A stretch of 64,000 nucleotides of DNA. Origin: an uncultured bacterium. GTDB taxonomy: Bacteria > Fidelibacterota > UBA2242. The stretch is from NCBI GenBank assembly GCA_964441235.1, contig CAYTUQ010000010.1, positions 11,549-75,548 on the forward strand, in the 5' to 3' direction. Made by a program: the position numbers and the translations under genes. Position 1 is the stretch's first letter. The number at the start of each line of letters is the position of its first letter. This document shows, one piece after another, positions 1 through 64,000 of this stretch. Under the pieces are notes generated by a model, which saw only the letters and a program-made list of their open reading frames with translations, did not search any database and was not told the DNA's origin.

Positions 1-2580
1 GAAATTGTAAAAAATGCTTTCGACATGGCTGCCCGCTTAAATCATCAACAAATAGAGCCAGAACATTTTCTATATGCGATTCTAACAACACAAGAAAATG
101 TAGGTTTAATTGTACTTAAAAAAGTTGTTGGGAATCTTGACAATTTTATCCAGGAAACGAATCGCCTTTTGGAACATTTACCGCGAATAACAGGTGCTGT
201 TGGACAGCCATATTTAAGTCCAGCCTCAGATAGACTCTTTCAATCTACAGAGGATATTGCAAAGGAGCTTCAAGATGAATATATAAGCGCCGAGCATATT
301 CTTCTATCTCTATATGATACCGCAAAGCAGGGACTAAAATCCATTTTTAGAGAGCATGGAGTAAATAAAGAGACTCTTTTAGCCGCACTAAAATCGATAA
401 GAGGTACTCAGCGTGTTAGGGATAAAACTCCCGAAGAAAAATACCAGGCATTGAAGAGGTATTGCCGCGATTTGAATGACTTAGCAAGAAAGGGTAAACT
501 CGATCCTGTAATTGGTAGAGAGGATGAAATTAGGAGAGTTCTTCAAATATTAGGACGAAGAACTAAAAATAATCCTGTATTGATAGGAGACCCGGGTGTT
601 GGTAAAACTGCTATTGCTGAAGGAATGGCACTACGTATTGTTTCACAGGATGTTCCTGAGGGAATGAAGGATAAACGAATTATGGCACTTGATATGGGTG
701 CTTTGATTGCTGGCGCAAAATTTCGTGGTGAATTCGAGGATAGGTTAAAATCAGTTATAAGAGAAATTATAGAGGCAGAAGGGTCCATAATTTTATTTAT
801 AGATGAAATTCATACTGTTGTTGGTGCGGGTGCTGCTGAAGGTGCTGTAGATGCATCAAACCTTCTAAAACCTGCTCTTGCTCGTGGAGACCTTCGTTGC
901 ATTGGAGCTACAACTATTGATGAGTATAGAAAGCATATTGAAAAAGATAAAGCTCTCGAAAGGCGTTTTCAACCAATAATGATTGAAGAACCTTCAATTG
1001 AGGATTCTGTTTCAATATTGCGTGGATTGAAGGAAAGATATGAAATTCATCATGGAATTAGAATAAAAGACTCCGCTTTGGTTGCCGCCGTAGAACTTTC
1101 TAATAGATATATCACCGACAGATTCCTGCCAGATAAGGCAATTGATCTTATTGATGAAGCAGCAAGCCACTTGAGATTAGAAATTGATTCGCTTCCGGCA
1201 GACCTCGATGAAGTTGAGAGGAAAATAAGTCAATTAGAGATAGAGAGCCGTGCTCTTGCTAAGGAAAAAGATGTCAAAGAGTCAGTTGAGAGATATGATA
1301 AAATTCAGAAGGAACTGGCACAATTAAAAGAAAAAGCAGCAGTCTTACGAAGTCGTTGGCAGGAAGAAAAGAATCATATATCAAGAATAAATGATTTAAA
1401 GAAGAAAATCGAAGAAACCAGGCATGAATCCGAGAATGCTGAAAGAGATGGTAATTGGGAAAAAGCTGCACAACTTAAGCATTCCGAGCTGGTTAATCTG
1501 AACAATGATCTTAATAAAGAGAAAGAGCTTCTACTAAAAATACAGACAAATAGCCCTTTATTAAGAGAGGAGGTTACCGAGGAGGATATTGCTGGAATAA
1601 TCTCTAAATGGACACATATTCCAGTTTCCAGGATTGTCGAGGGAGAACGACAAAAATTATTGCACATGGAGGAGAAGTTACAGGAAAGGGTTGTCGGTCA
1701 AGAAGAATCCATTATTGCTGTATCAAATGCTGTTCGACGTGCTAGAGCCGGTTTGCAAGATGAAAATAGACCTCTGGCAACGTTTATTTTCATAGGATCA
1801 ACTGGTGTTGGTAAAACAGAGCTTGCTAAAGCACTGACGGAATTTCTTTTTAATGATGAAAATGCTATGATTAGAATAGATATGTCCGAATATATGGAAA
1901 AGCACTCTGTTGCGAGATTAATAGGAGCCCCTCCCGGATATGTTGGATATGACGAGGGAGGACAGCTTACAGAAGCAGTGAGAAGAAAACCCTATTCTGT
2001 TATTTTGCTAGATGAGATTGAGAAAGCACATCAAGATGTTTTTAATGTTCTTCTTCAGGTATTAGAAGATGGGAGACTGACAGATAACAAAGGAAGAGTT
2101 GCTAATTTTAAAAATGTTATAATTATCATGACCTCAAATCTTGGTTCGCAAATGATAATGGGACAAACTTCCGGTGTTGATGAGGAAAATGTAGATGTTA
2201 TATATGCTAATATTCAGGAAACAGTTTTATCTCAGCTCAGGGAGCATCTTCGACCAGAGTTTCTAAATCGTGTTGATGAAGTGATAGTTTTTAGACCTTT
2301 GTTGCATTCTGACATCGAGAAGATTGTTCAATTGCAGTTCGATAGACTCTCTTTACGAATGAAGGCAAGGGGAATTGATGCAGAGTTGAATGATGAAGCA
2401 AGAGCAATGGTAGCAAGAGCAAGTTGGGATCCCACTTATGGAGCAAGACCAGTTAAGAGAATGATACAAAAACATATTTTAGATCCACTTGCTGGAGAAA
2501 TATTAAAAGGGAAATTTGGCAACGGTGACAAAATTAATGTTGTTATAAGAGACGGTGAGATAGAATTCAAAAAGATATAA
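1..2580 (+). CDS. clpB: ClpB disaggregase chaperone (AAA+, two NBDs). It is 5'-partial: the frame is open from window position 1.
   Basis: N-domain repeat, Walker A GDPGVGKT and second GSTGVGKT, long coiled-coil middle domain, ClpB/Hsp104 architecture. The frame of ORF 25..2580 stays open back to nt 1 (EIVKNAFD upstream of the listed Met aligns to the ClpB N-domain). Confidence 0.9.
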
Positions 2581-2743
2581 CTTAAATTTGGAACATTTTA
2601 ATTTAACAAACAGTATAAATTCATTTGACATTTCTGATTGTACAATTGGGAAATCCGCCAGTTAGCGGAATAGATTTGTTTCTGAATTTTGTGAAGATAT
2701 ATAGAAGAGAAAATTTTTAAGGATTAAAGGAGGAGACAGACTG

Positions 2744-3250
2744 ATGCGGAAAAAATTAGTTGTAGTTTTGTTAGTAGTAATCTTGATGATTTTTATGGGA
2801 TGTGGAAATAAGCCTTCAAGAACTGCTAAGGGGTATTGGGATTCTGCCGTTATGCTTTTTGAGGGTGAGAATTATCAGGGATGCATTGAGCAGTATCAAA
2901 ATCTTATCAAGTTTTATCCTGAGGATACTCTAACTATTAAAGCGCTTTTTGCAATGGCAGAAATCTATAAAAACAATCTGAATGACCTTGATAATTCAAT
3001 TGCGACTTACAAAAAAATTACTGAGAAATATGCAGATTCTGAGAAAGCTCCAAACGCAATGTTTATGATTGGATATATTTATGCGAATGACTTGAAAGAT
3101 TATGACAGGGCAAAAGAAAACTATAATAAATTTTTAACAACTTATCCTGATCATATGCTCGTACCCTCTGCAAAGTGGGAGTTGCAAAATCTGGGCAAAT
3201 CTTTAGATGAAATACCACAATTACAGGTTATTACAAAGACTGAAAAATAA
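2744..3250 (+). CDS. TPR-like repeat lipoprotein
   Basis: Signal peptide with lipobox (IFMGC), then Y/A-rich helical repeats typical of TPR/YbgF-like proteins. Confidence 0.55.
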   Translation: MRKKLVVVLLVVILMIFMGCGNKPSRTAKGYWDSAVMLFEGENYQGCIEQYQNLIKFYPEDTLTIKALFAMAEIYKNNLNDLDNSIATYKKITEKYADSEKAPNAMFMIGYIYANDLKDYDRAKENYNKFLTTYPDHMLVPSAKWELQNLGKSLDEIPQLQVITKTEK

Positions 3251-3264
3251 ATGGAGTCATAGGT

Positions 3265-4257
3265 ATGGCATTTAACCTGTCAGAATTGAATGAAAGAATA
3301 CGTAATGAAAATTCATTCGTTACTTCGATTAAGCAAGAAATTGGGAAGGTAATAGTTGGCCAGAAATTAATGGTGGAACGCCTGATTCTTGGTTTATTGT
3401 GTAATGGACATATTCTTCTTGAAGGTGTTCCCGGATTAGCAAAATCTCTCACGGTGAGTACACTATCCCGGATAATTAAAACATCATTTAGAAGAATTCA
3501 GTTTACTCCTGATCTTTTACCTGCTGATTTAATTGGCACACTGATATATAATCAGAAGACAGGGAATTTTGAGACTAAGAAGGGACCAATTTTCAGTAAT
3601 ATAATTTTGGCAGATGAGATTAACCGTTCACCTGCCAAAGTTCAATCAGCATTATTAGAAGCCATGCAAGAACGCCAGGTAACTATTGGTGAAAAGACTC
3701 ATAGTCTTAATGATCCTTTTATGGTTCTTGCTACACAAAATCCCATAGAGCAAGAAGGTACATATCCACTGCCGGAAGCCCAGGTGGATCGTTTCATGTT
3801 AAAGGTAGTTTTAGGATATCCAAATAAAGAAGAAGAACTTGAAATTATAAAGAGAATGGCTAATACTAATGGGAATATTGAAGTATCTTCTGTTGTCTCT
3901 CCTGAGGATTTGATGCGTGCTCGTAAAGTTGTTAATGATATATATATAGATGAGAAAATTTATCATTACATTACCGATATTGTCTTCGCCACGCGTGAGC
4001 CGAAATCCTGTAATCTGTCTGATATTGGAGACTTGATAGAATATGGTGCTTCTCCGAGAGCATCAATATATTTAGCTATGGTTGGTAAAGCAAAAGCATT
4101 TATTCAAGGGCGTGGATATGTTACACCTGAAGATATTCGTGACATCGTTTGGGATGTTCTCAGACACCGTATTATTTTGACTTTTGAGGCGGAAGCCGAA
4201 GAAGTAACAACTGTAGATATTATTAAGCGGATAATTGATACGGTAGAGGTTCCATAG
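3265..4257 (+). CDS. MoxR-family AAA+ ATPase
   Basis: Walker A EGVPGLAKS. MoxR-type motifs: VIVGQ, LADEINR, ATQNP. The RBS is ggag. Confidence 0.9.
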   Translation: MAFNLSELNERIRNENSFVTSIKQEIGKVIVGQKLMVERLILGLLCNGHILLEGVPGLAKSLTVSTLSRIIKTSFRRIQFTPDLLPADLIGTLIYNQKTGNFETKKGPIFSNIILADEINRSPAKVQSALLEAMQERQVTIGEKTHSLNDPFMVLATQNPIEQEGTYPLPEAQVDRFMLKVVLGYPNKEEELEIIKRMANTNGNIEVSSVVSPEDLMRARKVVNDIYIDEKIYHYITDIVFATREPKSCNLSDIGDLIEYGASPRASIYLAMVGKAKAFIQGRGYVTPEDIRDIVWDVLRHRIILTFEAEAEEVTTVDIIKRIIDTVEVP

Positions 4258-4299
4258 TTAAATATATTAATTACTTCACTGCAGTTAGAAGTCATTAAT

Positions 4300-4524
4300 T
4301 GATATATTCTCACTATAAGATTATGAATGACAAAACATGGAGTTTTAGAGTAATGGAGTTTTGGAGTAATGGAGTGATTATTGATTATTTAACCCTGATA
4401 CGCTCCTTCGTCGCTACAGGGCAAGCAATAAACAATCAACAATAGACAATAGACCCTGTACGGTCCGCTTCGCTCCCTATCCAAAAGGGATCTCTTCGAG
4501 ACAGGGCAGGCAATAGACAATCAA
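4300..4524. repeat. Intergenic composite repeat region. It contains taatggagt tandem units, aataaacaatcaacaatagacaat units and a REP-like hairpin aaagggatctcttcgagaca.
   Basis: The same motifs recur at 14200-14260 (inverted), 21236-21300, 47690-47830 and 62835-62995. Confidence 0.5.
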
Positions 4525-5403
4525 ATGATACCAAAAGAGATACTTAAAGAAGTTCGTCAGATAGAATTACGAACTCGACATCTTGTAAATGATGTTTTTA
4601 GTGGTGAATATCATTCTGTTTTTAAAGGCCAGGGGATGGAGTTCGCAGAGGTACGGGAATATCAATATGGTGACGATATTAGAGCGATAGATTGGAATGT
4701 TACTGCCAGGTATAACCACCCTTATGTAAAGGTTAATGATGAAGAACGTGAACTGAATGTAATGCTTGCAGTGGATGCGTCCAGGTCGGGTGCATTCGGA
4801 TCACATAGAAAATTCAAATCTGAAATAGCAGCAGAGACATGTGCGCTTTTAGCTTTTTCCGCAATTAAAAATAACGATAAGGTAGGATTACTTGTTTTTA
4901 CAGACAATATTGAAAAATATATTCCACCGAGAAAAGGCAAAGGGCACGTTTTAAGAGTTATTAGAGAAATTTTATATTTCAAGCCATCCTCATATAATAC
5001 GAATATTAATATCGGTTTGGAATATTTACTAAAAGGGCTTAAACGTCGCTCCATAGTGTTTGTTGTCTCTGATTTCGAAGATGAAAATTATAATAAGCCT
5101 TTACGAGTCTTGAATCAAAAACATGATGTTATCGCTATACAGATTTTGGATAAACGTGAAAAAGAACTTCCTCCTGTAGGGCTTCTAAAGCTTCAGGATG
5201 CTGAAAGTCTTGAAGAGGCTTGGGTGGATACTACAAATCGCAATCTCAGGCAGATGTATTCTGACCTAATTGAACAAAAGCATCAAAACTTCGTTAAAGA
5301 GGCGAAAAAAACGAATCTTGATTTAATCCAAATTGACACTTCAGAATCTTATGTAGACCCACTTGTAAGGTTCTTTAAAATGAGGGAAAAACGTTTCCGG
5401 TGA
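4525..5403 (+). CDS. DUF58 domain protein (vWA-like partner of MoxR)
   Basis: DUF58 signature DIRAIDWNVTAR...VMLAVDASRS. It sits immediately downstream of MoxR, the classic Bat/aerotolerance operon order. Confidence 0.85.
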   Translation: MIPKEILKEVRQIELRTRHLVNDVFSGEYHSVFKGQGMEFAEVREYQYGDDIRAIDWNVTARYNHPYVKVNDEERELNVMLAVDASRSGAFGSHRKFKSEIAAETCALLAFSAIKNNDKVGLLVFTDNIEKYIPPRKGKGHVLRVIREILYFKPSSYNTNINIGLEYLLKGLKRRSIVFVVSDFEDENYNKPLRVLNQKHDVIAIQILDKREKELPPVGLLKLQDAESLEEAWVDTTNRNLRQMYSDLIEQKHQNFVKEAKKTNLDLIQIDTSESYVDPLVRFFKMREKRFR

Positions 5404-5486
5404 TAAGGAAAGGTAACAATCAGAGAGTTTTGTAAAACACATAATGATACCTGATAATTATTCCAGATTTTCCCAGAGGGATTCCT

Positions 5487-6449
5487 ATGGAGCAAATTTT
5501 CACATTTAAAGTAAAATATTCTGTTTTTATAAGCTTTTTATTCTTTGTCAATTGGTGTTTAGCAGACGATATTCCTGTGACTATTAAAACAGAAGTTGAT
5601 ACAACTATTGCCACAATCGGTGACAGAATACAACTTACAATTCATTTATTATTTCCGGAGGGAACTGTTTTTGAGTTTCCTCAAATAAAAAATAAACTTG
5701 GTGAATTTGAAGTAGTCGATGAATCTTTTAGTAAACCGGCAAGATATAAAAAAGGCTATAAGCGGAATTGGAATCTCATTTTAGCAATTTTTGACACTGG
5801 TAAGGTTGCTATCCCATCTCTTGAAATAAAAGCAAAATCACCCTCTGATTCTACGACAGTATTAACTTTTAAAACGGATTCCCCAATAATAAATGTAATT
5901 TCTGTCTTGCCGCCAAACACAGTAGAGCCAAAAGATATTAAACCGCCATTTCCTTTGCGCACAGTTGTTCCCTGGGATATAATTGTTTTTGTTTTACTTA
6001 TTATTTCTATAGTAGTCAGCGGCATTCTATATTATCGAAGGTGGAAGAAACTTCACCCTCAAGTAGCATTTGATGAGAGATTTTTAGAACCGCCACACAT
6101 AATAGCATTTAATAAATTAAATCACCTGAAGAAAGAAGGTTGGTCAACTCCTGAAGAGCAAAGGAAATATTATTTCTCTCTTTCTGAAATACTAAGGGAA
6201 TATATTGAGAGGCGGTATTTTATTAGAGCACTTGAAATGTCCACATTTGAGATTATGGAAGCATTTGAAAGTATTAATATAGACGGAAACATAGCAGAGG
6301 AATTTGCACGGGTTTTTGAAGAACTGGACCTTGTAAAATTTGCTAAACAAACACCAGCAATAAATGAAGTTCCAATTATTTGGGAAAAGGTTTATAGATG
6401 TATTGATAAAACGAAACGTGAACCTTTAGTAGATAGGAGGCTAATGTGA
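5487..6449 (+). CDS. Membrane protein of the MoxR/DUF58 operon (BatD/DUF4381-like?)
   Basis: N-terminal signal-like segment, a single TM near residue 190, a cytoplasmic tail, and operon context. Confidence 0.45.
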   Translation: MEQIFTFKVKYSVFISFLFFVNWCLADDIPVTIKTEVDTTIATIGDRIQLTIHLLFPEGTVFEFPQIKNKLGEFEVVDESFSKPARYKKGYKRNWNLILAIFDTGKVAIPSLEIKAKSPSDSTTVLTFKTDSPIINVISVLPPNTVEPKDIKPPFPLRTVVPWDIIVFVLLIISIVVSGILYYRRWKKLHPQVAFDERFLEPPHIIAFNKLNHLKKEGWSTPEEQRKYYFSLSEILREYIERRYFIRALEMSTFEIMEAFESINIDGNIAEEFARVFEELDLVKFAKQTPAINEVPIIWEKVYRCIDKTKREPLVDRRLM

Positions 6450-7390
6450 TTGAGGTTCGAAATCTTGTAAAAAATTATGGGGATGTCAAAGCAGTAAGAG
6501 ATATTTCTTTTACTGTAAAAAGTGGTGAAATTCTCGGTTTTTTAGGACCAAATGGTGCTGGGAAAACTACTACTCTTAGGGTTATTACATCCTTTCTTTC
6601 CCCAACGAGCGGCAATGTATTTGTGGATGATTTAAACGTATTTTATAACTCGATGGAGATTCGCAGGCTAATTGGTTATTTGCCTGAACTGAATCCACTT
6701 TACCGTGAGATGAATGTATATGAGTTCATAGAATTTGTTGCCAATATGCGTAAAATTGAAAAGAGCAAATTCAAATCACGTTTAAGTGAAGTTATTGAAC
6801 TGTGTGGTTTAAAAGGCATAATTCATAAAAATATTAGTGAATTATCCAAAGGATATTGTCAACGTGTGGGATTGGCACAGGCAATTATTCATGACCCGGA
6901 AATTTTAATTCTGGATGAACCAACGACTGGATTGGACCCAAATCAGATTGCCGAAATTAGACAGCTAATCAAAAATCTTGGCAAAGAAAAGACGGTTATT
7001 ATTTCCAGTCATATTCTGCAGGAAATTCAAGCGACGGCAGACCGTATGATAATTATCAATGATGGTAGTATTGTCGCTGATGGCACTATCGAGGATTTGA
7101 TGAGTAGTTTTAAAGGAAAAACCCGTTTGACATTAGAATTAAGGAACGCAACTGAAGAGTCCATTTCTAAAATTCAGACTGTTCATAATGAAATTTCTTT
7201 GGCTGATATTAAAACGCAGGATGATACTGTTTTGGCTTCTTTAGAATATCCCAATTCGCTGGATCCAAGGCAGGATATCTTCAATTTCGCTTTAGAGAAC
7301 AAGTGGACAATTCTGGAAATGAGTCGTCATAAAACCAGTTTGGAGGATGTATTCCGCAATCTAACAATCGAAGGAGGAGCTGATGCGTAG
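6446..7390 (+). CDS. ABC transporter ATP-binding protein (GldA-like)
   Basis: Walker A GPNGAGKTT, signature LSKGYCQRV, Walker B ILILDEPT. Confidence 0.85.
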   Translation: MIEVRNLVKNYGDVKAVRDISFTVKSGEILGFLGPNGAGKTTTLRVITSFLSPTSGNVFVDDLNVFYNSMEIRRLIGYLPELNPLYREMNVYEFIEFVANMRKIEKSKFKSRLSEVIELCGLKGIIHKNISELSKGYCQRVGLAQAIIHDPEILILDEPTTGLDPNQIAEIRQLIKNLGKEKTVIISSHILQEIQATADRMIIINDGSIVADGTIEDLMSSFKGKTRLTLELRNATEESISKIQTVHNEISLADIKTQDDTVLASLEYPNSLDPRQDIFNFALENKWTILEMSRHKTSLEDVFRNLTIEGGADA

Positions 7391-8099
7391 CAATGTTTCT
7401 ATTCTATATCGAAAAGAAGTATCATCATTTTTCAATAGCCCTGTTGCCTATATTACACTAATTGGGTTTTTGATAATAAATTCCTGGTTTTTTACGAGTA
7501 CGTTTTTCCTTATTAATGAATCTGACCTGAGAACTCTGTTTTCCCTTATTCCGATTATTTATCTCTTTTTCATTCCGGCAATCACAATGGGACTTATCAC
7601 ACGAGAACTAAACAGTGATACAATGGAGTTTCTAACAACTATGCCGGTTTCCGATTCTGAAATTATTATTGGGAAGTTTTTAGCAGCGCTGACTTTAATT
7701 GGAACAGCTTTACTGTTTACTTTAGTTCATTTTTTCTCACTTTTAATAGTGGGAAATAATATTGATATAGGAGCTATTATTTCCGGATATTTAGGTTTAT
7801 TGATCGTTGGAGCTGCTTATGCTGCAGTTGGTACATTTAGCAGTACTATTACAAAGAACCAAATTGTCGCATTTATTGTATGTTTTGTAATTATCTTTAT
7901 ATTTTTCATTTTAGACAAGATTCTTATTTTTGTACCCGGATTTCTAAGTTCAATTTTTCAATATTTGAGTATCGATTACCACTTGGCTAATATTTCGCGT
8001 GGTGTAATTGATTCACGGAATATCATATATTTAGGATCAATTATCGCCTTATTTCTTCTCTTAAGTGTTAGAACTCTGGAAATGAGAAGGTGGAGGTAA
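7383..8099 (+). CDS. ABC-2 family permease (GldF-like)
   Basis: Six predicted TM helices. The start overlaps the ATPase stop (ATGCGTAG). Confidence 0.7.
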   Translation: MRSNVSILYRKEVSSFFNSPVAYITLIGFLIINSWFFTSTFFLINESDLRTLFSLIPIIYLFFIPAITMGLITRELNSDTMEFLTTMPVSDSEIIIGKFLAALTLIGTALLFTLVHFFSLLIVGNNIDIGAIISGYLGLLIVGAAYAAVGTFSSTITKNQIVAFIVCFVIIFIFFILDKILIFVPGFLSSIFQYLSIDYHLANISRGVIDSRNIIYLGSIIALFLLLSVRTLEMRRWR

Positions 8100-8102
8100 A
8101 CG

Positions 8103-9656
8103 ATGTTGAATATATCTAATAAAAAACAATTTACTTTATACATAGTACTAATTGCTGCGATAATTGTTATTTTCAACCTGGTATCACGGTCGCTGTTTTT
8201 TCGTGTTGATCTTACTGATAATAAAATGTATTCATTATCAAATTCCAGTAAATCTGTGATAGAGAAATTAGATGATCGTATGGTTGCAAAGGTGTTTTTT
8301 TCAAAGGATTTACCGGGTAAGTATGCGAATTCACGACGCTATTTACAAGACCTTTTGCAAGAATATCAGGCTTATTCTAAAGGAGAATTCCATTTCGAAT
8401 TTATAAATCCTGATGATAATCAGGAGGCGCAAAATGAAGCACACGGTTACGGAATTCCTCCGGTACAGCTGCAGGTTGTAGAAAATGATAAGTTAGAAAT
8501 AAAAAATGTTTACATGGGTTTAGTTTTTCTATATAATGACAAGAAAGAAGCCCTTCCGGTTATCCAGACAACAGAAGGTTTGGAATATAACCTTACTGCT
8601 GCTATTAAAAAGATTACTGAAACAGATTTGAAAAAGGTAGGAATTATATCCCCTGAAACTAAGGAAGTATCCACAAGAAAATTACAGCAACTTTTAGAGC
8701 AGACATATAACATACAGACCGTTTCGCTAAATAGTGAAATTCCTGTGGAAGTGAATACAATTTTAATGAATGGTGTGGAAGATTCACTTAGCATGGATGA
8801 ACTTTACAATCTGGATCAGTTCCTTATGCGCGGCGGAAAGTTATTTATTGGTCAAGGACGTTTGAAAACGAATTTACAGCAGGGTTTTGCAACGGAAATA
8901 CATAGCAATATGTATGATTTTTTGGAACACTACGGTTTTCATATTGGAAAGGACCTTCTTCTTGATCGTAAATGTGGTCAGATTCGAGTTCAGCAGAGGC
9001 ACGGTTTTTTCAGTTTTGCTAATGCAATTGAATATCCTCTATTTCCATTAATCCACAAATTCAGTAAAGAAAATATAATTGTTAAAAATATAGAGGAAGT
9101 ACAAGCCTTCTTTGTCAATGAAGTTTCTCCTATTGATTCGACAGCCAATTTTACTTCCTTAATGAGAACATCGGATAAAACAGGTTCTATTTCAGGTCCT
9201 TACTATAACATTTATCCGATAAGAAATCCACAAATGAAAATGTTTCCACTAAAAAGTAAAACAATTACTGCAATGGTTGAAGGAAATATGAAAAGCTACT
9301 TTGCCGGTAATTCTGAATATAATCAAAAGGCGAACTTCCTTAGTCAAGTTGAGGATGTACAGATTTTACTTATCACTGATAACGAGTTTTTCAATGATTA
9401 CCGTGCTGCTAGTATTCCTGAGAATACGGATTTTATCTTAAATGGCATTGACTACCTTTCCGGGGACAGAGAGCTATTGGAAATACGTTCTCGTGGTGTT
9501 ACTGCTCGCCCATTAGATCAGCTGTCTGATGGTACGCGCCGCTTCTGGAAGTGGTTAAATATTCTTTTACCGGCACTATTGGTAGTTTTGTTAGGTTTGT
9601 ATCGTTGGAAACGTAATTCAGACAAACGTAAACTCCTGGAGGAAATCTATGGCTAA
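8103..9656 (+). CDS. GldG-like ABC transporter auxiliary protein
   Basis: N- and C-terminal TM anchors and a large periplasmic domain. It follows the ABC ATPase and ABC-2 permease. Confidence 0.6.
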   Translation: MLNISNKKQFTLYIVLIAAIIVIFNLVSRSLFFRVDLTDNKMYSLSNSSKSVIEKLDDRMVAKVFFSKDLPGKYANSRRYLQDLLQEYQAYSKGEFHFEFINPDDNQEAQNEAHGYGIPPVQLQVVENDKLEIKNVYMGLVFLYNDKKEALPVIQTTEGLEYNLTAAIKKITETDLKKVGIISPETKEVSTRKLQQLLEQTYNIQTVSLNSEIPVEVNTILMNGVEDSLSMDELYNLDQFLMRGGKLFIGQGRLKTNLQQGFATEIHSNMYDFLEHYGFHIGKDLLLDRKCGQIRVQQRHGFFSFANAIEYPLFPLIHKFSKENIIVKNIEEVQAFFVNEVSPIDSTANFTSLMRTSDKTGSISGPYYNIYPIRNPQMKMFPLKSKTITAMVEGNMKSYFAGNSEYNQKANFLSQVEDVQILLITDNEFFNDYRAASIPENTDFILNGIDYLSGDRELLEIRSRGVTARPLDQLSDGTRRFWKWLNILLPALLVVLLGLYRWKRNSDKRKLLEEIYG

Positions 9657-10167
9657 GAAAAAAAGTTCATGGGGAATATATGTAGCTGTTTTAGCAGTGG
9701 CAATTTTGCTTTTATTAATTGTTAGAATTAAAGAAAATAAATATGAACAGAAAGTAACTGATATTTTCAAAGTAGATGTAGAAAATGTCAATGCATTTAC
9801 AATTACAAAGGGAGAGGTATCTGTAACCCTGATGTTTGCAGACACTACATGGATATTTGCTGAACCTGATACAGGAAAAGTCAAACAGTATAAAATTAAC
9901 AATTTTCTTAATAATGTTGTAAAATGTAAAAAAACGGGCTTTGCAACAGACAAAGCTGAAAAATACGGTCAATACAATATTACCGATGAATTGGGTACAA
10001 CTGTCGAATTGAAAAAAGGTGAAACAGTACTTGCATCCGTAATAGTAGGAAAGTCAAAAGCAAGTTGGGCGCAGGATTATATAAGATATCCGAATAATCC
10101 TAAAGTCTATATAACTCAGAAAAAATTGCTTAACTATTTAAGTGAGAAGGCATCATTTTGGAGGTAG
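9649..10167 (+). CDS. DUF4340-like protein (fourth gene of the GldAFG-like cluster)
   Basis: N-terminal TM, the usual small gene after GldG, overlapping start. Confidence 0.45.
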   Translation: MAKKKSSWGIYVAVLAVAILLLLIVRIKENKYEQKVTDIFKVDVENVNAFTITKGEVSVTLMFADTTWIFAEPDTGKVKQYKINNFLNNVVKCKKTGFATDKAEKYGQYNITDELGTTVELKKGETVLASVIVGKSKASWAQDYIRYPNNPKVYITQKKLLNYLSEKASFWR

Positions 10168-10175
10168 CAAATTCG

Positions 10176-10248
10176 TTTAGCCCTTCGGGCACGTCAGGGA
10201 TGTCTTTTTGAGAGAAACGGGTTTGAATCGTAGCTGCGAACTGTCTAG
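10176..10248 (+). repeat. Hairpin repeat copy 1 (cgtttagcccTTCGgggc...gagagaaacggg)
   Basis: About 90% identical to 10383-10447. Contains a C(UUCG)G-type tetraloop hairpin and flanking inverted cccgttt/aaacggg arms. Confidence 0.6.
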
Positions 10249-10382
10249 TTCGCATTTTATATATAGATGCTATTAATTAATTTTGTCTAACAAAACTGTT
10301 AATTATGCGAAAAAAACCTGTTTTCGCGATAGCCAAACAGGTTTTTTATAACAACAAATGATTAGTTTTATGACCGGGACAA

Positions 10383-10447
10383 AACCCGTTTAGCCCTTCG
10401 GGCGCGTCAGGGACGTCTCTTTGAGAGAAACGGGTTTGAGTCGTAGA
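10383..10447 (+). repeat. Hairpin repeat copy 2
   Basis: Direct repeat of 10176-10248. A terminator-like hairpin (aaacctgttttcgcgatagccaaacaggtttttt) lies between the copies. Confidence 0.6.
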
Positions 10448-10707
10448 TTATGATATATTCTAACTCAATATTGTGCTCACTCCTATTATTTATTGTGTAC
10501 GTTTTTACAGACAACAAACCAATTCCCGCCTGAACAACGTGAAGTGCACGCGAACAATATTTGCAATTTGAACACAATCTATTAGCCAACAAAGATTTGA
10601 TAGAGTATAAGTAGTTTTATATCTGATTAAATTGTGCGCTTAAATAAAAAGACTACTTGCAATAGTTATTTATTATTCATAACTAATAACAAACATAAGG
10701 AGGAACA

Positions 10708-11274
10708 ATGAAAATACTTCGACACATTGGCTCGCTGGCTTTCGTGCTCGGGCTCTTCACTGCGTTATTCGTCGGCATACCCTGGTACGTGATCATTGCC
10801 GAGGATCCGGTCATGCCCTGGTGGCTCAAGACTGCAGTTTTTTGCCTTTTGGGTGGTATCCTCGTGGTTCTGCTAACAGTGGCTCTCGAACAATGGAAAA
10901 AAAGGAAACCAAAAGAGAAGCTTCCCCTAACTGAGTCTGCCCACCGGATTTTGCTGATGAATTCCACAGAAATACCTGACCAGGAGATCACGGAGATTCT
11001 TGGTCTAGTCCAGGGTCATACTGTATTTGCTATCTGGCTTGGAAAAGATCTATCCGCCTTAGTCAGATTGATCCTCGGAGGCGAACTGATTGAATATACG
11101 GAGATGATGAGAAGAGCTCGGACAGTAGCTGCTAACAGGATGATCGGCCAGGCTGCAGAGATGGGCGCGGACGCAATAATCAATGTTCGCTATATGACTA
11201 CCAGTGTTGTTGCGAGTGCGGCTGAACTTCTGGCTTACGGCACAGCTGTCAAACTCAGTCACATTGCTGCCTGA
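10708..11274 (+). CDS. YbjQ/UPF0145 (DUF74) domain protein with an N-terminal 2-TM segment
   Basis: C-terminal GADAIINVRYMTTS matches the YbjQ family. Strong RBS aaggagg. The gene is visibly GC-richer than its flanks. Confidence 0.7.
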   Translation: MKILRHIGSLAFVLGLFTALFVGIPWYVIIAEDPVMPWWLKTAVFCLLGGILVVLLTVALEQWKKRKPKEKLPLTESAHRILLMNSTEIPDQEITEILGLVQGHTVFAIWLGKDLSALVRLILGGELIEYTEMMRRARTVAANRMIGQAAEMGADAIINVRYMTTSVVASAAELLAYGTAVKLSHIAA

Positions 11275-11457
11275 AACCATTCAATACATCAGCTTACCAT
11301 CAAAGGCGGTGTAAAAGAAAATGGAAGCGCTGCCCTGAAAGAGACGATGATTTAAAATTCGATTGATCTGCTTACACGACTGAAACCGGGTTTATTTTTA
11401 ATAGATATTTTTATCTTGCCTCTTTCCGGTATTCTGTAATTAACCTCGTATATCTAT

Positions 11458-11856
11458 TTACTTTGAGATGCAATCACCAATTATTTCCCACATTTTTAAT
11501 GCATCTTTTGACGAATTATGTGTCCGAATGATCGGTTTTCTTAATATTTTATGAGCAAGAAGGTACATTACGCTTCCGATATACTGTCTTATAAAGTCAT
11601 CTTCAACTTTGACATTATCTGGTGTCCAATAATTTAATTCTTCTTCAAAATGAAAATCAGAATGTGCGATACAGTTTTCATTGTCATAAACAACTATTGC
11701 TAATCTTGAATCCGGAAATCTTGACAATGGATATTTATCAACACGGAAATAGAAACTATATGGTTGTTGCTTCAATTTATTCAGTTTTCCATTATCCAAC
11801 GAGGAATATTCAATATCTTTAATGCTCATTCTTGTAAACCCGCGCAAATCTATCAT
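11458..11856 (-). CDS. Hypothetical 132-aa protein immediately downstream of the retron-type RT (candidate effector)
   Basis: Co-oriented about 100 nt after the RT stop. I recognise no family for it. Confidence 0.5.
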   Translation of the reverse strand: MIDLRGFTRMSIKDIEYSSLDNGKLNKLKQQPYSFYFRVDKYPLSRFPDSRLAIVVYDNENCIAHSDFHFEEELNYWTPDNVKVEDDFIRQYIGSVMYLLAHKILRKPIIRTHNSSKDALKMWEIIGDCISK

Positions 11857-11957
11857 TTACTAATCCTTTCTTGACTAAATAAATGAGAATTTTATAAGTT
11901 GTTGATTCAACTACATCTATATTTTTCTTTAAAACAAATTCATAAGAAAAGCCTCTC

Positions 11958-12779
11958 TTAGGCATTTGTTACACTTTGAATATATCGGGATAAACCTTCC
12001 TTGCTTTTCTGAGAAATGGAATTATCAACTAATTTTTTTCTTTGATCCTTTCTAACATCAAGACAGTTATTTTTCACCTTAATTCCTGTAACTAATGTTG
12101 GACCAACTTTATAAAAGGTCTTTTTATGGCTTATATTATATCCATTATCGCAAATAATTTGAATTATATTTGGTGTTTTGTCTTTAAAATCCGTTTGACT
12201 TGAAAAAGAGAGATCATCAACGAACCGAGTATATACAATTTTTTTTTCTTTACAGAACTCTAACAATACTTTATCAATAGGCAAAAAAACTAAATTAGCT
12301 AGATGTGGGCTTGTCGGAGTCCCTTGTGGTAAACATCCTTTATAAGTTGTCAATAATGTTAATAAATGGCTTACATCTGCAGAAAACGAATTATTAATAA
12401 ACATATTGTAAACATACATATGGTTTACTGAGGGGAAAAAACCCTGTAAATCTGTACAGAAAAAATATTTCTTCCCTTGATGCTTTTTTGCATTTGTAAT
12501 ATTACTCTTTTTTGTAACACCTCCGTGAATATGAGATAGTAATGGTATTTTAGATAAAATTTTATCCTTAATTTTGACTTGAATTTCTTTTAATAAATCT
12601 TTACTTGGATACAATATTCTATTAACAGGTTCACCATTTTTCATTTTAGGCGTCTTATCATCATTAGTTTTTGGTTCTATTTTCTTATAATAATATCTAT
12701 CAATGTTTTCAATAACATGTTTAATAACATCGAGATCAAAATCTAATGTATAAGCAAGATGTTTTGGTTTTTGGATCAT
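11958..12779 (-). CDS. Retron-type reverse transcriptase
   Basis: YYYKKIEPK...NRILYPS (the retron Y..F.IpKk motif), NAKKH (retron-specific NAxxH), FFCTDLQGFFPSV (RT motif 1/2), LPQGTPTSPHLANLVF (motif 4), TRFVDDLSFS (the Y/F-A/V-DD catalytic box) and VTGIKV (the retron VTG motif). Its size, 273 aa, fits the retron range. Confidence 0.85.
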   Translation of the reverse strand: MIQKPKHLAYTLDFDLDVIKHVIENIDRYYYKKIEPKTNDDKTPKMKNGEPVNRILYPSKDLLKEIQVKIKDKILSKIPLLSHIHGGVTKKSNITNAKKHQGKKYFFCTDLQGFFPSVNHMYVYNMFINNSFSADVSHLLTLLTTYKGCLPQGTPTSPHLANLVFLPIDKVLLEFCKEKKIVYTRFVDDLSFSSQTDFKDKTPNIIQIICDNGYNISHKKTFYKVGPTLVTGIKVKNNCLDVRKDQRKKLVDNSISQKSKEGLSRYIQSVTNA

Positions 12780-13069
12780 TATTTTAAAAAAATGTTGTTT
12801 ATTAATTCATTGATAGTTGGAGATACTATTCTGAAAACATCTTTTTTTGAATTTTCCACGTCATTTTCGGTTAATGATTGGAAATATATTACTGGTACTG
12901 GTACTCCAAGAATGGCACTAATTTTTTCTATGAGGTTAATATTTGGATTTCTTTTGCCATGTTCAATTAATGACAAATATGTTTGTGTGATTTCACATCT
13001 TTCTGATAAATCTTTTTGTTTAAAACCTTTTGATTTTCTAATGGTTTTAATTGCCTGTCCTATTTCCAT
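12779..13069 (-). CDS. XRE-family helix-turn-helix protein, coupled to the RT by an ATGA overlap
   Basis: FKQKDLSERCEITQTYLSLIEHGKRNP is a canonical Cro/C1 HTH. Its stop overlaps the RT start. Confidence 0.8.
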   Translation of the reverse strand: MEIGQAIKTIRKSKGFKQKDLSERCEITQTYLSLIEHGKRNPNINLIEKISAILGVPVPVIYFQSLTENDVENSKKDVFRIVSPTINELINNIFLK

Positions 13070-13141
13070 GAGTATTCCACCAATTTATTTTATATATAAT
13101 TAAAAAGAGAAAAAGGGTTCAATTTCCTTACTACAACTCAC

Positions 13142-13357
13142 TCAATTACTCAAAAAATACTTAATCAGATTTCCTATTACTTCAACTACCATATTTTCAG
13201 TCAAAAATTTCCGTTTCATGTTTCTCTGAATTTTTCCTAATAATCTGATAACATCTTCAAATAATTGAATGTCGGAATTTGAAAGTGAATCACGTTTTTT
13301 GGCTAAAAGTTGAATTAGTTTCTCTTCAACTTCATTTAGAGAATCTTTTGAGTTCAT
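13142..13357 (-). CDS. Small 71-aa helical protein, first gene of the RT operon
   Basis: aaggag RBS 7 nt upstream of its ATG. Co-oriented with the HTH and RT. Confidence 0.4.
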   Translation of the reverse strand: MNSKDSLNEVEEKLIQLLAKKRDSLSNSDIQLFEDVIRLLGKIQRNMKRKFLTENMVVEVIGNLIKYFLSN

Positions 13358-13914
13358 TTTGAACTCCTTTCTTTTAGTCCAGCATAATTGCTGGTAGTCG
13401 TCAACAGCAATAACATTTATGTCCGCCGTGATTCACTATAACCCTTTAAATCTTTCGAAACGTAGTCGTTTTGATATTTATTCCAGTTAAATATCGAATT
13501 CAGAATGAACAATATAGTTTCCCAATAATCAACCTCTGATAGCCATATAAGTTGTCAAAGTATTAGAAAACTGAATATACGGTATCGAAAACACTGTGCA
13601 CCAGACGAGGAATGTGGCTAAGCCACTACCCATTTAGGGGTTTCAATCTTTCATAATGTTATCGCTGGGATTCTCTAAATCAGCCTTTCAAAGAACACCT
13701 ATAATATAAAATATATTAACTGATATGTCAAGATATATTTGATTCTATTAACTATTTGTTAATATATTTCAATTCCAATGCTCTAGCAAAAGCCCACAGC
13801 ACCAGCCGGACATAGAATATCACACTGCCTATACAGTCTCACCGTGTTCAAGGAATACTTCGTAATACCGCAATCCGATTGACATCAAGAAAATAGCCAG
13901 ACCCAGGAAAAACA

Positions 13915-14025
13915 GTGAAAAACCAACTCTACTACGGCGACAACCTTGATATCCTCCGGACATTCCCGGATGATTACGTGGATCTGATCTATCTTCCGGT
14001 TATTAATAGTAAAGGCGTGGGGTAA
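13915..14025 (+). pseudogene. Remnant of a DNA methyltransferase N-terminus
   Basis: Translates to VKNQLYYGDNLDILRTFPDDYVDLIYLP, the conserved MTase N-terminal block (LYxGDxLxxL...VDLIYxDPPY). The DPPF motif is disrupted and nothing downstream continues it. Confidence 0.5.
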
Positions 14026-14340
14026 TAAAAAGGCTGGTCTCTTTTTATATTTTCGATTTTACCTTGTTAAAAAAACCGGTCAGGATTTTGTCCATTTATA
14101 CTCGACACTTTTTAATAAAAATCATTTTTGTCGACTATACAAGGACAATAATTGTATTTCCGCTCACCAAATATAGTACACACAAACAAAAAATTTGAAA
14201 TCAACACTCCATTACTCCATTACTCCAACAATCCAATTCTCCATTACCCTACCACTCCATTTTCTTTTTCTTGTCTTTCCCCAAAATCCGTATTATATTA
14301 CCGACCGACCAGTCAGTCACAATTGAAAAGGGAAATAAAA

Positions 14341-14976
14341 TTGACGCCACTACCCAAAGATAAAGAAAAACGCAAGCGCATTATTGCTGCCGCTATAAAA
14401 GTCTTTGCACTCGACGGGTTAAGCAATGGTAAAATAGCCACTATTGCCCAAAAGGCAGGCATCGGCAAGGGTACAGTCTATGAATATTTCAGCAGTAAGG
14501 AAGATATATTTGAAGCAGTGTTCAAGGATTTTTTCGATCAAATGATAATAGACTATTCTCAACTGCTTGAAGTGCCTATGGATCCAGTCCAGAAAATGGA
14601 AGCTATGTTCGATTACACTTACGATTACCTTGATCAACTTATGGAAGAGAAGCACGGCGAGGAATTGCTGATTTTCCTGGAAATATTCCTGCAGGGCTTC
14701 CGGGATGAATTCAGAGGCGCCGGCAAATTATCTTTCAGCACCGTATTACGTGAAGTATATGATATCTTCAAACCCTTTGTAGATGAAGGCATTAATGCCG
14801 GTGTCTTTAAGCCCCTCGATTCGGAACATGTGACATTTATCCTTTTCGCTGCCCTAGACGGAATCGGTTTGCACTATTTCATTAATCGCAATCATTATAA
14901 TAAAGAAAAATTTAAAACGATCACCAAAGATATTTTTCTGAACGGTTTACTCAAATCCCAAACCGAAGGAGCATAA
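14341..14976 (+). CDS. TetR/AcrR family transcriptional regulator
   Basis: RIIAAAIKVFALDGLSNGKIATIAQKAGIGKGTVYEYF is a TetR HTH. A TTG start at 14341 is likely. The listed 14152 start adds a low-complexity N-terminus that runs through repeat DNA. Confidence 0.7.
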   Translation: MTPLPKDKEKRKRIIAAAIKVFALDGLSNGKIATIAQKAGIGKGTVYEYFSSKEDIFEAVFKDFFDQMIIDYSQLLEVPMDPVQKMEAMFDYTYDYLDQLMEEKHGEELLIFLEIFLQGFRDEFRGAGKLSFSTVLREVYDIFKPFVDEGINAGVFKPLDSEHVTFILFAALDGIGLHYFINRNHYNKEKFKTITKDIFLNGLLKSQTEGA

Positions 14977-14977
14977 C

Positions 14978-15727
14978 ATGAAACGCCTGTTACTATTCTG
15001 CCTGATTATCATCACATCCCTGACCGCCGGCGATCCCGACGTGTCGGGACCGGAGATTCTAAATAAAATCATCAATCTTATGAATCCCGAAAACGCCCGG
15101 GGAGTCATGGAACAGACTATTGTAACCACTTCCGGCGATAAGAGGACTTTCAAATACGAAACTTACATGGGCAATCGCGGTGAGTCGTCACTCATGCGCT
15201 ATCTGGAACCTTCCCGGGTCAAGGGCAATGCGCTGCTCATGATCGATTTTTCCGACAATATCTGGATGTATAACCGCCGCACCGGTCGTGTGCGTAAACT
15301 GGCGTCACATGCCAAAAAGCAGAAGTTCGAGGGTTCCGATTTCACTTATGAAGACATGGGTTCCGGGGACAGCTGGAAAACGGATTTTAAACCCATATTA
15401 AAAGGCACTCAAAAGATAAACAAAGTACGTTGCTTTAAGCTGGAACTTCAGACGAAATCCGAGGATGTTTCTTATAGTAAAATGATCTGTTGGGTACGTG
15501 TCGGCGATTTTTTCCCGATTCAGATCGATTACTACGATGAGAAAAATGTGTTCACAAAAACCCTGTTTCTTCAAGATATTCGTACAATTGAAGGTATATT
15601 AACTCCCATGAAAATGGTTATGAGAAATAATCTCGACCGCACTGAAACCGTCATGAAATACGTCAATATCACTTATGATGTTGAGTTTGATAAAGGCTTC
15701 TTCAGCGAACGAAATTTAAAAAAATAG
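14978..15727 (+). CDS. LolA-like outer-membrane lipoprotein-sorting family protein
   Basis: Signal peptide, and the typical position between TetR and the MMPL transporter. Confidence 0.5.
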   Translation: MKRLLLFCLIIITSLTAGDPDVSGPEILNKIINLMNPENARGVMEQTIVTTSGDKRTFKYETYMGNRGESSLMRYLEPSRVKGNALLMIDFSDNIWMYNRRTGRVRKLASHAKKQKFEGSDFTYEDMGSGDSWKTDFKPILKGTQKINKVRCFKLELQTKSEDVSYSKMICWVRVGDFFPIQIDYYDEKNVFTKTLFLQDIRTIEGILTPMKMVMRNNLDRTETVMKYVNITYDVEFDKGFFSERNLKK

Positions 15728-15744
15728 ACCGAAATGAGATTCTT

Positions 15745-16908
15745 ATGAAACGACTACTTTTTTTGCTAATCATCAGCGCTTCACTTCTTGCCGGACCGGA
15801 CTGGTTTGGGTATTACGAGGGTGAATATGATTTCGGAAAATTACAGGACAAATCAATGTATTTCGGGTATAACAAGTTGCGCCTTGACATGGATACCAGC
15901 CCATCTGAAAATATCAGGATCAGCGCGGACCTGATTTACAAGGAGTATAACGGCCAGACAAATCTGAATTTTCTGGATTTTCTCGACCCCGGTTTTCGAC
16001 CGGTTGTTCCAAATTCTGATATGTCTGGTTGGGACACATTATCCTATATTCCTTACGCCCTCTCGGATTCCCTGTTTATCGACAACATGTTCCTGGAATT
16101 CCATCACAAACTTTTCGATCTGACACTCGGTAAACAGCAGATTTCCCCCGGCGTGGGTTACGCCTGGAATCCGACTGACATTTTCAATATCAAGGATATC
16201 ATGGACCCCACCTATGAAAATACCGGGATTTCTGCTATTAAACTCGGCATACCGCTGGCTGAACGCATTATTTTAACCGGAATTTTACAACCCAAACAAT
16301 CGTGGGATGAGACGGTACAGTATTACCAGATAAAAACCGGGTTTGGGCGCTACGATCTATCGGTCTTATATAGTCGCAGTCAGTATCGTCAGAGCGGTCT
16401 GTTTACAACAACAATCCAGTCACACAATCTATATGGGTTCAACCTTGAAGGTGAATTGTTCGGACTTGGCATTCGCAGCGAAGTAGCCGCTCACCGGTTG
16501 GATTATAACAGCGATAATTTACAATACGAATACATTATCGGCGGTGATTATACGTTTGCCAATTCCCTGTTCCTCCTGACTGAATTCTACCACAGTGACC
16601 TGGGAGCAAAAACCGATCAGACCGTCTTCGATGATTATATGGTCTATTTTGCCGGCGAGCGCAAAAGCCTGAATCAAAATTATCTCTTTGCACTGGCAAT
16701 GTATCCGCTGGGCGACTTGCTGGATATCAGCGCCTTCGGAATTATCAACCTGAATGATAAAAGCGCCGTCATCGCGCCGCAACTGATGTACAGGATTTTC
16801 CAAGATGTGGAATTAGCTTTTATGGGTAGTCTGTTCATCGGTGAAGATCCAGACGAGTTCGGCTTTCAGGAATATGGCGCACGTGTGCGCTTAAGAGCCT
16901 ATTTTTAA
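15745..16908 (+). CDS. Predicted outer-membrane beta-barrel (DUF1302-like)
   Basis: Signal peptide, alternating beta-strand pattern, C-terminal aromatic (AYF) OMP signature. Confidence 0.5.
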   Translation: MKRLLFLLIISASLLAGPDWFGYYEGEYDFGKLQDKSMYFGYNKLRLDMDTSPSENIRISADLIYKEYNGQTNLNFLDFLDPGFRPVVPNSDMSGWDTLSYIPYALSDSLFIDNMFLEFHHKLFDLTLGKQQISPGVGYAWNPTDIFNIKDIMDPTYENTGISAIKLGIPLAERIILTGILQPKQSWDETVQYYQIKTGFGRYDLSVLYSRSQYRQSGLFTTTIQSHNLYGFNLEGELFGLGIRSEVAAHRLDYNSDNLQYEYIIGGDYTFANSLFLLTEFYHSDLGAKTDQTVFDDYMVYFAGERKSLNQNYLFALAMYPLGDLLDISAFGIINLNDKSAVIAPQLMYRIFQDVELAFMGSLFIGEDPDEFGFQEYGARVRLRAYF

Positions 16909-16974
16909 TAATCCGATCTTATTTTAATCTGCTGTAATGGATGAAAGCTGTTAATATTAAAAAGAGGTAAGATA

Positions 16975-19900
16975 ATGAGAGAAAAATTTTTAGATACAAT
17001 TGCTCGCTGGGCAGGTGAAAAAACCTGGTGGATGTTTTTGGGGATAATAATAATTACTATAATTATGGGCGCTTTGGCAGGACAATTAGAAGTGAATATG
17101 AATCTCACTATGCTACTTCCTGAAAACGACCCAATGGTAAATGAATTCAATAAAATCTTTAAAGAATTTAATGGCGCCAATACAGTTTTTGTTGTTGTCG
17201 AAGGAGAACAACAGAATATGAAAAAATTCGCCGAGTATATTACTCCCAAAATATTAAACCTTGAAAATTGGATAGAACAAAATGCTTCTTCCAAAGTAAA
17301 GAAACAACACAACATACTTATTACAAAAGCTGATGAGGGAAAAACCGAATATGCCGGGAATTATTTTGATAGAGTGGATTATAAAATGCCAACTGAATTC
17401 ATGAGAGATCATGGCCTTATGCTGGTAAAAAGTTCTGATCTAAAAAATACCAGTGAAGTATTTACAAATCCCAATATTGTAAAATTATTACAAAATATAA
17501 ATAACAGTCTGGAAAAGGAATATATCCAATCAGAAGAGAAAATCTCCACTACACAGAAAGAACGTTCCGCAGTACAATTTCTTGATGGAATTGAGAGCTG
17601 GTTGGATAATACTGCAAAAGGACTCTATGATTCAGAATATAAAAAACAATCTGCTACTAAAGCAGCAAATGCAATAGGCGTAGGAAATCCCTATTTTATA
17701 TCACCCGATCGCTCAATGCTGCTTATAATGGCTGAACCTACCTTTTCTATCATGGATATGAATTGTGTAATGCCAGGCATCAATGGATTGGAAGAAATGG
17801 TGAAAACTGAATCTACACAATTTAATGTAAAAGCCGGTTTAGCCGGAGGGGTAGTACTTGGCAGAGATGAAATGGTAGCCGGCACAGAGGATTCTTATCT
17901 TTTAACTATATTGGCTTTAATCGCAATATTTATCCTTTTCATATTCACTTTCAGGATGTTCAGCGCCCCTTTGCTTGCGATGTTTAATTTATTAATCGGA
18001 ATAGTGTGGGTTATGGGTGTGGCTTATCTATTAGTACAGAGATTAAATTTATTTACGTTAATGGTTTCTGTGATTCTTGTTGGTCTCGGAATAGATTTTT
18101 CCATTCATATCATTTCACTTTTTTCAGAATACGTAAACAAAGGTGTAGAACCTAAAAAGGCTATCCGCATTACTTTACAAAAAGCGGGAACTGGTATTAT
18201 TACCGGTGGAATAACTACTTCTGCCGCTTTCTTAACACTTTGCATTGGACGTAGTGAAGGTATTAGTGAATTTGGGCTTGTAAATGGAGTCGGCTTATTA
18301 TGTATTATGATTGCTACGATAATCACTCTGCCGACTTTTTTAATGTTACGTGAAAAATACAGAAACTGGCGGGGGAAAAGTATTAAAAAATACCATGATG
18401 TAACCTATGCAGCAATTGGTAATATTGGGCAGAAACAATATAATAAGTGGAAAGTTTCTTTGGTTTCTCTGATCCTTGTCACTCTCATATTGGGTTATTT
18501 TATCACAAAAGTCACTTTTGACTATAATTATCTAAATATGGAGCCGGCTGGATTAGAATCTATTAAACTTAATGATAAAATTATCGACAAATACAACATG
18601 TCTTCGGATGCAACCTGCATTACAGCTAATTCCCTGCAGGAAAACTATAAATTTGCAGAGGAAGCCAAAGAAAAATCCAGTATCAGTTATATTGAATCCA
18701 TTACTGACTATTTACCACCGCAGGACAAGCAAAAATCACGTAAGCAAAAGATAGCAAATATTCACAAGCAGATGGAAAATCAAACAATTGCACAGAAAAT
18801 TACAGAGGTGGATTGGCAAAAATTCATTGATGAAATGATTCGCCTGGAAGATAATGTCATTGAAATGCAGGATATGGCTTTCATAGGCGGGCAGGATATG
18901 GTGGATACAAAAGCAGCCCGCTTAGTCGGGAATGCTAATATTTCTAGAGCAGTAGTTGATCTGGAAGACCTTTTATTTAATCCGGCGGATTTAGAAATTA
19001 ACAATAAAATCAAAAATATTTGCAAGATGCTGAACTTCGTCAAATCCAAAAAGGAAAATCCAAGAATAAAGAATGAACTTTCTGAACTTATAAATAAACT
19101 ATCCGCTTTTTCTAAAAATTCAGTTTCATTATCTAAGGATGAAAAAATAGAAAAACTTAACAAATATTATGGTAAATTAACGCAAATTACTGAATATCCG
19201 GAATTTAAGGGCAGGATATCAGAATTTATAACCCAATTGACTAATAACTCCGATAAATTGGAGCGGCTATCAAAATTTAATCATGATTTTGCTCTAGAAT
19301 ATAAAAATTTAATCCTGAATATGGCTGATACATCGAACATAACTTTATCAATGCTGCCGGATCTCATCAGAGATAAATACATTAGTAAAAGCGGGGAAGT
19401 TTTTCTTTTATCAGTTTATCCCAAAGGGAATATATGGAATCTGAAGTACCTGGATCTTTTTTCCAATGAAATGTTCGAAATCTCCCATAGAATTATCGGA
19501 ACTGCCCCTATGTTTTATTATCTGATAAAAATTATTGGCAGAGATGGGAGAAATGCTGCCTTTTTGACTCTATTTGTGGTCTTCATTTTCTTGTTAATTG
19601 ATTTTAAATCTTTTAAAAGTGCTTTTCTTGCTATGATTCCCCTATTAACCGGAATGATCTGGATGTTGGGATTAATGGGAATATTTCATGTACAACTCAC
19701 TCTTGTAAATATTATGGCTTTACCATTAATTCTGGGAATTGGGGTTGATGATGGAGTACATATCCTGCATCGTTACAGGATTGAAGGAACAGGTGCAATT
19801 AAAACTGTTTTCGCTTCAACGGGAAAAGCAATTATCATAACATCTCTGACAACAATGTTATCTTTCGGCTCTTTAGTTTTTGCCACTTACAGAGGTTACG

Positions 19901-20007
19901 GTAGTTTGGGAATTGCTCTATTTATCGGAGTTGGCGCTTGTCTGTTGACATCTCTTCTGATATTACCGACAATTCTTGGTATGGTTGATAGGAAAAAGAA
20001 GAAATAA
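16975..20007 (+). CDS. MMPL/RND-superfamily transporter (HpnN-like, two SSD-type TM bundles)
   Basis: Two repeats of 6 TM helices after large periplasmic domains. GLGIDFSIHI and GIGVDDGVHILHRY motifs. Confidence 0.85.
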   Translation: MREKFLDTIARWAGEKTWWMFLGIIIITIIMGALAGQLEVNMNLTMLLPENDPMVNEFNKIFKEFNGANTVFVVVEGEQQNMKKFAEYITPKILNLENWIEQNASSKVKKQHNILITKADEGKTEYAGNYFDRVDYKMPTEFMRDHGLMLVKSSDLKNTSEVFTNPNIVKLLQNINNSLEKEYIQSEEKISTTQKERSAVQFLDGIESWLDNTAKGLYDSEYKKQSATKAANAIGVGNPYFISPDRSMLLIMAEPTFSIMDMNCVMPGINGLEEMVKTESTQFNVKAGLAGGVVLGRDEMVAGTEDSYLLTILALIAIFILFIFTFRMFSAPLLAMFNLLIGIVWVMGVAYLLVQRLNLFTLMVSVILVGLGIDFSIHIISLFSEYVNKGVEPKKAIRITLQKAGTGIITGGITTSAAFLTLCIGRSEGISEFGLVNGVGLLCIMIATIITLPTFLMLREKYRNWRGKSIKKYHDVTYAAIGNIGQKQYNKWKVSLVSLILVTLILGYFITKVTFDYNYLNMEPAGLESIKLNDKIIDKYNMSSDATCITANSLQENYKFAEEAKEKSSISYIESITDYLPPQDKQKSRKQKIANIHKQMENQTIAQKITEVDWQKFIDEMIRLEDNVIEMQDMAFIGGQDMVDTKAARLVGNANISRAVVDLEDLLFNPADLEINNKIKNICKMLNFVKSKKENPRIKNELSELINKLSAFSKNSVSLSKDEKIEKLNKYYGKLTQITEYPEFKGRISEFITQLTNNSDKLERLSKFNHDFALEYKNLILNMADTSNITLSMLPDLIRDKYISKSGEVFLLSVYPKGNIWNLKYLDLFSNEMFEISHRIIGTAPMFYYLIKIIGRDGRNAAFLTLFVVFIFLLIDFKSFKSAFLAMIPLLTGMIWMLGLMGIFHVQLTLVNIMALPLILGIGVDDGVHILHRYRIEGTGAIKTVFASTGKAIIITSLTTMLSFGSLVFATYRGYGSLGIALFIGVGACLLTSLLILPTILGMVDRKKKK

Positions 20008-20016
20008 TTACCAGAG

Positions 20017-20343
20017 GTGAATATCATTGGCAAACAGCAGGATGTTGTTAATGTAATGGCTTTACCATTAATTCAAAGGATTGGTATTGATGACGGTGTC
20101 CATATCATCCATCGCTGGCGCAGAGAGGGACGCGGCTCCGTAAAGACTGTCTTTGCAAGCACCGGAAAAGCTATCCTTCTTACTTCTCTAACAACAATGC
20201 TGGCGTTTTGATCGCTTTTATTTTCTTTATGGAGAGGATATGGAAGCCTGGGAACTGCACTCTTAATCGGTGTTGGCGCCTGCTTCATCACCACCGTATT
20301 TATTCTTCCCGGGATTATCGGGTGGATTGAGAGAAATTTCTAA
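20017..20343 (+). pseudogene. Decayed, GC-richer duplicate of the MMPL transporter 3' end
   Basis: VNVMALPLIQRIGIDDGVHIIHRWR...KTVFASTGKAILLTSLTTMLAF then, after a frameshift, ...GYGSLGTALLIGVGAC...ILPGIIGWIERNF. It parallels the last ~110 aa of the intact gene ending at 20007. Confidence 0.7.
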
Positions 20344-20649
20344 TTTCTAATTTCAAATATCAGATTTCAAATTGAAAAATGCTTGACATGCTCGAATGTA
20401 TTTAATAAAATTAGTCGTAAATACAGAGTGATTTTAATGTGATTTTTCTTAGGATGCTATATGGAATTTATCCACTCAGTAAAGAACTCGCGTCTAAAGA
20501 AGATGATAAAACAAGATTTGTGATAATAGAAATATAATTCGTTGATTGATCAGGAAAAAGAAAATAGACTTACCATTATCGTAGAGAATCGAAAAGGTAA
20601 ACATTTGTTAAAAGGGTTGAATCAGATTTCTTATATATTGATACTATAA

Positions 20650-20949
20650 ATGGATATAAGAAATATTCAAGATAGAATAAAAAAAGGCGCCTATCGATTT
20701 TCGGATCATGCTATTAAACGTATGATAGAACGATCACTTGACCGCAAAGATGTTGAAGAAGCAATTTCGAACGGAAAAATTATTGAAGAATATCCAGATG
20801 ATAAATATTCACCAAGTTGTTTAATTTATGGACAAACAGACACAGAACGAGATCTTCATGTTCAGATTTCTCTACCGCCAAAAGTCGTAATCGTTACAAC
20901 ATATGAACCTGATCCTCAAGAATGGATCAATTGTCAAATCAGGAGGTAA
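20650..20949 (+). CDS. DUF4258-family type II toxin
   Basis: YRFSDHAIKRMIERSL and the size are typical of DUF4258. It is paired with a zinc-finger antitoxin downstream. Confidence 0.65.
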   Translation: MDIRNIQDRIKKGAYRFSDHAIKRMIERSLDRKDVEEAISNGKIIEEYPDDKYSPSCLIYGQTDTERDLHVQISLPPKVVIVTTYEPDPQEWINCQIRR

Positions 20950-20954
20950 TTAAG

Positions 20955-21200
20955 ATGAATTGTGTATTTTGTGGAGGCAAAGTTGAGTCTAAAGAAGTAA
21001 CATTTACTTATGAAAGTGAAGATCAGGTTATTTTAGTTAGAAAAGTACCTGCTGAAGTTTGTACTCATTGTGGTGAAAAAACTTACTCTCCCAAGATTAC
21101 AGATGAACTTTTAAAATTTGCTAAATGTCGTTTTAAGCCTGTGAAAACAATCGAAACTCCGGTGTTTGATTATACGAGAAAAGTGGCTGTAAAAGTTTAG
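20955..21200 (+). CDS. YgiT/MqsA-type zinc-finger antitoxin
   Basis: CVFCGG...CTHCGE double CxxC motif. The aggagg RBS favours the ATG at 20955 over 20922. Confidence 0.6.
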   Translation: MNCVFCGGKVESKEVTFTYESEDQVILVRKVPAEVCTHCGEKTYSPKITDELLKFAKCRFKPVKTIETPVFDYTRKVAVKV

Positions 21201-21378
21201 TTTATTTTTCATTTTATAGTACTGTCACGTCACACTTGTGTCGATCGAAGATTCCTTTGGAAAGACATCTCTTCGAGATAATGACGTATAGAATATAGTA
21301 ATTTTATAACCAAAGTTTGATGGTTCTGTCAATTAAAATTGCTAAAAATATTGGCATAAAAACAATTGAGGTAGAAAA

Positions 21379-21597
21379 ATGATTACCTATACATTTTCCA
21401 AAGCAAGACAAAATTTTGCCACGGTACTTAATAAAGCAAAAGAAGATAGTGAAGTATTAATCAAACGTAAAGATGGAACTTTATTCAAAATCCAATCAGT
21501 CAAGAAAAATATGTCCCCATTTGATGTAAAAGGTATAAATCTATCAATTACGTCTGAAGAAATAGTTGATATCGTACGTGAAATAAGAGAAAGATAA
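21379..21597 (+). CDS. Phd/YefM-like antitoxin (orphan)
   Basis: MITYTFSKARQNFATVLNKA has an antitoxin-like N-terminus. No cognate toxin lies downstream; repeat DNA follows. Confidence 0.5.
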   Translation: MITYTFSKARQNFATVLNKAKEDSEVLIKRKDGTLFKIQSVKKNMSPFDVKGINLSITSEEIVDIVREIRER

Positions 21598-21829
21598 ATC
21601 GTAACCGTTCACCCCGTTAGATACTTACTATTTTAAACAACGAATATCTATTAGGGGTTGTTATCTCACGGGGTTCACGGCTTTTCCAAAGGAACTCCCT
21701 TGGAGGAAACTTGAAATTGGAAAGTAGAAATTGGGAATAAGGGAGACCTGTCTGCGTGCCTGCCTGAGAGAGTACGCTCGCAGACAGGCGGGCACGCACA
21801 GGCAGGGATGAAACGAGTTTACGAGTTGG

Positions 21830-22325
21830 ATGTCTATGCCGATCGAAGATTCTCCGAAGGAGTCCTATGTGACCTTTGTAAAGGCATGCCTTTGGCACAA
21901 ACTGGCAGAAGCGTTATCAGATATGGTTTGGCACGACTTTGATAAATGGAACAAAAAGGTTCAGAACACAGTGGGCTATCAGATAATACAATCATCTGAC
22001 AGCATAGCTGTAAATATAGCGGAAGGGTATGGTCGACACACCCCCGCTGACAGGAAAAAGTTCTATATTTACCCCGTTAAATTCTGATCCATCAGAATAT
22101 TTAACTGGGGTATATTCAAGAAGTTCATTTGAAGAAACCAAATCATGGTTGCGAAAACTTATCAGAAGAAAAGTTTTAACTGAGTCAAGCGCAACAGAAT
22201 ACAAAGCAATAGTTGCTCCGCAGGTCACAACGGTCAGACGACTCGTAGAGACTCCTTTGGAGAGCCCCCTCGGGAAAAAACTCGGCCCAAAATTGAATGC
22301 GTTCATCAACAGTACAAAAGCATGA
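21830..22325 (+). pseudogene. Four-helix-bundle (23S rRNA intervening-sequence family) protein, frameshifted
   Basis: IAEGYGRHTPADRKKFYIY in one frame continues as ...GVYSRSSFEETKSWL in the next (ORFs 21830..22087 and 22029..22325). Confidence 0.55.
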
Positions 22326-22448
22326 AGACCAAATTTCTAATTTCAACGTTCGTTGAACAGTTACTAATAAGGAAACATTCGTTATTCACACTGCAGCTAA
22401 CTTTTGACCGTTATATAATCCGTCTAATTTCTATTTAAAGCAAGAAAT

Positions 22449-24461
22449 ATGAACCGATCTCAGGCAGAACAAAAACTACAACAAATATTTAACATTGATC
22501 ATTTTTATGACGACCAATGGGATACGATCAAGAGAATTCTAAATGGTGAAAGAATCCTGTTAGTCGAAAAAACCGGCTTCGGTAAATCTCTCTGTTATCA
22601 GTTCCCGGCAACTCAATTTTCCGGTTTGACAATAATCTTTTCACCCTTGATTGCATTGATGCGCGACCAGGTTAAATACTTAAAATCAATCGGTATTCCA
22701 ACTGAATGCGTGAATAGCGGGCAAGAGTCCGAAGAAAATACTGAAATAATGGAAAAGGCAAAAAACGGACAAATCAAAATTCTTTATATTGCCCCCGAAC
22801 GACAGGAGAACCGGGAATGGTTGGAAGCCGTTCGCAATATGCAAATCTCGATGGTGGTCATTGATGAAGCCCATTGTATCTCTGTATGGGGGCACGATTT
22901 CAGACCAGCCTTTCGTCGCATCGTCAGTTTGGTAAAATTGCTCCCGCAAAATTTTCCGGTATTAGCAACAACAGCAACTGCCACTAAAAGAGTAGCAGAA
23001 GACGTACGAACACAAATTGGAAATAATGCTACTCTTATTCGCGGAAATCTACTACGGGAAAATTTCCATTTAAGTGTAGTTAAAGTATCTAATGAAGAAT
23101 CCAAAATGGCATGGCTGGCAGGATTTCTTCAAAAGCAGGAAGGAAATGGTCTGGTTTATACCGGAACAAGAGTCAACACGGATCTTTTTTCTTCCTGGTT
23201 GCAATTTGCCGGTATAAGCGCGGCAAACTATAATGCCGGTTTGGATTCAGAATCCAGAAAAGACATTGAGAACGGATTAATTGAGAACAGGTGGAAATGT
23301 ATTGTTTCAACCAATGCACTTGGAATGGGGATTGACAAACCGGATATTCGATTTATTATTCACACGCAAATACCTCAATCTCCCATCCATTACTACCAGG
23401 AAATCGGAAGAGCGGGACGAGATGGATTACCGACGAGAATTGTTCTATTATATAACCCGGATGATAAGGAATTGCCGGAACATTTCATCAAAAATAGTCG
23501 CCCCTCGATAAAAAAATATGAAAGAGTTATTGATGCCCTCAAAACCGAACCGATGAGCGAATGGAATTTGATGCGTGCAACAAATCTTACACAGACACAA
23601 GTACGAGTTATTAGAGCAGATTTGATTGATCAAGGCATCATTAAAGAAGTGATGTATGGCAGAAGTAAAAAATACGAATACCAGTATGGCGCATCTCAAC
23701 TTGATACGAGACCTTTTGAAGAACTTCGGAATTTCAAGATGGCTGAACTGGAACAGATGATATCCTATTCCGAGTCCTCAACCTGTAGAATGGATTTTCT
23801 TTGTCGCTATCTTGGCGACGATACTGTCAATCATTGTGGAAAATGTGATAATGATTTACAAAAAAACCTTCATTACGGTCTCTCTGAATACTGGCAAAAA
23901 AAGATTAATGAATTCAGGGATTCTTATTTCCCCGAGTTGGAAATTGAATTAAAAAATTCCAATATCGTCAACGGCGTCGCATGTTCATATTATGGCATAT
24001 CCAATGTTGGCGCGGCAATACACCGTTGTAAATATGAAAACGGCGGCGATTTCCCCAACCATTTATTGAGACAAACTTTAAGGGCATTCAGACACAAATT
24101 TGGAAATGAGGAATTTGACCTTGTCGTATATGTTCCACCAACAGAATCAGGTGATCTTGTGAAGAATTTTGCAGAAAAAGTGGCGCGGACATTAAAATTC
24201 CCATTATCACACAAACTTGTGAAAATAACTAACACGAAACCACAAAAAGTATTTCAAAACTCTGTCTTGAAACACGATAATGTAAAAGATGTATTTTCAT
24301 ACCAGGATGAATCCAGGATTATTGGTAAGAAGATTTTATTAATTGACGATATTTATGATAGTGGCGCAACTATTAAGGAAATTGGACGATTATTTACTAA
24401 ATTAGGGGCAGAGAAAATTGCGCCATTAGTAATAGCAAAGACAGTGGGGGGCGATATTTAA
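22449..24461 (+). CDS. RecQ-family helicase fused to a C-terminal ComF-type phosphoribosyltransferase domain (PsyrT-like)
   Basis: RecQ motifs: [23 protein letters not shown], and the Zn module CRMDFLCRY...CGKCDN. The C-terminal ~190 aa carry the PRTase signature NVKDVF...[16 protein letters not shown]. Confidence 0.85.
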
Positions 24462-25579
24462 TGAGTGATATTCAACAATATGCCTATTGGATGGCTTTAG
24501 CCCATTTACCAAAATGGCGAACGGAAAAAATAAATCGTTTAATTGTGGAAATTCTACACGAACGAAATATGTCCTTTTCTGAATTTTTTGAGATGGATCA
24601 AAAAAGTTGGTCAGAAGAATTTCAGTTCAATTCAAAAGAATTAAATGATCTGGATACAGCAAAATCCGAACTTCCCAATTATTCTTTTCTCGTTGAAGAT
24701 TTACTAAATCAGGGCTTTGAATTAATTCCAATAGATGCCGATGATTACTCACCCACCCTAAAAAATAATTTAAAACTGAAATATGCCCCGCCTTTACTTT
24801 ACACTAAAGGAAACAAAAGTTTACTGAAAGAATCATCCATTGCTATCGTTGGTTCACGAAACGCTTCTGATATTTCTTTGGAATTCACAAAGAATATTGC
24901 TAAAAATACTGTTAAGAACTTTCAGGTTGTCGTCAGCGGTTTTGCGAAAGGCGTTGATCGAACAGCATTAGAAGAAACTTTAGCCGCATACGGTAGAAGC
25001 ATCATTGTTCTGCCGCAGGGGATTATGACTTTTGCCAGTGGTTTTAAGAAATATTATTCCCGGATAATTGAAGGTGATATCCTGATTTTAAGCGCTTATC
25101 ACCCCAAAGCGCCCTGGTCCGTCGGACTTGCAATGGGACGAAATGCTTACATTTACGGTTTAGCGGATAAAATCTATGTAGCCGAATCTGATGTAAAAGG
25201 CGGAACCTGGTCAGGTGTGGTTGACGGCTTGAGAAAAAACAGGGAAATCTATGTTCGCAAACCAAACCCTGGTGAAAATAACGCTAATGATTTATTGATT
25301 TTAAAAGGCGCGACGCCGGTAAGTATTAATGGCGATATCGTACAAAAAGAAGAATTAGAGAATTTTGAAGAACGGGTGAAAAACGTTCTTTCATCCAAAC
25401 CGTTAACCGCAAGTGAAATAAAAGATAAAATTCATATTGATATTGATACGCGAAAACTATCGTCTATGCTTTCTGAATTGGCATTTGTTGTTAAGGAAAA
25501 GGGAAATAGTAAAAACCGTTTCAGGCTTAAGAATTCAGAGGTTGTTCAAACAAATTTATTTGATTCACGTGATATCTAA
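24461..25579 (+). CDS. DprA/Smf-like Rossmann protein (PsyrA-like partner)
   Basis: PPLLYTKGN...IAIVGSRNAS...GFAKGVD...IVLPQGI...ILILSAYHP...WSVGLAMGRNAYIYGLADKIYVAESDVKGGTWSGV is the DprA core. Its start overlaps the upstream stop (TAATG). Confidence 0.8.
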   Translation: MSDIQQYAYWMALAHLPKWRTEKINRLIVEILHERNMSFSEFFEMDQKSWSEEFQFNSKELNDLDTAKSELPNYSFLVEDLLNQGFELIPIDADDYSPTLKNNLKLKYAPPLLYTKGNKSLLKESSIAIVGSRNASDISLEFTKNIAKNTVKNFQVVVSGFAKGVDRTALEETLAAYGRSIIVLPQGIMTFASGFKKYYSRIIEGDILILSAYHPKAPWSVGLAMGRNAYIYGLADKIYVAESDVKGGTWSGVVDGLRKNREIYVRKPNPGENNANDLLILKGATPVSINGDIVQKEELENFEERVKNVLSSKPLTASEIKDKIHIDIDTRKLSSMLSELAFVVKEKGNSKNRFRLKNSEVVQTNLFDSRDI

Positions 25580-25590
25580 TCCCCACTATA

Positions 25591-25622
25591 CCCCACGGCA
25601 AACCGCCGTCGGTGAGTTTTTT
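25591..25622 (+). terminator. Rho-independent terminator after the DprA-like gene
   Basis: GC hairpin cggcaaaccgccg..ggtgag followed by a TTTTTT run. Confidence 0.4.
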
Positions 25623-25823
25623 CAATAAAAGAATAAAACCGGGAATGTTGGTTCTTTCTGTAAACCTATTTTTATATATTTTTTAATAAAACAATTGCGT
25701 ACTTCAAGTTAGACCGCCAAAATGGTGAAATACTAATAAATGGTATCATTATAGATAAAAATAACTTGATAATTCTTTTGGTAAATAGTACATTTGGAAT
25801 GTACAGTAGGAAAGGTAATACAT

Positions 25824-26054
25824 ATGCAAACAATTGCAGTAAATGAATTAAGAGCGAATTTAATGAAGGTCTTAAAAAAAATTGAATATGGAGAAAGTCT
25901 TGATATTACCTCTCAAGGTAAAGTCGTTGCTAAACTAGTACCTCCTGAATATAGTAGAGAAAAAGCAAGAAATAAACTAAAGGAAATTAGAAAGAGAGCT
26001 GTAATACATGATGTAATTTCTTCCATCGATGTTGAATGGGAGACAATGCAATAA
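25824..26054 (+). CDS. Phd/YefM-family antitoxin
   Basis: MQTIAVNELRANLMKVLKKIEYGESL. RBS aggaaagg. Overlaps the PIN gene start. Confidence 0.75.
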   Translation: MQTIAVNELRANLMKVLKKIEYGESLDITSQGKVVAKLVPPEYSREKARNKLKEIRKRAVIHDVISSIDVEWETMQ

Positions 26055-26554
26055 TGATAACTGTAGACACCCATATCATTATTTGGGATGCTTTGAAACC
26101 GGAATTGCTAAGTGAAAAAGCAAAAAGTGAATTGGAACGAGCAAACCAAACAGATGGGATTATTTTCTGCGATATTTCTCTTTGGGAAATTGCAATGCTG
26201 ATTAAGAAGAAAAGAATAGAAATTGATGTCCCATATCTTGAATTCATAGATTTAGTTAAAGCTTCAAATAATTACATTTTTCAAGAAATAACTCCAGAGA
26301 TTGCTGAATTATCTGCCAATTTAACATTAGATATTAATTCAGACCCAGCTGATAGATTAACCCTACTACGTCATTTAGTACTTTTGTATACAATATGTTG
26401 TTTGTATATGTTAATGTTAACCAAACATATAGTGCTATATCTTATAAGTTACGTTGTAGGGTTAATTAGCGACACTTCTCTTATTTCCAATACTACACTA
26501 ATCACAGCTGATAAAAACCTAAGAAAATCGAAAGAATTAAGAACAATATGGTAA
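26054..26554 (+). CDS. VapC PIN-domain toxin carrying an ~40-aa in-frame insertion
   Basis: MITVDTHII...DISLWEI...DPADRL then an atypical hydrophobic stretch before the terminal ...TTLITADKNL PIN block. Confidence 0.65.
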   Translation: MITVDTHIIIWDALKPELLSEKAKSELERANQTDGIIFCDISLWEIAMLIKKKRIEIDVPYLEFIDLVKASNNYIFQEITPEIAELSANLTLDINSDPADRLTLLRHLVLLYTICCLYMLMLTKHIVLYLISYVVGLISDTSLISNTTLITADKNLRKSKELRTIW

Positions 26555-26616
26555 AGGCGGTATAACATTCGTTGACGTTACACCCCTCTGGCGGGGTAAC
26601 GTTTTAACCTGTTGTC

Positions 26617-26883
26617 TTACATATCCGTAGGACATAATTCAAAGATTTTCGCTCTTTTATAATTCAAACTTATTTCTAATGTTTCTTGAAAAAAACAACG
26701 GCATACATCACCTATGTCCGTTAGAAGGATAAAATTCAAAATGTAAATATTTTTTCTATAACTGAAGTTCCCCCGAAATTGGAAATCCCTTATAACGCAT
26801 TTTTTATCTTTACTCAACGCCAGACGCTGGAATAGTCCGGAATTAATCTGCCGCCGCAGTTCCCGAACCGACCAGTTATCCAA
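26617..26883 (-). pseudogene. Fragment of a DUF1016/YhcG-like (PD-(D/E)xK) protein
   Basis: NWSVRELRRQINSGLFQRLALSKD matches the conserved YhcG-family block. No full-length ORF is present. Confidence 0.45.
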
Positions 26884-27007
26884 ATAACTCTGATTTTTTT
26901 AAAATTGGCGTTCGAGATTGTCCTTGATTTTCAGTAATTCTAGTAATATGACCAATTTAATATTTGTGACCGTGTTCCACTTTTTTACAATTATCCTGAC
27001 AGTGCCA

Positions 27008-27163
27008 GGATTATCGGGTGGATTGAGCGAAAAAGGAAATAGTATCCGGCATTCAGTATCCAGTATCAAATTTCATCCATGCTTCTCCCGCTCGGGCGGT
27101 CACAAAGGACTCATAGGAGAACATACATGACAAGAATTTCTAATTTCTAATTTCTAATATCAG
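27008..27163 (+). repeat. Second direct repeat of the MMPL 3'-terminal sequence (ggattatcgggtggattgag...aatttctaatttctaatttc), with a ~95-bp internal insert
   Basis: Matches 20312-20372. A partial third aatttctaatttc copy sits at 22332. Confidence 0.6.
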
Positions 27164-27396
27164 TCGGTACGGTTATTCACTTAGGACTTGACAATAGAAT
27201 CATAAAAGAGTAAAATATTAGCGTAATGACTATAGATGAACAAAAGCGAATAGACATTTCTCGATTGAGAAACATTGCTAAAAAGTTTCTCTATATAGAC
27301 ATTTATTTCTCGATAGAGAAACTATGAAATGAATTAACGTTTGCAAGTTAAAAATATGTTAGGTTTAATAAAAATGAATAAATGATATAGGTATAT

Positions 27397-27798
27397 ATGA
27401 AAATGAAAAGATCTTTAGGAATAACGATAATTGGATGGTATTTCATCGTTCAGGGATGGATAGCACTCGGACAGTACGGTGATATTGGTAATTTTGCATT
27501 AGTTCTTGTAGCTTTATTTGTATGTATTGGCATCGGCTTGCTCAAACTATTTAACATTGCAAGAATTGCCGCTATACTTTTATTTGTTATTCTATCCTGT
27601 TATTCTTTATTTCTCACCATTAATTTATCAAGTCAATATTCAGACTCTATGATTGTAGGGAAAGCCATATCCATGCTTATATTTAGTACGGTGTTATTAA
27701 TTATATTCTTGTTTTTCTTTACAAGGCCTAATATTAAAAACCAATTCAAAGAAAAAAGTAGTTCAAAAAATAAAAATAATGGGTCTGTTAATTCATAA
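27397..27798 (+). CDS. Small integral membrane protein (4 TM)
   Basis: Hydrophobic helices with a K/S-rich tail. No family recognised. Confidence 0.45.
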   Translation: MKMKRSLGITIIGWYFIVQGWIALGQYGDIGNFALVLVALFVCIGIGLLKLFNIARIAAILLFVILSCYSLFLTINLSSQYSDSMIVGKAISMLIFSTVLLIIFLFFFTRPNIKNQFKEKSSSKNKNNGSVNS

Positions 27799-27824
27799 TA
27801 GAAAATTTTACATATATTGACAAT

Positions 27825-28014
27825 GATAAGCCGACCGCAGGCGGTCGGCTTATCGGCACGGGAGTTGTTGGCTCACTCCATGAAAGTCCGCCTGCGGCGG
27901 CCTATCAATGTCGTTCGAGCCGACCCCGCCTACGGCGGCTACGTCCTGTACTCGCATCTGAGAGAAATCCTTTCTCTCCTTGCTGCGTACAGGATGCGGC
28001 TCAACTCCCGTGCC
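27825..28014 (+). mobile_element. 190-bp GC-rich hairpin-ended miniature element, copy 1 (PATE / IS200-605-derived-like)
   Basis: Perfect 30-nt palindrome gataagccgaccgcaggcggtcggcttatc at one end, with ggcacgggagttg...caactcccgtgcc enclosing the rest. It is essentially identical to the inverted copy at 42620-42809 and much GC-richer than the host. The ORF called inside it is rejected. Confidence 0.65.
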
Positions 28015-28047
28015 GTTAGCACAATAAAATGAAGAGGCAGATATAAA

Positions 28048-28626
28048 TTGTCATTAGTATATCGAAATTATAAAAATCAGGAATTCTATCTTCATAAATC
28101 TTTAACAAAAAAAGGTAATCCCAAATATTACTTTTCTACTAAGAAAGAAGGAGAACTTGTTGATTATATTCCTGACGGATATGAAATATACGAAAATCCA
28201 AATGGGCAGGTTTTTTTAAGTAGAATACAACCAAAGCTTATTACTGATGATGAAAAGAGCATTGTTTTAAATGGAATGTACAAATATTCGGATGTAAATA
28301 TATTTAAAATTGATGTAAAGAGAGATATAATAAACATTTATACTCCTGATCAAGATATTGAAGAACTCTCAAAATTTATAGAGATGTCTCCCCTTAGAAG
28401 AAAAAATAGAGATAAAGATAACATAATTAATCAAGTAGTTCATTATTCACCTGTTTTACAATTTATATTAGTTGATAGTTCAATGAGGCATTTTATAACA
28501 AGAAGATATTGTTATTTAGGTTCAATAGATGATTGGATTGAGATCGGACAAATTGGAATACTATCAGATTTAGTGAAGAAATATGTAAAGCATATTGGTA
28601 AAGATTCATATTATGATTTAGATTAA
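28048..28626 (+). CDS. Hypothetical protein (192 aa)
   Basis: ORF with no recognisable motifs. It lies in an accessory region. Confidence 0.45.
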   Translation: MSLVYRNYKNQEFYLHKSLTKKGNPKYYFSTKKEGELVDYIPDGYEIYENPNGQVFLSRIQPKLITDDEKSIVLNGMYKYSDVNIFKIDVKRDIINIYTPDQDIEELSKFIEMSPLRRKNRDKDNIINQVVHYSPVLQFILVDSSMRHFITRRYCYLGSIDDWIEIGQIGILSDLVKKYVKHIGKDSYYDLD

Positions 28627-28815
28627 AAAAATAAGGTGCTAACCATCTCATGCACCCGACAGCGAACGCAGTTGCATGATTGGAGGGATTTAGAGTTTGG
28701 GAATCATTAGTGAAAGAGTTAAAGGTTTACTGATTTAAGTTCGCTGCGGGTGATGAAGTTTCCGTTATCTGCCATTATTAAAGGTATGAAGGTAGATTTG
28801 TGAGAGGAGTTTTAT

Positions 28816-29601
28816 ATGGAACAGTTTAATCAAAAAAATTATTGGACATGGAGGAAAATATTGACGGGTTTAGGAGTTATATTAATCTTGATTATTATCT
28901 ACTTTGTAAATAGAGACTCCACGAATTTGCCAGAACAGATTAAGAAACACCCAAAAGAGACAAAATTATTAGAAGACGAAGCTCGTGAAGCAGTTTCATC
29001 TATGGACCAGGATGATATAAATCTGATGGAAGAACTCACTCAAAAGGCAATTAATCTATTACCCGATGATGAAAAACAACAGCTCATATCCTTGCAACTT
29101 CGGTTCAATGAATATAGTTATGATGCCCTAACAGAAAACGAAATAAATACAATGCAACAGTTAAACAAAAAAGCCATTGGTTTATTATCCACAGAAGATA
29201 ATCTAAAACTAAGCAAGATATTTGAAAGAGCCGTGGATGAAGTTCGTAAAGATATTAAAGAACAAATTCCTAATCAAGACAACTCCCGTTTGAAAGAACT
29301 GGTGGGTAAATTGGATGACCCTGATGAAGCAGTGAGATGGAAAGCAATATTGGAATTAGAAAGGCTGGGGCCAAAGGCAAAGGAAATAATTCCAGACCTT
29401 ATACGGTACTTAGAGAATGATGATTGGCGGATTAGGTATTATGCCGTTGAAATACTGGGAATGATAGGTTCAGATGCTAAAGCTGCTTTCTCAGCTTTAC
29501 AAAAGGTATCAAAAGACCCTGATTGGAAAGTTCGCAAGAGAGCTTCATGGGCACTCGATGAAATATCAAAAAATAATAAAAAGAATAATACCGGCAGATA
29601 A
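28816..29601 (+). CDS. HEAT/PBS-lyase-like repeat protein with an N-terminal TM anchor
   Basis: DDPDEAVRWKAILELERLG...DDWRIRYYAVEILGMIG...DPDWKVRKRASWALDEI HEAT repeats. Internal DD.NLMEELTQKAI / ENEINTMQQLNKKAI repeats. Confidence 0.7.
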   Translation: MEQFNQKNYWTWRKILTGLGVILILIIIYFVNRDSTNLPEQIKKHPKETKLLEDEAREAVSSMDQDDINLMEELTQKAINLLPDDEKQQLISLQLRFNEYSYDALTENEINTMQQLNKKAIGLLSTEDNLKLSKIFERAVDEVRKDIKEQIPNQDNSRLKELVGKLDDPDEAVRWKAILELERLGPKAKEIIPDLIRYLENDDWRIRYYAVEILGMIGSDAKAAFSALQKVSKDPDWKVRKRASWALDEISKNNKKNNTGR

Positions 29602-29619
29602 CAAAACGCTGCACCAGAC

Positions 29620-29659
29620 CGCTATTCCGCTACGCTCCATAGCGGCAGGTGAATTTTTT
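29620..29659 (+). terminator. Rho-independent terminator
   Basis: ccgctat(12-nt loop)atagcgg hairpin + caggtgaaTTTTTT. It shares the ggtgaRtttttt tail with the 25591 terminator. Confidence 0.4.
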
Positions 29660-29690
29660 CGTTAGGTTATTACTTTTACGAGGATAAAAT

Positions 29691-30704
29691 ATGAGCTATG
29701 ATGCGAAACCAATCATTTTTTATAAACCTGCTATGAGTACCCCTCAGATAAAAGCAGCTATGGATTCATTTTTCAAATATTGGTTACCAAAGCATAGTTA
29801 TTCGGAAGATTTAAAATTATATCATTACACGACATTAGAAGGTTTAAAAGGAATAATAAATAGTCGTTCAATACGGTTTACCCACACAAGTACATTAAAC
29901 GACCCATCAGAATTAAAATACGGAAAACAGTTAATTTTAGATATATTAAGTGATACAATTAATAATGAGAATGAAGATAATATTAAAAATCTATTGAAGG
30001 ACTTGTCAACCTTTATAAATGTATTTGATACAATATCATATCAAACTTATGTAGCCTGTTTCTGCAAATCAGAAAATTTATTAAGTCAATGGCGAAGTTA
30101 TGCAGCTCAAGGTGGTGGATATAACCTTGGCTTAAGATTTCAGTCTAGTACAAAATTTTATCATGCTTTAGACGACTCCGAAAAGGAGAGTTATATAATT
30201 TTACGCAAAATGATATATGATATTGATGAGCAAAGAGAATTAGTATCAAACTATATTTCATCTATAGTTACTAGTTCAAGTGATGCTATAAAATATTTTA
30301 GAGAACATGGTGGTGTTCCACAAGCTTGGGCATCAATTGCTGCTATGGAGTCTGTTAATATATTATTTGATTTAATGCTATCATTTAAAAACCCGGTATT
30401 TAGAGAAGAAAATGAATGGCGTCTAATTAAAGGAATGGAAGCTGAACATAGACCTGAACTTATAAAATTTAGAGAAACCAATGAAGGTCTTGTCCCATAT
30501 CTTGAAACATATATAGTGGAAGATTTAGAAGGGGAATCCACTTTTCCGCTTCGCACAATTAAATTTGGTCCCATGCTTGATGAAGCAAGAACTAAGTCTA
30601 CGTTAGAACTTTTCGTGAATAAAGAAGCTGCTTTAACTAATAAAATAAAAATCGATACAAGTAACACAATAATTTCGGGTGCAGGATATATCTTGAGAGA
30701 ATAA
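29691..30704 (+). CDS. DUF2971 domain protein
   Basis: LYHYTTLEGLKGIINSRSIRFTHTSTLNDPSE is the DUF2971 signature. Confidence 0.7.
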   Translation: MSYDAKPIIFYKPAMSTPQIKAAMDSFFKYWLPKHSYSEDLKLYHYTTLEGLKGIINSRSIRFTHTSTLNDPSELKYGKQLILDILSDTINNENEDNIKNLLKDLSTFINVFDTISYQTYVACFCKSENLLSQWRSYAAQGGGYNLGLRFQSSTKFYHALDDSEKESYIILRKMIYDIDEQRELVSNYISSIVTSSSDAIKYFREHGGVPQAWASIAAMESVNILFDLMLSFKNPVFREENEWRLIKGMEAEHRPELIKFRETNEGLVPYLETYIVEDLEGESTFPLRTIKFGPMLDEARTKSTLELFVNKEAALTNKIKIDTSNTIISGAGYILRE

Positions 30705-30906
30705 ATTTCAATTAGCATATCCTAACGAATCTTTTATAGAAAGTAAAGTCAAGAACATAATTCACCGTAACCCCTAGTTTTTAACTTTTAGGGCGCCATA
30801 AAGACGGTTGAAATTTTACTAATGTCGCACTGCCTGTTTTCATAGAGGATATTTCCAGTTTGAAAAACCATACTTATATAACAGGGATTTCTAACCGATC
30901 AGTTTT

Positions 30907-31031
30907 GCCTCAACGGAAGTCTCTGGTGAGACACCTGACGCCATATAAATAAAATAACGATAGCCGAGAAAATCTTTTATTCAGTGTCAGCGTGCACCAA
31001 AGGCGTCTCAATGTGACAAGCAGTGGTTGAA
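30907..31031 (+). repeat. attC-like ~125-bp direct repeat, copy 1
   Basis: Starts gcctcaacgg. It has internal imperfect palindromes (gagacac...gcgtctc; ctgacgcc...ggcgtcag), and similarity to copy 2 ends at ...caagcagNggttg. Confidence 0.45.
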
Positions 31032-31262
31032 ACCATCCCATGGAATTAACGAGGTGAGCTGCTCGACAAAATTAGGTTTTGGCGATTTTACCAAAGATTT
31101 ACGAATGTTAAAAGTAAATCACTTCGAAATCCGGCGTATCTCATACGTTGACCGTTAGCACGTAACAATAGAACAACGAAATAATATAAAATCCTTTTAA
31201 TTAACCATAGCATTGATTATCTTAGTTATGTTGTATGACTAAGTAATAAAAGGGGTAAAAAA

Positions 31263-31490
31263 ATGATACAAGTAAATATACACCATGCAAAGACTCACCT
31301 TTCAAGATTAATTCAAAAAGCAATTGAAGGTGAAGAAGTGGTTATAGCAAAAGGAAATAAACCGATAGTTAAATTAACGCAAATTCTAAATGTACCACAG
31401 ATTAGGAAACTGGGATCTGCTCAGGGGAAAATACATATATCTGATGATTTTAATGAGCCATTGGATGATTTTGCGGAGTATATGAATTGA
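31263..31490 (+). CDS. Phd/YefM-type antitoxin (VapB-like)
   Basis: MIQVNIHHAKTHLSRLIQKAIEGEEVVIAKGNKP. Overlaps the PIN gene start. Confidence 0.7.
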   Translation: MIQVNIHHAKTHLSRLIQKAIEGEEVVIAKGNKPIVKLTQILNVPQIRKLGSAQGKIHISDDFNEPLDDFAEYMN

Positions 31491-31873
31491 AGTATATAAT
31501 TGATACTCTTACACTACTTTGGATAGTTGATAATAATTCGCAATTGACTCGTACTGCTAAGGAAATATATCTCGATGAAAATAATGAAATATTATTAAGT
31601 ATCGCTAGTATATGGGAAATAGCAATAAAAATAAGTTTAAAGAAATTGATAATTCCATGTCGTTTATCGGATTTTGTAAAAGAACATATCATTGGAAATA
31701 ACATTCGGATTTTAAATATAGCATTGTCACATATATACCGACTGGAAACCTTAAAATATTACCATAGAGACCCTTTTGATCGTTTAATAATATCCCAATC
31801 TATTGAAGAAAATATCCCGATTATTAGTTCAGATAGTGAACTTGATAAATACGAAATAGATCGAGTTTGGTAA
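31487..31873 (+). CDS. VapC PIN-domain toxin
   Basis: IIDTLTLLW...SIASIWEIAIK...DPFDRLIISQSIEENIPIISSDSELDKY PIN motifs. Confidence 0.75.
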   Translation: MKYIIDTLTLLWIVDNNSQLTRTAKEIYLDENNEILLSIASIWEIAIKISLKKLIIPCRLSDFVKEHIIGNNIRILNIALSHIYRLETLKYYHRDPFDRLIISQSIEENIPIISSDSELDKYEIDRVW

Positions 31874-31901
31874 GCAAGTAATGTGCTAATGAATCTGCTT
31901 C

Positions 31902-32021
31902 GCCTCAACGGAAGTCTCTGGCGAGGCACCTGACGCCATATAAATAAAATAACGATAGCTGAAAATCTTTTATTCGGCGTCAGCGTGCACCAAAGGCGTC
32001 TCAATGTGACAAGCAGGGGTT
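31902..32021 (+). repeat. attC-like direct repeat, copy 2
   Basis: About 94% identical to 30907-31031 over ~120 nt. It brackets the Phd–VapC cassette. Confidence 0.45.
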
Positions 32022-32282
32022 GCCTGCCCGACGCAGGCGGGAACAAAGCCATCTATCTGGAATTTGCACGGCTTTGAGTTATGCTGATAATCAGTGGTGA
32101 ACAGGTAAAATATTCAGTTTATTGCAGCAATGTTAATCATAAACGTTGTTTTTTATCGGATATCTTGATGAAAACCGGTCCGATACCCAAGGAATACCGA
32201 ATTCTGCAAAAACTATTCTCATGCCGCAATTTGCGGCTTATAGCGACATATAGCGCTAATTTTTGTGAGTTACTTTGTAGGC

Positions 32283-32912
32283 TTAATCACCAAAAAGACC
32301 CAATTGATCCTTATTATTCTCTTTTTTCTTTTCGGCAATCTTCCTGTTAATTTCAGCTCTTCTTTTTTTTCTCTTTTTTATTTTTTCCTCCTCGATTCTT
32401 CTATTTTCATCAACGAATTCCTGTAATTCTCTGGCTTCTTCATCATCGGCAAATTCAATAATATATTTTTGATTGTCCACCATACTTTTGGGGATAATAA
32501 AACCTTCCGGCGTTTGATAAAAAGTAAAAGAATCAGATATTTCTTTACTACAATATCCTTCTTCGCCGATGCTCAGGTTACAGGCTTTTTCGATTTGAGT
32601 TGCTTTAGTGCCAATAGTTGACTTCTTTGTTCCAAAATATTTACAAAGCGAGTCAACAGTAATATAATTTTCATTTTGCTTATCAAATAAAAAATTCAGG
32701 CGAGCTATAACATAAATAATAGATGCGGCCCAAATTTCCTTTTTCCCTCGAATAATATTTATTATCCTTTTTCTACCGAGTTTCCCACATAACTTGATAG
32801 CATACCCTTCCAATTCAGGCGTCAAATACTCCTCACAAAAAGAATGTATCATTTCTTTAATTTTATCTACTCTTTCTGCTTTGTCATTTTTATCTTTTGA
32901 AAATTTATTCAT
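32283..32912 (-). CDS. Hypothetical protein with a K/R/E-rich C-terminal tail
   Basis: 209-aa ORF. No family recognised. Confidence 0.45.
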   Translation of the reverse strand: MNKFSKDKNDKAERVDKIKEMIHSFCEEYLTPELEGYAIKLCGKLGRKRIINIIRGKKEIWAASIIYVIARLNFLFDKQNENYITVDSLCKYFGTKKSTIGTKATQIEKACNLSIGEEGYCSKEISDSFTFYQTPEGFIIPKSMVDNQKYIIEFADDEEARELQEFVDENRRIEEEKIKKRKKRRAEINRKIAEKKKENNKDQLGLFGD

Positions 32913-32933
32913 ACTGATTTTATCACCTTTTAT

Positions 32934-33527
32934 CTAATCAGAAATATATTTATCAATTTCTTTCATAAATATCTCCTCTGTCCTTGCGCCGACCCATTTT
33001 TGACGTATAATACCTTTTTTATCAATAAGGAAAGTTGTAGGAATACCTCGAATGCCCCCATACTTAACTGTTAGATCTTTGAGATATTTTTCATCGCCTG
33101 TCAGGATTGTATAGTTTATAGAATTATTATTTACAAAGGATTGGATTTTTGCTGCATTACCTGAAGATAATGTAATACCGACAATTTCCAGTCCGTCTTT
33201 TTTGTGTTTATCATACATTTTAATAAAGTCCGGAATCTCGTAAAGACATGGACCGCACCATGATGCCCAAAAATTCAGAATTACGACTTTGTCTTTGAAT
33301 TGCTTAAGTGTTACTTCTTTGCCATCAAGAGTAATTAATGAAAAATCGGGTGCTATACTTCCGATAGAACCGGGAATTCGCATAATTTGTGATTGTTTGA
33401 CTTCGCCTGTATTTTTTCCACTGGTAGTGTTAGGTTTTTGCTCTTTTTGGGCACAGCCTACTCCAAAACTGATAAGCATAAAAGTTGAAAATAATATTAC
33501 CATTGTTACCGCACTTTTCAATTTCAT
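32934..33527 (-). CDS. TlpA/ResA-like thioredoxin-fold lipoprotein (thiol-disulfide oxidoreductase)
   Basis: Lipobox FGVGC. WCGPC active site in NFWASWCGPC. Confidence 0.8.
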   Translation of the reverse strand: MKLKSAVTMVILFSTFMLISFGVGCAQKEQKPNTTSGKNTGEVKQSQIMRIPGSIGSIAPDFSLITLDGKEVTLKQFKDKVVILNFWASWCGPCLYEIPDFIKMYDKHKKDGLEIVGITLSSGNAAKIQSFVNNNSINYTILTGDEKYLKDLTVKYGGIRGIPTTFLIDKKGIIRQKWVGARTEEIFMKEIDKYISD

Positions 33528-33576
33528 TGTGTTATCTCCTCTTTATTAATAATTCAAGATACTGCATTTCTGAGCA

Positions 33577-35361
33577 CTAATAAAGTATTATATTCATTTT
33601 CTTTATAAAATCTTCCGGTTTTTCAAAACCAAAAATTCTGAGGTCTGTAATTTCACTCCCTTTTTTGTCTATAAAGACAGTAGTTGGAACTCCTTTGATG
33701 TTGTACTTTTCTTTTATTGATATTGTTTCAGAAGAAGTACCGGAAGTTAAATCTATTTTAAAAAGAGAAAATTGACCGCTTAGTTTTACAACTTCGGAAT
33801 TACTAAATGTAAATTTATCCATCTCTTTGCAGGGTATGCACCAGTCGGCAGAGAAATCAAGGATAATTGGCTTTTCTGTTTCTAATGCTGTTATGTATGC
33901 CTTTTTGTTGTATGGTTTCCAATTCATACTTGACAATGCTTTCTCTTCTGGTTTAAGGAACCATGTCCCTATTATAATAGACACTATTGCAATGATTTGT
34001 TTGATAAATATAAATGCAGGCGCATTTCTACCGGATTTGTTGAAAAGAAGTAAATAAATACCTGAACCTATAATGTACACCGGAAATAGTATGTTATAGA
34101 TGTTTTTAGGGATCAAGGGATTTATAAAATATAATGCTATTCCAACTAGAATAAGACCAAAAATAATTCTAACACCTACCATCCACTCACCCGAACGGGG
34201 TAAACTGTTAATTTTGCTGGAGAAAAATGCCAGAAAAATGAACGGTAAACCCAGACCAAGCGAAAGAGTAAAAAACATTGCAAAACCCAGGAATGGATTT
34301 CCTATGCTTGCAACGTAAGTCAGAAGTCCAATTATGAAAGGACCAATACATGGTGCTGCTACAATTCCCATAGTTAAACCCATAATCAGGGAACCAAAAT
34401 ATCCCGTGCGGCTCCCACCGCCCAGATTTGTCATAAATGAGGGAAGCCTGAACTCGTATAAACCGAACATGCTGAGTGAAAGTGCGGTTAAAATCCCGGC
34501 AATAGTCAGAAGTACAATTGGATTTGTCATAAATGTACCGAGTAGTTTGCCGGACAGTGCGGCGAGTGTACCTATTGTAGAATTTATGATGGCAATGCCG
34601 AGCACATAAAGAATTGCCATAATGATTTTTTTACCATGTTTCTCGGATGCCTGTCCACCAAAATAACTTACAGTAATAGGGATAAGTGGGTACACACAAG
34701 GCGTTAGGTTTAGTCCAAGTCCACCCAAGAAGATAAGGATAAATGTCAGGAATATTCCTTTTCTGGCAATAGATGCTTTAACATCAAAAATTGAGGATTG
34801 TGAATTATTATCTAATGATCCTTCGTTTATAAAATATTCTGAATTTTGAAATATAATTGGGTCTTTCGGATTTAAAATAGGTATAGAGATCGAGAAGAGA
34901 GTTTCCTGAGGTGCAATGCATACTTGATCATTGCAACCTTGATAGAGCAGATGTCCTTCTAAGATTACTTTCTCTTGTGCACTTTCGAGGATTTTTCCAG
35001 AAACTCTAATGATAATGTTACCCTCATATACTGCAAGCGGTTCATCGGAAAATGAGAGGTTTTTAATTTCGTGTGGTGGGAAATGGATATTAGTAATAGT
35101 TAGATATTCCGATTCTTCAAAGCGAATTTCAGTAGGAACGACAAATTCGTCCAGTGGCTTTGAAGAATTGATGTGCCAGGGTTCCTTTAATTTTACAACA
35201 ATAGCGGCATGGAAATCTTGACCTTTATAGACTCCATTTGTGGATAGATAAGTTTCAATTTTTAGAATTGAATTGGTGTTTTTACCGAAAGACGGTAGAG
35301 CGAATAAAATGAAAAGAGTTAAAATAATTGGTAGTCTTGTTTTGGGCATAGTTTTTATCAT
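33577..35361 (-). CDS. dsbD: Thiol:disulfide interchange protein DsbD
   Basis: N-terminal periplasmic domain, central multi-TM domain with conserved Cys, C-terminal thioredoxin domain DFSADWCIPCK. Confidence 0.8.
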   Translation of the reverse strand: MIKTMPKTRLPIILTLFILFALPSFGKNTNSILKIETYLSTNGVYKGQDFHAAIVVKLKEPWHINSSKPLDEFVVPTEIRFEESEYLTITNIHFPPHEIKNLSFSDEPLAVYEGNIIIRVSGKILESAQEKVILEGHLLYQGCNDQVCIAPQETLFSISIPILNPKDPIIFQNSEYFINEGSLDNNSQSSIFDVKASIARKGIFLTFILIFLGGLGLNLTPCVYPLIPITVSYFGGQASEKHGKKIIMAILYVLGIAIINSTIGTLAALSGKLLGTFMTNPIVLLTIAGILTALSLSMFGLYEFRLPSFMTNLGGGSRTGYFGSLIMGLTMGIVAAPCIGPFIIGLLTYVASIGNPFLGFAMFFTLSLGLGLPFIFLAFFSSKINSLPRSGEWMVGVRIIFGLILVGIALYFINPLIPKNIYNILFPVYIIGSGIYLLLFNKSGRNAPAFIFIKQIIAIVSIIIGTWFLKPEEKALSSMNWKPYNKKAYITALETEKPIILDFSADWCIPCKEMDKFTFSNSEVVKLSGQFSLFKIDLTSGTSSETISIKEKYNIKGVPTTVFIDKKGSEITDLRIFGFEKPEDFIKKMNIILY

Positions 35362-35369
35362 TTATTTAT

Positions 35370-36269
35370 TCAAAAGCGAAATATCTTCCTTAAAAATTTC
35401 TTTTCCTTTCTGATTGCATTATGTATTTCGGGCAACTTTTTCTCCGCTTCGACAATTCCTGCATTTATAAATTCTTTATATCTCAAAAATTCGCTCCAGT
35501 GCGCGTCTTTAACATCCGGATGCAAAGAGACATCTGCATTCGCCAGCTGGAGTTTGGATAGATAGAATCCTCTTATCGATTCTGTTCGAGAAATTATATC
35601 AATAATGTTTGGATTTTTAAGTTCTTTAATTTGATTAATGCAAACACAAACTCCTATCACAAGATCAGCACCCATTTCTCTTGCTTCATCAACAGGTACA
35701 GGTGCAGTCACGCCACCGTCTGTAAGCAATTGTCCATTTATTTGTTCAGGAGAAATAAAACCAGGAATAGACGAACTTAGTTTTACCGCTTTTCTTATAT
35801 TTCCCTCTTTAAAAACGACAGTTTTTCCAGAGTTAAGGTCAGTTGATACTACACCGAAAGGTATTTTTGCATTATGGAAATCTCCATCGTCTATAAGAAA
35901 GGAAATGGCATCGGAAAGCCTCTCGTCTTTAATAATTCCTGTTCTGGACTGTGCAAAGTTTACGACAATTCTTTTAGCAACAATCCGAGCTAAATGGCTC
36001 ATGAAAGAAGGATTCTGCTCGTTTTGAGGAATGATATATTTTAACCCAAGTGAATTATAGTTCTGGCTGGCTAAGAAATTTTCAAATCGTTTAATGACTG
36101 CTTCTGAATCAGGATTCTGGGCATACATTGCACCCACGACAGCACCCATTGATGTTCCTGTTATAAAATCAGTATGAATGCCATTCTCTTCGAGTACTTT
36201 TAGAACTCCTAAATGTGCTAAACCTCTGGCTCCGCCGCCACCTAATGCTAATCCGATCTTCGTATTCAT
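35370..36269 (-). CDS. Patatin-like phospholipase
   Basis: GGGARG oxyanion hole, GTSMG (GxSxG) nucleophile, DGG motif. Confidence 0.8.
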   Translation of the reverse strand: MNTKIGLALGGGGARGLAHLGVLKVLEENGIHTDFITGTSMGAVVGAMYAQNPDSEAVIKRFENFLASQNYNSLGLKYIIPQNEQNPSFMSHLARIVAKRIVVNFAQSRTGIIKDERLSDAISFLIDDGDFHNAKIPFGVVSTDLNSGKTVVFKEGNIRKAVKLSSSIPGFISPEQINGQLLTDGGVTAPVPVDEAREMGADLVIGVCVCINQIKELKNPNIIDIISRTESIRGFYLSKLQLANADVSLHPDVKDAHWSEFLRYKEFINAGIVEAEKKLPEIHNAIRKEKKFLRKIFRF

Positions 36270-36928
36270 TTTCTCACATTTAGATTTAGCTTTTTTCGAT
36301 CCGTTACATATACTTTGTTCATAATAACATCTTTAAGTGGACGATCTTTTTTATTACAGTGAACTTTTGCAATTTTATCAACAGTTTTCACTCCCTGAAT
36401 AACCTTACCAAATACTGTGTATCCAGCCTTATCTAAAAACGGTAAGTCTTTCAAGCAGATATAAAATTGGCTGCCGTTTGAGCTCTTTTGCGGATTAATA
36501 TTATCGGGTAGCCTTGCCGATGCAACTGCTCCCCTTAGATGCTTTTGACCAAGTTCTGCGGGAATTGTATAGCCAGGACCACCTGTGCCATCATTATATG
36601 GGTTGTTATCTCTACTTAATATATCTCCGCCTTGAATAACAAAATTGGGAATTATGCGGTGAAAAGTTGTACCATTAAAGTAGCCCGCATTTGCCAGCTT
36701 CTTAAAATTCATTGCGTGAAGTGGCGCAGCGTAAGAGAAAAATTCGATAGTTATATTACCGTATTCTGTTTCAATAACAGCAACTTCCGATGGAGATACA
36801 ACTTCATCGGGCAGTGATTTAACTCTATTCCGAATTTGTTCAATCTGCCTGCCGGATAACGAATCAGCCCGGATCGTCACGCTAATGCAAAGAATTAGAA
36901 AATACATGAAAAGTTGTCGAATAGACAT
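36266..36928 (-). CDS. Cyclophilin-type peptidyl-prolyl cis-trans isomerase (secreted)
   Basis: FHRIIPNFVIQGGD and signal peptide. Confidence 0.85.
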   Translation of the reverse strand: MSIRQLFMYFLILCISVTIRADSLSGRQIEQIRNRVKSLPDEVVSPSEVAVIETEYGNITIEFFSYAAPLHAMNFKKLANAGYFNGTTFHRIIPNFVIQGGDILSRDNNPYNDGTGGPGYTIPAELGQKHLRGAVASARLPDNINPQKSSNGSQFYICLKDLPFLDKAGYTVFGKVIQGVKTVDKIAKVHCNKKDRPLKDVIMNKVYVTDRKKLNLNVRK

Positions 36929-37243
36929 GTGTTCATCTCCTATCTTAAAGTAAAAAGAGGGTAACTATCTAACTCCCAGATCCTGCCGTGTGCCCAAAGT
37001 GTCCCACAGGGGCAATTTTTTCTATTAGAAGTTAGGTTTTTCTCATACAGCAAAAAAAGAGTTTTCATAAAAACATCCTATATTGTTGGTCCGTTCTATA
37101 ACTCAACACCTCATTGTATTTTTCCTCAATAACATTAGGTCTTCGCTCTCCCCTTCTCTTATCAAGAGAAGGGGCAGGGGGTTGAGTTCATCATCTCTTC
37201 CCTTCCACGATCCTCTTCCAAAAAATGGGTCGGAGGATGAGTT

Positions 37244-37748
37244 CTATTTCTCCAATTCTTTCAATAATCTCTCAAGCACATCCTCCAAAGATTTTTTCAC
37301 TTCGGAGTTTTTATATCGTATCACTTTATACTCATTATTTTCCAGAAACTTCTGACGGTATCCATCTTTTTCTTTAGGGGGTGGAATAAAACATATTTTG
37401 TGTTACTATTCATAATTTTATTATAGATAAAAACATTGTAAGATGATTTTTAAGCATGTTAATCTATTCCACCCCCCAAGCGTCCTGTCTTTTATGAATT
37501 CCGCCATCTATTTCAACTATTAATCGCTTTGCATGACAGTAAAAATCGACTATATATCCTCCAATGGGATGCTGTCGTAGAAATTTATATCCTCCCAAAT
37601 TTCTGTTACGGAGACATTGCCACATAATCTCCTCTGCATCGGTAGGATTTTTCCTGTATCTTCTACACAGAGCCTTCAATTCCGGACTGATATATTGAAT
37701 GTTCCCTTCAAAATCGAACTGTTTATATGATAAGGATGGTTCTTTCAT
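37244..37748 (-). pseudogene. DUF559 (Vsr-like endonuclease domain) gene split by a MITE insertion
   Basis: N-part: ...GGYKFLRQHPIGGYIVDFYC...VEIDGGIHKRQDA. It reads into the MITE TIR and stops. C-part 37375→37244: KEKDGYRQKFLENNEYKVIRYKNSEV...LKELEK. The junction restores the frame (…caggacgc|taaagaaaaag…). Confidence 0.7.
37377..37476. mobile_element. 100-bp MITE with 12-bp perfect TIRs GGGGGTGGAATA/TATTCCACCCCC, copy A
   Basis: AT-rich core between GC TIRs. It sits inside the DUF559 reading frame. A second copy lies at 43641-43739. Confidence 0.65.
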
Positions 37749-38055
37749 AGTTTTGGGGTTGATCTTAATAATTAAATTAACTTTCTTGGTGATAATTTAG
37801 AAGATTTCATAGGAAATCCTTTTTAAACCAAATTTCTATAATTTCTGTTAACTTTTTAGTATCATACAATATGAGATAATTCCTCACCGGATTTGTTCCC
37901 CAAAGATATTTTTACAAAAATGGGCATTATTAATTAATAATCTATCATCCGCCAATTTATTACAGCCTGAATAATTCATATACCGCTCCCGGAGGAATTA
38001 CATTTCATACGAATTGTCCGACGGAAAAAGGTACCCTGATGCAGTCATTTTTACC

Positions 38056-38829
38056 CTATATGTTAATTACTGCTCCAGGAGAATTTTGTGAAGCTATTTC
38101 TATTTTATATGAGATTGTATTTTCTGTTTTTGTATTTTCGAAGAGTTCTCTAACAATTTGTGCATCATTATTAATTTCGCTTAAATGCCCAAGAACAAGA
38201 TATTTTAACCTTCCATTATGCGAAATACGATTGAATAAATCTAAGGACTGTTCATTTGATAAATGCCCAACCCTGCTCTTTATTCTCTGTATTACCTGAA
38301 GAGGGTAGGGACCGTTTAATAGCATAAACATATCGTGATTTGCTTCAAGAAAAAGAAGATCAAGGTCGGAGATATAGTGTAATACCGATTGTGTTACAGC
38401 ACCCAAATCTGTGACAATTCCCAACCTCCTACCTCCTGAGGAAGCAACTATACCGATTGGGTCTGCGGCATCATGGGGTAAATGGAAAGTTTTTATTTTG
38501 ATATTTTGTAGAGAGAGAGTATCTCCTGATGTGAAGAATTCGACTTTTACTTTTGTTAGTTTTTTTGGATCAATCGCTTGGAAAGTTTTTTTAGTCATGT
38601 AAATAGGAATTTTATGGCGCCTTGCAAATATGCCTGCACCTTTTATGTGATCTGAGTGTTCGTGTGTTAGTATTATTGCTGAAACATTCGCAGGAGAGAG
38701 ATTAACTTCATCCATCCGCGAGGTAAGGTTTTTTAAACTGAAACCCTGATCAATGAGGAGGGCTTTACCGTTGTTTTGAATATATGTGCAGTTTCCTTTG
38801 CTTCCGCTGCCAAGATTACAAAATATCAT
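38056..38829 (-). CDS. MBL-fold metallo-hydrolase
   Basis: LTHEHSDHIKG (HxHxDH) motif. Confidence 0.8.
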   Translation of the reverse strand: MIFCNLGSGSKGNCTYIQNNGKALLIDQGFSLKNLTSRMDEVNLSPANVSAIILTHEHSDHIKGAGIFARRHKIPIYMTKKTFQAIDPKKLTKVKVEFFTSGDTLSLQNIKIKTFHLPHDAADPIGIVASSGGRRLGIVTDLGAVTQSVLHYISDLDLLFLEANHDMFMLLNGPYPLQVIQRIKSRVGHLSNEQSLDLFNRISHNGRLKYLVLGHLSEINNDAQIVRELFENTKTENTISYKIEIASQNSPGAVINI

Positions 38830-39401
38830 TTCTTTCCGGTTCTACCTCTGGTAGTCAAAGGGATATTAGAAGCACAGAGTGGACATTCTTCAGGTTTGTA
38901 GGTCGGAATCTCCATCGTGATCAGCGGAAAATATGAATCTCCGAAATCGATTTTGTCTCCACTGCGATCGATGAAAACACCAATACCCATTAGAATGCCA
39001 CCTTTTTTTGTCACAAGCTCCATTAATTCATAAATAGAACCGCCTGTAGTGACAACATCATCAACAATCACTACTCGTTCACCGGGATTAATATCAAATC
39101 CTCTTCGCAGGACTAGATTCTTGTTTTCACGCTCAGCAAAAATACTCCGTGTACTTAAGAATCTTCCGATACTGTGGCTTATTATAATACCTCCAGTAGC
39201 AACGCCGATGATGACATGAGGCCTGGTCTTCCTAAAATGTTCCGCAATATCTTTACACAGTTTATCGGTAAGTAAGGGATATTGGAGTACTTTAAATTTT
39301 TCAACATACGTATCACTGTGACGACCTGAAGTGAGAAGGAAATGTCCCTTTAAAATAGCTCCACATTCTCTTAAAATATCTAAATAAGATTCTGTTTTCA
39401 T
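38826..39401 (-). CDS. pyrE: Orotate phosphoribosyltransferase
   Basis: PRPP-binding VVIVDDVVTTGGS. Size 191 aa. Confidence 0.85.
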   Translation of the reverse strand: MKTESYLDILRECGAILKGHFLLTSGRHSDTYVEKFKVLQYPLLTDKLCKDIAEHFRKTRPHVIIGVATGGIIISHSIGRFLSTRSIFAERENKNLVLRRGFDINPGERVVIVDDVVTTGGSIYELMELVTKKGGILMGIGVFIDRSGDKIDFGDSYFPLITMEIPTYKPEECPLCASNIPLTTRGRTGKK

Positions 39402-39631
39402 TGCTATTCCTCTATTTTGTAACTATTAAATCATGATACACGAATTTGCCAGGATTTTTGTAATTAGTAAGAGAAGAAATGTAATTTTGTTGGGAGGTAA
39501 GACTTTGGCAGTTGAGTTTTGGGTGCTTGCGAGATTCTGATATATTCGGAACTTTAATAAGCCCAATTTCCTGTGTTATGAACTCCTCCAACCGATAGCA
39601 AATTGTTATACGATGCCGGTTGCTTCCTCTT

Positions 39632-40045
39632 TTACTCATTGTATGTAGGGTTAATCTTACTAACGACAAATTCTCTTACTTTCCTATCTATTTCAAAGGC
39701 TTCTTTAGCATCTTCTATTCCTGGTTCTATCAAAACATCCGGATAACGGATCTCCACAGCGTAATCAGTGAGGTTATCCGCATATTCCAACTCGTCCTTA
39801 AAAGAAGAATCTATTGTAGCACATAATTCCAACAAATCCATTATACTGTGAGTCTTTGGAAAATAAATCTGATGGTATACTAAGAAGGCTTTTAGATACT
39901 TCTCTGTACCCTGCTGGCAGTGAAAACATACGGTATCTGTAATTGGGTCTTCAAAGGATAATTCCCTTTCTGCAGTTAAAAGGTCCCTTTCTGCCTTATT
40001 TATCCATTTATTGACTAGATCCTTGATGATTTTATCTCGATTCAT
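39632..40045 (-). CDS. HEPN-domain protein (toxin of a HEPN/MNT pair)
   Basis: HEPN-like helical protein downstream of, and overlapping, the MNT gene. An internal Met (MNRDK) with a gggaaag RBS is the likely start. Confidence 0.65.
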   Translation of the reverse strand: MNRDKIIKDLVNKWINKAERDLLTAERELSFEDPITDTVCFHCQQGTEKYLKAFLVYHQIYFPKTHSIMDLLELCATIDSSFKDELEYADNLTDYAVEIRYPDVLIEPGIEDAKEAFEIDRKVREFVVSKINPTYNE

Positions 40046-40349
40046 AAACGACTTTCCCAAATTTATTTGCAGGATACATAATAGTACCAATAATATCTTT
40101 ATATGTCTCAAATTCTTTGGATGGTTTTACAATAACATCAATCGGAACCTTAAAACCAGAGAGAATTTTCCTCACCTTTCGATTCTGTAAATGAGATGGT
40201 AAATCACTATCCTTAATAATCAATAAATCTATATCGCTCTCTTCCGTAGGTATTCCATTAGCGTATGAACCAAAAAGAATCACCTTTTTAGGTTTGAAGT
40301 TCTTTACAATCTTATGAACAATTTTTCTTATCTGATCTTGAGTTAGCAT
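40032..40349 (-). CDS. Minimal nucleotidyltransferase (MNT antitoxin)
   Basis: VILFGSYANG...ESDIDLLI is the pol-beta NTase motif. Confidence 0.75.
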   Translation of the reverse strand: MLTQDQIRKIVHKIVKNFKPKKVILFGSYANGIPTEESDIDLLIIKDSDLPSHLQNRKVRKILSGFKVPIDVIVKPSKEFETYKDIIGTIMYPANKFGKVVYESR

Positions 40350-40490
40350 TGAGGTACCTCTTTATAATCTTATTTATGCGACCAATAGCACAGAAATAAC
40401 AATGATTCTGGAAGTTATTATTGCTCATTTTGGATTTAATTTTTCTCGTTTAATTTTTAATTTCCAATTTCAATGTTCTGTGAACGCTTA

Positions 40491-41279
40491 CTAAATCTTT
40501 AATAATCTACTATAATATTCAGCTGCATCTCTAACATTATCTGGGAATTTGCCTATGCCCGGAAAGATCACACTTCTTGATACATTAATCAGACCAAGTC
40601 CGCAAGTTCGACAAACTTCGACTGCCGATTCTATAACGCCGCCCTGTTTACCAACACCGGGAATTAAAAATGGTAAATCCGGATACTGTTTTCTGACATT
40701 AATGAGTTGTTTTGGTTTAGTAGCTCCAATTACTAAGCCCAGATTCTTCTTCTTATTCAGGTTTTCGACAATATCCGCAGTTTTAAGATAAAGTGGTTTG
40801 TCACCGCCATATTCTTGCAATTCACGCCCGGATGGATTAGATGTCACACAGAGTACAAATGCACCTTTTGATTCATTTTCGATGAATGGTTGGATACTGT
40901 CTGAACCAAGATAGGGGCTTAAGGTAACTGCATCAAATTTGAGGGTTTCAAATAGTGCTTTGGCATAAAACCTTGAGCTATTTCCAATATCGCCCCGTTT
41001 AGCATCACCAATAATAAGTACATCATTTGGCATTTCAGAGATAATCTTTTCAAGGATTTGCCAGCCTTTCCATCCCCATAATTCAAAAAATGCTAAATTA
41101 AATTTATAGGCTGGCGTAATGTCTTTTGTAACATCTATAACTTCCTGTACAAAGTGGTAAATCCCGTCAGGATTTTTTTTAAATTGTGTTGGGAGTTTTT
41201 CCTGATCAGGGTCAATTCCTACACATAGAAATGTGCTCTTTTCCTTTAAACAATTTCTAAAATATTCATAGTACTTCAT
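40491..41279 (-). CDS. pyrF: Orotidine 5'-phosphate decarboxylase (type 2)
   Basis: IIGDAKRGDIGNS active-site region. It lies near pyrE. Confidence 0.8.
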   Translation of the reverse strand: MKYYEYFRNCLKEKSTFLCVGIDPDQEKLPTQFKKNPDGIYHFVQEVIDVTKDITPAYKFNLAFFELWGWKGWQILEKIISEMPNDVLIIGDAKRGDIGNSSRFYAKALFETLKFDAVTLSPYLGSDSIQPFIENESKGAFVLCVTSNPSGRELQEYGGDKPLYLKTADIVENLNKKKNLGLVIGATKPKQLINVRKQYPDLPFLIPGVGKQGGVIESAVEVCRTCGLGLINVSRSVIFPGIGKFPDNVRDAAEYYSRLLKI

Positions 41280-41420
41280 TCCAGAGAAAAAATACGTTTT
41301 TCTGGGATATTAAACAACTGAGTTGGAGACTATATTGCTAATATCTTGTGTCAAGTCCTTTGATTTATCTTTTTTATTGGGTATAATTTAATATGGACTT
41401 AATACAAGGTTTGGGGTAGG

Positions 41421-41882
41421 ATGAAATTTATTGCAGATAATATGCTGGGTAAACTTGCAAAATATCTCAGGATGATGGGATACGATACGGTTTATCCTCC
41501 TCCAAGTGATGCAAACGGTTTAATTGTTTTATCTAAAAGTGAAGATAGAGTGATACTGACACGAAATTCAATATTTATTCGAGACTTCAAGCCTGAAAAT
41601 TATTTATTCATAGAGTCTCAACATTTTTCTGAGCAGATGATTCAGGTGATAAAAAAATTCAATCTTGAAATCAACACTGACAATTTTTTCACGCTCTGTA
41701 TGATTTGCAATGAGCATTTATTTCAAGTATCTAAAGAAGAAGTAAAAGAAAAAGTTCCAGAAAGTGTTTATATCAACTTTAAAGAATTCAGACAGTGTCC
41801 ATCCTGCTCAAGAATATACTGGCATGGTGGACATACTCAAAGGATGGAAAATAAGTTGATGGGAATAATGTCGAGTTTGTGA
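41421..41882 (+). CDS. Mut7-C RNase domain (DUF82) protein with a C-terminal zinc ribbon
   Basis: MKFIADNMLGKLAKYLRMMGYDT start and CMICNEHL...CPSCSRIYWHGGH. Confidence 0.65.
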   Translation: MKFIADNMLGKLAKYLRMMGYDTVYPPPSDANGLIVLSKSEDRVILTRNSIFIRDFKPENYLFIESQHFSEQMIQVIKKFNLEINTDNFFTLCMICNEHLFQVSKEEVKEKVPESVYINFKEFRQCPSCSRIYWHGGHTQRMENKLMGIMSSL

Positions 41883-42221
41883 TTAAAATTCACTGTCTGA
41901 AGTTCAGGGTTTTTGTGTAAAGAGAATAAATAAGAGCCTCAGAATCATCCTATAGCTCCTCAATTAGGGATTGTTTAACTTTTAAGAGAAAGTAAAATTA
42001 TTGGTGAAAGCCGACTGGTTTAAGAGGAAAAACTCCCGGTATTCTAAACCACAAGATGTTTATCGAAAAATCGCTGAGAAGTGGTATAATAACGGTTTAA
42101 CTGATTACCGTGTCAATGCGCAATCATCAACATGAGGAGAAAAACCAACCAAAAAGTTTCTTGTATAGTAGAGATAATGTAAATATATTTCGATTGTTTC
42201 GACTATAATCGAAGGTATTAG

Positions 42222-43623
42222 ATGATTATCAGAAATTCTTATTTAAAAAAAATCGAGCCTTTTATTGACAAGCCGCTGACAAAAGTCATTACAGGTATGC
42301 GGCGAACTGGGAAAAGTACATTTTTACAAATGCTCATACAGCAGATTCGTGAAAAAGGTGCTGTTGATAGTCAGATTCTCTGGATCAACAAGGAATTGGT
42401 AGAATTTGACTCTATTCGTAATTACCTTGATCTTTACCAGTATGTCAGGGATTATTTTAAGACAAAATCAAAAAATAACTATCTGTTTATTGACGAGGTA
42501 CAGGATATCGAAGACTGGGAAAAAGCAGTAGCTTCATTTTTAGCCAATCAAATGGCTGATATTTACATCACTGGTTCTAATGCACGTATATATTCTTCGG
42601 AGCTATCAACTCTGCTAGCGGCACGGGAGTTGAGCCGCATCCTGTACGCAGCAAGGAGAGAAAGGATTTCTCTCAGATGCGAGTACAGGACGTAGCCGCC
42701 GTAGGCGGGGTCGGCTCGAACGACATTGATAGGCCGCCGCAGGCGGACTTTCATGGAGTGAGCCAACAACTCCCGTGCCGATAAGCCGACCGCCTGCGGT
42801 CGGCTTATCGGGACGTTATATAGAAATTCCGATGTTTACTTTAAGTTTCAGCGAATTCCTCCAATTCAGAGAAAAGTCTTATACCGCTCTCAATACTGAT
42901 GATGAATTTAGCCTATTTCTGAAGTATGGTGGTTTTCCGGGAATCCACGCACTGGAGTTTGAAGATAAAACGGTTTTTCAATACCTTGACTCCCTCTACA
43001 ATACAATCTTAATTAAGGATGTTATCAGACGGCATAAGATTCGAGATGTTGGAGTCCTGGAGAACGTTGCTCGTTTCATCTTCGATAATTGCGGGAATGT
43101 TACGACGGCTAAGCGGATACCAGACTACCTTAAGAATAAGAAAATGAGAATTTCAACTGATACTGTACTTAATTATTTGTCTTATCTACGAAGTGCGTTT
43201 CTAATCCATAAAACCGGGCATTATGACCTGAAGGGATTAAGACACCTTGAATTTAACGATAAATATTACCTTGGTGATATCGGTCTGCGACATAGCATTT
43301 TAGGTTATAAAAACCGCGATATTTCCGGTCTTCTGGAGAATATTGTCTTCTTAGAACTACTGCGACGTGGCTATCGAATTTTTATCGGAAGACTTAATGG
43401 CAGAGAGATAGATTTCGTTGCTGAAAAGAGTGACGAACGAATTTATATACAGGTATGTTACCTGCTTGCAGACAGCAGTACGATCGAACGCGAATTCGTC
43501 CCACTCGAAAAGATAGAAGATAATTACCCCAAGATGGTGCTGTCCATGGATAAGATTTATATTCCTGATAGAAAGGGAATTATCAGGCAAAATCTGATCA
43601 AGTTTCTATTAAGTGAAAAATGA
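42222..43623 (+). pseudogene. AAA+ ATPase (AAA_14/DUF4143 family) interrupted by the 190-bp hairpin element
   Basis: Walker A GMRRTGKST and IYITGSNARIYSSELSTLLA| then the insertion, then |GRYIEIPMFTLSFSEF..., the canonical continuation. The insert is 190 bp, so the frame shifts by 1. Confidence 0.7.
42620..42809 (-). mobile_element. 190-bp GC-rich hairpin-ended miniature element, copy 2 (inverted)
   Basis: Reverse complement is identical to 27825-28014. Both copies share the flank motif g[ct]tagca next to the cccgtgcc end. Confidence 0.65.
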
Positions 43624-43640
43624 TTCAGAATTTTTATTAA

Positions 43641-43739
43641 GGGGGTGGAACAAATTAACCTATATATATTATTTATGTAACTAACCTACGATCAATAAAA
43701 CAACAGACCAAAATGTAAAACATATTTTATTCCACCCCC
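43641..43739. mobile_element. 100-bp MITE, copy B (TIR GGGGGTGGAACA/TATTCCACCCCC), flanked by TAA/TAA
   Basis: Same TIRs as copy A, an AT-rich core, and TAA on both flanks (a possible target-site duplication). Confidence 0.6.
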
Positions 43740-43956
43740 TAAAGTGAGAGATGCTTTTAGAAAAAAACGTATTGGGTATCTATTTTGCGTTGATTTTCTG
43801 ATTTTTATTAATTACAATGAATATAGAAATGACTCAGATGAATATATAACTGTAGCAATACATTTAGATTTCCGTAAAATTGAATCCAAAAACTACTTTC
43901 TTTTCTTTATACTGTTTTGTATTTTAAAACAGCATATTTTAAAACAGGAGGGGAAA

Positions 43957-44184
43957 ATGGTAAAAACAAGTAAACTAATTTCTGAAATAGAATCACTTCC
44001 GATTGATCAAAAAACTCAGATTGTTGATAAAATTCTCAATAGTCTAAATCCGGGTCGTAAAGAAATTGATGAATTATGGTCAAGAGAAGCGGAAAGAAGA
44101 GTTGAAGAAATTAAGTTAGGAAAGGTAAAGACAATTCCAGGAGAACAGGTTCTTAAGGAAGTTCAACAACGATTTTTAAAATGA
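43957..44184 (+). CDS. Addiction-module antitoxin (ParD/RelB-like, putative addiction module component)
   Basis: SLPIDQKTQIVDKIL...IDELWSREAERRVEEI. RBS aggagggg. Overlaps the toxin start. Confidence 0.6.
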   Translation: MVKTSKLISEIESLPIDQKTQIVDKILNSLNPGRKEIDELWSREAERRVEEIKLGKVKTIPGEQVLKEVQQRFLK

Positions 44185-44474
44185 AATTCTCCTTTCACCC
44201 CTCTGCAAAGAATGAAATGCTTAAAGCAATTGACTATTATGAGGAATTTCAGAAAGGTCTTGGACTTAAATTTGCCAGAGAAGTTTATGCAGCTATTCAG
44301 AATATTCTAAAATTTCCAAAAGCGTGGTCGAAACTATCAAAGAATACAAGAAGATGTCTGACTAATCGTTTTCCATTTGGAATAATTTACCAAATTATTA
44401 AGAATGAAATTTTAATAATTGCGGTAATGCAGATTAATAGAGAGCCTGATTACTGGAGAAACAGAATAGAATAA
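44181..44474 (+). CDS. RelE/ParE-family toxin
   Basis: Size and FPFGIIYQIIKNEILIIAVMQINREP are typical of the ParE/RelE fold. Confidence 0.7.
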   Translation: MKFSFHPSAKNEMLKAIDYYEEFQKGLGLKFAREVYAAIQNILKFPKAWSKLSKNTRRCLTNRFPFGIIYQIIKNEILIIAVMQINREPDYWRNRIE

Positions 44475-44837
44475 AATATATAGTAAAGTTTAACCATGTA
44501 CTCAATTTTATCACAATCGAAACTTTGTAAAAAGTGATGTATTCAACTTTTTTTCGTAACAGTCTCTAATATGTATAAATACCGAAATTTATGAATTTCA
44601 TCAATCTTATAGTTTTGCAATGGCATAGTTATATTAATCCAAAGGCAAGTGTAAATAAAGTGAGAAGTATAAAAATTTTATCAGTAATGATTGTTTTCTC
44701 TATTTCTATTTTAATGGGTTTACCTGCTGAGGCGGGCGAATGGACCTTAACTGGTTCGCTTTCAAAGAAAAATATTTTAGTAAAGTAAATCCACAACTAT
44801 ATCGATGTATATCGCAGTCAGTTGCCCTGCAATCAAT

Positions 44838-45061
44838 TTATTCAAACCACCTTTCTATTGGTATCGCAAGAAATTCTTCTACAGGAATTCCCTGAATACC
44901 AATTAATAAATTTTTTCTGACTGGCAATGCGTTTGAGAACACCTTAATCCCGGGCAAAACTCCCTTTCTTCTACCGCTTTTCACCTCGATGGCAACTAAT
45001 TTATTTCCGAATCTAAGTATAAAGTCAACCTCTTTTCCCCGTTCTCTCCAATAGAAAAGGT
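44838..45061 (-). pseudogene. C-terminal fragment of a second AAA_14/DUF4143 ATPase
   Basis: The minus-strand translation ...EVDFILRFGNKLVAIEVKSGRRKGVLPGIKVF...GIPVEEFL is the DUF4143 C-terminal block. There is no start codon and no N-terminal part. Confidence 0.5.
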
Positions 45062-45235
45062 CAGTATTTTTTCCACATTGTTACATTTTGCTCAATATCC
45101 TGAGTAAAATTACTCATAATATCAGCGTGATCTCAGGTAATGTCAGAATAATTAATTGATAACTAGAGATTAAAATGATAATTTACATCCTGATTAATAA
45201 GCTCTCTTTATGTATTTTTAGCAGGATTTAAATAA

Positions 45236-45958
45236 ATGAAAGATTTTGACCTTATAATTTTTGATCTTGATGGTACTCTGTATCAGAGATGTTCGGAGAT
45301 TGATGCTGTATTTCCTATGGTATCAATTAACCTTGCTGCAAAGAGCGCCGGGAAAAGTGAAGAGGAAATGCAAGTTGAATTCATGCGGAAAAAAGATGAA
45401 TTAGCCCATCTCATTAATGGTAAACCAACAAGCACACTAACACTGTTCTATTATTATGATGTGGAATTCAAGGAATTCGAAGAGGAAGTTAATAAATTAC
45501 TGAACGTGGAATCCATTCTGAAACCAGATCCTACAGCGATTAAAGCAATTGAAAAGGTAAATCGGCAATATTCATTATTTCTTTACACTACGAATAACGA
45601 GGTATTAAGCAATAGAATTTTGAAAACGCTAAGACTTGACCAAATATTTCCAATCAGCAGGCGTTTTTCATTAGGCTCTGTGGAAAAATTAGACATGCCC
45701 AAAAAGGAAAAACTGGAATATATCAAGCCTGGCCTTAGGGGCTTTGAATTTATTTTAAATCATTTTGGTATTATGCCTGAAAAGGCTCTGATGGTTGGCG
45801 ATTCTGAGGTTTCGGATATAATTCCAGCAACAAAATTAGGAATAAAAACGTATCATGCGGTAGATCGAGAAAAACTCTATGCACTTCCTGAATGGCTTGG
45901 GATGAACCTTTTGGAGGTTTTTCCAATGGAACTTCTACGGAGCAAACCCCCGCAATGA
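45236..45958 (+). CDS. HAD-superfamily hydrolase
   Basis: Motif I IIFDLDGTL. Motif IV GDSEVSD. Confidence 0.7.
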   Translation: MKDFDLIIFDLDGTLYQRCSEIDAVFPMVSINLAAKSAGKSEEEMQVEFMRKKDELAHLINGKPTSTLTLFYYYDVEFKEFEEEVNKLLNVESILKPDPTAIKAIEKVNRQYSLFLYTTNNEVLSNRILKTLRLDQIFPISRRFSLGSVEKLDMPKKEKLEYIKPGLRGFEFILNHFGIMPEKALMVGDSEVSDIIPATKLGIKTYHAVDREKLYALPEWLGMNLLEVFPMELLRSKPPQ

Positions 45959-46015
45959 TAATTAAAAAAATCTTTTCTCAATAATCATAAAAAGTTTCTA
46001 TATTATAAACTGGAA

Positions 46016-46594
46016 ATGGATAAAAGCACACAAAATCTATTTGAAGTAAGTTTATCAGAGACACAAAGCAGAGTACTGGCTTCCACACCTACGGGAATTT
46101 CTATTGAACTTGTAGAGCGTTTGGGAGAAGCTGAATACGGTAAAATTGTTAAAATTTCTGAAACTCTTGCTGACCGCTTTGGTGAAAAAATGAAGTTCAA
46201 CCGCAATTCAATAAGAAAATATTTTAACTATCCTAAAACACAACCTTTTATTATCAGGTTCAAGGATGATATCGAGGGTTTTATTATTGGGGTTCCATTA
46301 GAGCATTTTGCGAAAGAGAGTTGGGTGCATTGTGATGAGAATTTGGGGAAAGGCAATACGATGTACACATACGCTTATGTTGTTAAAAAAGATTTCCGTT
46401 ACATAGGCCTTGCAAAAATGCTAAAGAGAGTTTATCAGAATGCTTTGCGAAGAAAAGGGTATACATATATTACAGGGCATGTTATGGAAGGAGTTTCTTT
46501 ACATTTTACAAAAAAAAGTCATGTTGTTTGTAAATTTAATGACTGGAATAATACCGGATATACATTTGAATACTATCGCTGCCCCCTGAAGTAA
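46016..46594 (+). CDS. Hypothetical protein, possibly GNAT-like acetyltransferase
   Basis: IGLAKMLKRVYQNALRRKGYTYITGHV resembles acetyl-CoA-binding motif A. The call is weak. Confidence 0.35.
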   Translation: MDKSTQNLFEVSLSETQSRVLASTPTGISIELVERLGEAEYGKIVKISETLADRFGEKMKFNRNSIRKYFNYPKTQPFIIRFKDDIEGFIIGVPLEHFAKESWVHCDENLGKGNTMYTYAYVVKKDFRYIGLAKMLKRVYQNALRRKGYTYITGHVMEGVSLHFTKKSHVVCKFNDWNNTGYTFEYYRCPLK

Positions 46595-46737
46595 ATTTCG
46601 AGTTACTTGCAACTAATATTGAAAATGATAAATTCTTTTTTTTTAACCTAATCTACTTTATGAACCTATTAAATATATATAGTATAGAATTTGAAGTTGG
46701 CTAAAAATATATATTCTCTTAAATTCAAGTTTGTGAT

Positions 46738-47217
46738 TTGAATTTAAGGATTACAAATATGGAACTATCGGAAATATTAACTCCAGAGCTTATTATTTTT
46801 CCTTTAGAAGCTAATTCTAAAGAGGAAGTGATTTCGGTTTTAGTAGATAGATTATACAAATTGAAGAAAATCGCAAATTCTGATGCTGCTAGAGAAGTGG
46901 TTCTTGAACGCGAGAGGCTGATGAGTACAGGTGTGGGGAAAGGAGTGGCACTTCCTCATGGGAAATATGGCGATATAGATGATGTTGTCATTTCGGTGGG
47001 CATATCAATCAAGGGGATTGATTTTGATGCCGTAGATGGTCAGCCCGTTCATATCTTCGTGTTGCTGCTTACTCCTGAGCGGTTCACCAATAAACATTTA
47101 AAATTACTTAGCAAATTTTCTCGTATGTTGAATAAAGCAAAATGTCGTGAGGAGATTTTAGAAGCCACTTCTGCTGAGGAAATTGCTGGAATAATTTATC
47201 AGAAGACACGTCTGTGA
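46738..47217 (+). CDS. PTS EIIA (fructose/nitrogen-regulatory PtsN-like) protein
   Basis: GVGKGVALPHGK active-site His region. About 155 aa. Confidence 0.75.
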   Translation: MNLRITNMELSEILTPELIIFPLEANSKEEVISVLVDRLYKLKKIANSDAAREVVLERERLMSTGVGKGVALPHGKYGDIDDVVISVGISIKGIDFDAVDGQPVHIFVLLLTPERFTNKHLKLLSKFSRMLNKAKCREEILEATSAEEIAGIIYQKTRL

Positions 47218-47246
47218 AAGTATGATAATCAAGTTTAGGAGGTGAA

Positions 47247-47582
47247 ATGCCTTTTTGCCCCAGATGCAAGTACGAGTTTGCTGAAGGTTTAGATATATGC
47301 CCGGACTGTAATGCAAAATTAGTTGACAAGATTCCGGAAGAACATGAAGTAAGTATCAAATGGGTACTGCTTTCGACATTATCTTCACCGATAATGGCTG
47401 AGATGGTCAAGGAAACACTTGAAAATCATGGCATTCGTTCTTTCATAAAGACGGATGTTCTAAATGCCGCCTTCTTAGCGAAAGGGACCTCTACTGCAGG
47501 CTCGTTTGCAAAAATATTTGTTCCTGAAGAAGACAAAAAATCTGCTGAAGAGATTTTAAAGAGTATAAGCGACAACAAATAA
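47247..47582 (+). CDS. Zinc-ribbon + DUF2007-like small protein
   Basis: CPRCKYEF...CPDCNAK. Confidence 0.45.
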   Translation: MPFCPRCKYEFAEGLDICPDCNAKLVDKIPEEHEVSIKWVLLSTLSSPIMAEMVKETLENHGIRSFIKTDVLNAAFLAKGTSTAGSFAKIFVPEEDKKSAEEILKSISDNK

Positions 47583-47609
47583 GCGTTGTTAATTATGCCA
47601 ATATTTATA

Positions 47610-47900
47610 TGAAAGTGCCTAAAGTGTCTAAAGTGAACTTGCCAAAAGGCATTCGGCTACTGACGGAAAAGTGTCTAAAGTGCCTAAAGTTGTCTCGCTC
47701 CGAAGGAGTCCCTCTGGGAAAGAGATGTCTTTGACAAATGCGACCAATGATCAATAAACAATTATCTCTACGAGCCGTATGCAATCAACAATATACAATT
47801 ATATGTATTTTAAAAATATCAACTTTTGTCGATCACGAAGGTCAGACGACTTATAGAGATTTGTATGGAAAAACATCTCTTTGAAACATGCTTCGTTGTG
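47610..47900. repeat. Composite intergenic repeats
   Basis: (gtgyctaaagt)x4, a REP-like gaaagagatgtctttgaca, aataaacaat/caatcaacaata units, and tgtcgatcacgaag. All are shared with 4400-4520 and 21236-21300. Confidence 0.5.
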
Positions 47901-47948
47901 TCCGAAAAGCCATGGGAGTTATTTTGAAAAAGAAGTTAGAGGCTTAAT

Positions 47949-49211
47949 GTGTATCAAAGAATAAAGGGAACTAAGGATATACTTCCATCTGAATCATATC
48001 AATGGCAGTACCTTGAAAAATTTATCTCCGATTCATTAGAAAGAAATAATTATCAGGAAATCCGTACACCTGTTTTTGAAGTCACTGAATTATTTACCAG
48101 AAGTATAGGAAGCGATACAGATGTCGTTTCAAAAGAGATGTACACATTTCTTGATAAAGGTAAGACAAGCTTGACCTTGAAACCCGAACTTACAGCACCA
48201 GTCGTCAGAGCGTATATACAGAATCATCTTGGACAAATTTCTCAAATAACTAAATTGTATTATATTGATTCTTCATTTCGCCAGGAGCGTCCTCAGAAGG
48301 GTAGACTCCGCCAGTTTCACCAGTTTGGATTTGAAATTATTGGCACTGAGTATCCTGAGGCAGATGCTGAAGTTATCCAGACGGTCTATGAGATTTTTTC
48401 ACAGCTGGGTATTGAAGAATTAAATGTGAGATTGAATAGTATCGGCAGTCGTGACAGCAGGAAGAACTATCTAAACGTTCTACGCTCATCACTGAAACCG
48501 TATTACAAAGACTTTTGTCCAACCTGTCAGGTGCGCTTTCAGAAAAATATTCTCAGGCTCTTTGATTGCAAATCTGAATCATGCCAGAATATTTTAGATG
48601 AGTTTGCACCGTCTATTTTAGAATATTTAAGTAAGGAAGATCAGTATCATTTTAAAGAAGTAAAGAATCTGCTTGATTTGACAGCGGTTCCATATAGTGT
48701 TGATAAGAAATTGGTTCGCGGTTTAGATTACTACACCAGAACGACTTTTGAGATCACTAATCCGCTTTTAGGGTCTCAAGATGCGATTTGCGGTGGTGGT
48801 CGCTATGATTATCTCATTGAGGACCTTGGAGGTAAACCTACACCAGCTGTGGGAGTAGCGTCGGGAATGGAACGTCTCCTGATGATTCTAAGAGAAGCAG
48901 ATGCAATTCCAAAAAAGAAAACCAATTTGCTTTATTTTGCAGCTCTTGGTGATAAGGCAAGAAAAGTTGGATTTAAATTTATTGCCAGACTCCGCAAATT
49001 AGGTGTAACGGCAGAAATGGATTTTTTACGGAGATCTCTAAAGGCTCAAATGAGGGAAGCTGGTAAGAAATCTGCTAATTGGGTTCTGATATTAGGGGAA
49101 AATGAGATCCAACAGGGCATTATTATTTTGAAGAATATGTCAGATGGAAGTCAATGTAAAATATCTTTGGAAAATGCTGCTGAAGAAGTGGCGAAATATA
49201 TTAAGCAATAA
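47949..49211 (+). CDS. hisS: Histidine–tRNA ligase
   Basis: Class II aaRS motifs, the HisRS-specific RIKGTKD, and C-terminal anticodon-binding domain. The start is GTG. Confidence 0.9.
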   Translation: MYQRIKGTKDILPSESYQWQYLEKFISDSLERNNYQEIRTPVFEVTELFTRSIGSDTDVVSKEMYTFLDKGKTSLTLKPELTAPVVRAYIQNHLGQISQITKLYYIDSSFRQERPQKGRLRQFHQFGFEIIGTEYPEADAEVIQTVYEIFSQLGIEELNVRLNSIGSRDSRKNYLNVLRSSLKPYYKDFCPTCQVRFQKNILRLFDCKSESCQNILDEFAPSILEYLSKEDQYHFKEVKNLLDLTAVPYSVDKKLVRGLDYYTRTTFEITNPLLGSQDAICGGGRYDYLIEDLGGKPTPAVGVASGMERLLMILREADAIPKKKTNLLYFAALGDKARKVGFKFIARLRKLGVTAEMDFLRRSLKAQMREAGKKSANWVLILGENEIQQGIIILKNMSDGSQCKISLENAAEEVAKYIKQ

Positions 49212-49357
49212 AATCAAATCTTTATTACGTTTTATATAGCGAACAATATTATATATAGTTTAAATCTGATGACGATTTTGCATTTTGCGATATTGCTAAC
49301 CATTATATTAAATGCTTTAGATTGATTGTTGGAAGTAAAAACTGTGTTTGTATATTA

Positions 49358-50314
49358 ATGAATCAAATGTTTTATCCTTTTCCCATAGAAGAAAGATATT
49401 ACCACTACAGCCGCTATCTTCGTGAGCGATTTAATTCACGAGTGTATAAAATATCTCTTGACGCGGGTTTTACTTGCCCAACCCGCAACGGCACTATTAG
49501 TTACGGTGGATGTCTGTACTGTAATAATAATAGTTTTGCACTGAAACGTAAAGAATCTATTCCACCTATTTCTCAACAAATAGCTGAAGGTATCGAGAGG
49601 CTAAAAAAATACCGGAAGGCAAAAAAGTTTCTGGCTTATTTTCAGGCATTTACAAATACTTACGCTCCCGTAGAGGAATTGGAAAAACTATACAATCTGG
49701 CTCTATCTTTTCCTGATATTGTGGGTTTGTGTATTGGAACCAGACCTGACTGTGTTGATGATAAGATATTCAAATTACTGCAAGATTTAAATAGAGAATC
49801 TTATGTATCGATAGAATTCGGGATAGAATCAGTTTACGATAAAACGCTGAACTGGATTAAGAGAGGACACGATTTTTCTAAAACAAAGTGGGCAGTTAAT
49901 AAAGCCAGGGAGTATGGATTACATACAGCCGGACACCTGATTTTTGGATTTCCGACAGAGTCATCGGAGGAAATACTTGAATCTGCGGAAACCATAAATA
50001 ACCTTGGAATAGATGCGATAAAAATCCATCATCTTCACATTGTAAAGAACACTCAATTGGCAAAACTATATAAAGAAAAACCGTTTCATGTTTTTAGTGA
50101 ATTAGAATGGATTACACTGGTTTGTGACTTCCTGGAGCGATTATGTCCCAGTATTAGTATTCAACGTCTTTGTGGTGAAGCAAAGCAGGGAACACTCATA
50201 GCACCTTTATGGAAGTTGAGTAAAAGTGAGGTTATTCAGGGAATACAAAGAGAATTGGAGAGGCGCGGGAGTTATCAGGGCTTTAATCTCAAAGGATTGA
50301 CCATTGACAATTGA
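49358..50314 (+). CDS. Radical SAM protein (TIGR01212-like)
   Basis: ISLDAGFTCPTRNGTISYGGCLYCNN Cys cluster. The start is uncertain: TTG at 49322 versus ATG at 49358. Confidence 0.7.
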   Translation: MNQMFYPFPIEERYYHYSRYLRERFNSRVYKISLDAGFTCPTRNGTISYGGCLYCNNNSFALKRKESIPPISQQIAEGIERLKKYRKAKKFLAYFQAFTNTYAPVEELEKLYNLALSFPDIVGLCIGTRPDCVDDKIFKLLQDLNRESYVSIEFGIESVYDKTLNWIKRGHDFSKTKWAVNKAREYGLHTAGHLIFGFPTESSEEILESAETINNLGIDAIKIHHLHIVKNTQLAKLYKEKPFHVFSELEWITLVCDFLERLCPSISIQRLCGEAKQGTLIAPLWKLSKSEVIQGIQRELERRGSYQGFNLKGLTIDN

Positions 50315-50340
50315 CCATTGACAATTGAAAATTGATAATT
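50288..50340 (+). repeat. Seven tandem heptamers ATTGAYM (attgacc attgaca attgacc attgaca attgaaa attgata attgag)
   Basis: They overlap the last codons of the radical SAM gene and extend past its stop. The units contain TTGACA. Confidence 0.6.
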
Positions 50341-50506
50341 GAGTAGGTGTAAAAATTAAATAAAATGGGTGTATTGGCTATGGTAAAGGTAGAAAAATAT
50401 ACTGTTCACGCCTTAGAAACCGGAAGATTCGTGCTTGACGATGCGTTTATTGCTACGAAAATAGATATTTCGATTGCAATTTTATTAAAATTTGTTTAGG
50501 AAAATT

Positions 50507-52255
50507 ATGGTACAAAAACTTAGTAATAAAGATGTTGCAATAATATTGAATGAAATTGGCACATTTTTAGAGCTTAAGGGAGATAATCCATTCAAAATCC
50601 GTGCATATTATAACGGTGCAAGAACAATTAGTAGAATATCGGTAGATTTGAAAAACCTTATAAAATCTGGAGAGCTTGAAAAAATTAAAGGAATTGGACA
50701 AGCATTAACCAAGAAGATAGAAAAATTAGTTACTACTGGCAGTCTCCAATATTACGAGGATTTAAAAGCCAGCATTCCTTCAGGTCTTAGAGATATTTTA
50801 CGGATACCGGGACTTGGGGCTAAGAAAGTTCGCAAGCTCTGGCAAGACCTCGATATAATAACACTTGGCGAACTTGAGTATGCCTGTAATGAAAACCGAC
50901 TTGTTACATTGGAGGGATTTGGTTTAAAAACTCAAGAGAAGGTTCTTGAAGGAATCAATTTTCTTAAAAAATATGCCAATAGATTCCTTCTCAATTATGC
51001 TCTCGATGAAGCGAACAAAATCGTTTCTATTCTTGAATCTCACCCGGAAGTGAAAAGAATCTCGGTAGCTGGCTCAGTGAGGAGAAAAAGAGAAATAATA
51101 AAAAATATTGATATAGTTGCTGATGTTGATTTAAAAGACCGCACCGAAGTTCTTCAATTCCTCTCTGAAAGCACTTATACAGATTCTACACTTTTCTCTA
51201 CAAAAGTTCCCTTAACAGTTAACCAAAATCATACGAGTATCAAATCAGAAATTGGAATGAATGTGGATATTTATTTTGCAAGTAGTGAAGAGTATCCTTT
51301 CATTTTTAGATACTATACCGGAAGCAAAGAGCACAATCAGGTATTACAAAAGTTTGCTGAAGAAGAGGGTTTTATCCTAACCGAAAAAAATCTTTTTCAT
51401 GGTAATGATGAAATTTTATGCTCCTTTGAAGAAGAAATTTATTCCACTCTGGGATTATCTTACATACCACCTGAGCTGAGGGAAAATGGTGATGAAATTG
51501 AACTTGCAGAAAAGAATCAGATTCGGGATTTAATTACCGAAAAAGATTTAAAGGGATGCTTCCACAATCATACGGTTTACAGCGATGGAAGTGCAACAAT
51601 CAGTGAAATGGTAAAAAAATCTCAGGAGTTGGGCTTTGAATATCTTGGTATTTCAGACCACAGTCAGAGCGCTTTCTACGCTAATGGTTTATCTATTGAG
51701 CGAATTCGGGAGCAGTGGCATGAGATTAATGAATTGAATGAAAAACTGGATAATTTTACAATTTTCGAGAGTGTAGAATCCGACATTCTTGTGGATGGAA
51801 GCCTTGACTATCCAGATGATATATTGAAAGAATTCGATTTTGTAGTTGCTTCAGTTCATTCACATTTTAAACTCTCTTTAGAGGAACAGACAGCTCGAAT
51901 TTTAAAGGCAATAAATCATCCTTCAGTAAAGATTTTGGGTCATCCTACCGGTAGACTGCTTCTTTCACGGGATAGTTATAAAGTGGATATGGAGAGACTG
52001 ATTCGTGAAGCTGCGAAATTAAATATTACTATTGAAATTAATTCAAATCCACATAGGCTTGATCTGGATTGGCGCTGGGGGAAACTTGCCAGAGAGGTTA
52101 ATCTGAAAGTTGCAATCAATCCTGATGCTCATAGTTTAAATGGACTTAATGACATTATTTACGGTGTATTTATAGCAAGAAAGGCTGGAATTCCGAAGGA
52201 AAATATTTTAAATACATGGACAGTAGATAAACTTATTGAGTTCTTTAAATCATGA
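50507..52255 (+). CDS. PolX-family DNA polymerase with C-terminal PHP domain
   Basis: HhH motifs, GSVRR, DIDIV, and PHP HNHTVYSDG...DHS. The ATG at 50507 with an agga RBS is preferred over the TTG at 50492. Confidence 0.85.
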   Translation: MVQKLSNKDVAIILNEIGTFLELKGDNPFKIRAYYNGARTISRISVDLKNLIKSGELEKIKGIGQALTKKIEKLVTTGSLQYYEDLKASIPSGLRDILRIPGLGAKKVRKLWQDLDIITLGELEYACNENRLVTLEGFGLKTQEKVLEGINFLKKYANRFLLNYALDEANKIVSILESHPEVKRISVAGSVRRKREIIKNIDIVADVDLKDRTEVLQFLSESTYTDSTLFSTKVPLTVNQNHTSIKSEIGMNVDIYFASSEEYPFIFRYYTGSKEHNQVLQKFAEEEGFILTEKNLFHGNDEILCSFEEEIYSTLGLSYIPPELRENGDEIELAEKNQIRDLITEKDLKGCFHNHTVYSDGSATISEMVKKSQELGFEYLGISDHSQSAFYANGLSIERIREQWHEINELNEKLDNFTIFESVESDILVDGSLDYPDDILKEFDFVVASVHSHFKLSLEEQTARILKAINHPSVKILGHPTGRLLLSRDSYKVDMERLIREAAKLNITIEINSNPHRLDLDWRWGKLAREVNLKVAINPDAHSLNGLNDIIYGVFIARKAGIPKENILNTWTVDKLIEFFKS

Positions 52256-52355
52256 TGGAAATTGTGTAAATTTTATTGGGAAAGTCTTGATTGAAGATTG
52301 ATAAAATGTGAAATTAGCTGAGTAGATGAAATGTAAAAAGTAGAAGAAAACTCTT

Positions 52356-53960
52356 ATGGAAAGTCTATTTGAATTAGAAAAAAGTGACCTACTGACTTTG
52401 AAAGAAGCAAGTTTATGGGCGACAGAATATTTGAAAAAAAATGTCACTGAATCAAATATTTCATATTTAACTAATTATGGTAGAATAAAGAAAATACAAA
52501 AAAATGGTAAAGTCCTAATTAGCAAGTCAGAATTAAGAAGATACTATAATTCGTTTTATGGAAAAAGAGAAATAAATTGGAAAAATCAATTAGGGAATGA
52601 TTTAGATTGGCATTTATCTTTTGATTACCTTAAGGAAGCAGATACAACAAAACATGTGCATAGACTTCACCCATATAAGGGTAAATTTATTCCACAGTTG
52701 GTAGAATATTTTCTTGATGACCATACCGATGAGTTTAAAAAAGAATCGTTTTTTAAAAAAGGCGATATTGTCCTCGATCCATTTTGCGGAAGCGGAACAA
52801 CATTGGTCCAAGCTAATGAATTAGGAATTCATGCATTAGGTATTGATGTTTCTGCTTTTAATGCCCTTATTGCTAATGTGAAGATTGGAAAATATGATTT
52901 TGCCGATTTATATAGTGAAATTAATAAAATTACTAATGCCCTAAAAAAGTTCAACGGAAGAAAAAATATTATTCAGTTTGGAACAGAGCTTGCAGAGGAG
53001 CTTGCTAAATTTAATGATCAATATTTCCCTTCACCTAATTTCAAATATAAGGTAAGAAATAAAGAAATAAATGAGAAAGAATATAGCGATAAAAAAGAAC
53101 ATGAATTTTTACATATATATTTTAATTTAGTCAAGAAATACAATGTTAAATTAAAACAAGAAACTTCCGATAACTTTTTAGATAAATGGTATTTAAAAAC
53201 AGTACGTGATGAGATTGACTTTGTTTTTAGTCTTGTAAAGAAAATTGAGAACATAAATACAAAAAAAGTAATAGGAATAATTCTAAGTAGGACTATTCGT
53301 TCATGTCGAGCTACTACACATGCAGATTTAGCTACTTTAAAGAAGCCAATATCAAAAACTTATTATTGTGCTAAACATGGTAAAATCTGCAAACCTTTGT
53401 TTTCAATGTTACGCTGGTGGGAACGATATAGTAAGGATACTATTGAAAGACTATCAAAATTCAATAATTTAAGGACCGGTACTTTTCAGTATTGTTTGAC
53501 CGGCGATTCAAGAACGATAGATATTTATGAAAAATTAGAAAAGAAAAGTTGTGATTTTGTAAATCTTATAAAGAAGCAGAAAATAAAGGGGATTTTTTCT
53601 AGCCCTCCGTATGTAGGTCTAATTGATTATCACGAGCAACACGCCTATGCCTATGAATTATTTGGGTTCAAAAGAAATGACGATTTAGAAATTGGGCCTC
53701 TATATAAAGGACGAGGTAGAGAAGCTCAGGAATCCTATATTCAAGGAATTTCAAAGGTCTTGAATAAATGCAAAAAATATTTAGTAAGGGACTATAATAT
53801 TCTTCTTGTTGCGAATGATAAATGCAACTTGTACCCAATTATAGCGGAAAAGGCGGGAATGAATATAGTAAATAAATATAAAAGACCTGTCTTGAATAGA
53901 ACAGAGAAAGACAAAGCTGCATATTCGGAGACTATTTTCCATCTAAAGGTAAAGGATTAG
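52356..53960 (+). CDS. DNA methyltransferase (amino-methyltransferase; motif I DPFCGSGTT, motif IV SPPY)
   Basis: HPYKGKFIPQLVEYFL...VLDPFCGSGTT and, ~270 aa later, FSSPPYVGLIDY. Confidence 0.8.
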   Translation: MESLFELEKSDLLTLKEASLWATEYLKKNVTESNISYLTNYGRIKKIQKNGKVLISKSELRRYYNSFYGKREINWKNQLGNDLDWHLSFDYLKEADTTKHVHRLHPYKGKFIPQLVEYFLDDHTDEFKKESFFKKGDIVLDPFCGSGTTLVQANELGIHALGIDVSAFNALIANVKIGKYDFADLYSEINKITNALKKFNGRKNIIQFGTELAEELAKFNDQYFPSPNFKYKVRNKEINEKEYSDKKEHEFLHIYFNLVKKYNVKLKQETSDNFLDKWYLKTVRDEIDFVFSLVKKIENINTKKVIGIILSRTIRSCRATTHADLATLKKPISKTYYCAKHGKICKPLFSMLRWWERYSKDTIERLSKFNNLRTGTFQYCLTGDSRTIDIYEKLEKKSCDFVNLIKKQKIKGIFSSPPYVGLIDYHEQHAYAYELFGFKRNDDLEIGPLYKGRGREAQESYIQGISKVLNKCKKYLVRDYNILLVANDKCNLYPIIAEKAGMNIVNKYKRPVLNRTEKDKAAYSETIFHLKVKD

Positions 53961-53962
53961 TA

Positions 53963-54739
53963 ATGGGACTTTCAAATTTACAATCAACATATATTGAAGA
54001 TGTAATCAAAAATTGTATTCGAGTAAAATTTAAAAAATACAGACCTGAGACTAGTAATATGCCATTTCATTATAGACTTCTTGGTAAGGATAGAATGGCT
54101 TTATACTCATTTATTCATTCTCTTAATACAAGTTTTGGTACTTCGATTTTTGAACCTGTTGCTATTGCACTTACCAAAGAGAAATTTAAAAATGCTGTAA
54201 AGCAAGCTTCTGTAGGACATCAGATTAGTGAAGAAGCACATATAGTTATTCAAAGAATATTAGATGGTTTGACAACTGGCAGAGAAGAGCCTAATAAGAG
54301 AAAAGAAATAGAAATGATTAGAGCGGTTTGTCGTTCGGGAAATATGAATGACGTTAAACCTGTAAAAGCTGATGTATTTTTGGAAGACTATAATGGGAAT
54401 AAATATTTATTTGATATTAAGACTGCAAAACCAAATATTGGAAATTTCAAAGAATTTAAAAGGTCTCTTCTTGAATAGGTTGCGATTGTATTAGCTCAAA
54501 ACCCGGAAACTAAAGTTATGACAGCAATTGCAATTCCGTATAATCCATATGAGCCAAAACCCTATGAAAGGTGGACAGTAAAAGGAATGCTTGATTTAAA
54601 TGAAGAGTTATTTGTCGCTGATGAATTTTGGGATTTTCTCGGTGGTGTTGGTGTATTTAATGAAATATTAGATTGTTTTGAAAGAGCTGGAATTGAGTTA
54701 CGTACAGAAATTGATCAATATTTTAAAAAATTTAGGTAA
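53963..54739 (+). pseudogene. Putative cognate restriction endonuclease interrupted by a single in-frame TAG (amber at 54476-54478)
   Basis: ORFs 53963..54478 and 54518..54739 are in the same frame, separated only by a TAG. It sits immediately 3' of the MTase. I did not recognise the family. Confidence 0.5.
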
Positions 54740-54750
54740 GACAAACAACT

Positions 54751-54939
54751 ATGAACGATAACAATAAAATAATCTATTCTATCAACATTGAAGATGTTCA
54801 AAAGGTAGCGAAACAGGAACTTGATAGAGAGCTGACAGATAAAGAGTTGAAATTAGTCGAGAACAAAATAGGTGATTACATAGACTGGTATGGCGCAATA
54901 GAGCTCTCAATTAATGATGCGATTCTTAATAAAAAATAA
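54751..54939 (+). CDS. Small hypothetical protein (62 aa)
   Basis: ORF only. Confidence 0.3.
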   Translation: MNDNNKIIYSINIEDVQKVAKQELDRELTDKELKLVENKIGDYIDWYGAIELSINDAILNKK

Positions 54940-54974
54940 TGCTGACTATTAAGTAATTATAAGGTATATGTCCA

Positions 54975-55140
54975 GCTAGAAGATATTTGCTCATAATCAT
55001 TTAAATATTTTACATCCTCTTGCCCCAAATATTGCAGTTCCAATTCTCACCATATTAGCGCCTTCTTCTATTGCAACTTTATACTAATTTGTCATTCCCA
55101 TTGACAGTGTTTTCATCTCAACACCTGGTAAGTTAAGAGT
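54975..55140 (-). pseudogene. Decayed duplicate of the yggS 3' end
   Basis: The minus translation [41 protein letters not shown] parallels the C-terminus of the 58387-59082 gene. About 85-90% nt identity, with an internal stop. Confidence 0.6.
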
Positions 55141-55249
55141 TTCAATTTATAAAAATCCTTTTACTTGATTTTTAATTATTTGTTCGATATATTCAAATGT
55201 TCGGTCAGACCGAACATTTGAATATATCGAACATTTTGGAGGAATCTGA

Positions 55250-56314
55250 ATGCAAAAAGAACATATCTTAGATGAGTGTATAGAGCAGCTTCGGCATTTG
55301 CCGCTGGTTAAAGGGGTGAAACAGATTGAAAAAAGTAATGTAAACGGAGAAAGACAATTTGACGTTTTTCTGGATGTTGATACAGAAATGGAGCATTTAC
55401 ATTTTGGTGTTGAAGTAAAAAGTATATTGAAAAGACCTATTCCTGATCACCTGTTTGTTCTAAAAAAGAAGAGTAAAGTGCCGATTCTTCTAATGGCTGA
55501 ATATATAAATGCGTCAATTGCTAACGATTTGAAGAGAAATCAAATATATTTTATTGATTCTCTAGGAAATGCTTATATCCATATCCTGGGGTCAATTTAT
55601 ACGGATATTCAGGGTAAGAAACCGGAAAAGCGAAGAGAAAAGCGGACAACAGCACTGTTTCAGCCTAAAGGCATGCAACTACTTTTTATATTACTTACCG
55701 ATAAAGAGGCTGTAAATGATACTATACGTACCTTAGCTAAGAAAGCAAATATATCCAATGATCGAGCCTTTGCAGTAATGAATGAGCTGAAAGAGAAAGG
55801 ATTTATCTTGGAAACTGGCAAGAGAGAGAACCGACTTATCAATATAAAATCCTTACTTGAGAAGTGGCTGATAAATTATGGTGATCGGCTGAGACCCAAA
55901 CTATTTCTGGGAGCCTACAAAGTGAGTCCAGTATTAATTGACAGTTTAGAAGATGAATTGAATGTTGCCTTTGGTGAACAGGTAAAAACATACGCCTTTG
56001 GGGGTAGTATCGGTGCCGATATTTTAACGGATTATTATCGTGGTTCGAGCGCCGAAATATTTATTAAGCCGGATATATTGGAAAAGGTGAGAATGACTCT
56101 TAAATTGCTTCCTGCCCGGGAGACTAACCTGACCTTATTTAATCTTTTTTCCCCTAAATTGATTTACGGTAAAGTAAAAATAAATTACCCTGTCGTTCAT
56201 CCTTTATTTATTTATGCTGAACTTTTATACAACGGTGGCGGTAGGGAGATAAATACTGCTAAACGTATATACAACGAATATCTAAAGCAGGATTTTGATG
56301 GATCTGAAGCCTGA
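55250..56314 (+). CDS. Hypothetical protein: N-terminal PD-(D/E)xK-like motif and a central winged-helix
   Basis: FDVFLDVD...GVEVKS fits D-x(n)-ExK. The central ...DTIRTLAKKANISNDRAFAVMNELKEKGFI is wHTH-like. It overlaps the next gene by 20 nt. Confidence 0.45.
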   Translation: MQKEHILDECIEQLRHLPLVKGVKQIEKSNVNGERQFDVFLDVDTEMEHLHFGVEVKSILKRPIPDHLFVLKKKSKVPILLMAEYINASIANDLKRNQIYFIDSLGNAYIHILGSIYTDIQGKKPEKRREKRTTALFQPKGMQLLFILLTDKEAVNDTIRTLAKKANISNDRAFAVMNELKEKGFILETGKRENRLINIKSLLEKWLINYGDRLRPKLFLGAYKVSPVLIDSLEDELNVAFGEQVKTYAFGGSIGADILTDYYRGSSAEIFIKPDILEKVRMTLKLLPARETNLTLFNLFSPKLIYGKVKINYPVVHPLFIYAELLYNGGGREINTAKRIYNEYLKQDFDGSEA

Positions 56315-57101
56315 AATTGGTCAAGTGATTAAAATCTTAGATGATTACTTTAAGAAAAATAACATCTCTTTTGTGCTTATCGGGGCATTAGTTCCGTTAT
56401 TCATGATAGATTTTAAAGAGAAGAATGGTGTTGGCTATGGTATTAGACCTACGTACGATATTGACTACTCTGCTCTGGTAAATAGTTGGAGCGAATATAG
56501 GCGTATTAAACAGGAATTGATTGCAAGAGGTTTTAAGGCAAAGAAAAGTGAGCCGGAGCATCGTTTATTTTTTAATGATGTAGCAGTTGATATAATCCCA
56601 TATGGGGATAATTTGCTTGAACATAATATACTGGTTTGGCCTAAATCTGGACATCAAATGAATATGGTAGGCTTTGATATCGTTTTCCAGCATGCTCAGC
56701 AACTGAAAGTCAGCGAAACCCTAACAATTTCGACGATTCCTATATTTTTATCTGTTTATACAAAGATGATCGCACTTTTGGATAGGCATTCGCAGAACGA
56801 TTTGATGGATATTTTTTATATGCTCAATCATTATGAAGAAGTAAGTGTAAGCAATCGGCGATTTGATCTATTTGAGATTGAAGGTATCTATTATGAAAAT
56901 AGTGGAGCGTACTTGGTAGGAGTGGATTTGAAGAAGGTGCTTTCACCACAAATGTTCAAGAGTATTCTGGGTTTCTTTAATTTCATCGATGATCCTGATA
57001 ATACTATTTTATACGAAATTGCAAGAAAATCAAATCAGAAGCCCTTAGAACTCATTGACTTAATTATGGCATTCAAGAAAGGTCTTGGTATCGAATTGTG
57101 A
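56295..57101 (+). CDS. Nucleotidyltransferase-fold protein (AbiEii/DUF1814-like?)
   Basis: VLIGALV...(22 aa)...YDIDYS fits the hG[GS]...DhDh pol-beta NTase signature. It is overlap-coupled to the upstream wHTH protein. Confidence 0.4.
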   Translation: MMDLKPEIGQVIKILDDYFKKNNISFVLIGALVPLFMIDFKEKNGVGYGIRPTYDIDYSALVNSWSEYRRIKQELIARGFKAKKSEPEHRLFFNDVAVDIIPYGDNLLEHNILVWPKSGHQMNMVGFDIVFQHAQQLKVSETLTISTIPIFLSVYTKMIALLDRHSQNDLMDIFYMLNHYEEVSVSNRRFDLFEIEGIYYENSGAYLVGVDLKKVLSPQMFKSILGFFNFIDDPDNTILYEIARKSNQKPLELIDLIMAFKKGLGIEL

Positions 57102-57145
57102 CCTATTTTTGTAATACTTCCAGTATTTAAAGAGAAATAAAAACA

Positions 57146-57175
57146 AAATCCTACAGGGAGGATTTATATTTTATA
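57146..57175. terminator. Bidirectional hairpin terminator between convergent genes
   Basis: aaatcct-acaggg-aggattt is a 7-bp stem followed by tatatttt. Confidence 0.45.
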
Positions 57176-58375
57176 AGCATCAATATCCCGCATAAATAGG
57201 CTCAAGATAGTACCTATACCGAAGAGGATGGCGATTAGAACCATATTGAATCCTAATATAAGTATGATTCCCCCAATTTGTCCTATAAGCATTAATACAC
57301 CATTTGACGTTGCCTCAGGCACAGGATAGGTGATTTCAGCGGCGTATGTCAGCCCAATTGGTAATGCGGATACTAATAGAAACCCGTATAAAAATGAGAT
57401 AATGCAGAGAGGAATAAAATAGGGAATGTATGCTAATAGTAATGTTAGAGGCACTCCGGATCCTACAGCAATACTTAAAAAGATACGGCGTTTGTGATAT
57501 TTATCCGAAAGAGCAGATAGAATAACAGCTCCCAATATTCCTCCAAAAACCAGTAATCCTCCGATTATTCCTGAAGCCTGAACCTCAAGAGATGGCGGAA
57601 TATCAATAACACGAGTAGTATCAAACACCAGATCAATTTCAGAGCTAATCGCATTAAAAGCACCTATCCCAAAGAATAATAAAATAAAAAGGAAGATAAA
57701 ATCACGGTTCTTGAAGATATCTTTTAATCCTTCCACCATTAATGTTTTGCTTTTTAACCAATAAGCATTAGGTGCTTCAGCCGGTTTATCTTTGACGAAT
57801 ATTATATATAGAGCCATAAATATCAACGATACAATACCATAGATAAGGAGTGCTGTGTGGATATTATAAGTATCAAAAAGAAATGGAGTTGCTACCATAC
57901 CAATGATTGCGCCGAGTAGTATAGACATGGTTCCTAAACCCGTAGCAAGAGTTTTTTCTTTTTCCGGAAACCAATTTGTAGCCAGTTTCGTAAAGGAGTT
58001 CAAAACGAAGGGCTGACCAATTGCACATCCTGTTTGACAGATGAGGATCAGTGTATAATTTGGAGAAAATGAACGAAGGAGACCAAAAAGCCCGGTGAGA
58101 ATTACACCAATACCTGTACCCCATTTCAGACCGTATTTATCAATACACCAGCATGCCGGGAAATTGACAGGGATATAAGCGATCATAAAAACCATGGCAA
58201 GCATAATTATTGCATTCGTGCTTACTCCATATTGAGTGGCTACTTCAGTTGTAATAGGTGCGAATGTAATCCAGATTATCTGAGTCATAAGTCCTACTAA
58301 CATAAAAAGTACCAGTACAACCCACCTATAAGAAGAAACCTGATAAGAAGATGAATGTTTTTCGGTATTTGTCAT
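57164..58375 (-). CDS. MFS transporter
   Basis: Twelve predicted TM helices and MFS-like loop motifs. Confidence 0.75.
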   Translation of the reverse strand: MTNTEKHSSSYQVSSYRWVVLVLFMLVGLMTQIIWITFAPITTEVATQYGVSTNAIIMLAMVFMIAYIPVNFPACWCIDKYGLKWGTGIGVILTGLFGLLRSFSPNYTLILICQTGCAIGQPFVLNSFTKLATNWFPEKEKTLATGLGTMSILLGAIIGMVATPFLFDTYNIHTALLIYGIVSLIFMALYIIFVKDKPAEAPNAYWLKSKTLMVEGLKDIFKNRDFIFLFILLFFGIGAFNAISSEIDLVFDTTRVIDIPPSLEVQASGIIGGLLVFGGILGAVILSALSDKYHKRRIFLSIAVGSGVPLTLLLAYIPYFIPLCIISFLYGFLLVSALPIGLTYAAEITYPVPEATSNGVLMLIGQIGGIILILGFNMVLIAILFGIGTILSLFMRDIDAYKI

Positions 58376-58386
58376 ATTTTATACTC

Positions 58387-59082
58387 CTATAATTTACATT
58401 TTCTCGGCCCGAATATTGCCGTTCCTATTCTCACCATATTAGCGCCTTCCTCTATGGCAACTTTATATGAATTTGTCATTCCCATTGAAAGAGTTTTCAT
58501 CTCGACACCCGGCAAATTAAGTCCTCTAATTTTTCTGGAAAATCCTCTCACCTTTCGGAAATAAGGCCTACTCTGTTCAGGATCTCCTCCAATCGGTCCG
58601 ATTGTCATCAATCCTTCCAATCTTAGATGTTCAAGTTCCGAAATGCTTTTAGCCAATTTCTCTATGATTTTGTAATCTGGTTTAATACCTGATTTTGAAA
58701 TTTCGCTGCCTATATTTATTTCAATATAAATAGGAATCACTTTTTTCTCGGCATGCTCAACTCTTTTATCGATAGCTTGTGCCATTTCCAAAGAATCAAC
58801 AGTCTGAATAATATCGAAAATTTTTAGTGCTTTATTTATTTTGTTTGTTTGCAGATGACCAATCATGTGCTACCTGACTTTTTCTCTTTCTTTGAACAGA
58901 GTATTGCAGATTTTTTCTCCCTCCTGAACATAATTTTCGCCAATATCTGTAGCACCTGCTTTTATAACCTCTATTACTTCGTTAGTGGTTCTCTGTTTTG
59001 CTGCCACGACAATTGTTACGTATTCAGGGATTGATTCTCTAATTTTTTGATAATTTTCTGTAATAGACATTTTTATCCCCAT
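58387..59082 (-). pseudogene. yggS: YggS-family PLP-binding protein with an in-frame TAG at the conserved Trp (…KEREKVR*HMIGHLQTNK)
   Basis: ORFs 58870..59082 and 58387..58866 are the same frame, separated by one TAG (complement of 58870-58872). The homologous E. coli block is LEWHFIGPLQSNK. Confidence 0.7.
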
Positions 59083-59094
59083 CTTATTGTCAAT

Positions 59095-60027
59095 TTATAT
59101 TTTATAGAATTTTCTTCCCAGATTCCAATATCGTTTTGTACTTACTTTGTTTTCAGCATAAGATTCATGCCATCTTTCAGGAACGGGCATATTTTTATAT
59201 AAACTTTTACGTTGTGCTTCAAGAAGCAATCTCGGCTTTTTCATGAAGTCAGCAGCACATATGATATTCTTTTTTGTCTTATTTGCTAATTCGTCAAGCC
59301 ATTTAAGCCCACTGCAATTTCTCAATAAGTGATGATCGAGAATTAATATATCAACTTGTTGTGAGAGCTTTATAGCTCTGTCCCATGCTGCTTTGACCTG
59401 TTCTTCATTAAGTTGAGATAGATAAATAGGAGGCCCGCTAGCTAACACAATATCAGGGTTCCATGATAATATTTGAGAGATGGATTCGTCGTTGAGGAGT
59501 TGAATATCAGAAGCGTGCACAAATACGTAATCTTCTTCGATTCTGGTCATCATAACTGTATATAAATTGTTGTTTGTTTCTCCATGTGGTACCGGTATGG
59601 AAAAACTCATAGCCCCGGATTCTTTTCCTTCTGCTACAATTAGCTCTTTATTAAGGGTAAATGAAATGGAAATTGCTCTTCTATCTTCAGTTTTGGAGAG
59701 GTTATAAGACTTAGCCCATATTTTAACTTCTGAGTTCAATCCTGCTATTTTTTCAATATCCAATTGATAAGGATTTGCGTCAGTTAGAGGTACATGATCA
59801 CCATGAAAATGGCTTATCACTATATCCGTAGCCTCAGACCATCTTTTTATGATATTTTTTTGTATTCTTTCATCTACTGCAACTTGAAAGGGATGGGGAA
59901 GCAATTTACTTCTTTTGTAACCTAAAGCTATTCCGGGATCGATTAAGATATTCTGATTTTTAGTTTTTACAAAACAGCAAAGACCTCGTACGCCTAAAGA
60001 CTCAGTACCTAAAATCTCAATTTCCAT
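59095..60027 (-). CDS. MBL-fold metallo-hydrolase
   Basis: ISHFHGDH motif. Confidence 0.65.
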   Translation of the reverse strand: MEIEILGTESLGVRGLCCFVKTKNQNILIDPGIALGYKRSKLLPHPFQVAVDERIQKNIIKRWSEATDIVISHFHGDHVPLTDANPYQLDIEKIAGLNSEVKIWAKSYNLSKTEDRRAISISFTLNKELIVAEGKESGAMSFSIPVPHGETNNNLYTVMMTRIEEDYVFVHASDIQLLNDESISQILSWNPDIVLASGPPIYLSQLNEEQVKAAWDRAIKLSQQVDILILDHHLLRNCSGLKWLDELANKTKKNIICAADFMKKPRLLLEAQRKSLYKNMPVPERWHESYAENKVSTKRYWNLGRKFYKI

Positions 60028-60614
60028 GACGAAATTTACAGTAATAATTTGTTATTCATAAAAATATTAATTGTTTAATTGTAGAACTGTTTTTTCCCTA
60101 ATCAAACAACTTAAGTTAAGTTCGCCTCGATGATTTTACTCAAGTTTCGATTAATTCATCTTGATGAAGTCTCGATGTAATATAGAGTTTTACATCAGAG
60201 AGCGGACTTAACTCAAGTTTTTATCCACTACTGTATTAACTTTCTAAAGGCTTAACCCTGGATCATCTTCCGTAAAATGAAATATTTCTGTTTCAGCCTC
60301 CCGAAGGTCTTTTCTTTCTTCCAATAAAACTGAGATGTTATATATAGTGTTTTTCAGTTGCGTCAGGAGCTTACTCCCAACACAATAAATAACATAATCT
60401 CCAGCTATCTGTAAGATTCCATTAGCAAAGTCGTACCCTTCTTATTAGATGGGGATTTTTTTTTCAAAGGAGTGACAAAAGAGGGTTTTAAAAATTATTA
60501 GACGAAAACTGAGATATTACCTTTATTGTTCTATTTCTTTTCTCTAATAAAGGGGCTAAATTTTGGACGTTTTCTGCGGCTAAAGGAATTATTAGTAATA
60601 AAAAAGAGACTATA

Positions 60615-61415
60615 TTGATTGACCAAGAAGCACTGTTAGGTTTTAAAAAGTGGTTCGCTGTTTATGTGAAAACGTTCCGATCAAATGATCCCGATTACCA
60701 GTTGAATATCGATTTGAAAGAGAAACATACACGGTTGGTCTGCGAAGGAATTATAGATATTGGGGAAAGTCTTGCTTTAAGCGAAGATGATCTTCGATTG
60801 GCAGAAGTAACCGCACTTTTCCATGATGTAGGCAGATTTGAACAATATGCCCGTTACGGTTCATTTTTAGATATGAAAACCGAAAATCATGCTCTGCTTG
60901 GTGTAAGAATTCTCCAAACAAATCATATATTGGATGCAATGGATGAAGAAACGAAGAAATTGATTTTCTATGCAATTTCTAATCATAATCGTGCATATCT
61001 ACCTGATAATGAATCGGAAAGATTATTATTTTTCACAAAGTTACTTCGTGATGCTGACAAACTGGACATCTGGCGTGTTGTCACGGAGTACTACCATAAT
61101 AATAACGGAAAACGGAATGGTGCTTTAGAGCTAAATTTACCCGACACACCGGGAATTTCAGAGGGTGTTTACGATGATTTGATGAAGAGAAATGTAGTAA
61201 AAGCCAAGCACTTGAAAAATTTGAATGATTTCAAATTGCTTCAAATCGGATGGGTTTACGATGTGAATTTTCCAAGGTCTTTACAACTCGTTTGTGAAAG
61301 AAAATATATTGAGAAAATCTACAATGCGCTGCCTAAATCAGAGAAAGTGCTTGAAATTTATAAGGCTGTTCAGGATTATTTGGAAAAGAAATGTAATTAT
61401 GTGGAAGTAAATTAA
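60615..61415 (+). CDS. HD-domain phosphohydrolase
   Basis: TALFHDVGRF HD motif. Confidence 0.65.
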   Translation: MIDQEALLGFKKWFAVYVKTFRSNDPDYQLNIDLKEKHTRLVCEGIIDIGESLALSEDDLRLAEVTALFHDVGRFEQYARYGSFLDMKTENHALLGVRILQTNHILDAMDEETKKLIFYAISNHNRAYLPDNESERLLFFTKLLRDADKLDIWRVVTEYYHNNNGKRNGALELNLPDTPGISEGVYDDLMKRNVVKAKHLKNLNDFKLLQIGWVYDVNFPRSLQLVCERKYIEKIYNALPKSEKVLEIYKAVQDYLEKKCNYVEVN

Positions 61416-61466
61416 TGCGAGATAAAACTTTCGATTTTCGCTATATTTGCCCTCAGGAGATGATTA

Positions 61467-62126
61467 TTGAATAATTCACTTATCCCAACGGGATCTCTTG
61501 ATGAGAAAAAACATGCAAAGGGAATTTTTTCTCGGCTTAAGGAAGCATATCCGGAAGCACAGTGCTCACTAGAATTTGTCAATCCGAGAGAGTTGCTTGT
61601 TTCTACTATTCTTTCTGCCCAATGTACGGATAAGCGTGTGAATCAGGTAACACCAGCTCTTTTCGCAAAATATCCAACAGCAAAAGCGTTTGCAGAAGCA
61701 TCAATTGAAGAATTAAAGGATGATATACGTTCTACTGGATTTTATAATCATAAAGCAAAATCCATTAAAGAAGCGATGAAATCAATTGTCGAAAAATTCA
61801 ATGGTGAAATTCCGGATAATATTGAAGATTTATTGAAATTTGAAGGCGTTGGGCGAAAAACGGCAAATGTTGTGCTTGGTGATGCATTTGGAATTCCAGG
61901 GATCGTCGTAGATACACATGTCAAGCGGCTGTCTGTTAGACTCGGATTGACAAAAAATGCAGATCCGGTAAAAATAGAATATGACTTGATGGAAGTTTTA
62001 CCAAAGAAAAACTGGATTCTTCTTGGGCATCTTATGATATATCATGGGCGTTCAGTTTGTACTGCGAGGAAGCCGAAATGTTCTAAATGTTTCTTAAATG
62101 ATATATGTCCCTCGGTTGAGTTATGA
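61467..62126 (+). CDS. nth: Endonuclease III
   Basis: HhH-GPD (LLKFEGVGRKTANVVL), catalytic D, C-terminal Cys cluster CTARKPKCSKCFLNDIC. Confidence 0.9.
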   Translation: MNNSLIPTGSLDEKKHAKGIFSRLKEAYPEAQCSLEFVNPRELLVSTILSAQCTDKRVNQVTPALFAKYPTAKAFAEASIEELKDDIRSTGFYNHKAKSIKEAMKSIVEKFNGEIPDNIEDLLKFEGVGRKTANVVLGDAFGIPGIVVDTHVKRLSVRLGLTKNADPVKIEYDLMEVLPKKNWILLGHLMIYHGRSVCTARKPKCSKCFLNDICPSVEL

Positions 62127-62154
62127 TAAGTTCCGTTTCTGATATAAATTAATT

Positions 62155-62724
62155 TTGAGGTTATCAATGAAAACAGAGGAATTAATTCGAGAGCTTTTAA
62201 TAAATATTGGTGAGGATCCTGAACGTGCTGGTATTCAAAAAACGCCATATAGAGTGGCAAAAATGTGGGAGTATATTACAAAAGGGTATAATGTCGATGT
62301 TGAAGATTTGCTGAAAGAATCAATCTGTGACGATAAATATGATCAAATGATAGTAGTGAAGGATATTGATTATTACAGTATTTGCGAACATCATCTTGTG
62401 CCGTTTTTTGGAAAAGCACATGTTGCCTATATCCCTGATGGGAAAATTGTTGGGCTTAGTAAAATACCGCGTATCGTGGATGCTTTTGCCCGACGCTTAC
62501 AAATTCAGGAGAGAATGACAAACCAGATAGCTGAATCCCTTGAAAAAGCTTTGAAACCAAAAGGCGTGGCTGTAGTGATAGAAGCTCGTCATCTCTGTAT
62601 GCAGATGAGAGGTATTGAAAAACAAAATTCCTTAGTAACGACAAGTACGATGTTGGGTGAATTTCACTCAGAAGATCAGGCGAGGAATGAATTTTTACAA
62701 CTTATTGGACTTTCAAGGATATGA
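62155..62724 (+). CDS. folE: GTP cyclohydrolase I
   Basis: [18 protein letters not shown] and CEHHLVPF motifs. Confidence 0.9.
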
Positions 62725-62834
62725 GAGATTACTTACCACTGAGAACGCCGAGTACTCTAAGGTTCCAGATATAAAAGCAGTATTAATGATTTTCTTTTTT
62801 GAAATTATAGAAGTGAATAAAAAGGATGGTTTTG

Positions 62835-62995
62835 TCCCAAAGGGATCTCTTTGAGATAAAAAGTGATTATATGTGTCATTCTGATGATCCCGACTTGTCG
62901 GGAGAAGAAGAATCTCCGACGAGAACCAGTAGAGATTCTTTCCCAGGGGGACTTCTACGAAGCACTCGTACCTCGTTCATCTCAAAGAGACCTCT
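62835..62995. repeat. REP-like hairpin repeats (caaagggatctctttgagata ... catctcaaagagacctctatgagg)
   Basis: Palindromic ATCTC-TTYG-AGAT units of the same family seen at 4485, 21262 and 47722. Confidence 0.5.
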
Positions 62996-63100
62996 ATGAG
63001 GGAATGACAGTTTTGATACTTTTTACGATTACATCAAAAAACGAGATTATAAAAATATTCTCTGCGCTTTCAGCGTTCTCTGTGTTTAAATGAGGTTATT

Positions 63101-63949
63101 ATGCCATTAATCGGATGCCATGTATCAATTGCGGGTGGAGTTGAAAATGCACCTATTCATGGTGGAGAATTAGGTTGCGAAGCTATACAGATTTTTACTG
63201 CAAACCAGATGCAGTGGAGAGGGAGTCCAATTTCCGAAGAGAGTAGAAGCAAATTCATGGAAGGATTGAAGGGCCAAGGAATAAGGCAGGTTGTTACACA
63301 CGATTCGTATTTAATCAACCTCGGAAGTCCCGACCATGCAAAATTGGCAAAGTCAAGAAAAGCTTTTATTGATGAAATGGTCAGATCAGAATTCTTGAAT
63401 ATACAGTATATCATTTTCCATCCCGGTTCACACATGGGTAGAGGCGATGATTATGCACTCAAAACAATTGCCGAAAGTCTGGATTATGCGATAGAGTCCA
63501 GGGCAAATTATAAATCCATTTTACTTCTGGAAAATACTGCCGGACAGGGGTCGAATGTCGGATATAAATTTGAGCAGCTAAGAAGCATAATTGATAAATG
63601 CAGCTACCCGGAACGACTTGGAGTCTGCTTTGATACCTGCCATGCATTTGCTGCCGGTTATGATTTAGTAACGGAAGATGCTTATAATAAAACCTTCAAG
63701 GAATTCGATGATATAATCGGTCTTGACTATCTCCGTGTATTTCACATTAATGATTCCAAAAGAGAGCTTGGCTCGAGAATTGACAGGCATGCATGCTTGG
63801 GAGAGGGATTAATCGGCTGGGAATTTTTCCACCGGCTTGTTAATGATAAACAATTTACTGAGCTCCCTATGATATTGGAGACTCCGGGTGGAATTGAAGT
63901 TTTTGTGAAAGAGATTAAAGAGTTAAGAAAAGTAATAGAAAAAGGTTGA
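63101..63949 (+). CDS. nfo: Endonuclease IV (deoxyribonuclease IV)
   Basis: MPLIGCHVSIAGG start, HDSYLINL, HPGSH, HINDSK metal-binding motifs. Confidence 0.9.
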   Translation: MPLIGCHVSIAGGVENAPIHGGELGCEAIQIFTANQMQWRGSPISEESRSKFMEGLKGQGIRQVVTHDSYLINLGSPDHAKLAKSRKAFIDEMVRSEFLNIQYIIFHPGSHMGRGDDYALKTIAESLDYAIESRANYKSILLLENTAGQGSNVGYKFEQLRSIIDKCSYPERLGVCFDTCHAFAAGYDLVTEDAYNKTFKEFDDIIGLDYLRVFHINDSKRELGSRIDRHACLGEGLIGWEFFHRLVNDKQFTELPMILETPGGIEVFVKEIKELRKVIEKG

Positions 63950-63955
63950 TTAACA

Positions 63956-64000
63956 ATGAAAAATAAGTTTAATCTTGCCGTAATAGGGAGTGGCCCCGGT
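63956..64000 (+). CDS. Start of an FAD/NAD(P)-binding oxidoreductase (3'-partial)
   Basis: MKNKFNLAVIGSGPG is a dinucleotide-binding GxGxxG start. It is truncated by the window end. Confidence 0.3.
   Translation, partial: MKNKFNLAVIGSGPG

Follow-up and report, generated by a model that had tools for sequence, protein, structure and literature searches.

Within the window, meaning the entire 64-kb stretch of DNA analyzed here, the 12-mer GGGGGTGGAAYA has exactly four matches, which form two inverted pairs. Dinucleotide shuffles predict 0.31 occurrences, and four or more were reached in 0 of 100 shuffles. The pairs bound two short elements that carry no strand assignment, copy A (37377–37476, 100 bp) and copy B (43641–43739, 99 bp), both with an AT-rich core and neither containing an ORF. 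The left terminal inverted repeat (TIR) of copy A (37377–37388, plus strand) and its right counterpart (37465–37476, minus strand) both read GGGGGTGGAATA and pair perfectly (12/12). In copy B, the left TIR (43641–43652, plus strand) reads GGGGGTGGAACA and the right one (43728–43739, minus strand) GGGGGTGGAATA, with 11 of 12 positions paired. These positions agree with a preliminary description of the DNA, which had reported a 100-bp element and a second copy of it with GC-rich TIRs around an AT-rich core. As also described there, copy B is intergenic and has TAA on both sides (43638–43640 and 43740–43742), the left and right copies of its target-site duplication. It starts 17 nt past the stop codon of a DUF4143 ATPase gene and lies upstream of an antitoxin/ParE gene pair.

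Copy A lies within a gene for a DUF559 protein, a member of a Vsr-like PD-(D/E)xK endonuclease family. The N-terminal fragment (37464–37748, minus strand) is a 94-aa ORF whose last four codons and stop codon derive from the junction and the repeat. The minus-strand frame thus enters the repeat of copy A and then stops (...HKRQDAWGVE*; ...GGIHKRQDAWGVE*), just as the upstream codons had been read before. Directly past the other repeat, the sequence continues with KEKDGYRQKFLENNEYKVIRYKNSEV..., reading KEKDGYRQKFLENNEYKVIRYKNSEVKKSLEDVLERLLKELEK*, and this C-terminal fragment (KEKDGYRQKF...KELEK, followed by a stop; 37244–37375, minus strand) is now in a different frame. The earlier statement that the C-terminal third resumes in frame beyond the TIR therefore needs to be corrected: it does resume at this point, but it is out of frame at present. 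The insertion adds 100 + 3 = 103 nt, so that the C-terminal piece is shifted and the gene is dead; the C-terminal part comes into frame only once the element and one copy of the duplication are removed.

On its own, the N-terminal fragment matches positions 3–68 of the 109 positions of Pfam DUF559 (E = 2.4e-23). Joining the flanks yields a 133-aa protein that matches PF04480 from position 3 to position 109 of 109 in a single stretch (E = 1.5e-35), with 121.8 bits compared to a curated cut-off of 20.6. The proposal that the joined flanks restore the gene thus holds, since the joined protein matches the Pfam model from end to end. It also withstood the comparison with intact homologues: the two halves align contiguously to intact 133-aa proteins, which are 91%, 85%, and 74% identical to the joined protein, and the junction is aligned without a gap. 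The gene for the closest intact homologue (P0001, 91%) occupies the same syntenic position in GCA_030603165.1, with the order MBL-fold gene, DUF559, PPIase, and patatin found alike in the window and in the genome with the intact gene.

A related genome (L083) carries an uninterrupted DUF559 gene at the syntenic site and lacks the element, and thus represents the empty site. The empty site reads ...GAC ATC CGT GAA AAA GAT, and the filled site of the window reads ...GAC GC[TTG]-element-[TAA]A GAA AAA GAT. Six nucleotides in the intact gene have nine flanking nucleotides as their counterpart in the window, exactly as a 3-bp duplication predicts. One copy of the duplication is intact (37374–37376; TTA on the plus strand, TAA on the gene strand), its length of 3 nt being required by the flank lengths relative to the L083 site. 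The second copy (37477–37479; CAA on the plus strand, TTG on the gene strand) is degenerate and differs from the first at two of three positions. An ancestral GC-TTG-A would have contained a TGA stop, which leaves GC-TAA-A (Ala-Lys) as the only in-frame option. Therefore, the element was inserted at TAA, spanning codons 90/91 of the 133-aa gene, and the upstream copy of the duplication has since changed at two positions.

We then aligned the two elements with each other, copy A on the plus strand matching copy B on the minus strand. The alignment contains two types of ends, GGGGGTGGAATAAAAYATRTTTT and GGGGGTGGAAYARATTAAC, and the likeness of the two elements is confined to about 20 nt per end. 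Their cores are 58–62% identical, which equals the level of shuffled cores (~60%; mean of 45.9 matches in 76 positions), and each core is single-copy in all data searched. Judged by their sequences, A and B are relatives that share a putative transposase-recognition end and not a recent common template. Of the previous view that they are two copies of one element, the common ends remain, but copy B is not a copy of A. As each core is unique, this genome provides no evidence that either element was ever copied. Outside the left end of A (37363–37376) and the right end of B (43740–43753), 11 of 14 positions match (CATCTTTTTCTTTA and CATCTCTCACTTTA). A longer element or a second DUF559 remnant was considered and rejected, as the similarity ends after 14 nt and three of the matches are the duplication itself. 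The flanks of other family copies (see below) have no consensus beyond TWA, and the similarity is probably due to chance plus the TWA target.

Several other features of the window were recorded. A second, unrelated small mobile element of 196–197 nt is GC-rich and present in two copies of 99% identity (42614–42809, plus strand; 27825–28021, minus strand). Its ends were read by eye, with neither TIRs nor a clear target duplication seen. One copy splits an ATPase gene of the AAA_14 and DUF4143 type, and removal of exactly 196 nt restores a 401-aa ORF (...IYSSELSTLGRYIEIPMF...). The predicted RNA fold of the element is extreme (−110 kcal/mol; z of −7.8 and −8.9) and ends in a perfect 13-bp hairpin, a comparison with Rfam gave no match, and contigs of the same species break inside the element. 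Direct repeats occur at two places: a 65-nt repeat of 91% identity with copies 213 nt apart (10169–10233 and 10382–10446), and a repeat of ~140 nt with 88–95% identity and copies ~995 nt apart (30891–31029 and 31886–32022) among toxin–antitoxin genes. The former is located ~1.5 kb from a gene for a 273-aa reverse transcriptase (RVT_1; 11958–12779, minus strand), which adjoins a gene for an HTH_3 protein; a retron or a reverse transcriptase with a role in defence are possible readings of this pair. Between pyrE and pyrF, a nucleotidyltransferase/HEPN toxin–antitoxin pair (39460–40490) is absent from the syntenic region of L083 and thus constitutes a presence/absence insertion. A HinfI-like restriction endonuclease adjoining an N6_N4 methyltransferase was called as two ORFs (53963–54478 and the next ORF of 73 aa) and may represent a frameshifted restriction gene.

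The insertion of copy A is common to three genomes, namely that of the window and two species-representative genomes, Neomarinimicrobiota E21 (L024) and isolate KR13_S3.mb.119 (L043). In L024 and L043, the orthologous element is 98–99% identical, and the degenerate copy of the duplication (TTG versus TAA on the gene strand) is present in identical form in all three genomes. Both L024 and L043 have an extra G just past the element, resulting in a frameshift, and in L024 the start codon is lost as well (ATG to ATA). We regard these changes in the sequence as ordinary pseudogene decay. Four further contigs of the species, obtained from different samples, carry copy B without any difference, and an empty allele of its site was not detected among the same-species contigs examined. 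The elements had been thought to be recently active. Our data do not support this for the window: the cores are unrelated, the duplication of A is degenerate, its insertion is shared, and B is identical in the four other contigs. We infer that both copies are old and fixed in the window genome and probably immobile. Activity looks recent only in genomes of Melioribacteraceae and Ignavibacteriales.

The interrupted gene is part of an island of high identity of ~1.05 kb (36770–37825) with sharp edges, which comprises the 5′ end of the PPIase gene, intergenic DNA, and the DUF559 gene with its MITE (miniature inverted-repeat transposable element). Within the island, the window, L024, L043, and L083 are 87–100% identical, compared to 55–75% for the flanking genes. 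Among the three genomes carrying copy A, the element and the DUF559 fragments are 98–100% identical, whereas the body of the adjacent PPIase gene reaches only 67–74%, which indicates that the allele moved laterally. For the window and L043, the corresponding values are 98–99% for the interrupted gene and 68% for the PPIase body. Between L043 and L083, whose allele is intact, the PPIase body is 92% and DUF559 87% identical. The identities of L043 and L083 thus conflict between the two genes, and the history of the interrupted allele differs from that of its surroundings. These comparisons are best explained by one insertion event and subsequent lateral movement of the allele between lineages that had diverged, for which recombination inside the island is the presumed route.

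A GC-rich hairpin motif of 47 nt (CTCTCCCCTTCTCTTATCAAGAGAAGGGGCAGGGGGTTGAGTTCATC; 37144–37190) does not belong to the MITE but to the context of the DUF559 host gene. Direct repeats of this motif flank DUF559 on either side in L083 (2809–2859 and 3495–3542), L108 (1249–1294 and 1807–1853), and L107 (3356–3386 and 3996–4020), and 61 nt of the motif region are missing in L024. DUF559 genes at 73–74% identity are found in unrelated genomic contexts, where direct copies of the motif bracket them. This pattern suggests that the DUF559 host gene itself travels as part of a bracketed mobile cassette. More tentatively, the occurrence of the allele killed by the MITE in genomes with only 67–74% identity in PPIase could hint that a dead endonuclease gene spreads in a homing-like manner or is driven by recombination.

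To place the two elements in a wider family, we scanned one genome per species with the pattern GGGGTGGAAYA-N55-85-TRTTCCACCCC. The preliminary description had suggested a genome-wide search for such pairs of ends, and they are indeed found elsewhere: the scan of these species-representative genomes returned 77 loci, compared to ~4 expected by chance according to our own estimate. The fetched loci contain 68 full copies with five-G ends and AT-rich cores. The Melioribacteraceae MAG CAZXJG01 alone accounts for 28 loci; 7 were found in the Melioribacteraceae MAG JAKIUC01, 6 in the Ignavibacteriales MAG CBFDUR01, 7 across four Cloacimonadota MAGs, 3 in a KSB1 MAG, 2 in Neomarinimicrobiota MAGs, and a few in unclassified MAGs. 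The host lineages are thus Ignavibacteriota, Cloacimonadota, KSB1, and Neomarinimicrobiota. The ends in these loci carry five G, and the family is characterized by the GGGGGTGGAAYA ends together with about seven subterminal bases that are ATARAATAA-like. Element sizes cluster at 89–105 bp, and copies whose cores are unrelated are no exception.

Of the 65 copies with readable flanks, 40 lie between perfect direct repeats of 3 bp, which read either TTA (21 copies) or TAA (19 copies), with no other sequence observed. Most of the remaining copies have one-base variants. About one third of the family is without a perfect duplication; some of these copies are nested or old. Insertions of one copy into another were seen at six loci (L019, L047, L048, L052, L062, and L063). 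Clustering at an identity of at least 80% produced groups of 26 and 6 copies plus many singletons. The TIRs, the sequence-specific duplication of fixed length, the nesting, and the bursts of near-identical copies are the signature of a cut-and-paste DNA transposon family with miniature derivatives (as defined in PMC10969869). In some genomes of Melioribacteraceae and Ignavibacteriales, the family has expanded strongly, with near-identical copies numbering in the dozens. The original interpretation of A and B as non-autonomous MITEs is well in line with the TIRs, the TWA duplications, the many relatives, and the nested insertions.

Copies from Melioribacter sp. (L013) and KSB1 (L026 and L029) form one subfamily with an identity of at least 80% over the whole element, and this reflects either inter-phylum transfer or a binning error. 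Mini-elements of 33–34 nt, made up of two terminal repeats with almost nothing between them, were found in L075 (69–102) and L014 (2–33). Other matches of the scan were set aside. Those in Saprospiraceae, Lewinellaceae, Coriobacteriia, Syntrophomonadaceae, Gemmatimonadota, Halieaceae, and Marinobacter have GGGGTGGAAYA in the interior of a long perfect palindrome; they were not counted as family because the two halves of the pattern are not independent in a palindrome. Near-perfect palindromes of 86–106 nt (GGGGTGGAACACGGATGACACGGAT...) occur in eight loci from Saprospiraceae and Lewinellaceae (L012, L015, L020, L021, L056, L068, L080, and L082), and at least in L056 the inverted symmetry extends into the flanks. 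Further long palindromes with the same 11-mer are present in Coriobacteriia, Syntrophomonadaceae, Gemmatimonadaceae, Halieaceae, and Marinobacter. These palindromic repeats are probably unrelated to the MITE family. The matches in Nocardioides and Gemmatimonas sp. look like chance matches in coding sequence.

As stated before, no partner transposase is encoded in the window: transposase domains are absent from the Pfam hits on record for the called genes of the window and of ~76 kb of the contig. Nor do these ~76 kb contain any GGGGGTGGAAYA-type ends beyond those of A and B. A transposon with matching TIRs, which the preliminary description had named as a check, was looked for in the contig and in genome, metagenome, viral, and plasmid data, and was not found. 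No full-length element with these ends was present in the 77 genome loci, which derive from one scan for paired ends with a pattern of at most 600 nt. Across all loci, the pairs of ends separated by 400–4000 bp proved to be neighboring MITEs or chance matches with two mismatches. The only find of a de novo search for inverted repeats around ORFs, in L016, consists of two MITEs flanking a housekeeping gene for IMP dehydrogenase. When metagenomes were scanned for the A/B-type end GGGGGTGGAAYARATTAAC, 14 loci were returned, of which 5 are further MITEs and the others chance matches in GC-rich coding DNA. Two scans of viral contigs returned nothing, and BLAST of the Melioribacteraceae consensus against the PLSDB plasmids gave AT-rich chance matches only.

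Taken together, A and B are very probably MITEs of a family with GGGGGTGGAAYA ends whose transposase is encoded elsewhere, and copy A broke the DUF559 gene. In this mechanism, a transposase supplied from elsewhere would recognize the GGGGGTGGAAYA ends of the ~100-bp non-coding elements and insert them at TTA/TAA with a 3-bp duplication of the target; the end-defined insertion and the TWA duplication are the steps visible in the sequence. Mobilization in trans would be due to a DDE transposase, either of the IS5 family (ISL2, IS1031, or IS427 groups) or a PIF/Harbinger relative. As no autonomous element with these ends was found, this assignment is drawn only from the duplication. According to the ISfinder tables, the ISL2, IS1031, and IS427 groups make duplications of 2–4 bp. 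The ends of the family presumably resemble those of IS5 and IS903 (GG..TG..GAATAA), which we take as a lead only. The entry of copy A into DUF559 left the 94-aa truncated ORF and the out-of-frame C-terminal piece, and the interrupted allele probably spread afterwards through lateral transfer, with recombination inside the conserved island.

Among the alternatives, the one that fares best, although still improbable, is that a full-length IS of this family landed at each site and later lost its interior in place, with two ends and some subterminal DNA remaining, so that A and B would never have been mobile miniature elements. The unrelated, single-copy cores of A and B and the existence of the mini-elements with two ends only are compatible with such remnants. 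The size clustering at 89–105 bp across unrelated cores, however, is unexpected from independent deletions and argues for mobile miniature units. Other subfamilies have clearly multiplied as units of ~90–100 bp, and no partly deleted intermediate between a full-length IS and a MITE was present in any fetched locus.

Far less credible is the notion that the elements are REP/BIME-like palindromes or structured RNA genes, which are spread by a tyrosine enzyme of the RAYT/IS200 type or retained because they serve the host, for instance in termination or mRNA stability. The GC-rich ends can indeed pair as a 12-bp stem, and transcripts of MITEs often form stem-loops (PMC10969869). Yet only this end stem folds (z of −1.3 to −3.5), the centroid structure being the stem alone. 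The cores are not conserved, Rfam searches at the gathering threshold and with E up to 1 returned nothing credible, and neither copy is surrounded by more promoter-like or terminator-like sites than expected from shuffles. The family has 3-bp TTA/TAA duplications and nested insertions, which REP-type elements do not make; a REP is an imperfect palindrome of 20–40 nt without target duplication, in contrast to the present 100-bp elements with their unstructured core. A Y1-transposase domain (RAYT) is absent from the Pfam hits on record for the called genes of the contig. The least probable reading takes the 100 nt in DUF559 as an intervening sequence that is removed or bypassed so that the full protein is still made; taking out the element and one copy of the duplication does bring the flanks together in a perfect reading frame, but the sequence is too small and unstructured for a group I/II intron and has no Rfam match, the family member B lies in intergenic DNA, and the further frameshift and the lost start codon in the orthologous alleles imply that the reading frame is not under selection.

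Measured against the definition of prokaryotic MITEs in PMC10969869, the mobile miniature elements described here are shorter than ~500 bp and lack coding capacity, their TIRs fall into the range of ~4–30 bp, and they have flanking duplications, dispersed copies, and an empty site; a related autonomous element with the same ends, which also belongs to the definition, was not found in the scanned data. Of the dispersed copies, only two, with unrelated cores, are from the window genome. Direct repeats of prokaryotic MITEs are known to decay with age (PMC10969869). The TWA target-site duplication of 3 bp is the feature expected of IS5/PIF-Harbinger elements. For Harbinger, the 3-bp duplication is canonical, and in phylogenies these transposons fall together with the IS5 family (PMC12730594). 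PIF/Harbinger transposases mobilize mPing and other Tourist-like MITEs (PMC2836001). The present family shares with Tourist-like MITEs and their IS5-family relatives the short non-coding format, TIRs starting with GG, and the 3-bp TTA/TAA duplication (PMC2836001; PMC12730594), as well as the AT-rich target and the amplification to many copies. Unlike in Tourist-like MITEs, no partner transposase was found, and the hosts are Ignavibacteriota, Cloacimonadota, KSB1, and Neomarinimicrobiota.

The bacterial elements Correia (Neisseria), RUP (pneumococcus), Chunjie (Geobacter), and Nezha (cyanobacteria) are similar in size range, TIRs, and direct repeats that fade with age, and they are mostly intergenic but occasionally located inside genes or each other (PMC10969869). 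They differ from the present family in the sequence of the ends, and the cores of the latter are unusually variable, while its ends of 12–19 nt are fixed. Correia and RUP duplicate a TA dinucleotide in the manner of IS630/Tc1, in contrast to the TWA of the present family. Rickettsia palindromic elements are likewise small, palindrome-ended elements found inside a protein-coding gene. They insert in frame and are translated within the host protein, whereas copy A inactivates its host gene through the stop codon that it introduces and a +1 shift. In the literature searched, we found neither the present family nor any report of MITEs for Ignavibacteriota, Cloacimonadota, KSB1, or Neomarinimicrobiota (Marinimicrobia), and a 2024 review of prokaryotic MITEs makes no mention of TTA/TAA-duplicating ones.

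We conclude that the elements are a new family of a well-known kind and that the insertion into DUF559 is a routine consequence of it. Only two points are mildly surprising, namely that a dead allele has spread laterally and that the ends stay constant from one phylum-level lineage to another. With regard to the latter, the constant ends of 12–19 nt, the replaced cores, and the distribution over at least four phylum-level FCB lineages could, as a tentative and rather doubtful extension, point to one uncharacterized transposase lineage that recognizes its ends with unusual strictness and passes from phylum to phylum. An equally tentative, separate reading takes the DUF559 island as a site-specific selfish cassette.

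These results reflect ordinary selfish-DNA biology and leave the current view of MITE function as it was. MITEs are, however, the least catalogued mobile elements in bacteria, and the GGGGGTGGAAYA ends together with the TWA duplication provide a simple annotation signature for split genes in these MAGs, where the fragments of genes split by MITEs are currently called as separate short ORFs. The same signature also helps to explain contig breaks. Finally, an interrupted endonuclease allele that is near-identical in otherwise distant genomes has some value for the study of gene flow in uncultured marine lineages.

What the first reader, a model, noticed from the sequence alone, without database searches (positions are those of the whole stretch)
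54975..59082. yggS carries an amber at its conserved Trp, and a decayed copy of its 3' end lies 3.4 kb away, bracketing an NTase/MFS island
The yggS frame is continuous except for TAG where family members have Trp (R*HMIGHLQTNK versus E. coli LEWHFIGPLQSNK). This is a TGG→TAG change. A 165-bp diverged copy of the gene's last ~50 codons sits at 54975-55140. Between that copy and the gene lie the wHTH/NTase pair and an MFS transporter. This is the same bracketed-by-gene-end pattern as at the MMPL locus. This is the second in-frame TAG within 5 kb (see the REase). I considered amber suppression or recoding, but many genes here end in TAG, including the overlapped ABC gene pair at 7383-7390.
Basis: seen in the sequence. 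Interest (0 to 1): 0.55.

Follow-up and report, generated by a model that had tools for sequence, protein, structure and literature searches.

The report
Nonsense-mutated yggS beside an old insertion scar
In one uncultured marine-sediment bacterium (Neomarinimicrobiota), the vitamin-B6 homeostasis gene yggS and a nearby restriction enzyme gene each carry an ordinary Trp-to-stop mutation, and the extra copy of the yggS tail is the scar of an old recombination that inserted a transporter and a toxin-antitoxin pair; none of this needs a new mechanism.

Summary
yggS (minus strand, 59070-58387) has one in-frame TAG at 58870-58872. Forty homologues, E. coli YggS and five sister loci have Trp (TGG) at that codon. 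A second copy of the yggS 3' end lies at about 54998-55166 (86.5% identity over 133 nt).

The TAG is not a sequencing error. The split products occur on 12-13 contigs from several samples, and the W-restored sequences are absent from the 15-billion-protein collection. The nearby HinfI/TdeIII-like restriction enzyme is also TGG->TAG (54476-54478), as shown by a 96%-identical orthologue.

TAG is otherwise a normal stop here: it ends 12 of 56 ORFs, including yggS itself in five lineages. Recoding is therefore unlikely.

The two yggS tails are reciprocal chimeras. One relative (L001, no island) has the yggS-type 5' part and the remnant-type 3' part. Another (L171) has the mirror pattern, and its MFS gene is 95% identical although its core genes are only 71-79% identical. 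This indicates one homologous crossover (58411-58450 / 55027-55066) that inserted MFS plus an AbiE-like pair. No integrase is present. The scar is old, since three lineages share it.

Verdict: ordinary pseudogenisation plus a known type of island scar. Interest is low.

The parts
58387..59082 (-). yggS (YggS/COG0325 PLP homeostasis protein) carrying a nonsense allele. The likely true start is the ATG at 59070 (MSITENY..., as in all relatives).
   Evidence: TIGR00044 scores 165.5 bits against a cut-off of 106.25 with W restored. Pfam Ala_racemase_N. E. coli YggS 1W8G E = 3e-31. Translation.
58870..58872 (-). In-frame TAG (codon 67 of the 227-codon gene) replacing the invariant Trp. It is a TGG->TAG change. 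An ATG (Met69, ancestral) follows 3 nt later.
   Evidence: Identical in L081-L086. The 66-aa and 159-aa products are on 12 contigs, and the W-restored protein is absent.
58389..58552 (-). Repeat copy 1: the current yggS 3' end. 5' of the crossover it is of the resident (L001-like) type. 3' of the crossover it is of the incoming (L171-like) type, ending ...GPRKCKL-TAG, followed 11 nt later by the MFS start.
58411..58450 (-). Inferred crossover interval in yggS. Its counterpart in the remnant is 55027-55066.
   Evidence: Switch of the L001 and L171 site patterns between alignment columns 115 and 154.
57164..58375 (-). MFS transporter gene (403 aa), probably co-transcribed with yggS. It is 95% nt identical to the MFS gene of L171, whose core genes are only 71-79% identical.
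   Evidence: Pfam MFS_1 E = 7.6e-40..
56295..57101 (+). NTase-like gene (268 aa) overlapping the end of the AbiEi gene by 20 nt. It is the putative toxin of an AbiE-like pair.
   Evidence: PADLOC PDC-M21B E = 1.9e-9 and AbiEii E = 0.0027. No Pfam or NCBIfam hit.
55250..56314 (+). AbiEi_2-domain wHTH regulator / antitoxin gene (354 aa).
   Evidence: Pfam PF09952 scores 56.7 bits against a cut-off of 21.
55181..55233 (.). Perfect 26+1+26 nt palindrome, 16 nt upstream of the AbiEi start and next to the 5' edge of the remnant. It is the probable AbiEi operator (inferred).
   Evidence: Also present in L170. AbiEi binding to promoter inverted repeats is described in PMC7319586.
54998..55166 (-). Repeat copy 2: the displaced yggS 3' remnant. 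Its 5' part is L171-like (IETLN). Its 3' part is L001-like (...[12 protein letters not shown]). It carries its own TAG at 55084-55086, from TCG.
54934..54997 (-). Native downstream flank of the resident yggS. It is collinear with the sequence that follows yggS in L001.
   Evidence: L001 10562-10764 aligns to window 55137-54934 at 85.9%.
53963..54739 (+). HinfI/TdeIII-family type II restriction endonuclease gene, split 171 + 73 aa by an in-frame TAG at 54476-54478 (TGG->TAG).
   Evidence: PF09520 hits on both halves. PADLOC REase_II E = 2e-18 on the fused protein. The L169 orthologue reads SLLEWVAIV with TGG.
52356..53960 (+). Cognate type II DNA methyltransferase, intact. Together with the REase and orf62 (54751-54939) it forms a block that is absent from L001 and L167.
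   Evidence: PADLOC MTase_II E = 6.8e-246. Synteny.

Best explanation
Two separate and ordinary things lie side by side.

A. Nonsense mutations. In one clonal population of a Neomarinimicrobiota (Marinimicrobia) bacterium, yggS took a G->A change that turned the invariant Trp67 codon TGG into TAG. The HinfI/TdeIII-like restriction endonuclease 4.4 kb away took the same kind of change. Both are loss-of-function alleles that became fixed. The full-length proteins are no longer made. At most, a 66-aa N-fragment carrying the PLP lysine and a 159-aa C-fragment are produced.

B. An old insertion scar.
- Shown: the second copy of the yggS 3' end is a recombination scar.
- Inferred: a DNA segment from a more distant relative (L171-like) carried about 170 bp of that relative's yggS 3' end, the adjacent MFS gene and an AbiE-like toxin-antitoxin pair. 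It recombined once, by homology, with the resident yggS tail. The crossover lay within 58411-58450 / 55027-55066.
- Inferred: a Campbell-type single crossover of a circularised fragment fits best. Homology-facilitated illegitimate recombination is the close alternative.
- Result: yggS received a new tail joined to MFS. The resident tail, now fused to the 5' end of the incoming fragment, was displaced 3.4 kb downstream, where it has been decaying.
- Shown: no integrase is present.
- Shown: the event predates the split of at least three lineages, and the module has since been exchanged among them by homologous recombination.
- Inferred: the same two repeats can delete the module again, which would recreate the L001-type state.
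For: TAG is real and fixed:
- yggS is 100% identical, TAG included, in six contigs from four JGI samples and two SRA runs. A seventh sample carries the REase TAG.
- The split products are on 12-13 contigs. The W-restored sequences are absent from the 15-billion-protein collection.

TGG is ancestral:
- For yggS, in L001, L167, L169, L170 and L171. W67 is invariant in 40 homologues and aligns with the E. coli Trp.
- For the REase, in L169.

TAG is a normal stop:
- It ends 12 of 56 ORFs, including a complete AhpC domain protein.
- It is the conserved natural stop of yggS in five lineages.
- Normal TAG stops are followed by another in-frame stop within 0-21 codons.
- Only two genes in the 64 kb are interrupted.

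Possible relaxed constraint:
- Changes unique to the window branch of yggS are 3 synonymous to 7 non-synonymous. Other branches show about 1:1. This is weak evidence.

Insertion scar:
- L001 lacks MFS and the AbiE pair, and its yggS runs into the remnant's flank.
- At 37 sites that separate the two copy types, L001 reads yggS-type and then remnant-type. L171 reads the mirror image.
- Window-to-L171 identity jumps from 65-88% in yggS to 95-98% from about 58410 onward.
- 4-fold-site divergence between the window and L167 is 0.39 for yggS and 0.19 for the MBL-fold gene, but 0.14 for MFS and 0.06 for the NTase gene.
- The remnant is present in L167, L168 and L170 in different states of decay: an intact 54-aa ORF, a frameshift, and in the window a TAG.
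- None of the Pfam hits listed for the called genes of the 21-kb locus L081 around the island is an integrase or transposase family.
Against: - Both interrupted genes of the window are Trp->amber. From codon counts, a random transition-type nonsense change is TGG->TAG about 17% of the time, so two of two is about 0.03. This is post hoc, but it is what a Trp-inserting amber suppressor would also predict.
- Apart from the TAG, yggS looks intact, and an ATG follows 3 nt after the stop, so reinitiation and a two-piece protein cannot be excluded.
- No read-level data were available, and the rest of the genome could not be searched for tRNAs.
- The direction of the event cannot be proven. L001 could be an empty site or an excision product. 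L171 could be the donor, or a recipient of MFS.
- L169 has MFS but no AbiE pair and no remnant. Explaining it needs an extra deletion or an independent event.
Confidence: 0.8

Rival explanations
1. UAG is read through in this organism. The reader could be a suppressor tRNA inserting Trp, pyrrolysine, or a TAG=Gln type code. Under this reading both genes still give full-length proteins.
For: Both in-frame TAGs sit at invariant Trp codons in otherwise intact genes, and both are fixed on 12-13 contigs. One gene caller translated the REase TAG as Q (P0128).
Against: - P0128 is an artefact. Its contig is 100% identical to the window and carries TAG.
- TAG ends 12 of 56 ORFs, including a complete AhpC domain protein and yggS itself in five lineages.
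- Only two in-frame TAGs occur in 64 kb, and both are one transition away from the ancestral TGG.
- No tRNA gene was found in the window, or in L081, which extends about 4.4 kb past the window's end, or in the related loci.
- A literature search returned no paper reporting recoding in Marinimicrobia.
Confidence: 0.04
2. yggS still works as a two-piece protein. Translation stops at the UAG and restarts at the AUG 3 nt downstream (UAG CAC AUG, with AGG 6 nt upstream). The 66-aa and 159-aa fragments then assemble into the TIM barrel.
For: The stop-start spacing can be read directly from the sequence. Both fragments are open. The rest of the gene shows no frameshift or second stop. MFS, which lies downstream and is probably co-transcribed, is intact.
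Against: - Met69 is ancestral, being invariant in 40 homologues, so nothing has been adapted for reinitiation.
- The cut removes the invariant Trp67.
- The window branch has an excess of non-synonymous changes, including a Thr at codon 29 where all eight close relatives aligned have Pro.
- There is no evidence that the fragments assemble.
- yggS null mutants have been isolated and studied in Salmonella enterica, E. coli and Acidovorax citrulli (papers listed: PMC11619424, PMC10202323, PMC8787154), so simple loss is plausible.
Confidence: 0.06
3. The TAG is a sequencing, assembly or consensus artefact, or a minority variant.
For: No reads were inspected. All contigs may come from one study site and one sequencing platform.
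Against: The sequence is identical in independent assemblies of at least five samples made by two assembly pipelines (JGI and Logan). Twelve to thirteen contigs carry the split products and none carries the restored ones.
Confidence: 0.02
4. The island is, or was, an integrase-driven integrative element that targets the 3' end of yggS. Under this reading the repeats are attL and attR.
For: Direct repeats of a gene's 3' end flanking accessory and defence genes are the classic signature of such elements (own knowledge). L001 shows a clean empty site.
Against: - No recombinase gene lies in or next to the island in the window. None of the Pfam hits listed for the called genes of L167, L168 and L170 is a recombinase family.
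- The repeats are about 135-170 nt of diverged homologous coding sequence with a reciprocal-chimera pattern. They are not a short identical core.
- The module's left boundary differs between lineages, as expected for homologous exchange.
Confidence: 0.08

Closest known systems
Displaced ('orphan') gene 3' ends left by homology-anchored insertion, as in Rhs/CDI toxin loci and Vibrio cholerae T6SS effector-immunity arrays (PMC5361080)
   Same: An incoming module is anchored by homology to the conserved part of a resident gene. It supplies a new 3' end plus new downstream genes. The old 3' end is pushed downstream, where it persists as a remnant.
   Different: - The anchor here is a housekeeping gene (yggS), not a polymorphic toxin gene.
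- The new tail encodes almost the same protein, so nothing is diversified.
- The remnant's 5' part comes from the incoming DNA (a reciprocal chimera). That fits a circular single-crossover intermediate better than the linear homology-facilitated illegitimate recombination proposed for those loci.
Campbell-type integration of a circular DNA by a single homologous crossover (own knowledge: suicide-plasmid integration, RecA-dependent integration of plasmids and excised circles)
   Same: It duplicates the homologous segment as direct repeats that flank the insert. The two copies are reciprocal recombinants of the two parents. It is reversible by recombination between the repeats.
   Different: No replicon or circular form was observed. 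The circle is inferred only from the sequence pattern.
AbiE type IV toxin-antitoxin / abortive infection system (PMC3985639, PMC7319586)
   Same: A bicistronic, overlapping pair with the AbiEi_2 regulator gene first and an NTase-like gene second. An inverted repeat lies just upstream. The pair sits in a variable defence locus next to a restriction-modification system.
   Different: The second gene does not reach Pfam or NCBIfam thresholds for AbiEii/DUF1814. Its best match is the PADLOC candidate family PDC-M21B. No function was tested.
Nonsense-inactivated restriction endonuclease next to an intact methyltransferase (own knowledge: a common decay state of type II R-M systems)
   Same: The REase is split by one stop codon while the MTase is intact and matches its PADLOC model end to end.
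   Different: Nothing notable, except that the stop is again Trp->amber.

Membership tests
YggS / COG0325 PLP homeostasis protein (TIGR00044) | Score above the curated family cut-off | tested here: met
   165.5 bits against a cut-off of 106.25 with W restored. E. coli YggS 1W8G E = 3e-31.
YggS / COG0325 PLP homeostasis protein (TIGR00044) | PLP-binding lysine and the WH(F/M)IG.LQ.NK motif | tested here: not met
   Lys25 is present and invariant. The Trp of the motif is replaced by a stop codon. The locus is therefore a yggS gene but not an intact member.
AbiE type IV toxin-antitoxin | AbiEi antitoxin domain | tested here: met
   PF09952 AbiEi_2 scores 56.7 bits against a cut-off of 21.
AbiE type IV toxin-antitoxin | AbiEii / DUF1814 nucleotidyltransferase toxin | tested here: inconclusive
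   PADLOC AbiEii E = 0.0027. PDC-M21B E = 1.9e-9. No Pfam or NCBIfam hit at E <= 0.01.
AbiE type IV toxin-antitoxin | Bicistronic operon with an inverted-repeat operator upstream of abiEi | tested here: met
   The genes overlap at 56295-56314. A perfect 26-nt-arm palindrome lies at 55181-55233. Binding was not tested.
Integrase-mediated integrative island at a gene 3' end | Tyrosine or serine recombinase gene in the element | tested here: not met
   None of the Pfam hits listed for the called genes between yggS and the radical-SAM gene is an integrase family, in the window population (L081), L167, L168 or L170.
Integrase-mediated integrative island at a gene 3' end | Direct repeats of the target 3' end at both borders, and an empty site in a relative | tested here: met
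Single homologous crossover (Campbell-type) insertion | The two repeat copies are reciprocal chimeras of two parental alleles, and both parents are observed | tested here: met
   L001 site pattern Y...Y then R...R. L171 site pattern R...R then Y...Y. The crossover maps to 58411-58450 / 55027-55066.
Stop-codon recoding (TAG as a sense codon, pyrrolysine, natural amber suppression) | TAG avoided as a terminator, or in-frame TAGs in many genes | tested here: not met
   TAG ends 12 of 56 ORFs. Only two genes carry an in-frame TAG.
Stop-codon recoding (TAG as a sense codon, pyrrolysine, natural amber suppression) | tRNA with anticodon CUA (plus pylS/BCD for pyrrolysine) | not testable with these tools
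   No tRNA at all was found in the window, in L081 (about 4.4 kb beyond it) or in the relatives' loci. The rest of the genome could not be reached.
Type II restriction-modification system (HinfI/TdeIII-like) | REase and MTase genes adjacent and both intact | tested here: not met
   The MTase is intact (PADLOC MTase_II E = 6.8e-246). The REase matches PF09520 and REase_II but is split by TAG.

The most novel reading that the evidence does not exclude
This Neomarinimicrobiota population carries a Trp-inserting amber suppressor, or some other efficient UAG read-through. That would let TGG->TAG changes at invariant Trp codons be tolerated and fixed in otherwise intact genes (yggS and the REase). 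A milder variant is that yggS survives as a two-piece protein through termination-reinitiation at UAG-CAC-AUG.
Probability: 0.05. Interest if true: 0.65.

Novelty: new member of a known kind. Interest (0 to 1): 0.2.

Why it matters
The main value is as a worked example.
- The extra gene tail is not junk. Its site pattern records a single homologous crossover, so both parental alleles, the crossover interval and the direction of module flow can be read from metagenome contigs alone.
- The region downstream of yggS in this clade is a hot spot where defence modules are swapped without any integrase: the AbiE-like pair, a HinfI-like restriction-modification system or an NmeDI-like restriction enzyme gene, and an MFS gene.
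- For annotation, yggS and the REase should be flagged as pseudogenes, not as four small genes.
- A gene caller that silently switched to a TAG=Gln code on a short contig produced a false full-length protein (P0128). That is a caution for anyone mining such protein collections for recoding.
- If the unlikely suppressor reading were true, it would be a natural amber suppressor in an uncultured phylum.

Tried and rejected
It returned nothing closer than 69% and missed even the window's own population, so it gave no TGG variants or empty sites. Close relatives came instead from the protein search plus exact-sequence look-ups.

2. P0128 looked like a full-length REase identical to the window's but with Gln at the TAG position, as if it were a TAG->CAG revertant. 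Its contig is 100% identical to the window and carries TAG. It is a translation-table artefact.

3. AhpC (33527-32934) and DUF6398 (32912-32283) lie in the same frame, separated by a TAG. They were checked as a possible third in-frame TAG. The AhpC domain is complete and the two families are unrelated, so they are treated as two genes and the TAG as a true stop.

4. An APOBEC-like or deaminase mutation cluster was considered as the cause of two TGG->TAG changes. The two changes are on opposite strands, and the other window-specific substitutions in yggS show no G->A excess. The idea was dropped.

5. Reaching the part of the 80-kb contig that lies upstream of the window, to look for tRNAs, failed. 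The first ORF's product is not on record.

6. The idea that the remnant is kept by selection (it is an intact 54-aa ORF in L167) was rejected. L170's copy is frameshifted and the window's has a stop.

7. MFS-AbiE as one indivisible island was rejected. L169 has MFS without the AbiE pair or the remnant.

Full report
**1. What is in the sequence**

The minus strand from 59082 (more likely from the ATG at 59070, where all relatives start with MSITENY) to 58387 is one continuous YggS reading frame. It is broken by a single TAG...EKVR*HMIGHLQTNK. The stop codon occupies 58870-58872.

With Trp restored, the protein passes the curated YggS model: TIGR00044 scores 165.5 bits against a cut-off of 106.25. 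It also aligns to E. coli YggS (PDB 1W8G, E = 3e-31). In that alignment the TAG position falls on the Trp of gleWHfIGpLQsNK, and Lys25 falls on the PLP lysine. In an alignment of 40 homologues of 64-70% identity, W67 and K25 are invariant.

A second copy of the gene's tail lies 3.4 kb away.
- 55005-55137 aligns without gaps to 58389-58521 at 86.5% over 133 nt, E = 4e-41.
- It is the longest direct repeat in the 64-kb window.
- It translates to [45 protein letters not shown].

Between the two copies lie three genes:
- an AbiEi_2 regulator gene (55250-56314; Pfam 56.7 bits, cut-off 21);
- an overlapping NTase-like gene (56295-57101; PADLOC PDC-M21B E = 1.9e-9, AbiEii E = 0.0027);
- an MFS transporter gene (57164-58375, minus strand), which starts 11 nt after the yggS stop.

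**2. Whose genome, and is the TAG real?**

The closest species-representative genome is a Candidatus Neomarinimicrobiota MAG from the Black Sea (L001, JADHYC010000005.1; yggS 88.6% nt identity).

The identical locus was found in four JGI metagenomes (3300031379, 3300031351, 3300031368, 3300031864) and two Logan assemblies (SRR9705735, SRR9700529). In all six, yggS is 100% identical, TAG included.

An exact-sequence look-up shows the four split products (66 and 159 aa from yggS; 171 and 73 aa from the REase) on 12-13 contigs each, the longest 80,072 bp. The same proteins with Trp restored are not in the 15-billion-protein collection. A sequencing or assembly error is therefore very unlikely.

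**3. The TAGs are TGG->TAG**

Five related loci have TGG at the yggS codon: L001, L167/L168, L169, L170 and L171. For example, L001 reads AGG TGG CAT where the window reads AGG TAG CAC.

The restriction endonuclease at 53963-54739 (Pfam HinfI; NCBI calls its relatives the TdeIII family) is split at 54476-54478. Its 96%-identical orthologue in L169 (GCA_003645835.1) reads SLLEWVAIV with TGG at the same place. So the second in-frame TAG is again Trp->amber.

The TAG inside the remnant (55084-55086) is one change away from TCG, the codon found in L170's remnant and in L171's yggS.

**4. Recoding is unlikely**

- TAG terminates 12 of 56 ORFs of at least 100 aa.
- One of these ORFs is an AhpC protein whose domain is complete.
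- yggS itself ends in TAG at the same position in five lineages, followed by the MFS ribosome-binding site.
- Normal TAG stops are followed by another in-frame stop within 0-21 codons.
- A scan for stops with at least 50 open codons on each side finds only the yggS and REase cases in real genes.
- No tRNA gene is present in the window, in L081 (which reaches about 4.4 kb past the window's end), or in the relatives' loci.
- A literature search turned up no report of recoding in Marinimicrobia.

One database protein (P0128) looked like the window's REase with Gln at the TAG position. Its contig is base-for-base identical to the window and carries TAG. The Q therefore comes from a gene caller using a TAG=Gln table.

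One residual oddity remains: both disrupted genes are Trp->amber. From the window's codon counts, a transition-type nonsense change is TGG->TAG about 17% of the time, so two of two is about 0.03. This is post hoc. I keep a Trp-inserting suppressor as a 4-5% possibility that only the full genome or proteomics can close.

**5. Is yggS dead?**

The stop removes an invariant residue. It also separates the PLP lysine (in the 66-aa N-fragment) from the rest of the barrel.

Changes unique to the window's branch of yggS are 3 synonymous to 7 non-synonymous. They include P29T, at a codon where the eight close relatives aligned all have Pro. Other branches show roughly 1:1. This is suggestive of relaxed constraint, but the numbers are too small to prove it.

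yggS null mutants have been isolated and studied in Salmonella enterica, E. coli and Acidovorax citrulli (papers listed: PMC11619424, PMC10202323, PMC8787154). Loss is therefore plausible.

An ATG (ancestral Met69) follows the stop by 3 nt, so a two-piece protein made by reinitiation cannot be excluded. Nothing supports it either.

**6. What the duplicated tail is**

L001 has no MFS and no AbiE pair. Its yggS ends ...GVRGCKIFK, and it continues into the same flank that follows the window's remnant: L001 10562-10764 aligns to window 55137-54934.

L167/L168 (JGI) and L170 (ENA) have an intact yggS followed by MFS, the NTase gene, the AbiEi gene and the remnant, collinear with the window over 5.3 kb at about 90-93% identity. 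The scar therefore predates the split of these lineages. Their remnants differ in state: an intact 54-aa ORF in L167, a frameshift in L170, and a stop in the window. That is slow neutral decay, not conservation.

The decisive test used 37 sites at which the current yggS tails (window, L167, L169, L170) differ from the remnants (window, L167, L170).
- L001 is yggS-type through the 5' part and remnant-type at all 13 sites in the 3' part.
- L171, a distant relative, is the mirror image: remnant-type in the 5' part and yggS-type at the last 12 sites.

The two copies are thus the two reciprocal products of one homologous crossover between an L001-type resident allele and an L171-type allele. The crossover falls in the nearly invariant stretch 58411-58450 / 55027-55066. 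The remnant's 5' edge (about 55166) marks the end of the incoming yggS fragment. It abuts a perfect 53-nt palindrome (55181-55233) just upstream of the AbiEi gene. That palindrome is probably the AbiEi operator, by analogy with PMC7319586.

**7. The module has moved laterally**

- L171's core genes are 71-79% identical to the window. Its MFS gene is 94.8% identical, and the jump occurs at about 58410-58470, in the yggS tail.
- Between the window and L167, 4-fold-site divergence is 0.39 in yggS and 0.19 in the upstream MBL-fold gene. It is 0.14 in MFS and 0.06 in the NTase gene.
- No integrase or transposase family appears among the Pfam hits of the genes called in the 21-kb locus around the island.

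The best-fitting mechanism is integration of a circularised fragment (yggS tail, MFS, NTase gene, AbiEi gene) by a single RecA-type crossover. The module then spread among lineages by ordinary homologous recombination. Homology-facilitated illegitimate recombination, as proposed for orphan 3' ends in Rhs and T6SS loci (PMC5361080), is the close alternative.

The direction cannot be proven. L001 could be the never-inserted state, or the product of deletion between the repeats.

L169, the window's nearest relative at this locus, has yggS, MFS, orf63 and an intact REase, with no AbiE pair and no remnant. It needs an additional deletion or a separate exchange, which I could not resolve.

**8. Context**

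Downstream of the remnant, the window has orf62, the split REase and an intact MTase (52356-54939). L167 and L170 carry an NmeDI-like REase there instead. L001 has neither, and it also lacks the window's PolX gene. The stretch between yggS and the radical-SAM/hisS genes is therefore a variable defence locus in this clade.

**9. Verdict**

The finding combines two ordinary Trp->amber pseudogenes, fixed in a clonal population, with an old and unusually legible single-crossover insertion scar. It is a new instance of known phenomena, and its interest is low (0.2). The only reading that would raise the interest is natural amber suppression, or a functional split YggS. I put that at about 5%.

Noticed in passing
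window 27825-28021 and 42613-42809: A 197-nt inverted repeat, 99% complementary, with arms 14.6 kb apart. It could bound an invertible or recently duplicated segment. One arm lies in the open stretch between the ORFs 27397-27798 and 28048-28626.
   Followed up: no
window 30891-31029 and 31886-32022: A direct repeat of about 140 nt (88-95% identity) spaced about 994 nt apart, flanking the ORF 31487-31873. Its nature is unknown.
   Followed up: no
window 10169-10233 and 10382-10446: A 65-nt direct repeat (91% identity) containing a GC-rich hairpin-like core, in the intergenic DNA after 9649-10167.
   Followed up: no
L172 (Logan SRR8556701_210926), equal to window 53612-55114: The protein collection holds a 258-aa 'full-length' REase (P0128) with Gln at the TAG codon. 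The DNA has TAG, so the gene caller used a TAG=Gln table on this short contig. This is a trap for recoding surveys.
   Followed up: yes
window 32283-33527 (minus strand): The AhpC/TSA gene ends in TAG, and the next gene (DUF6398) follows in the same frame after 21 nt. I treated them as two genes because the AhpC domain is complete. I did not check whether fused homologues exist.
   Followed up: partly
window 50287-52199 versus L001 10891-13045: The PolX/PHP gene of the window has no counterpart in L001, where about 2.1 kb of unrelated DNA sits. Only the last ~128 nt (52199-52326) align. This is a further variable segment next to the RM block.
   Followed up: no
L170 3417-3840; L167 12757-13833: The AbiEi gene is truncated in L170 (213 aa, with about 240 nt missing relative to the window). 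Its N-terminal half is only 67-82% identical between the window and L167, while the NTase gene is 96% identical. The antitoxin's DNA-binding half and its operator seem to evolve much faster than the toxin.
   Followed up: partly
window 54788-54939 (orf62 3' end): Three different recombination breakpoints fall inside or at the end of the small orf62: 54934 versus L001, 54892 versus L169, and 54788 versus L167/L170. As a result its C-terminus is mosaic between lineages.
   Followed up: partly
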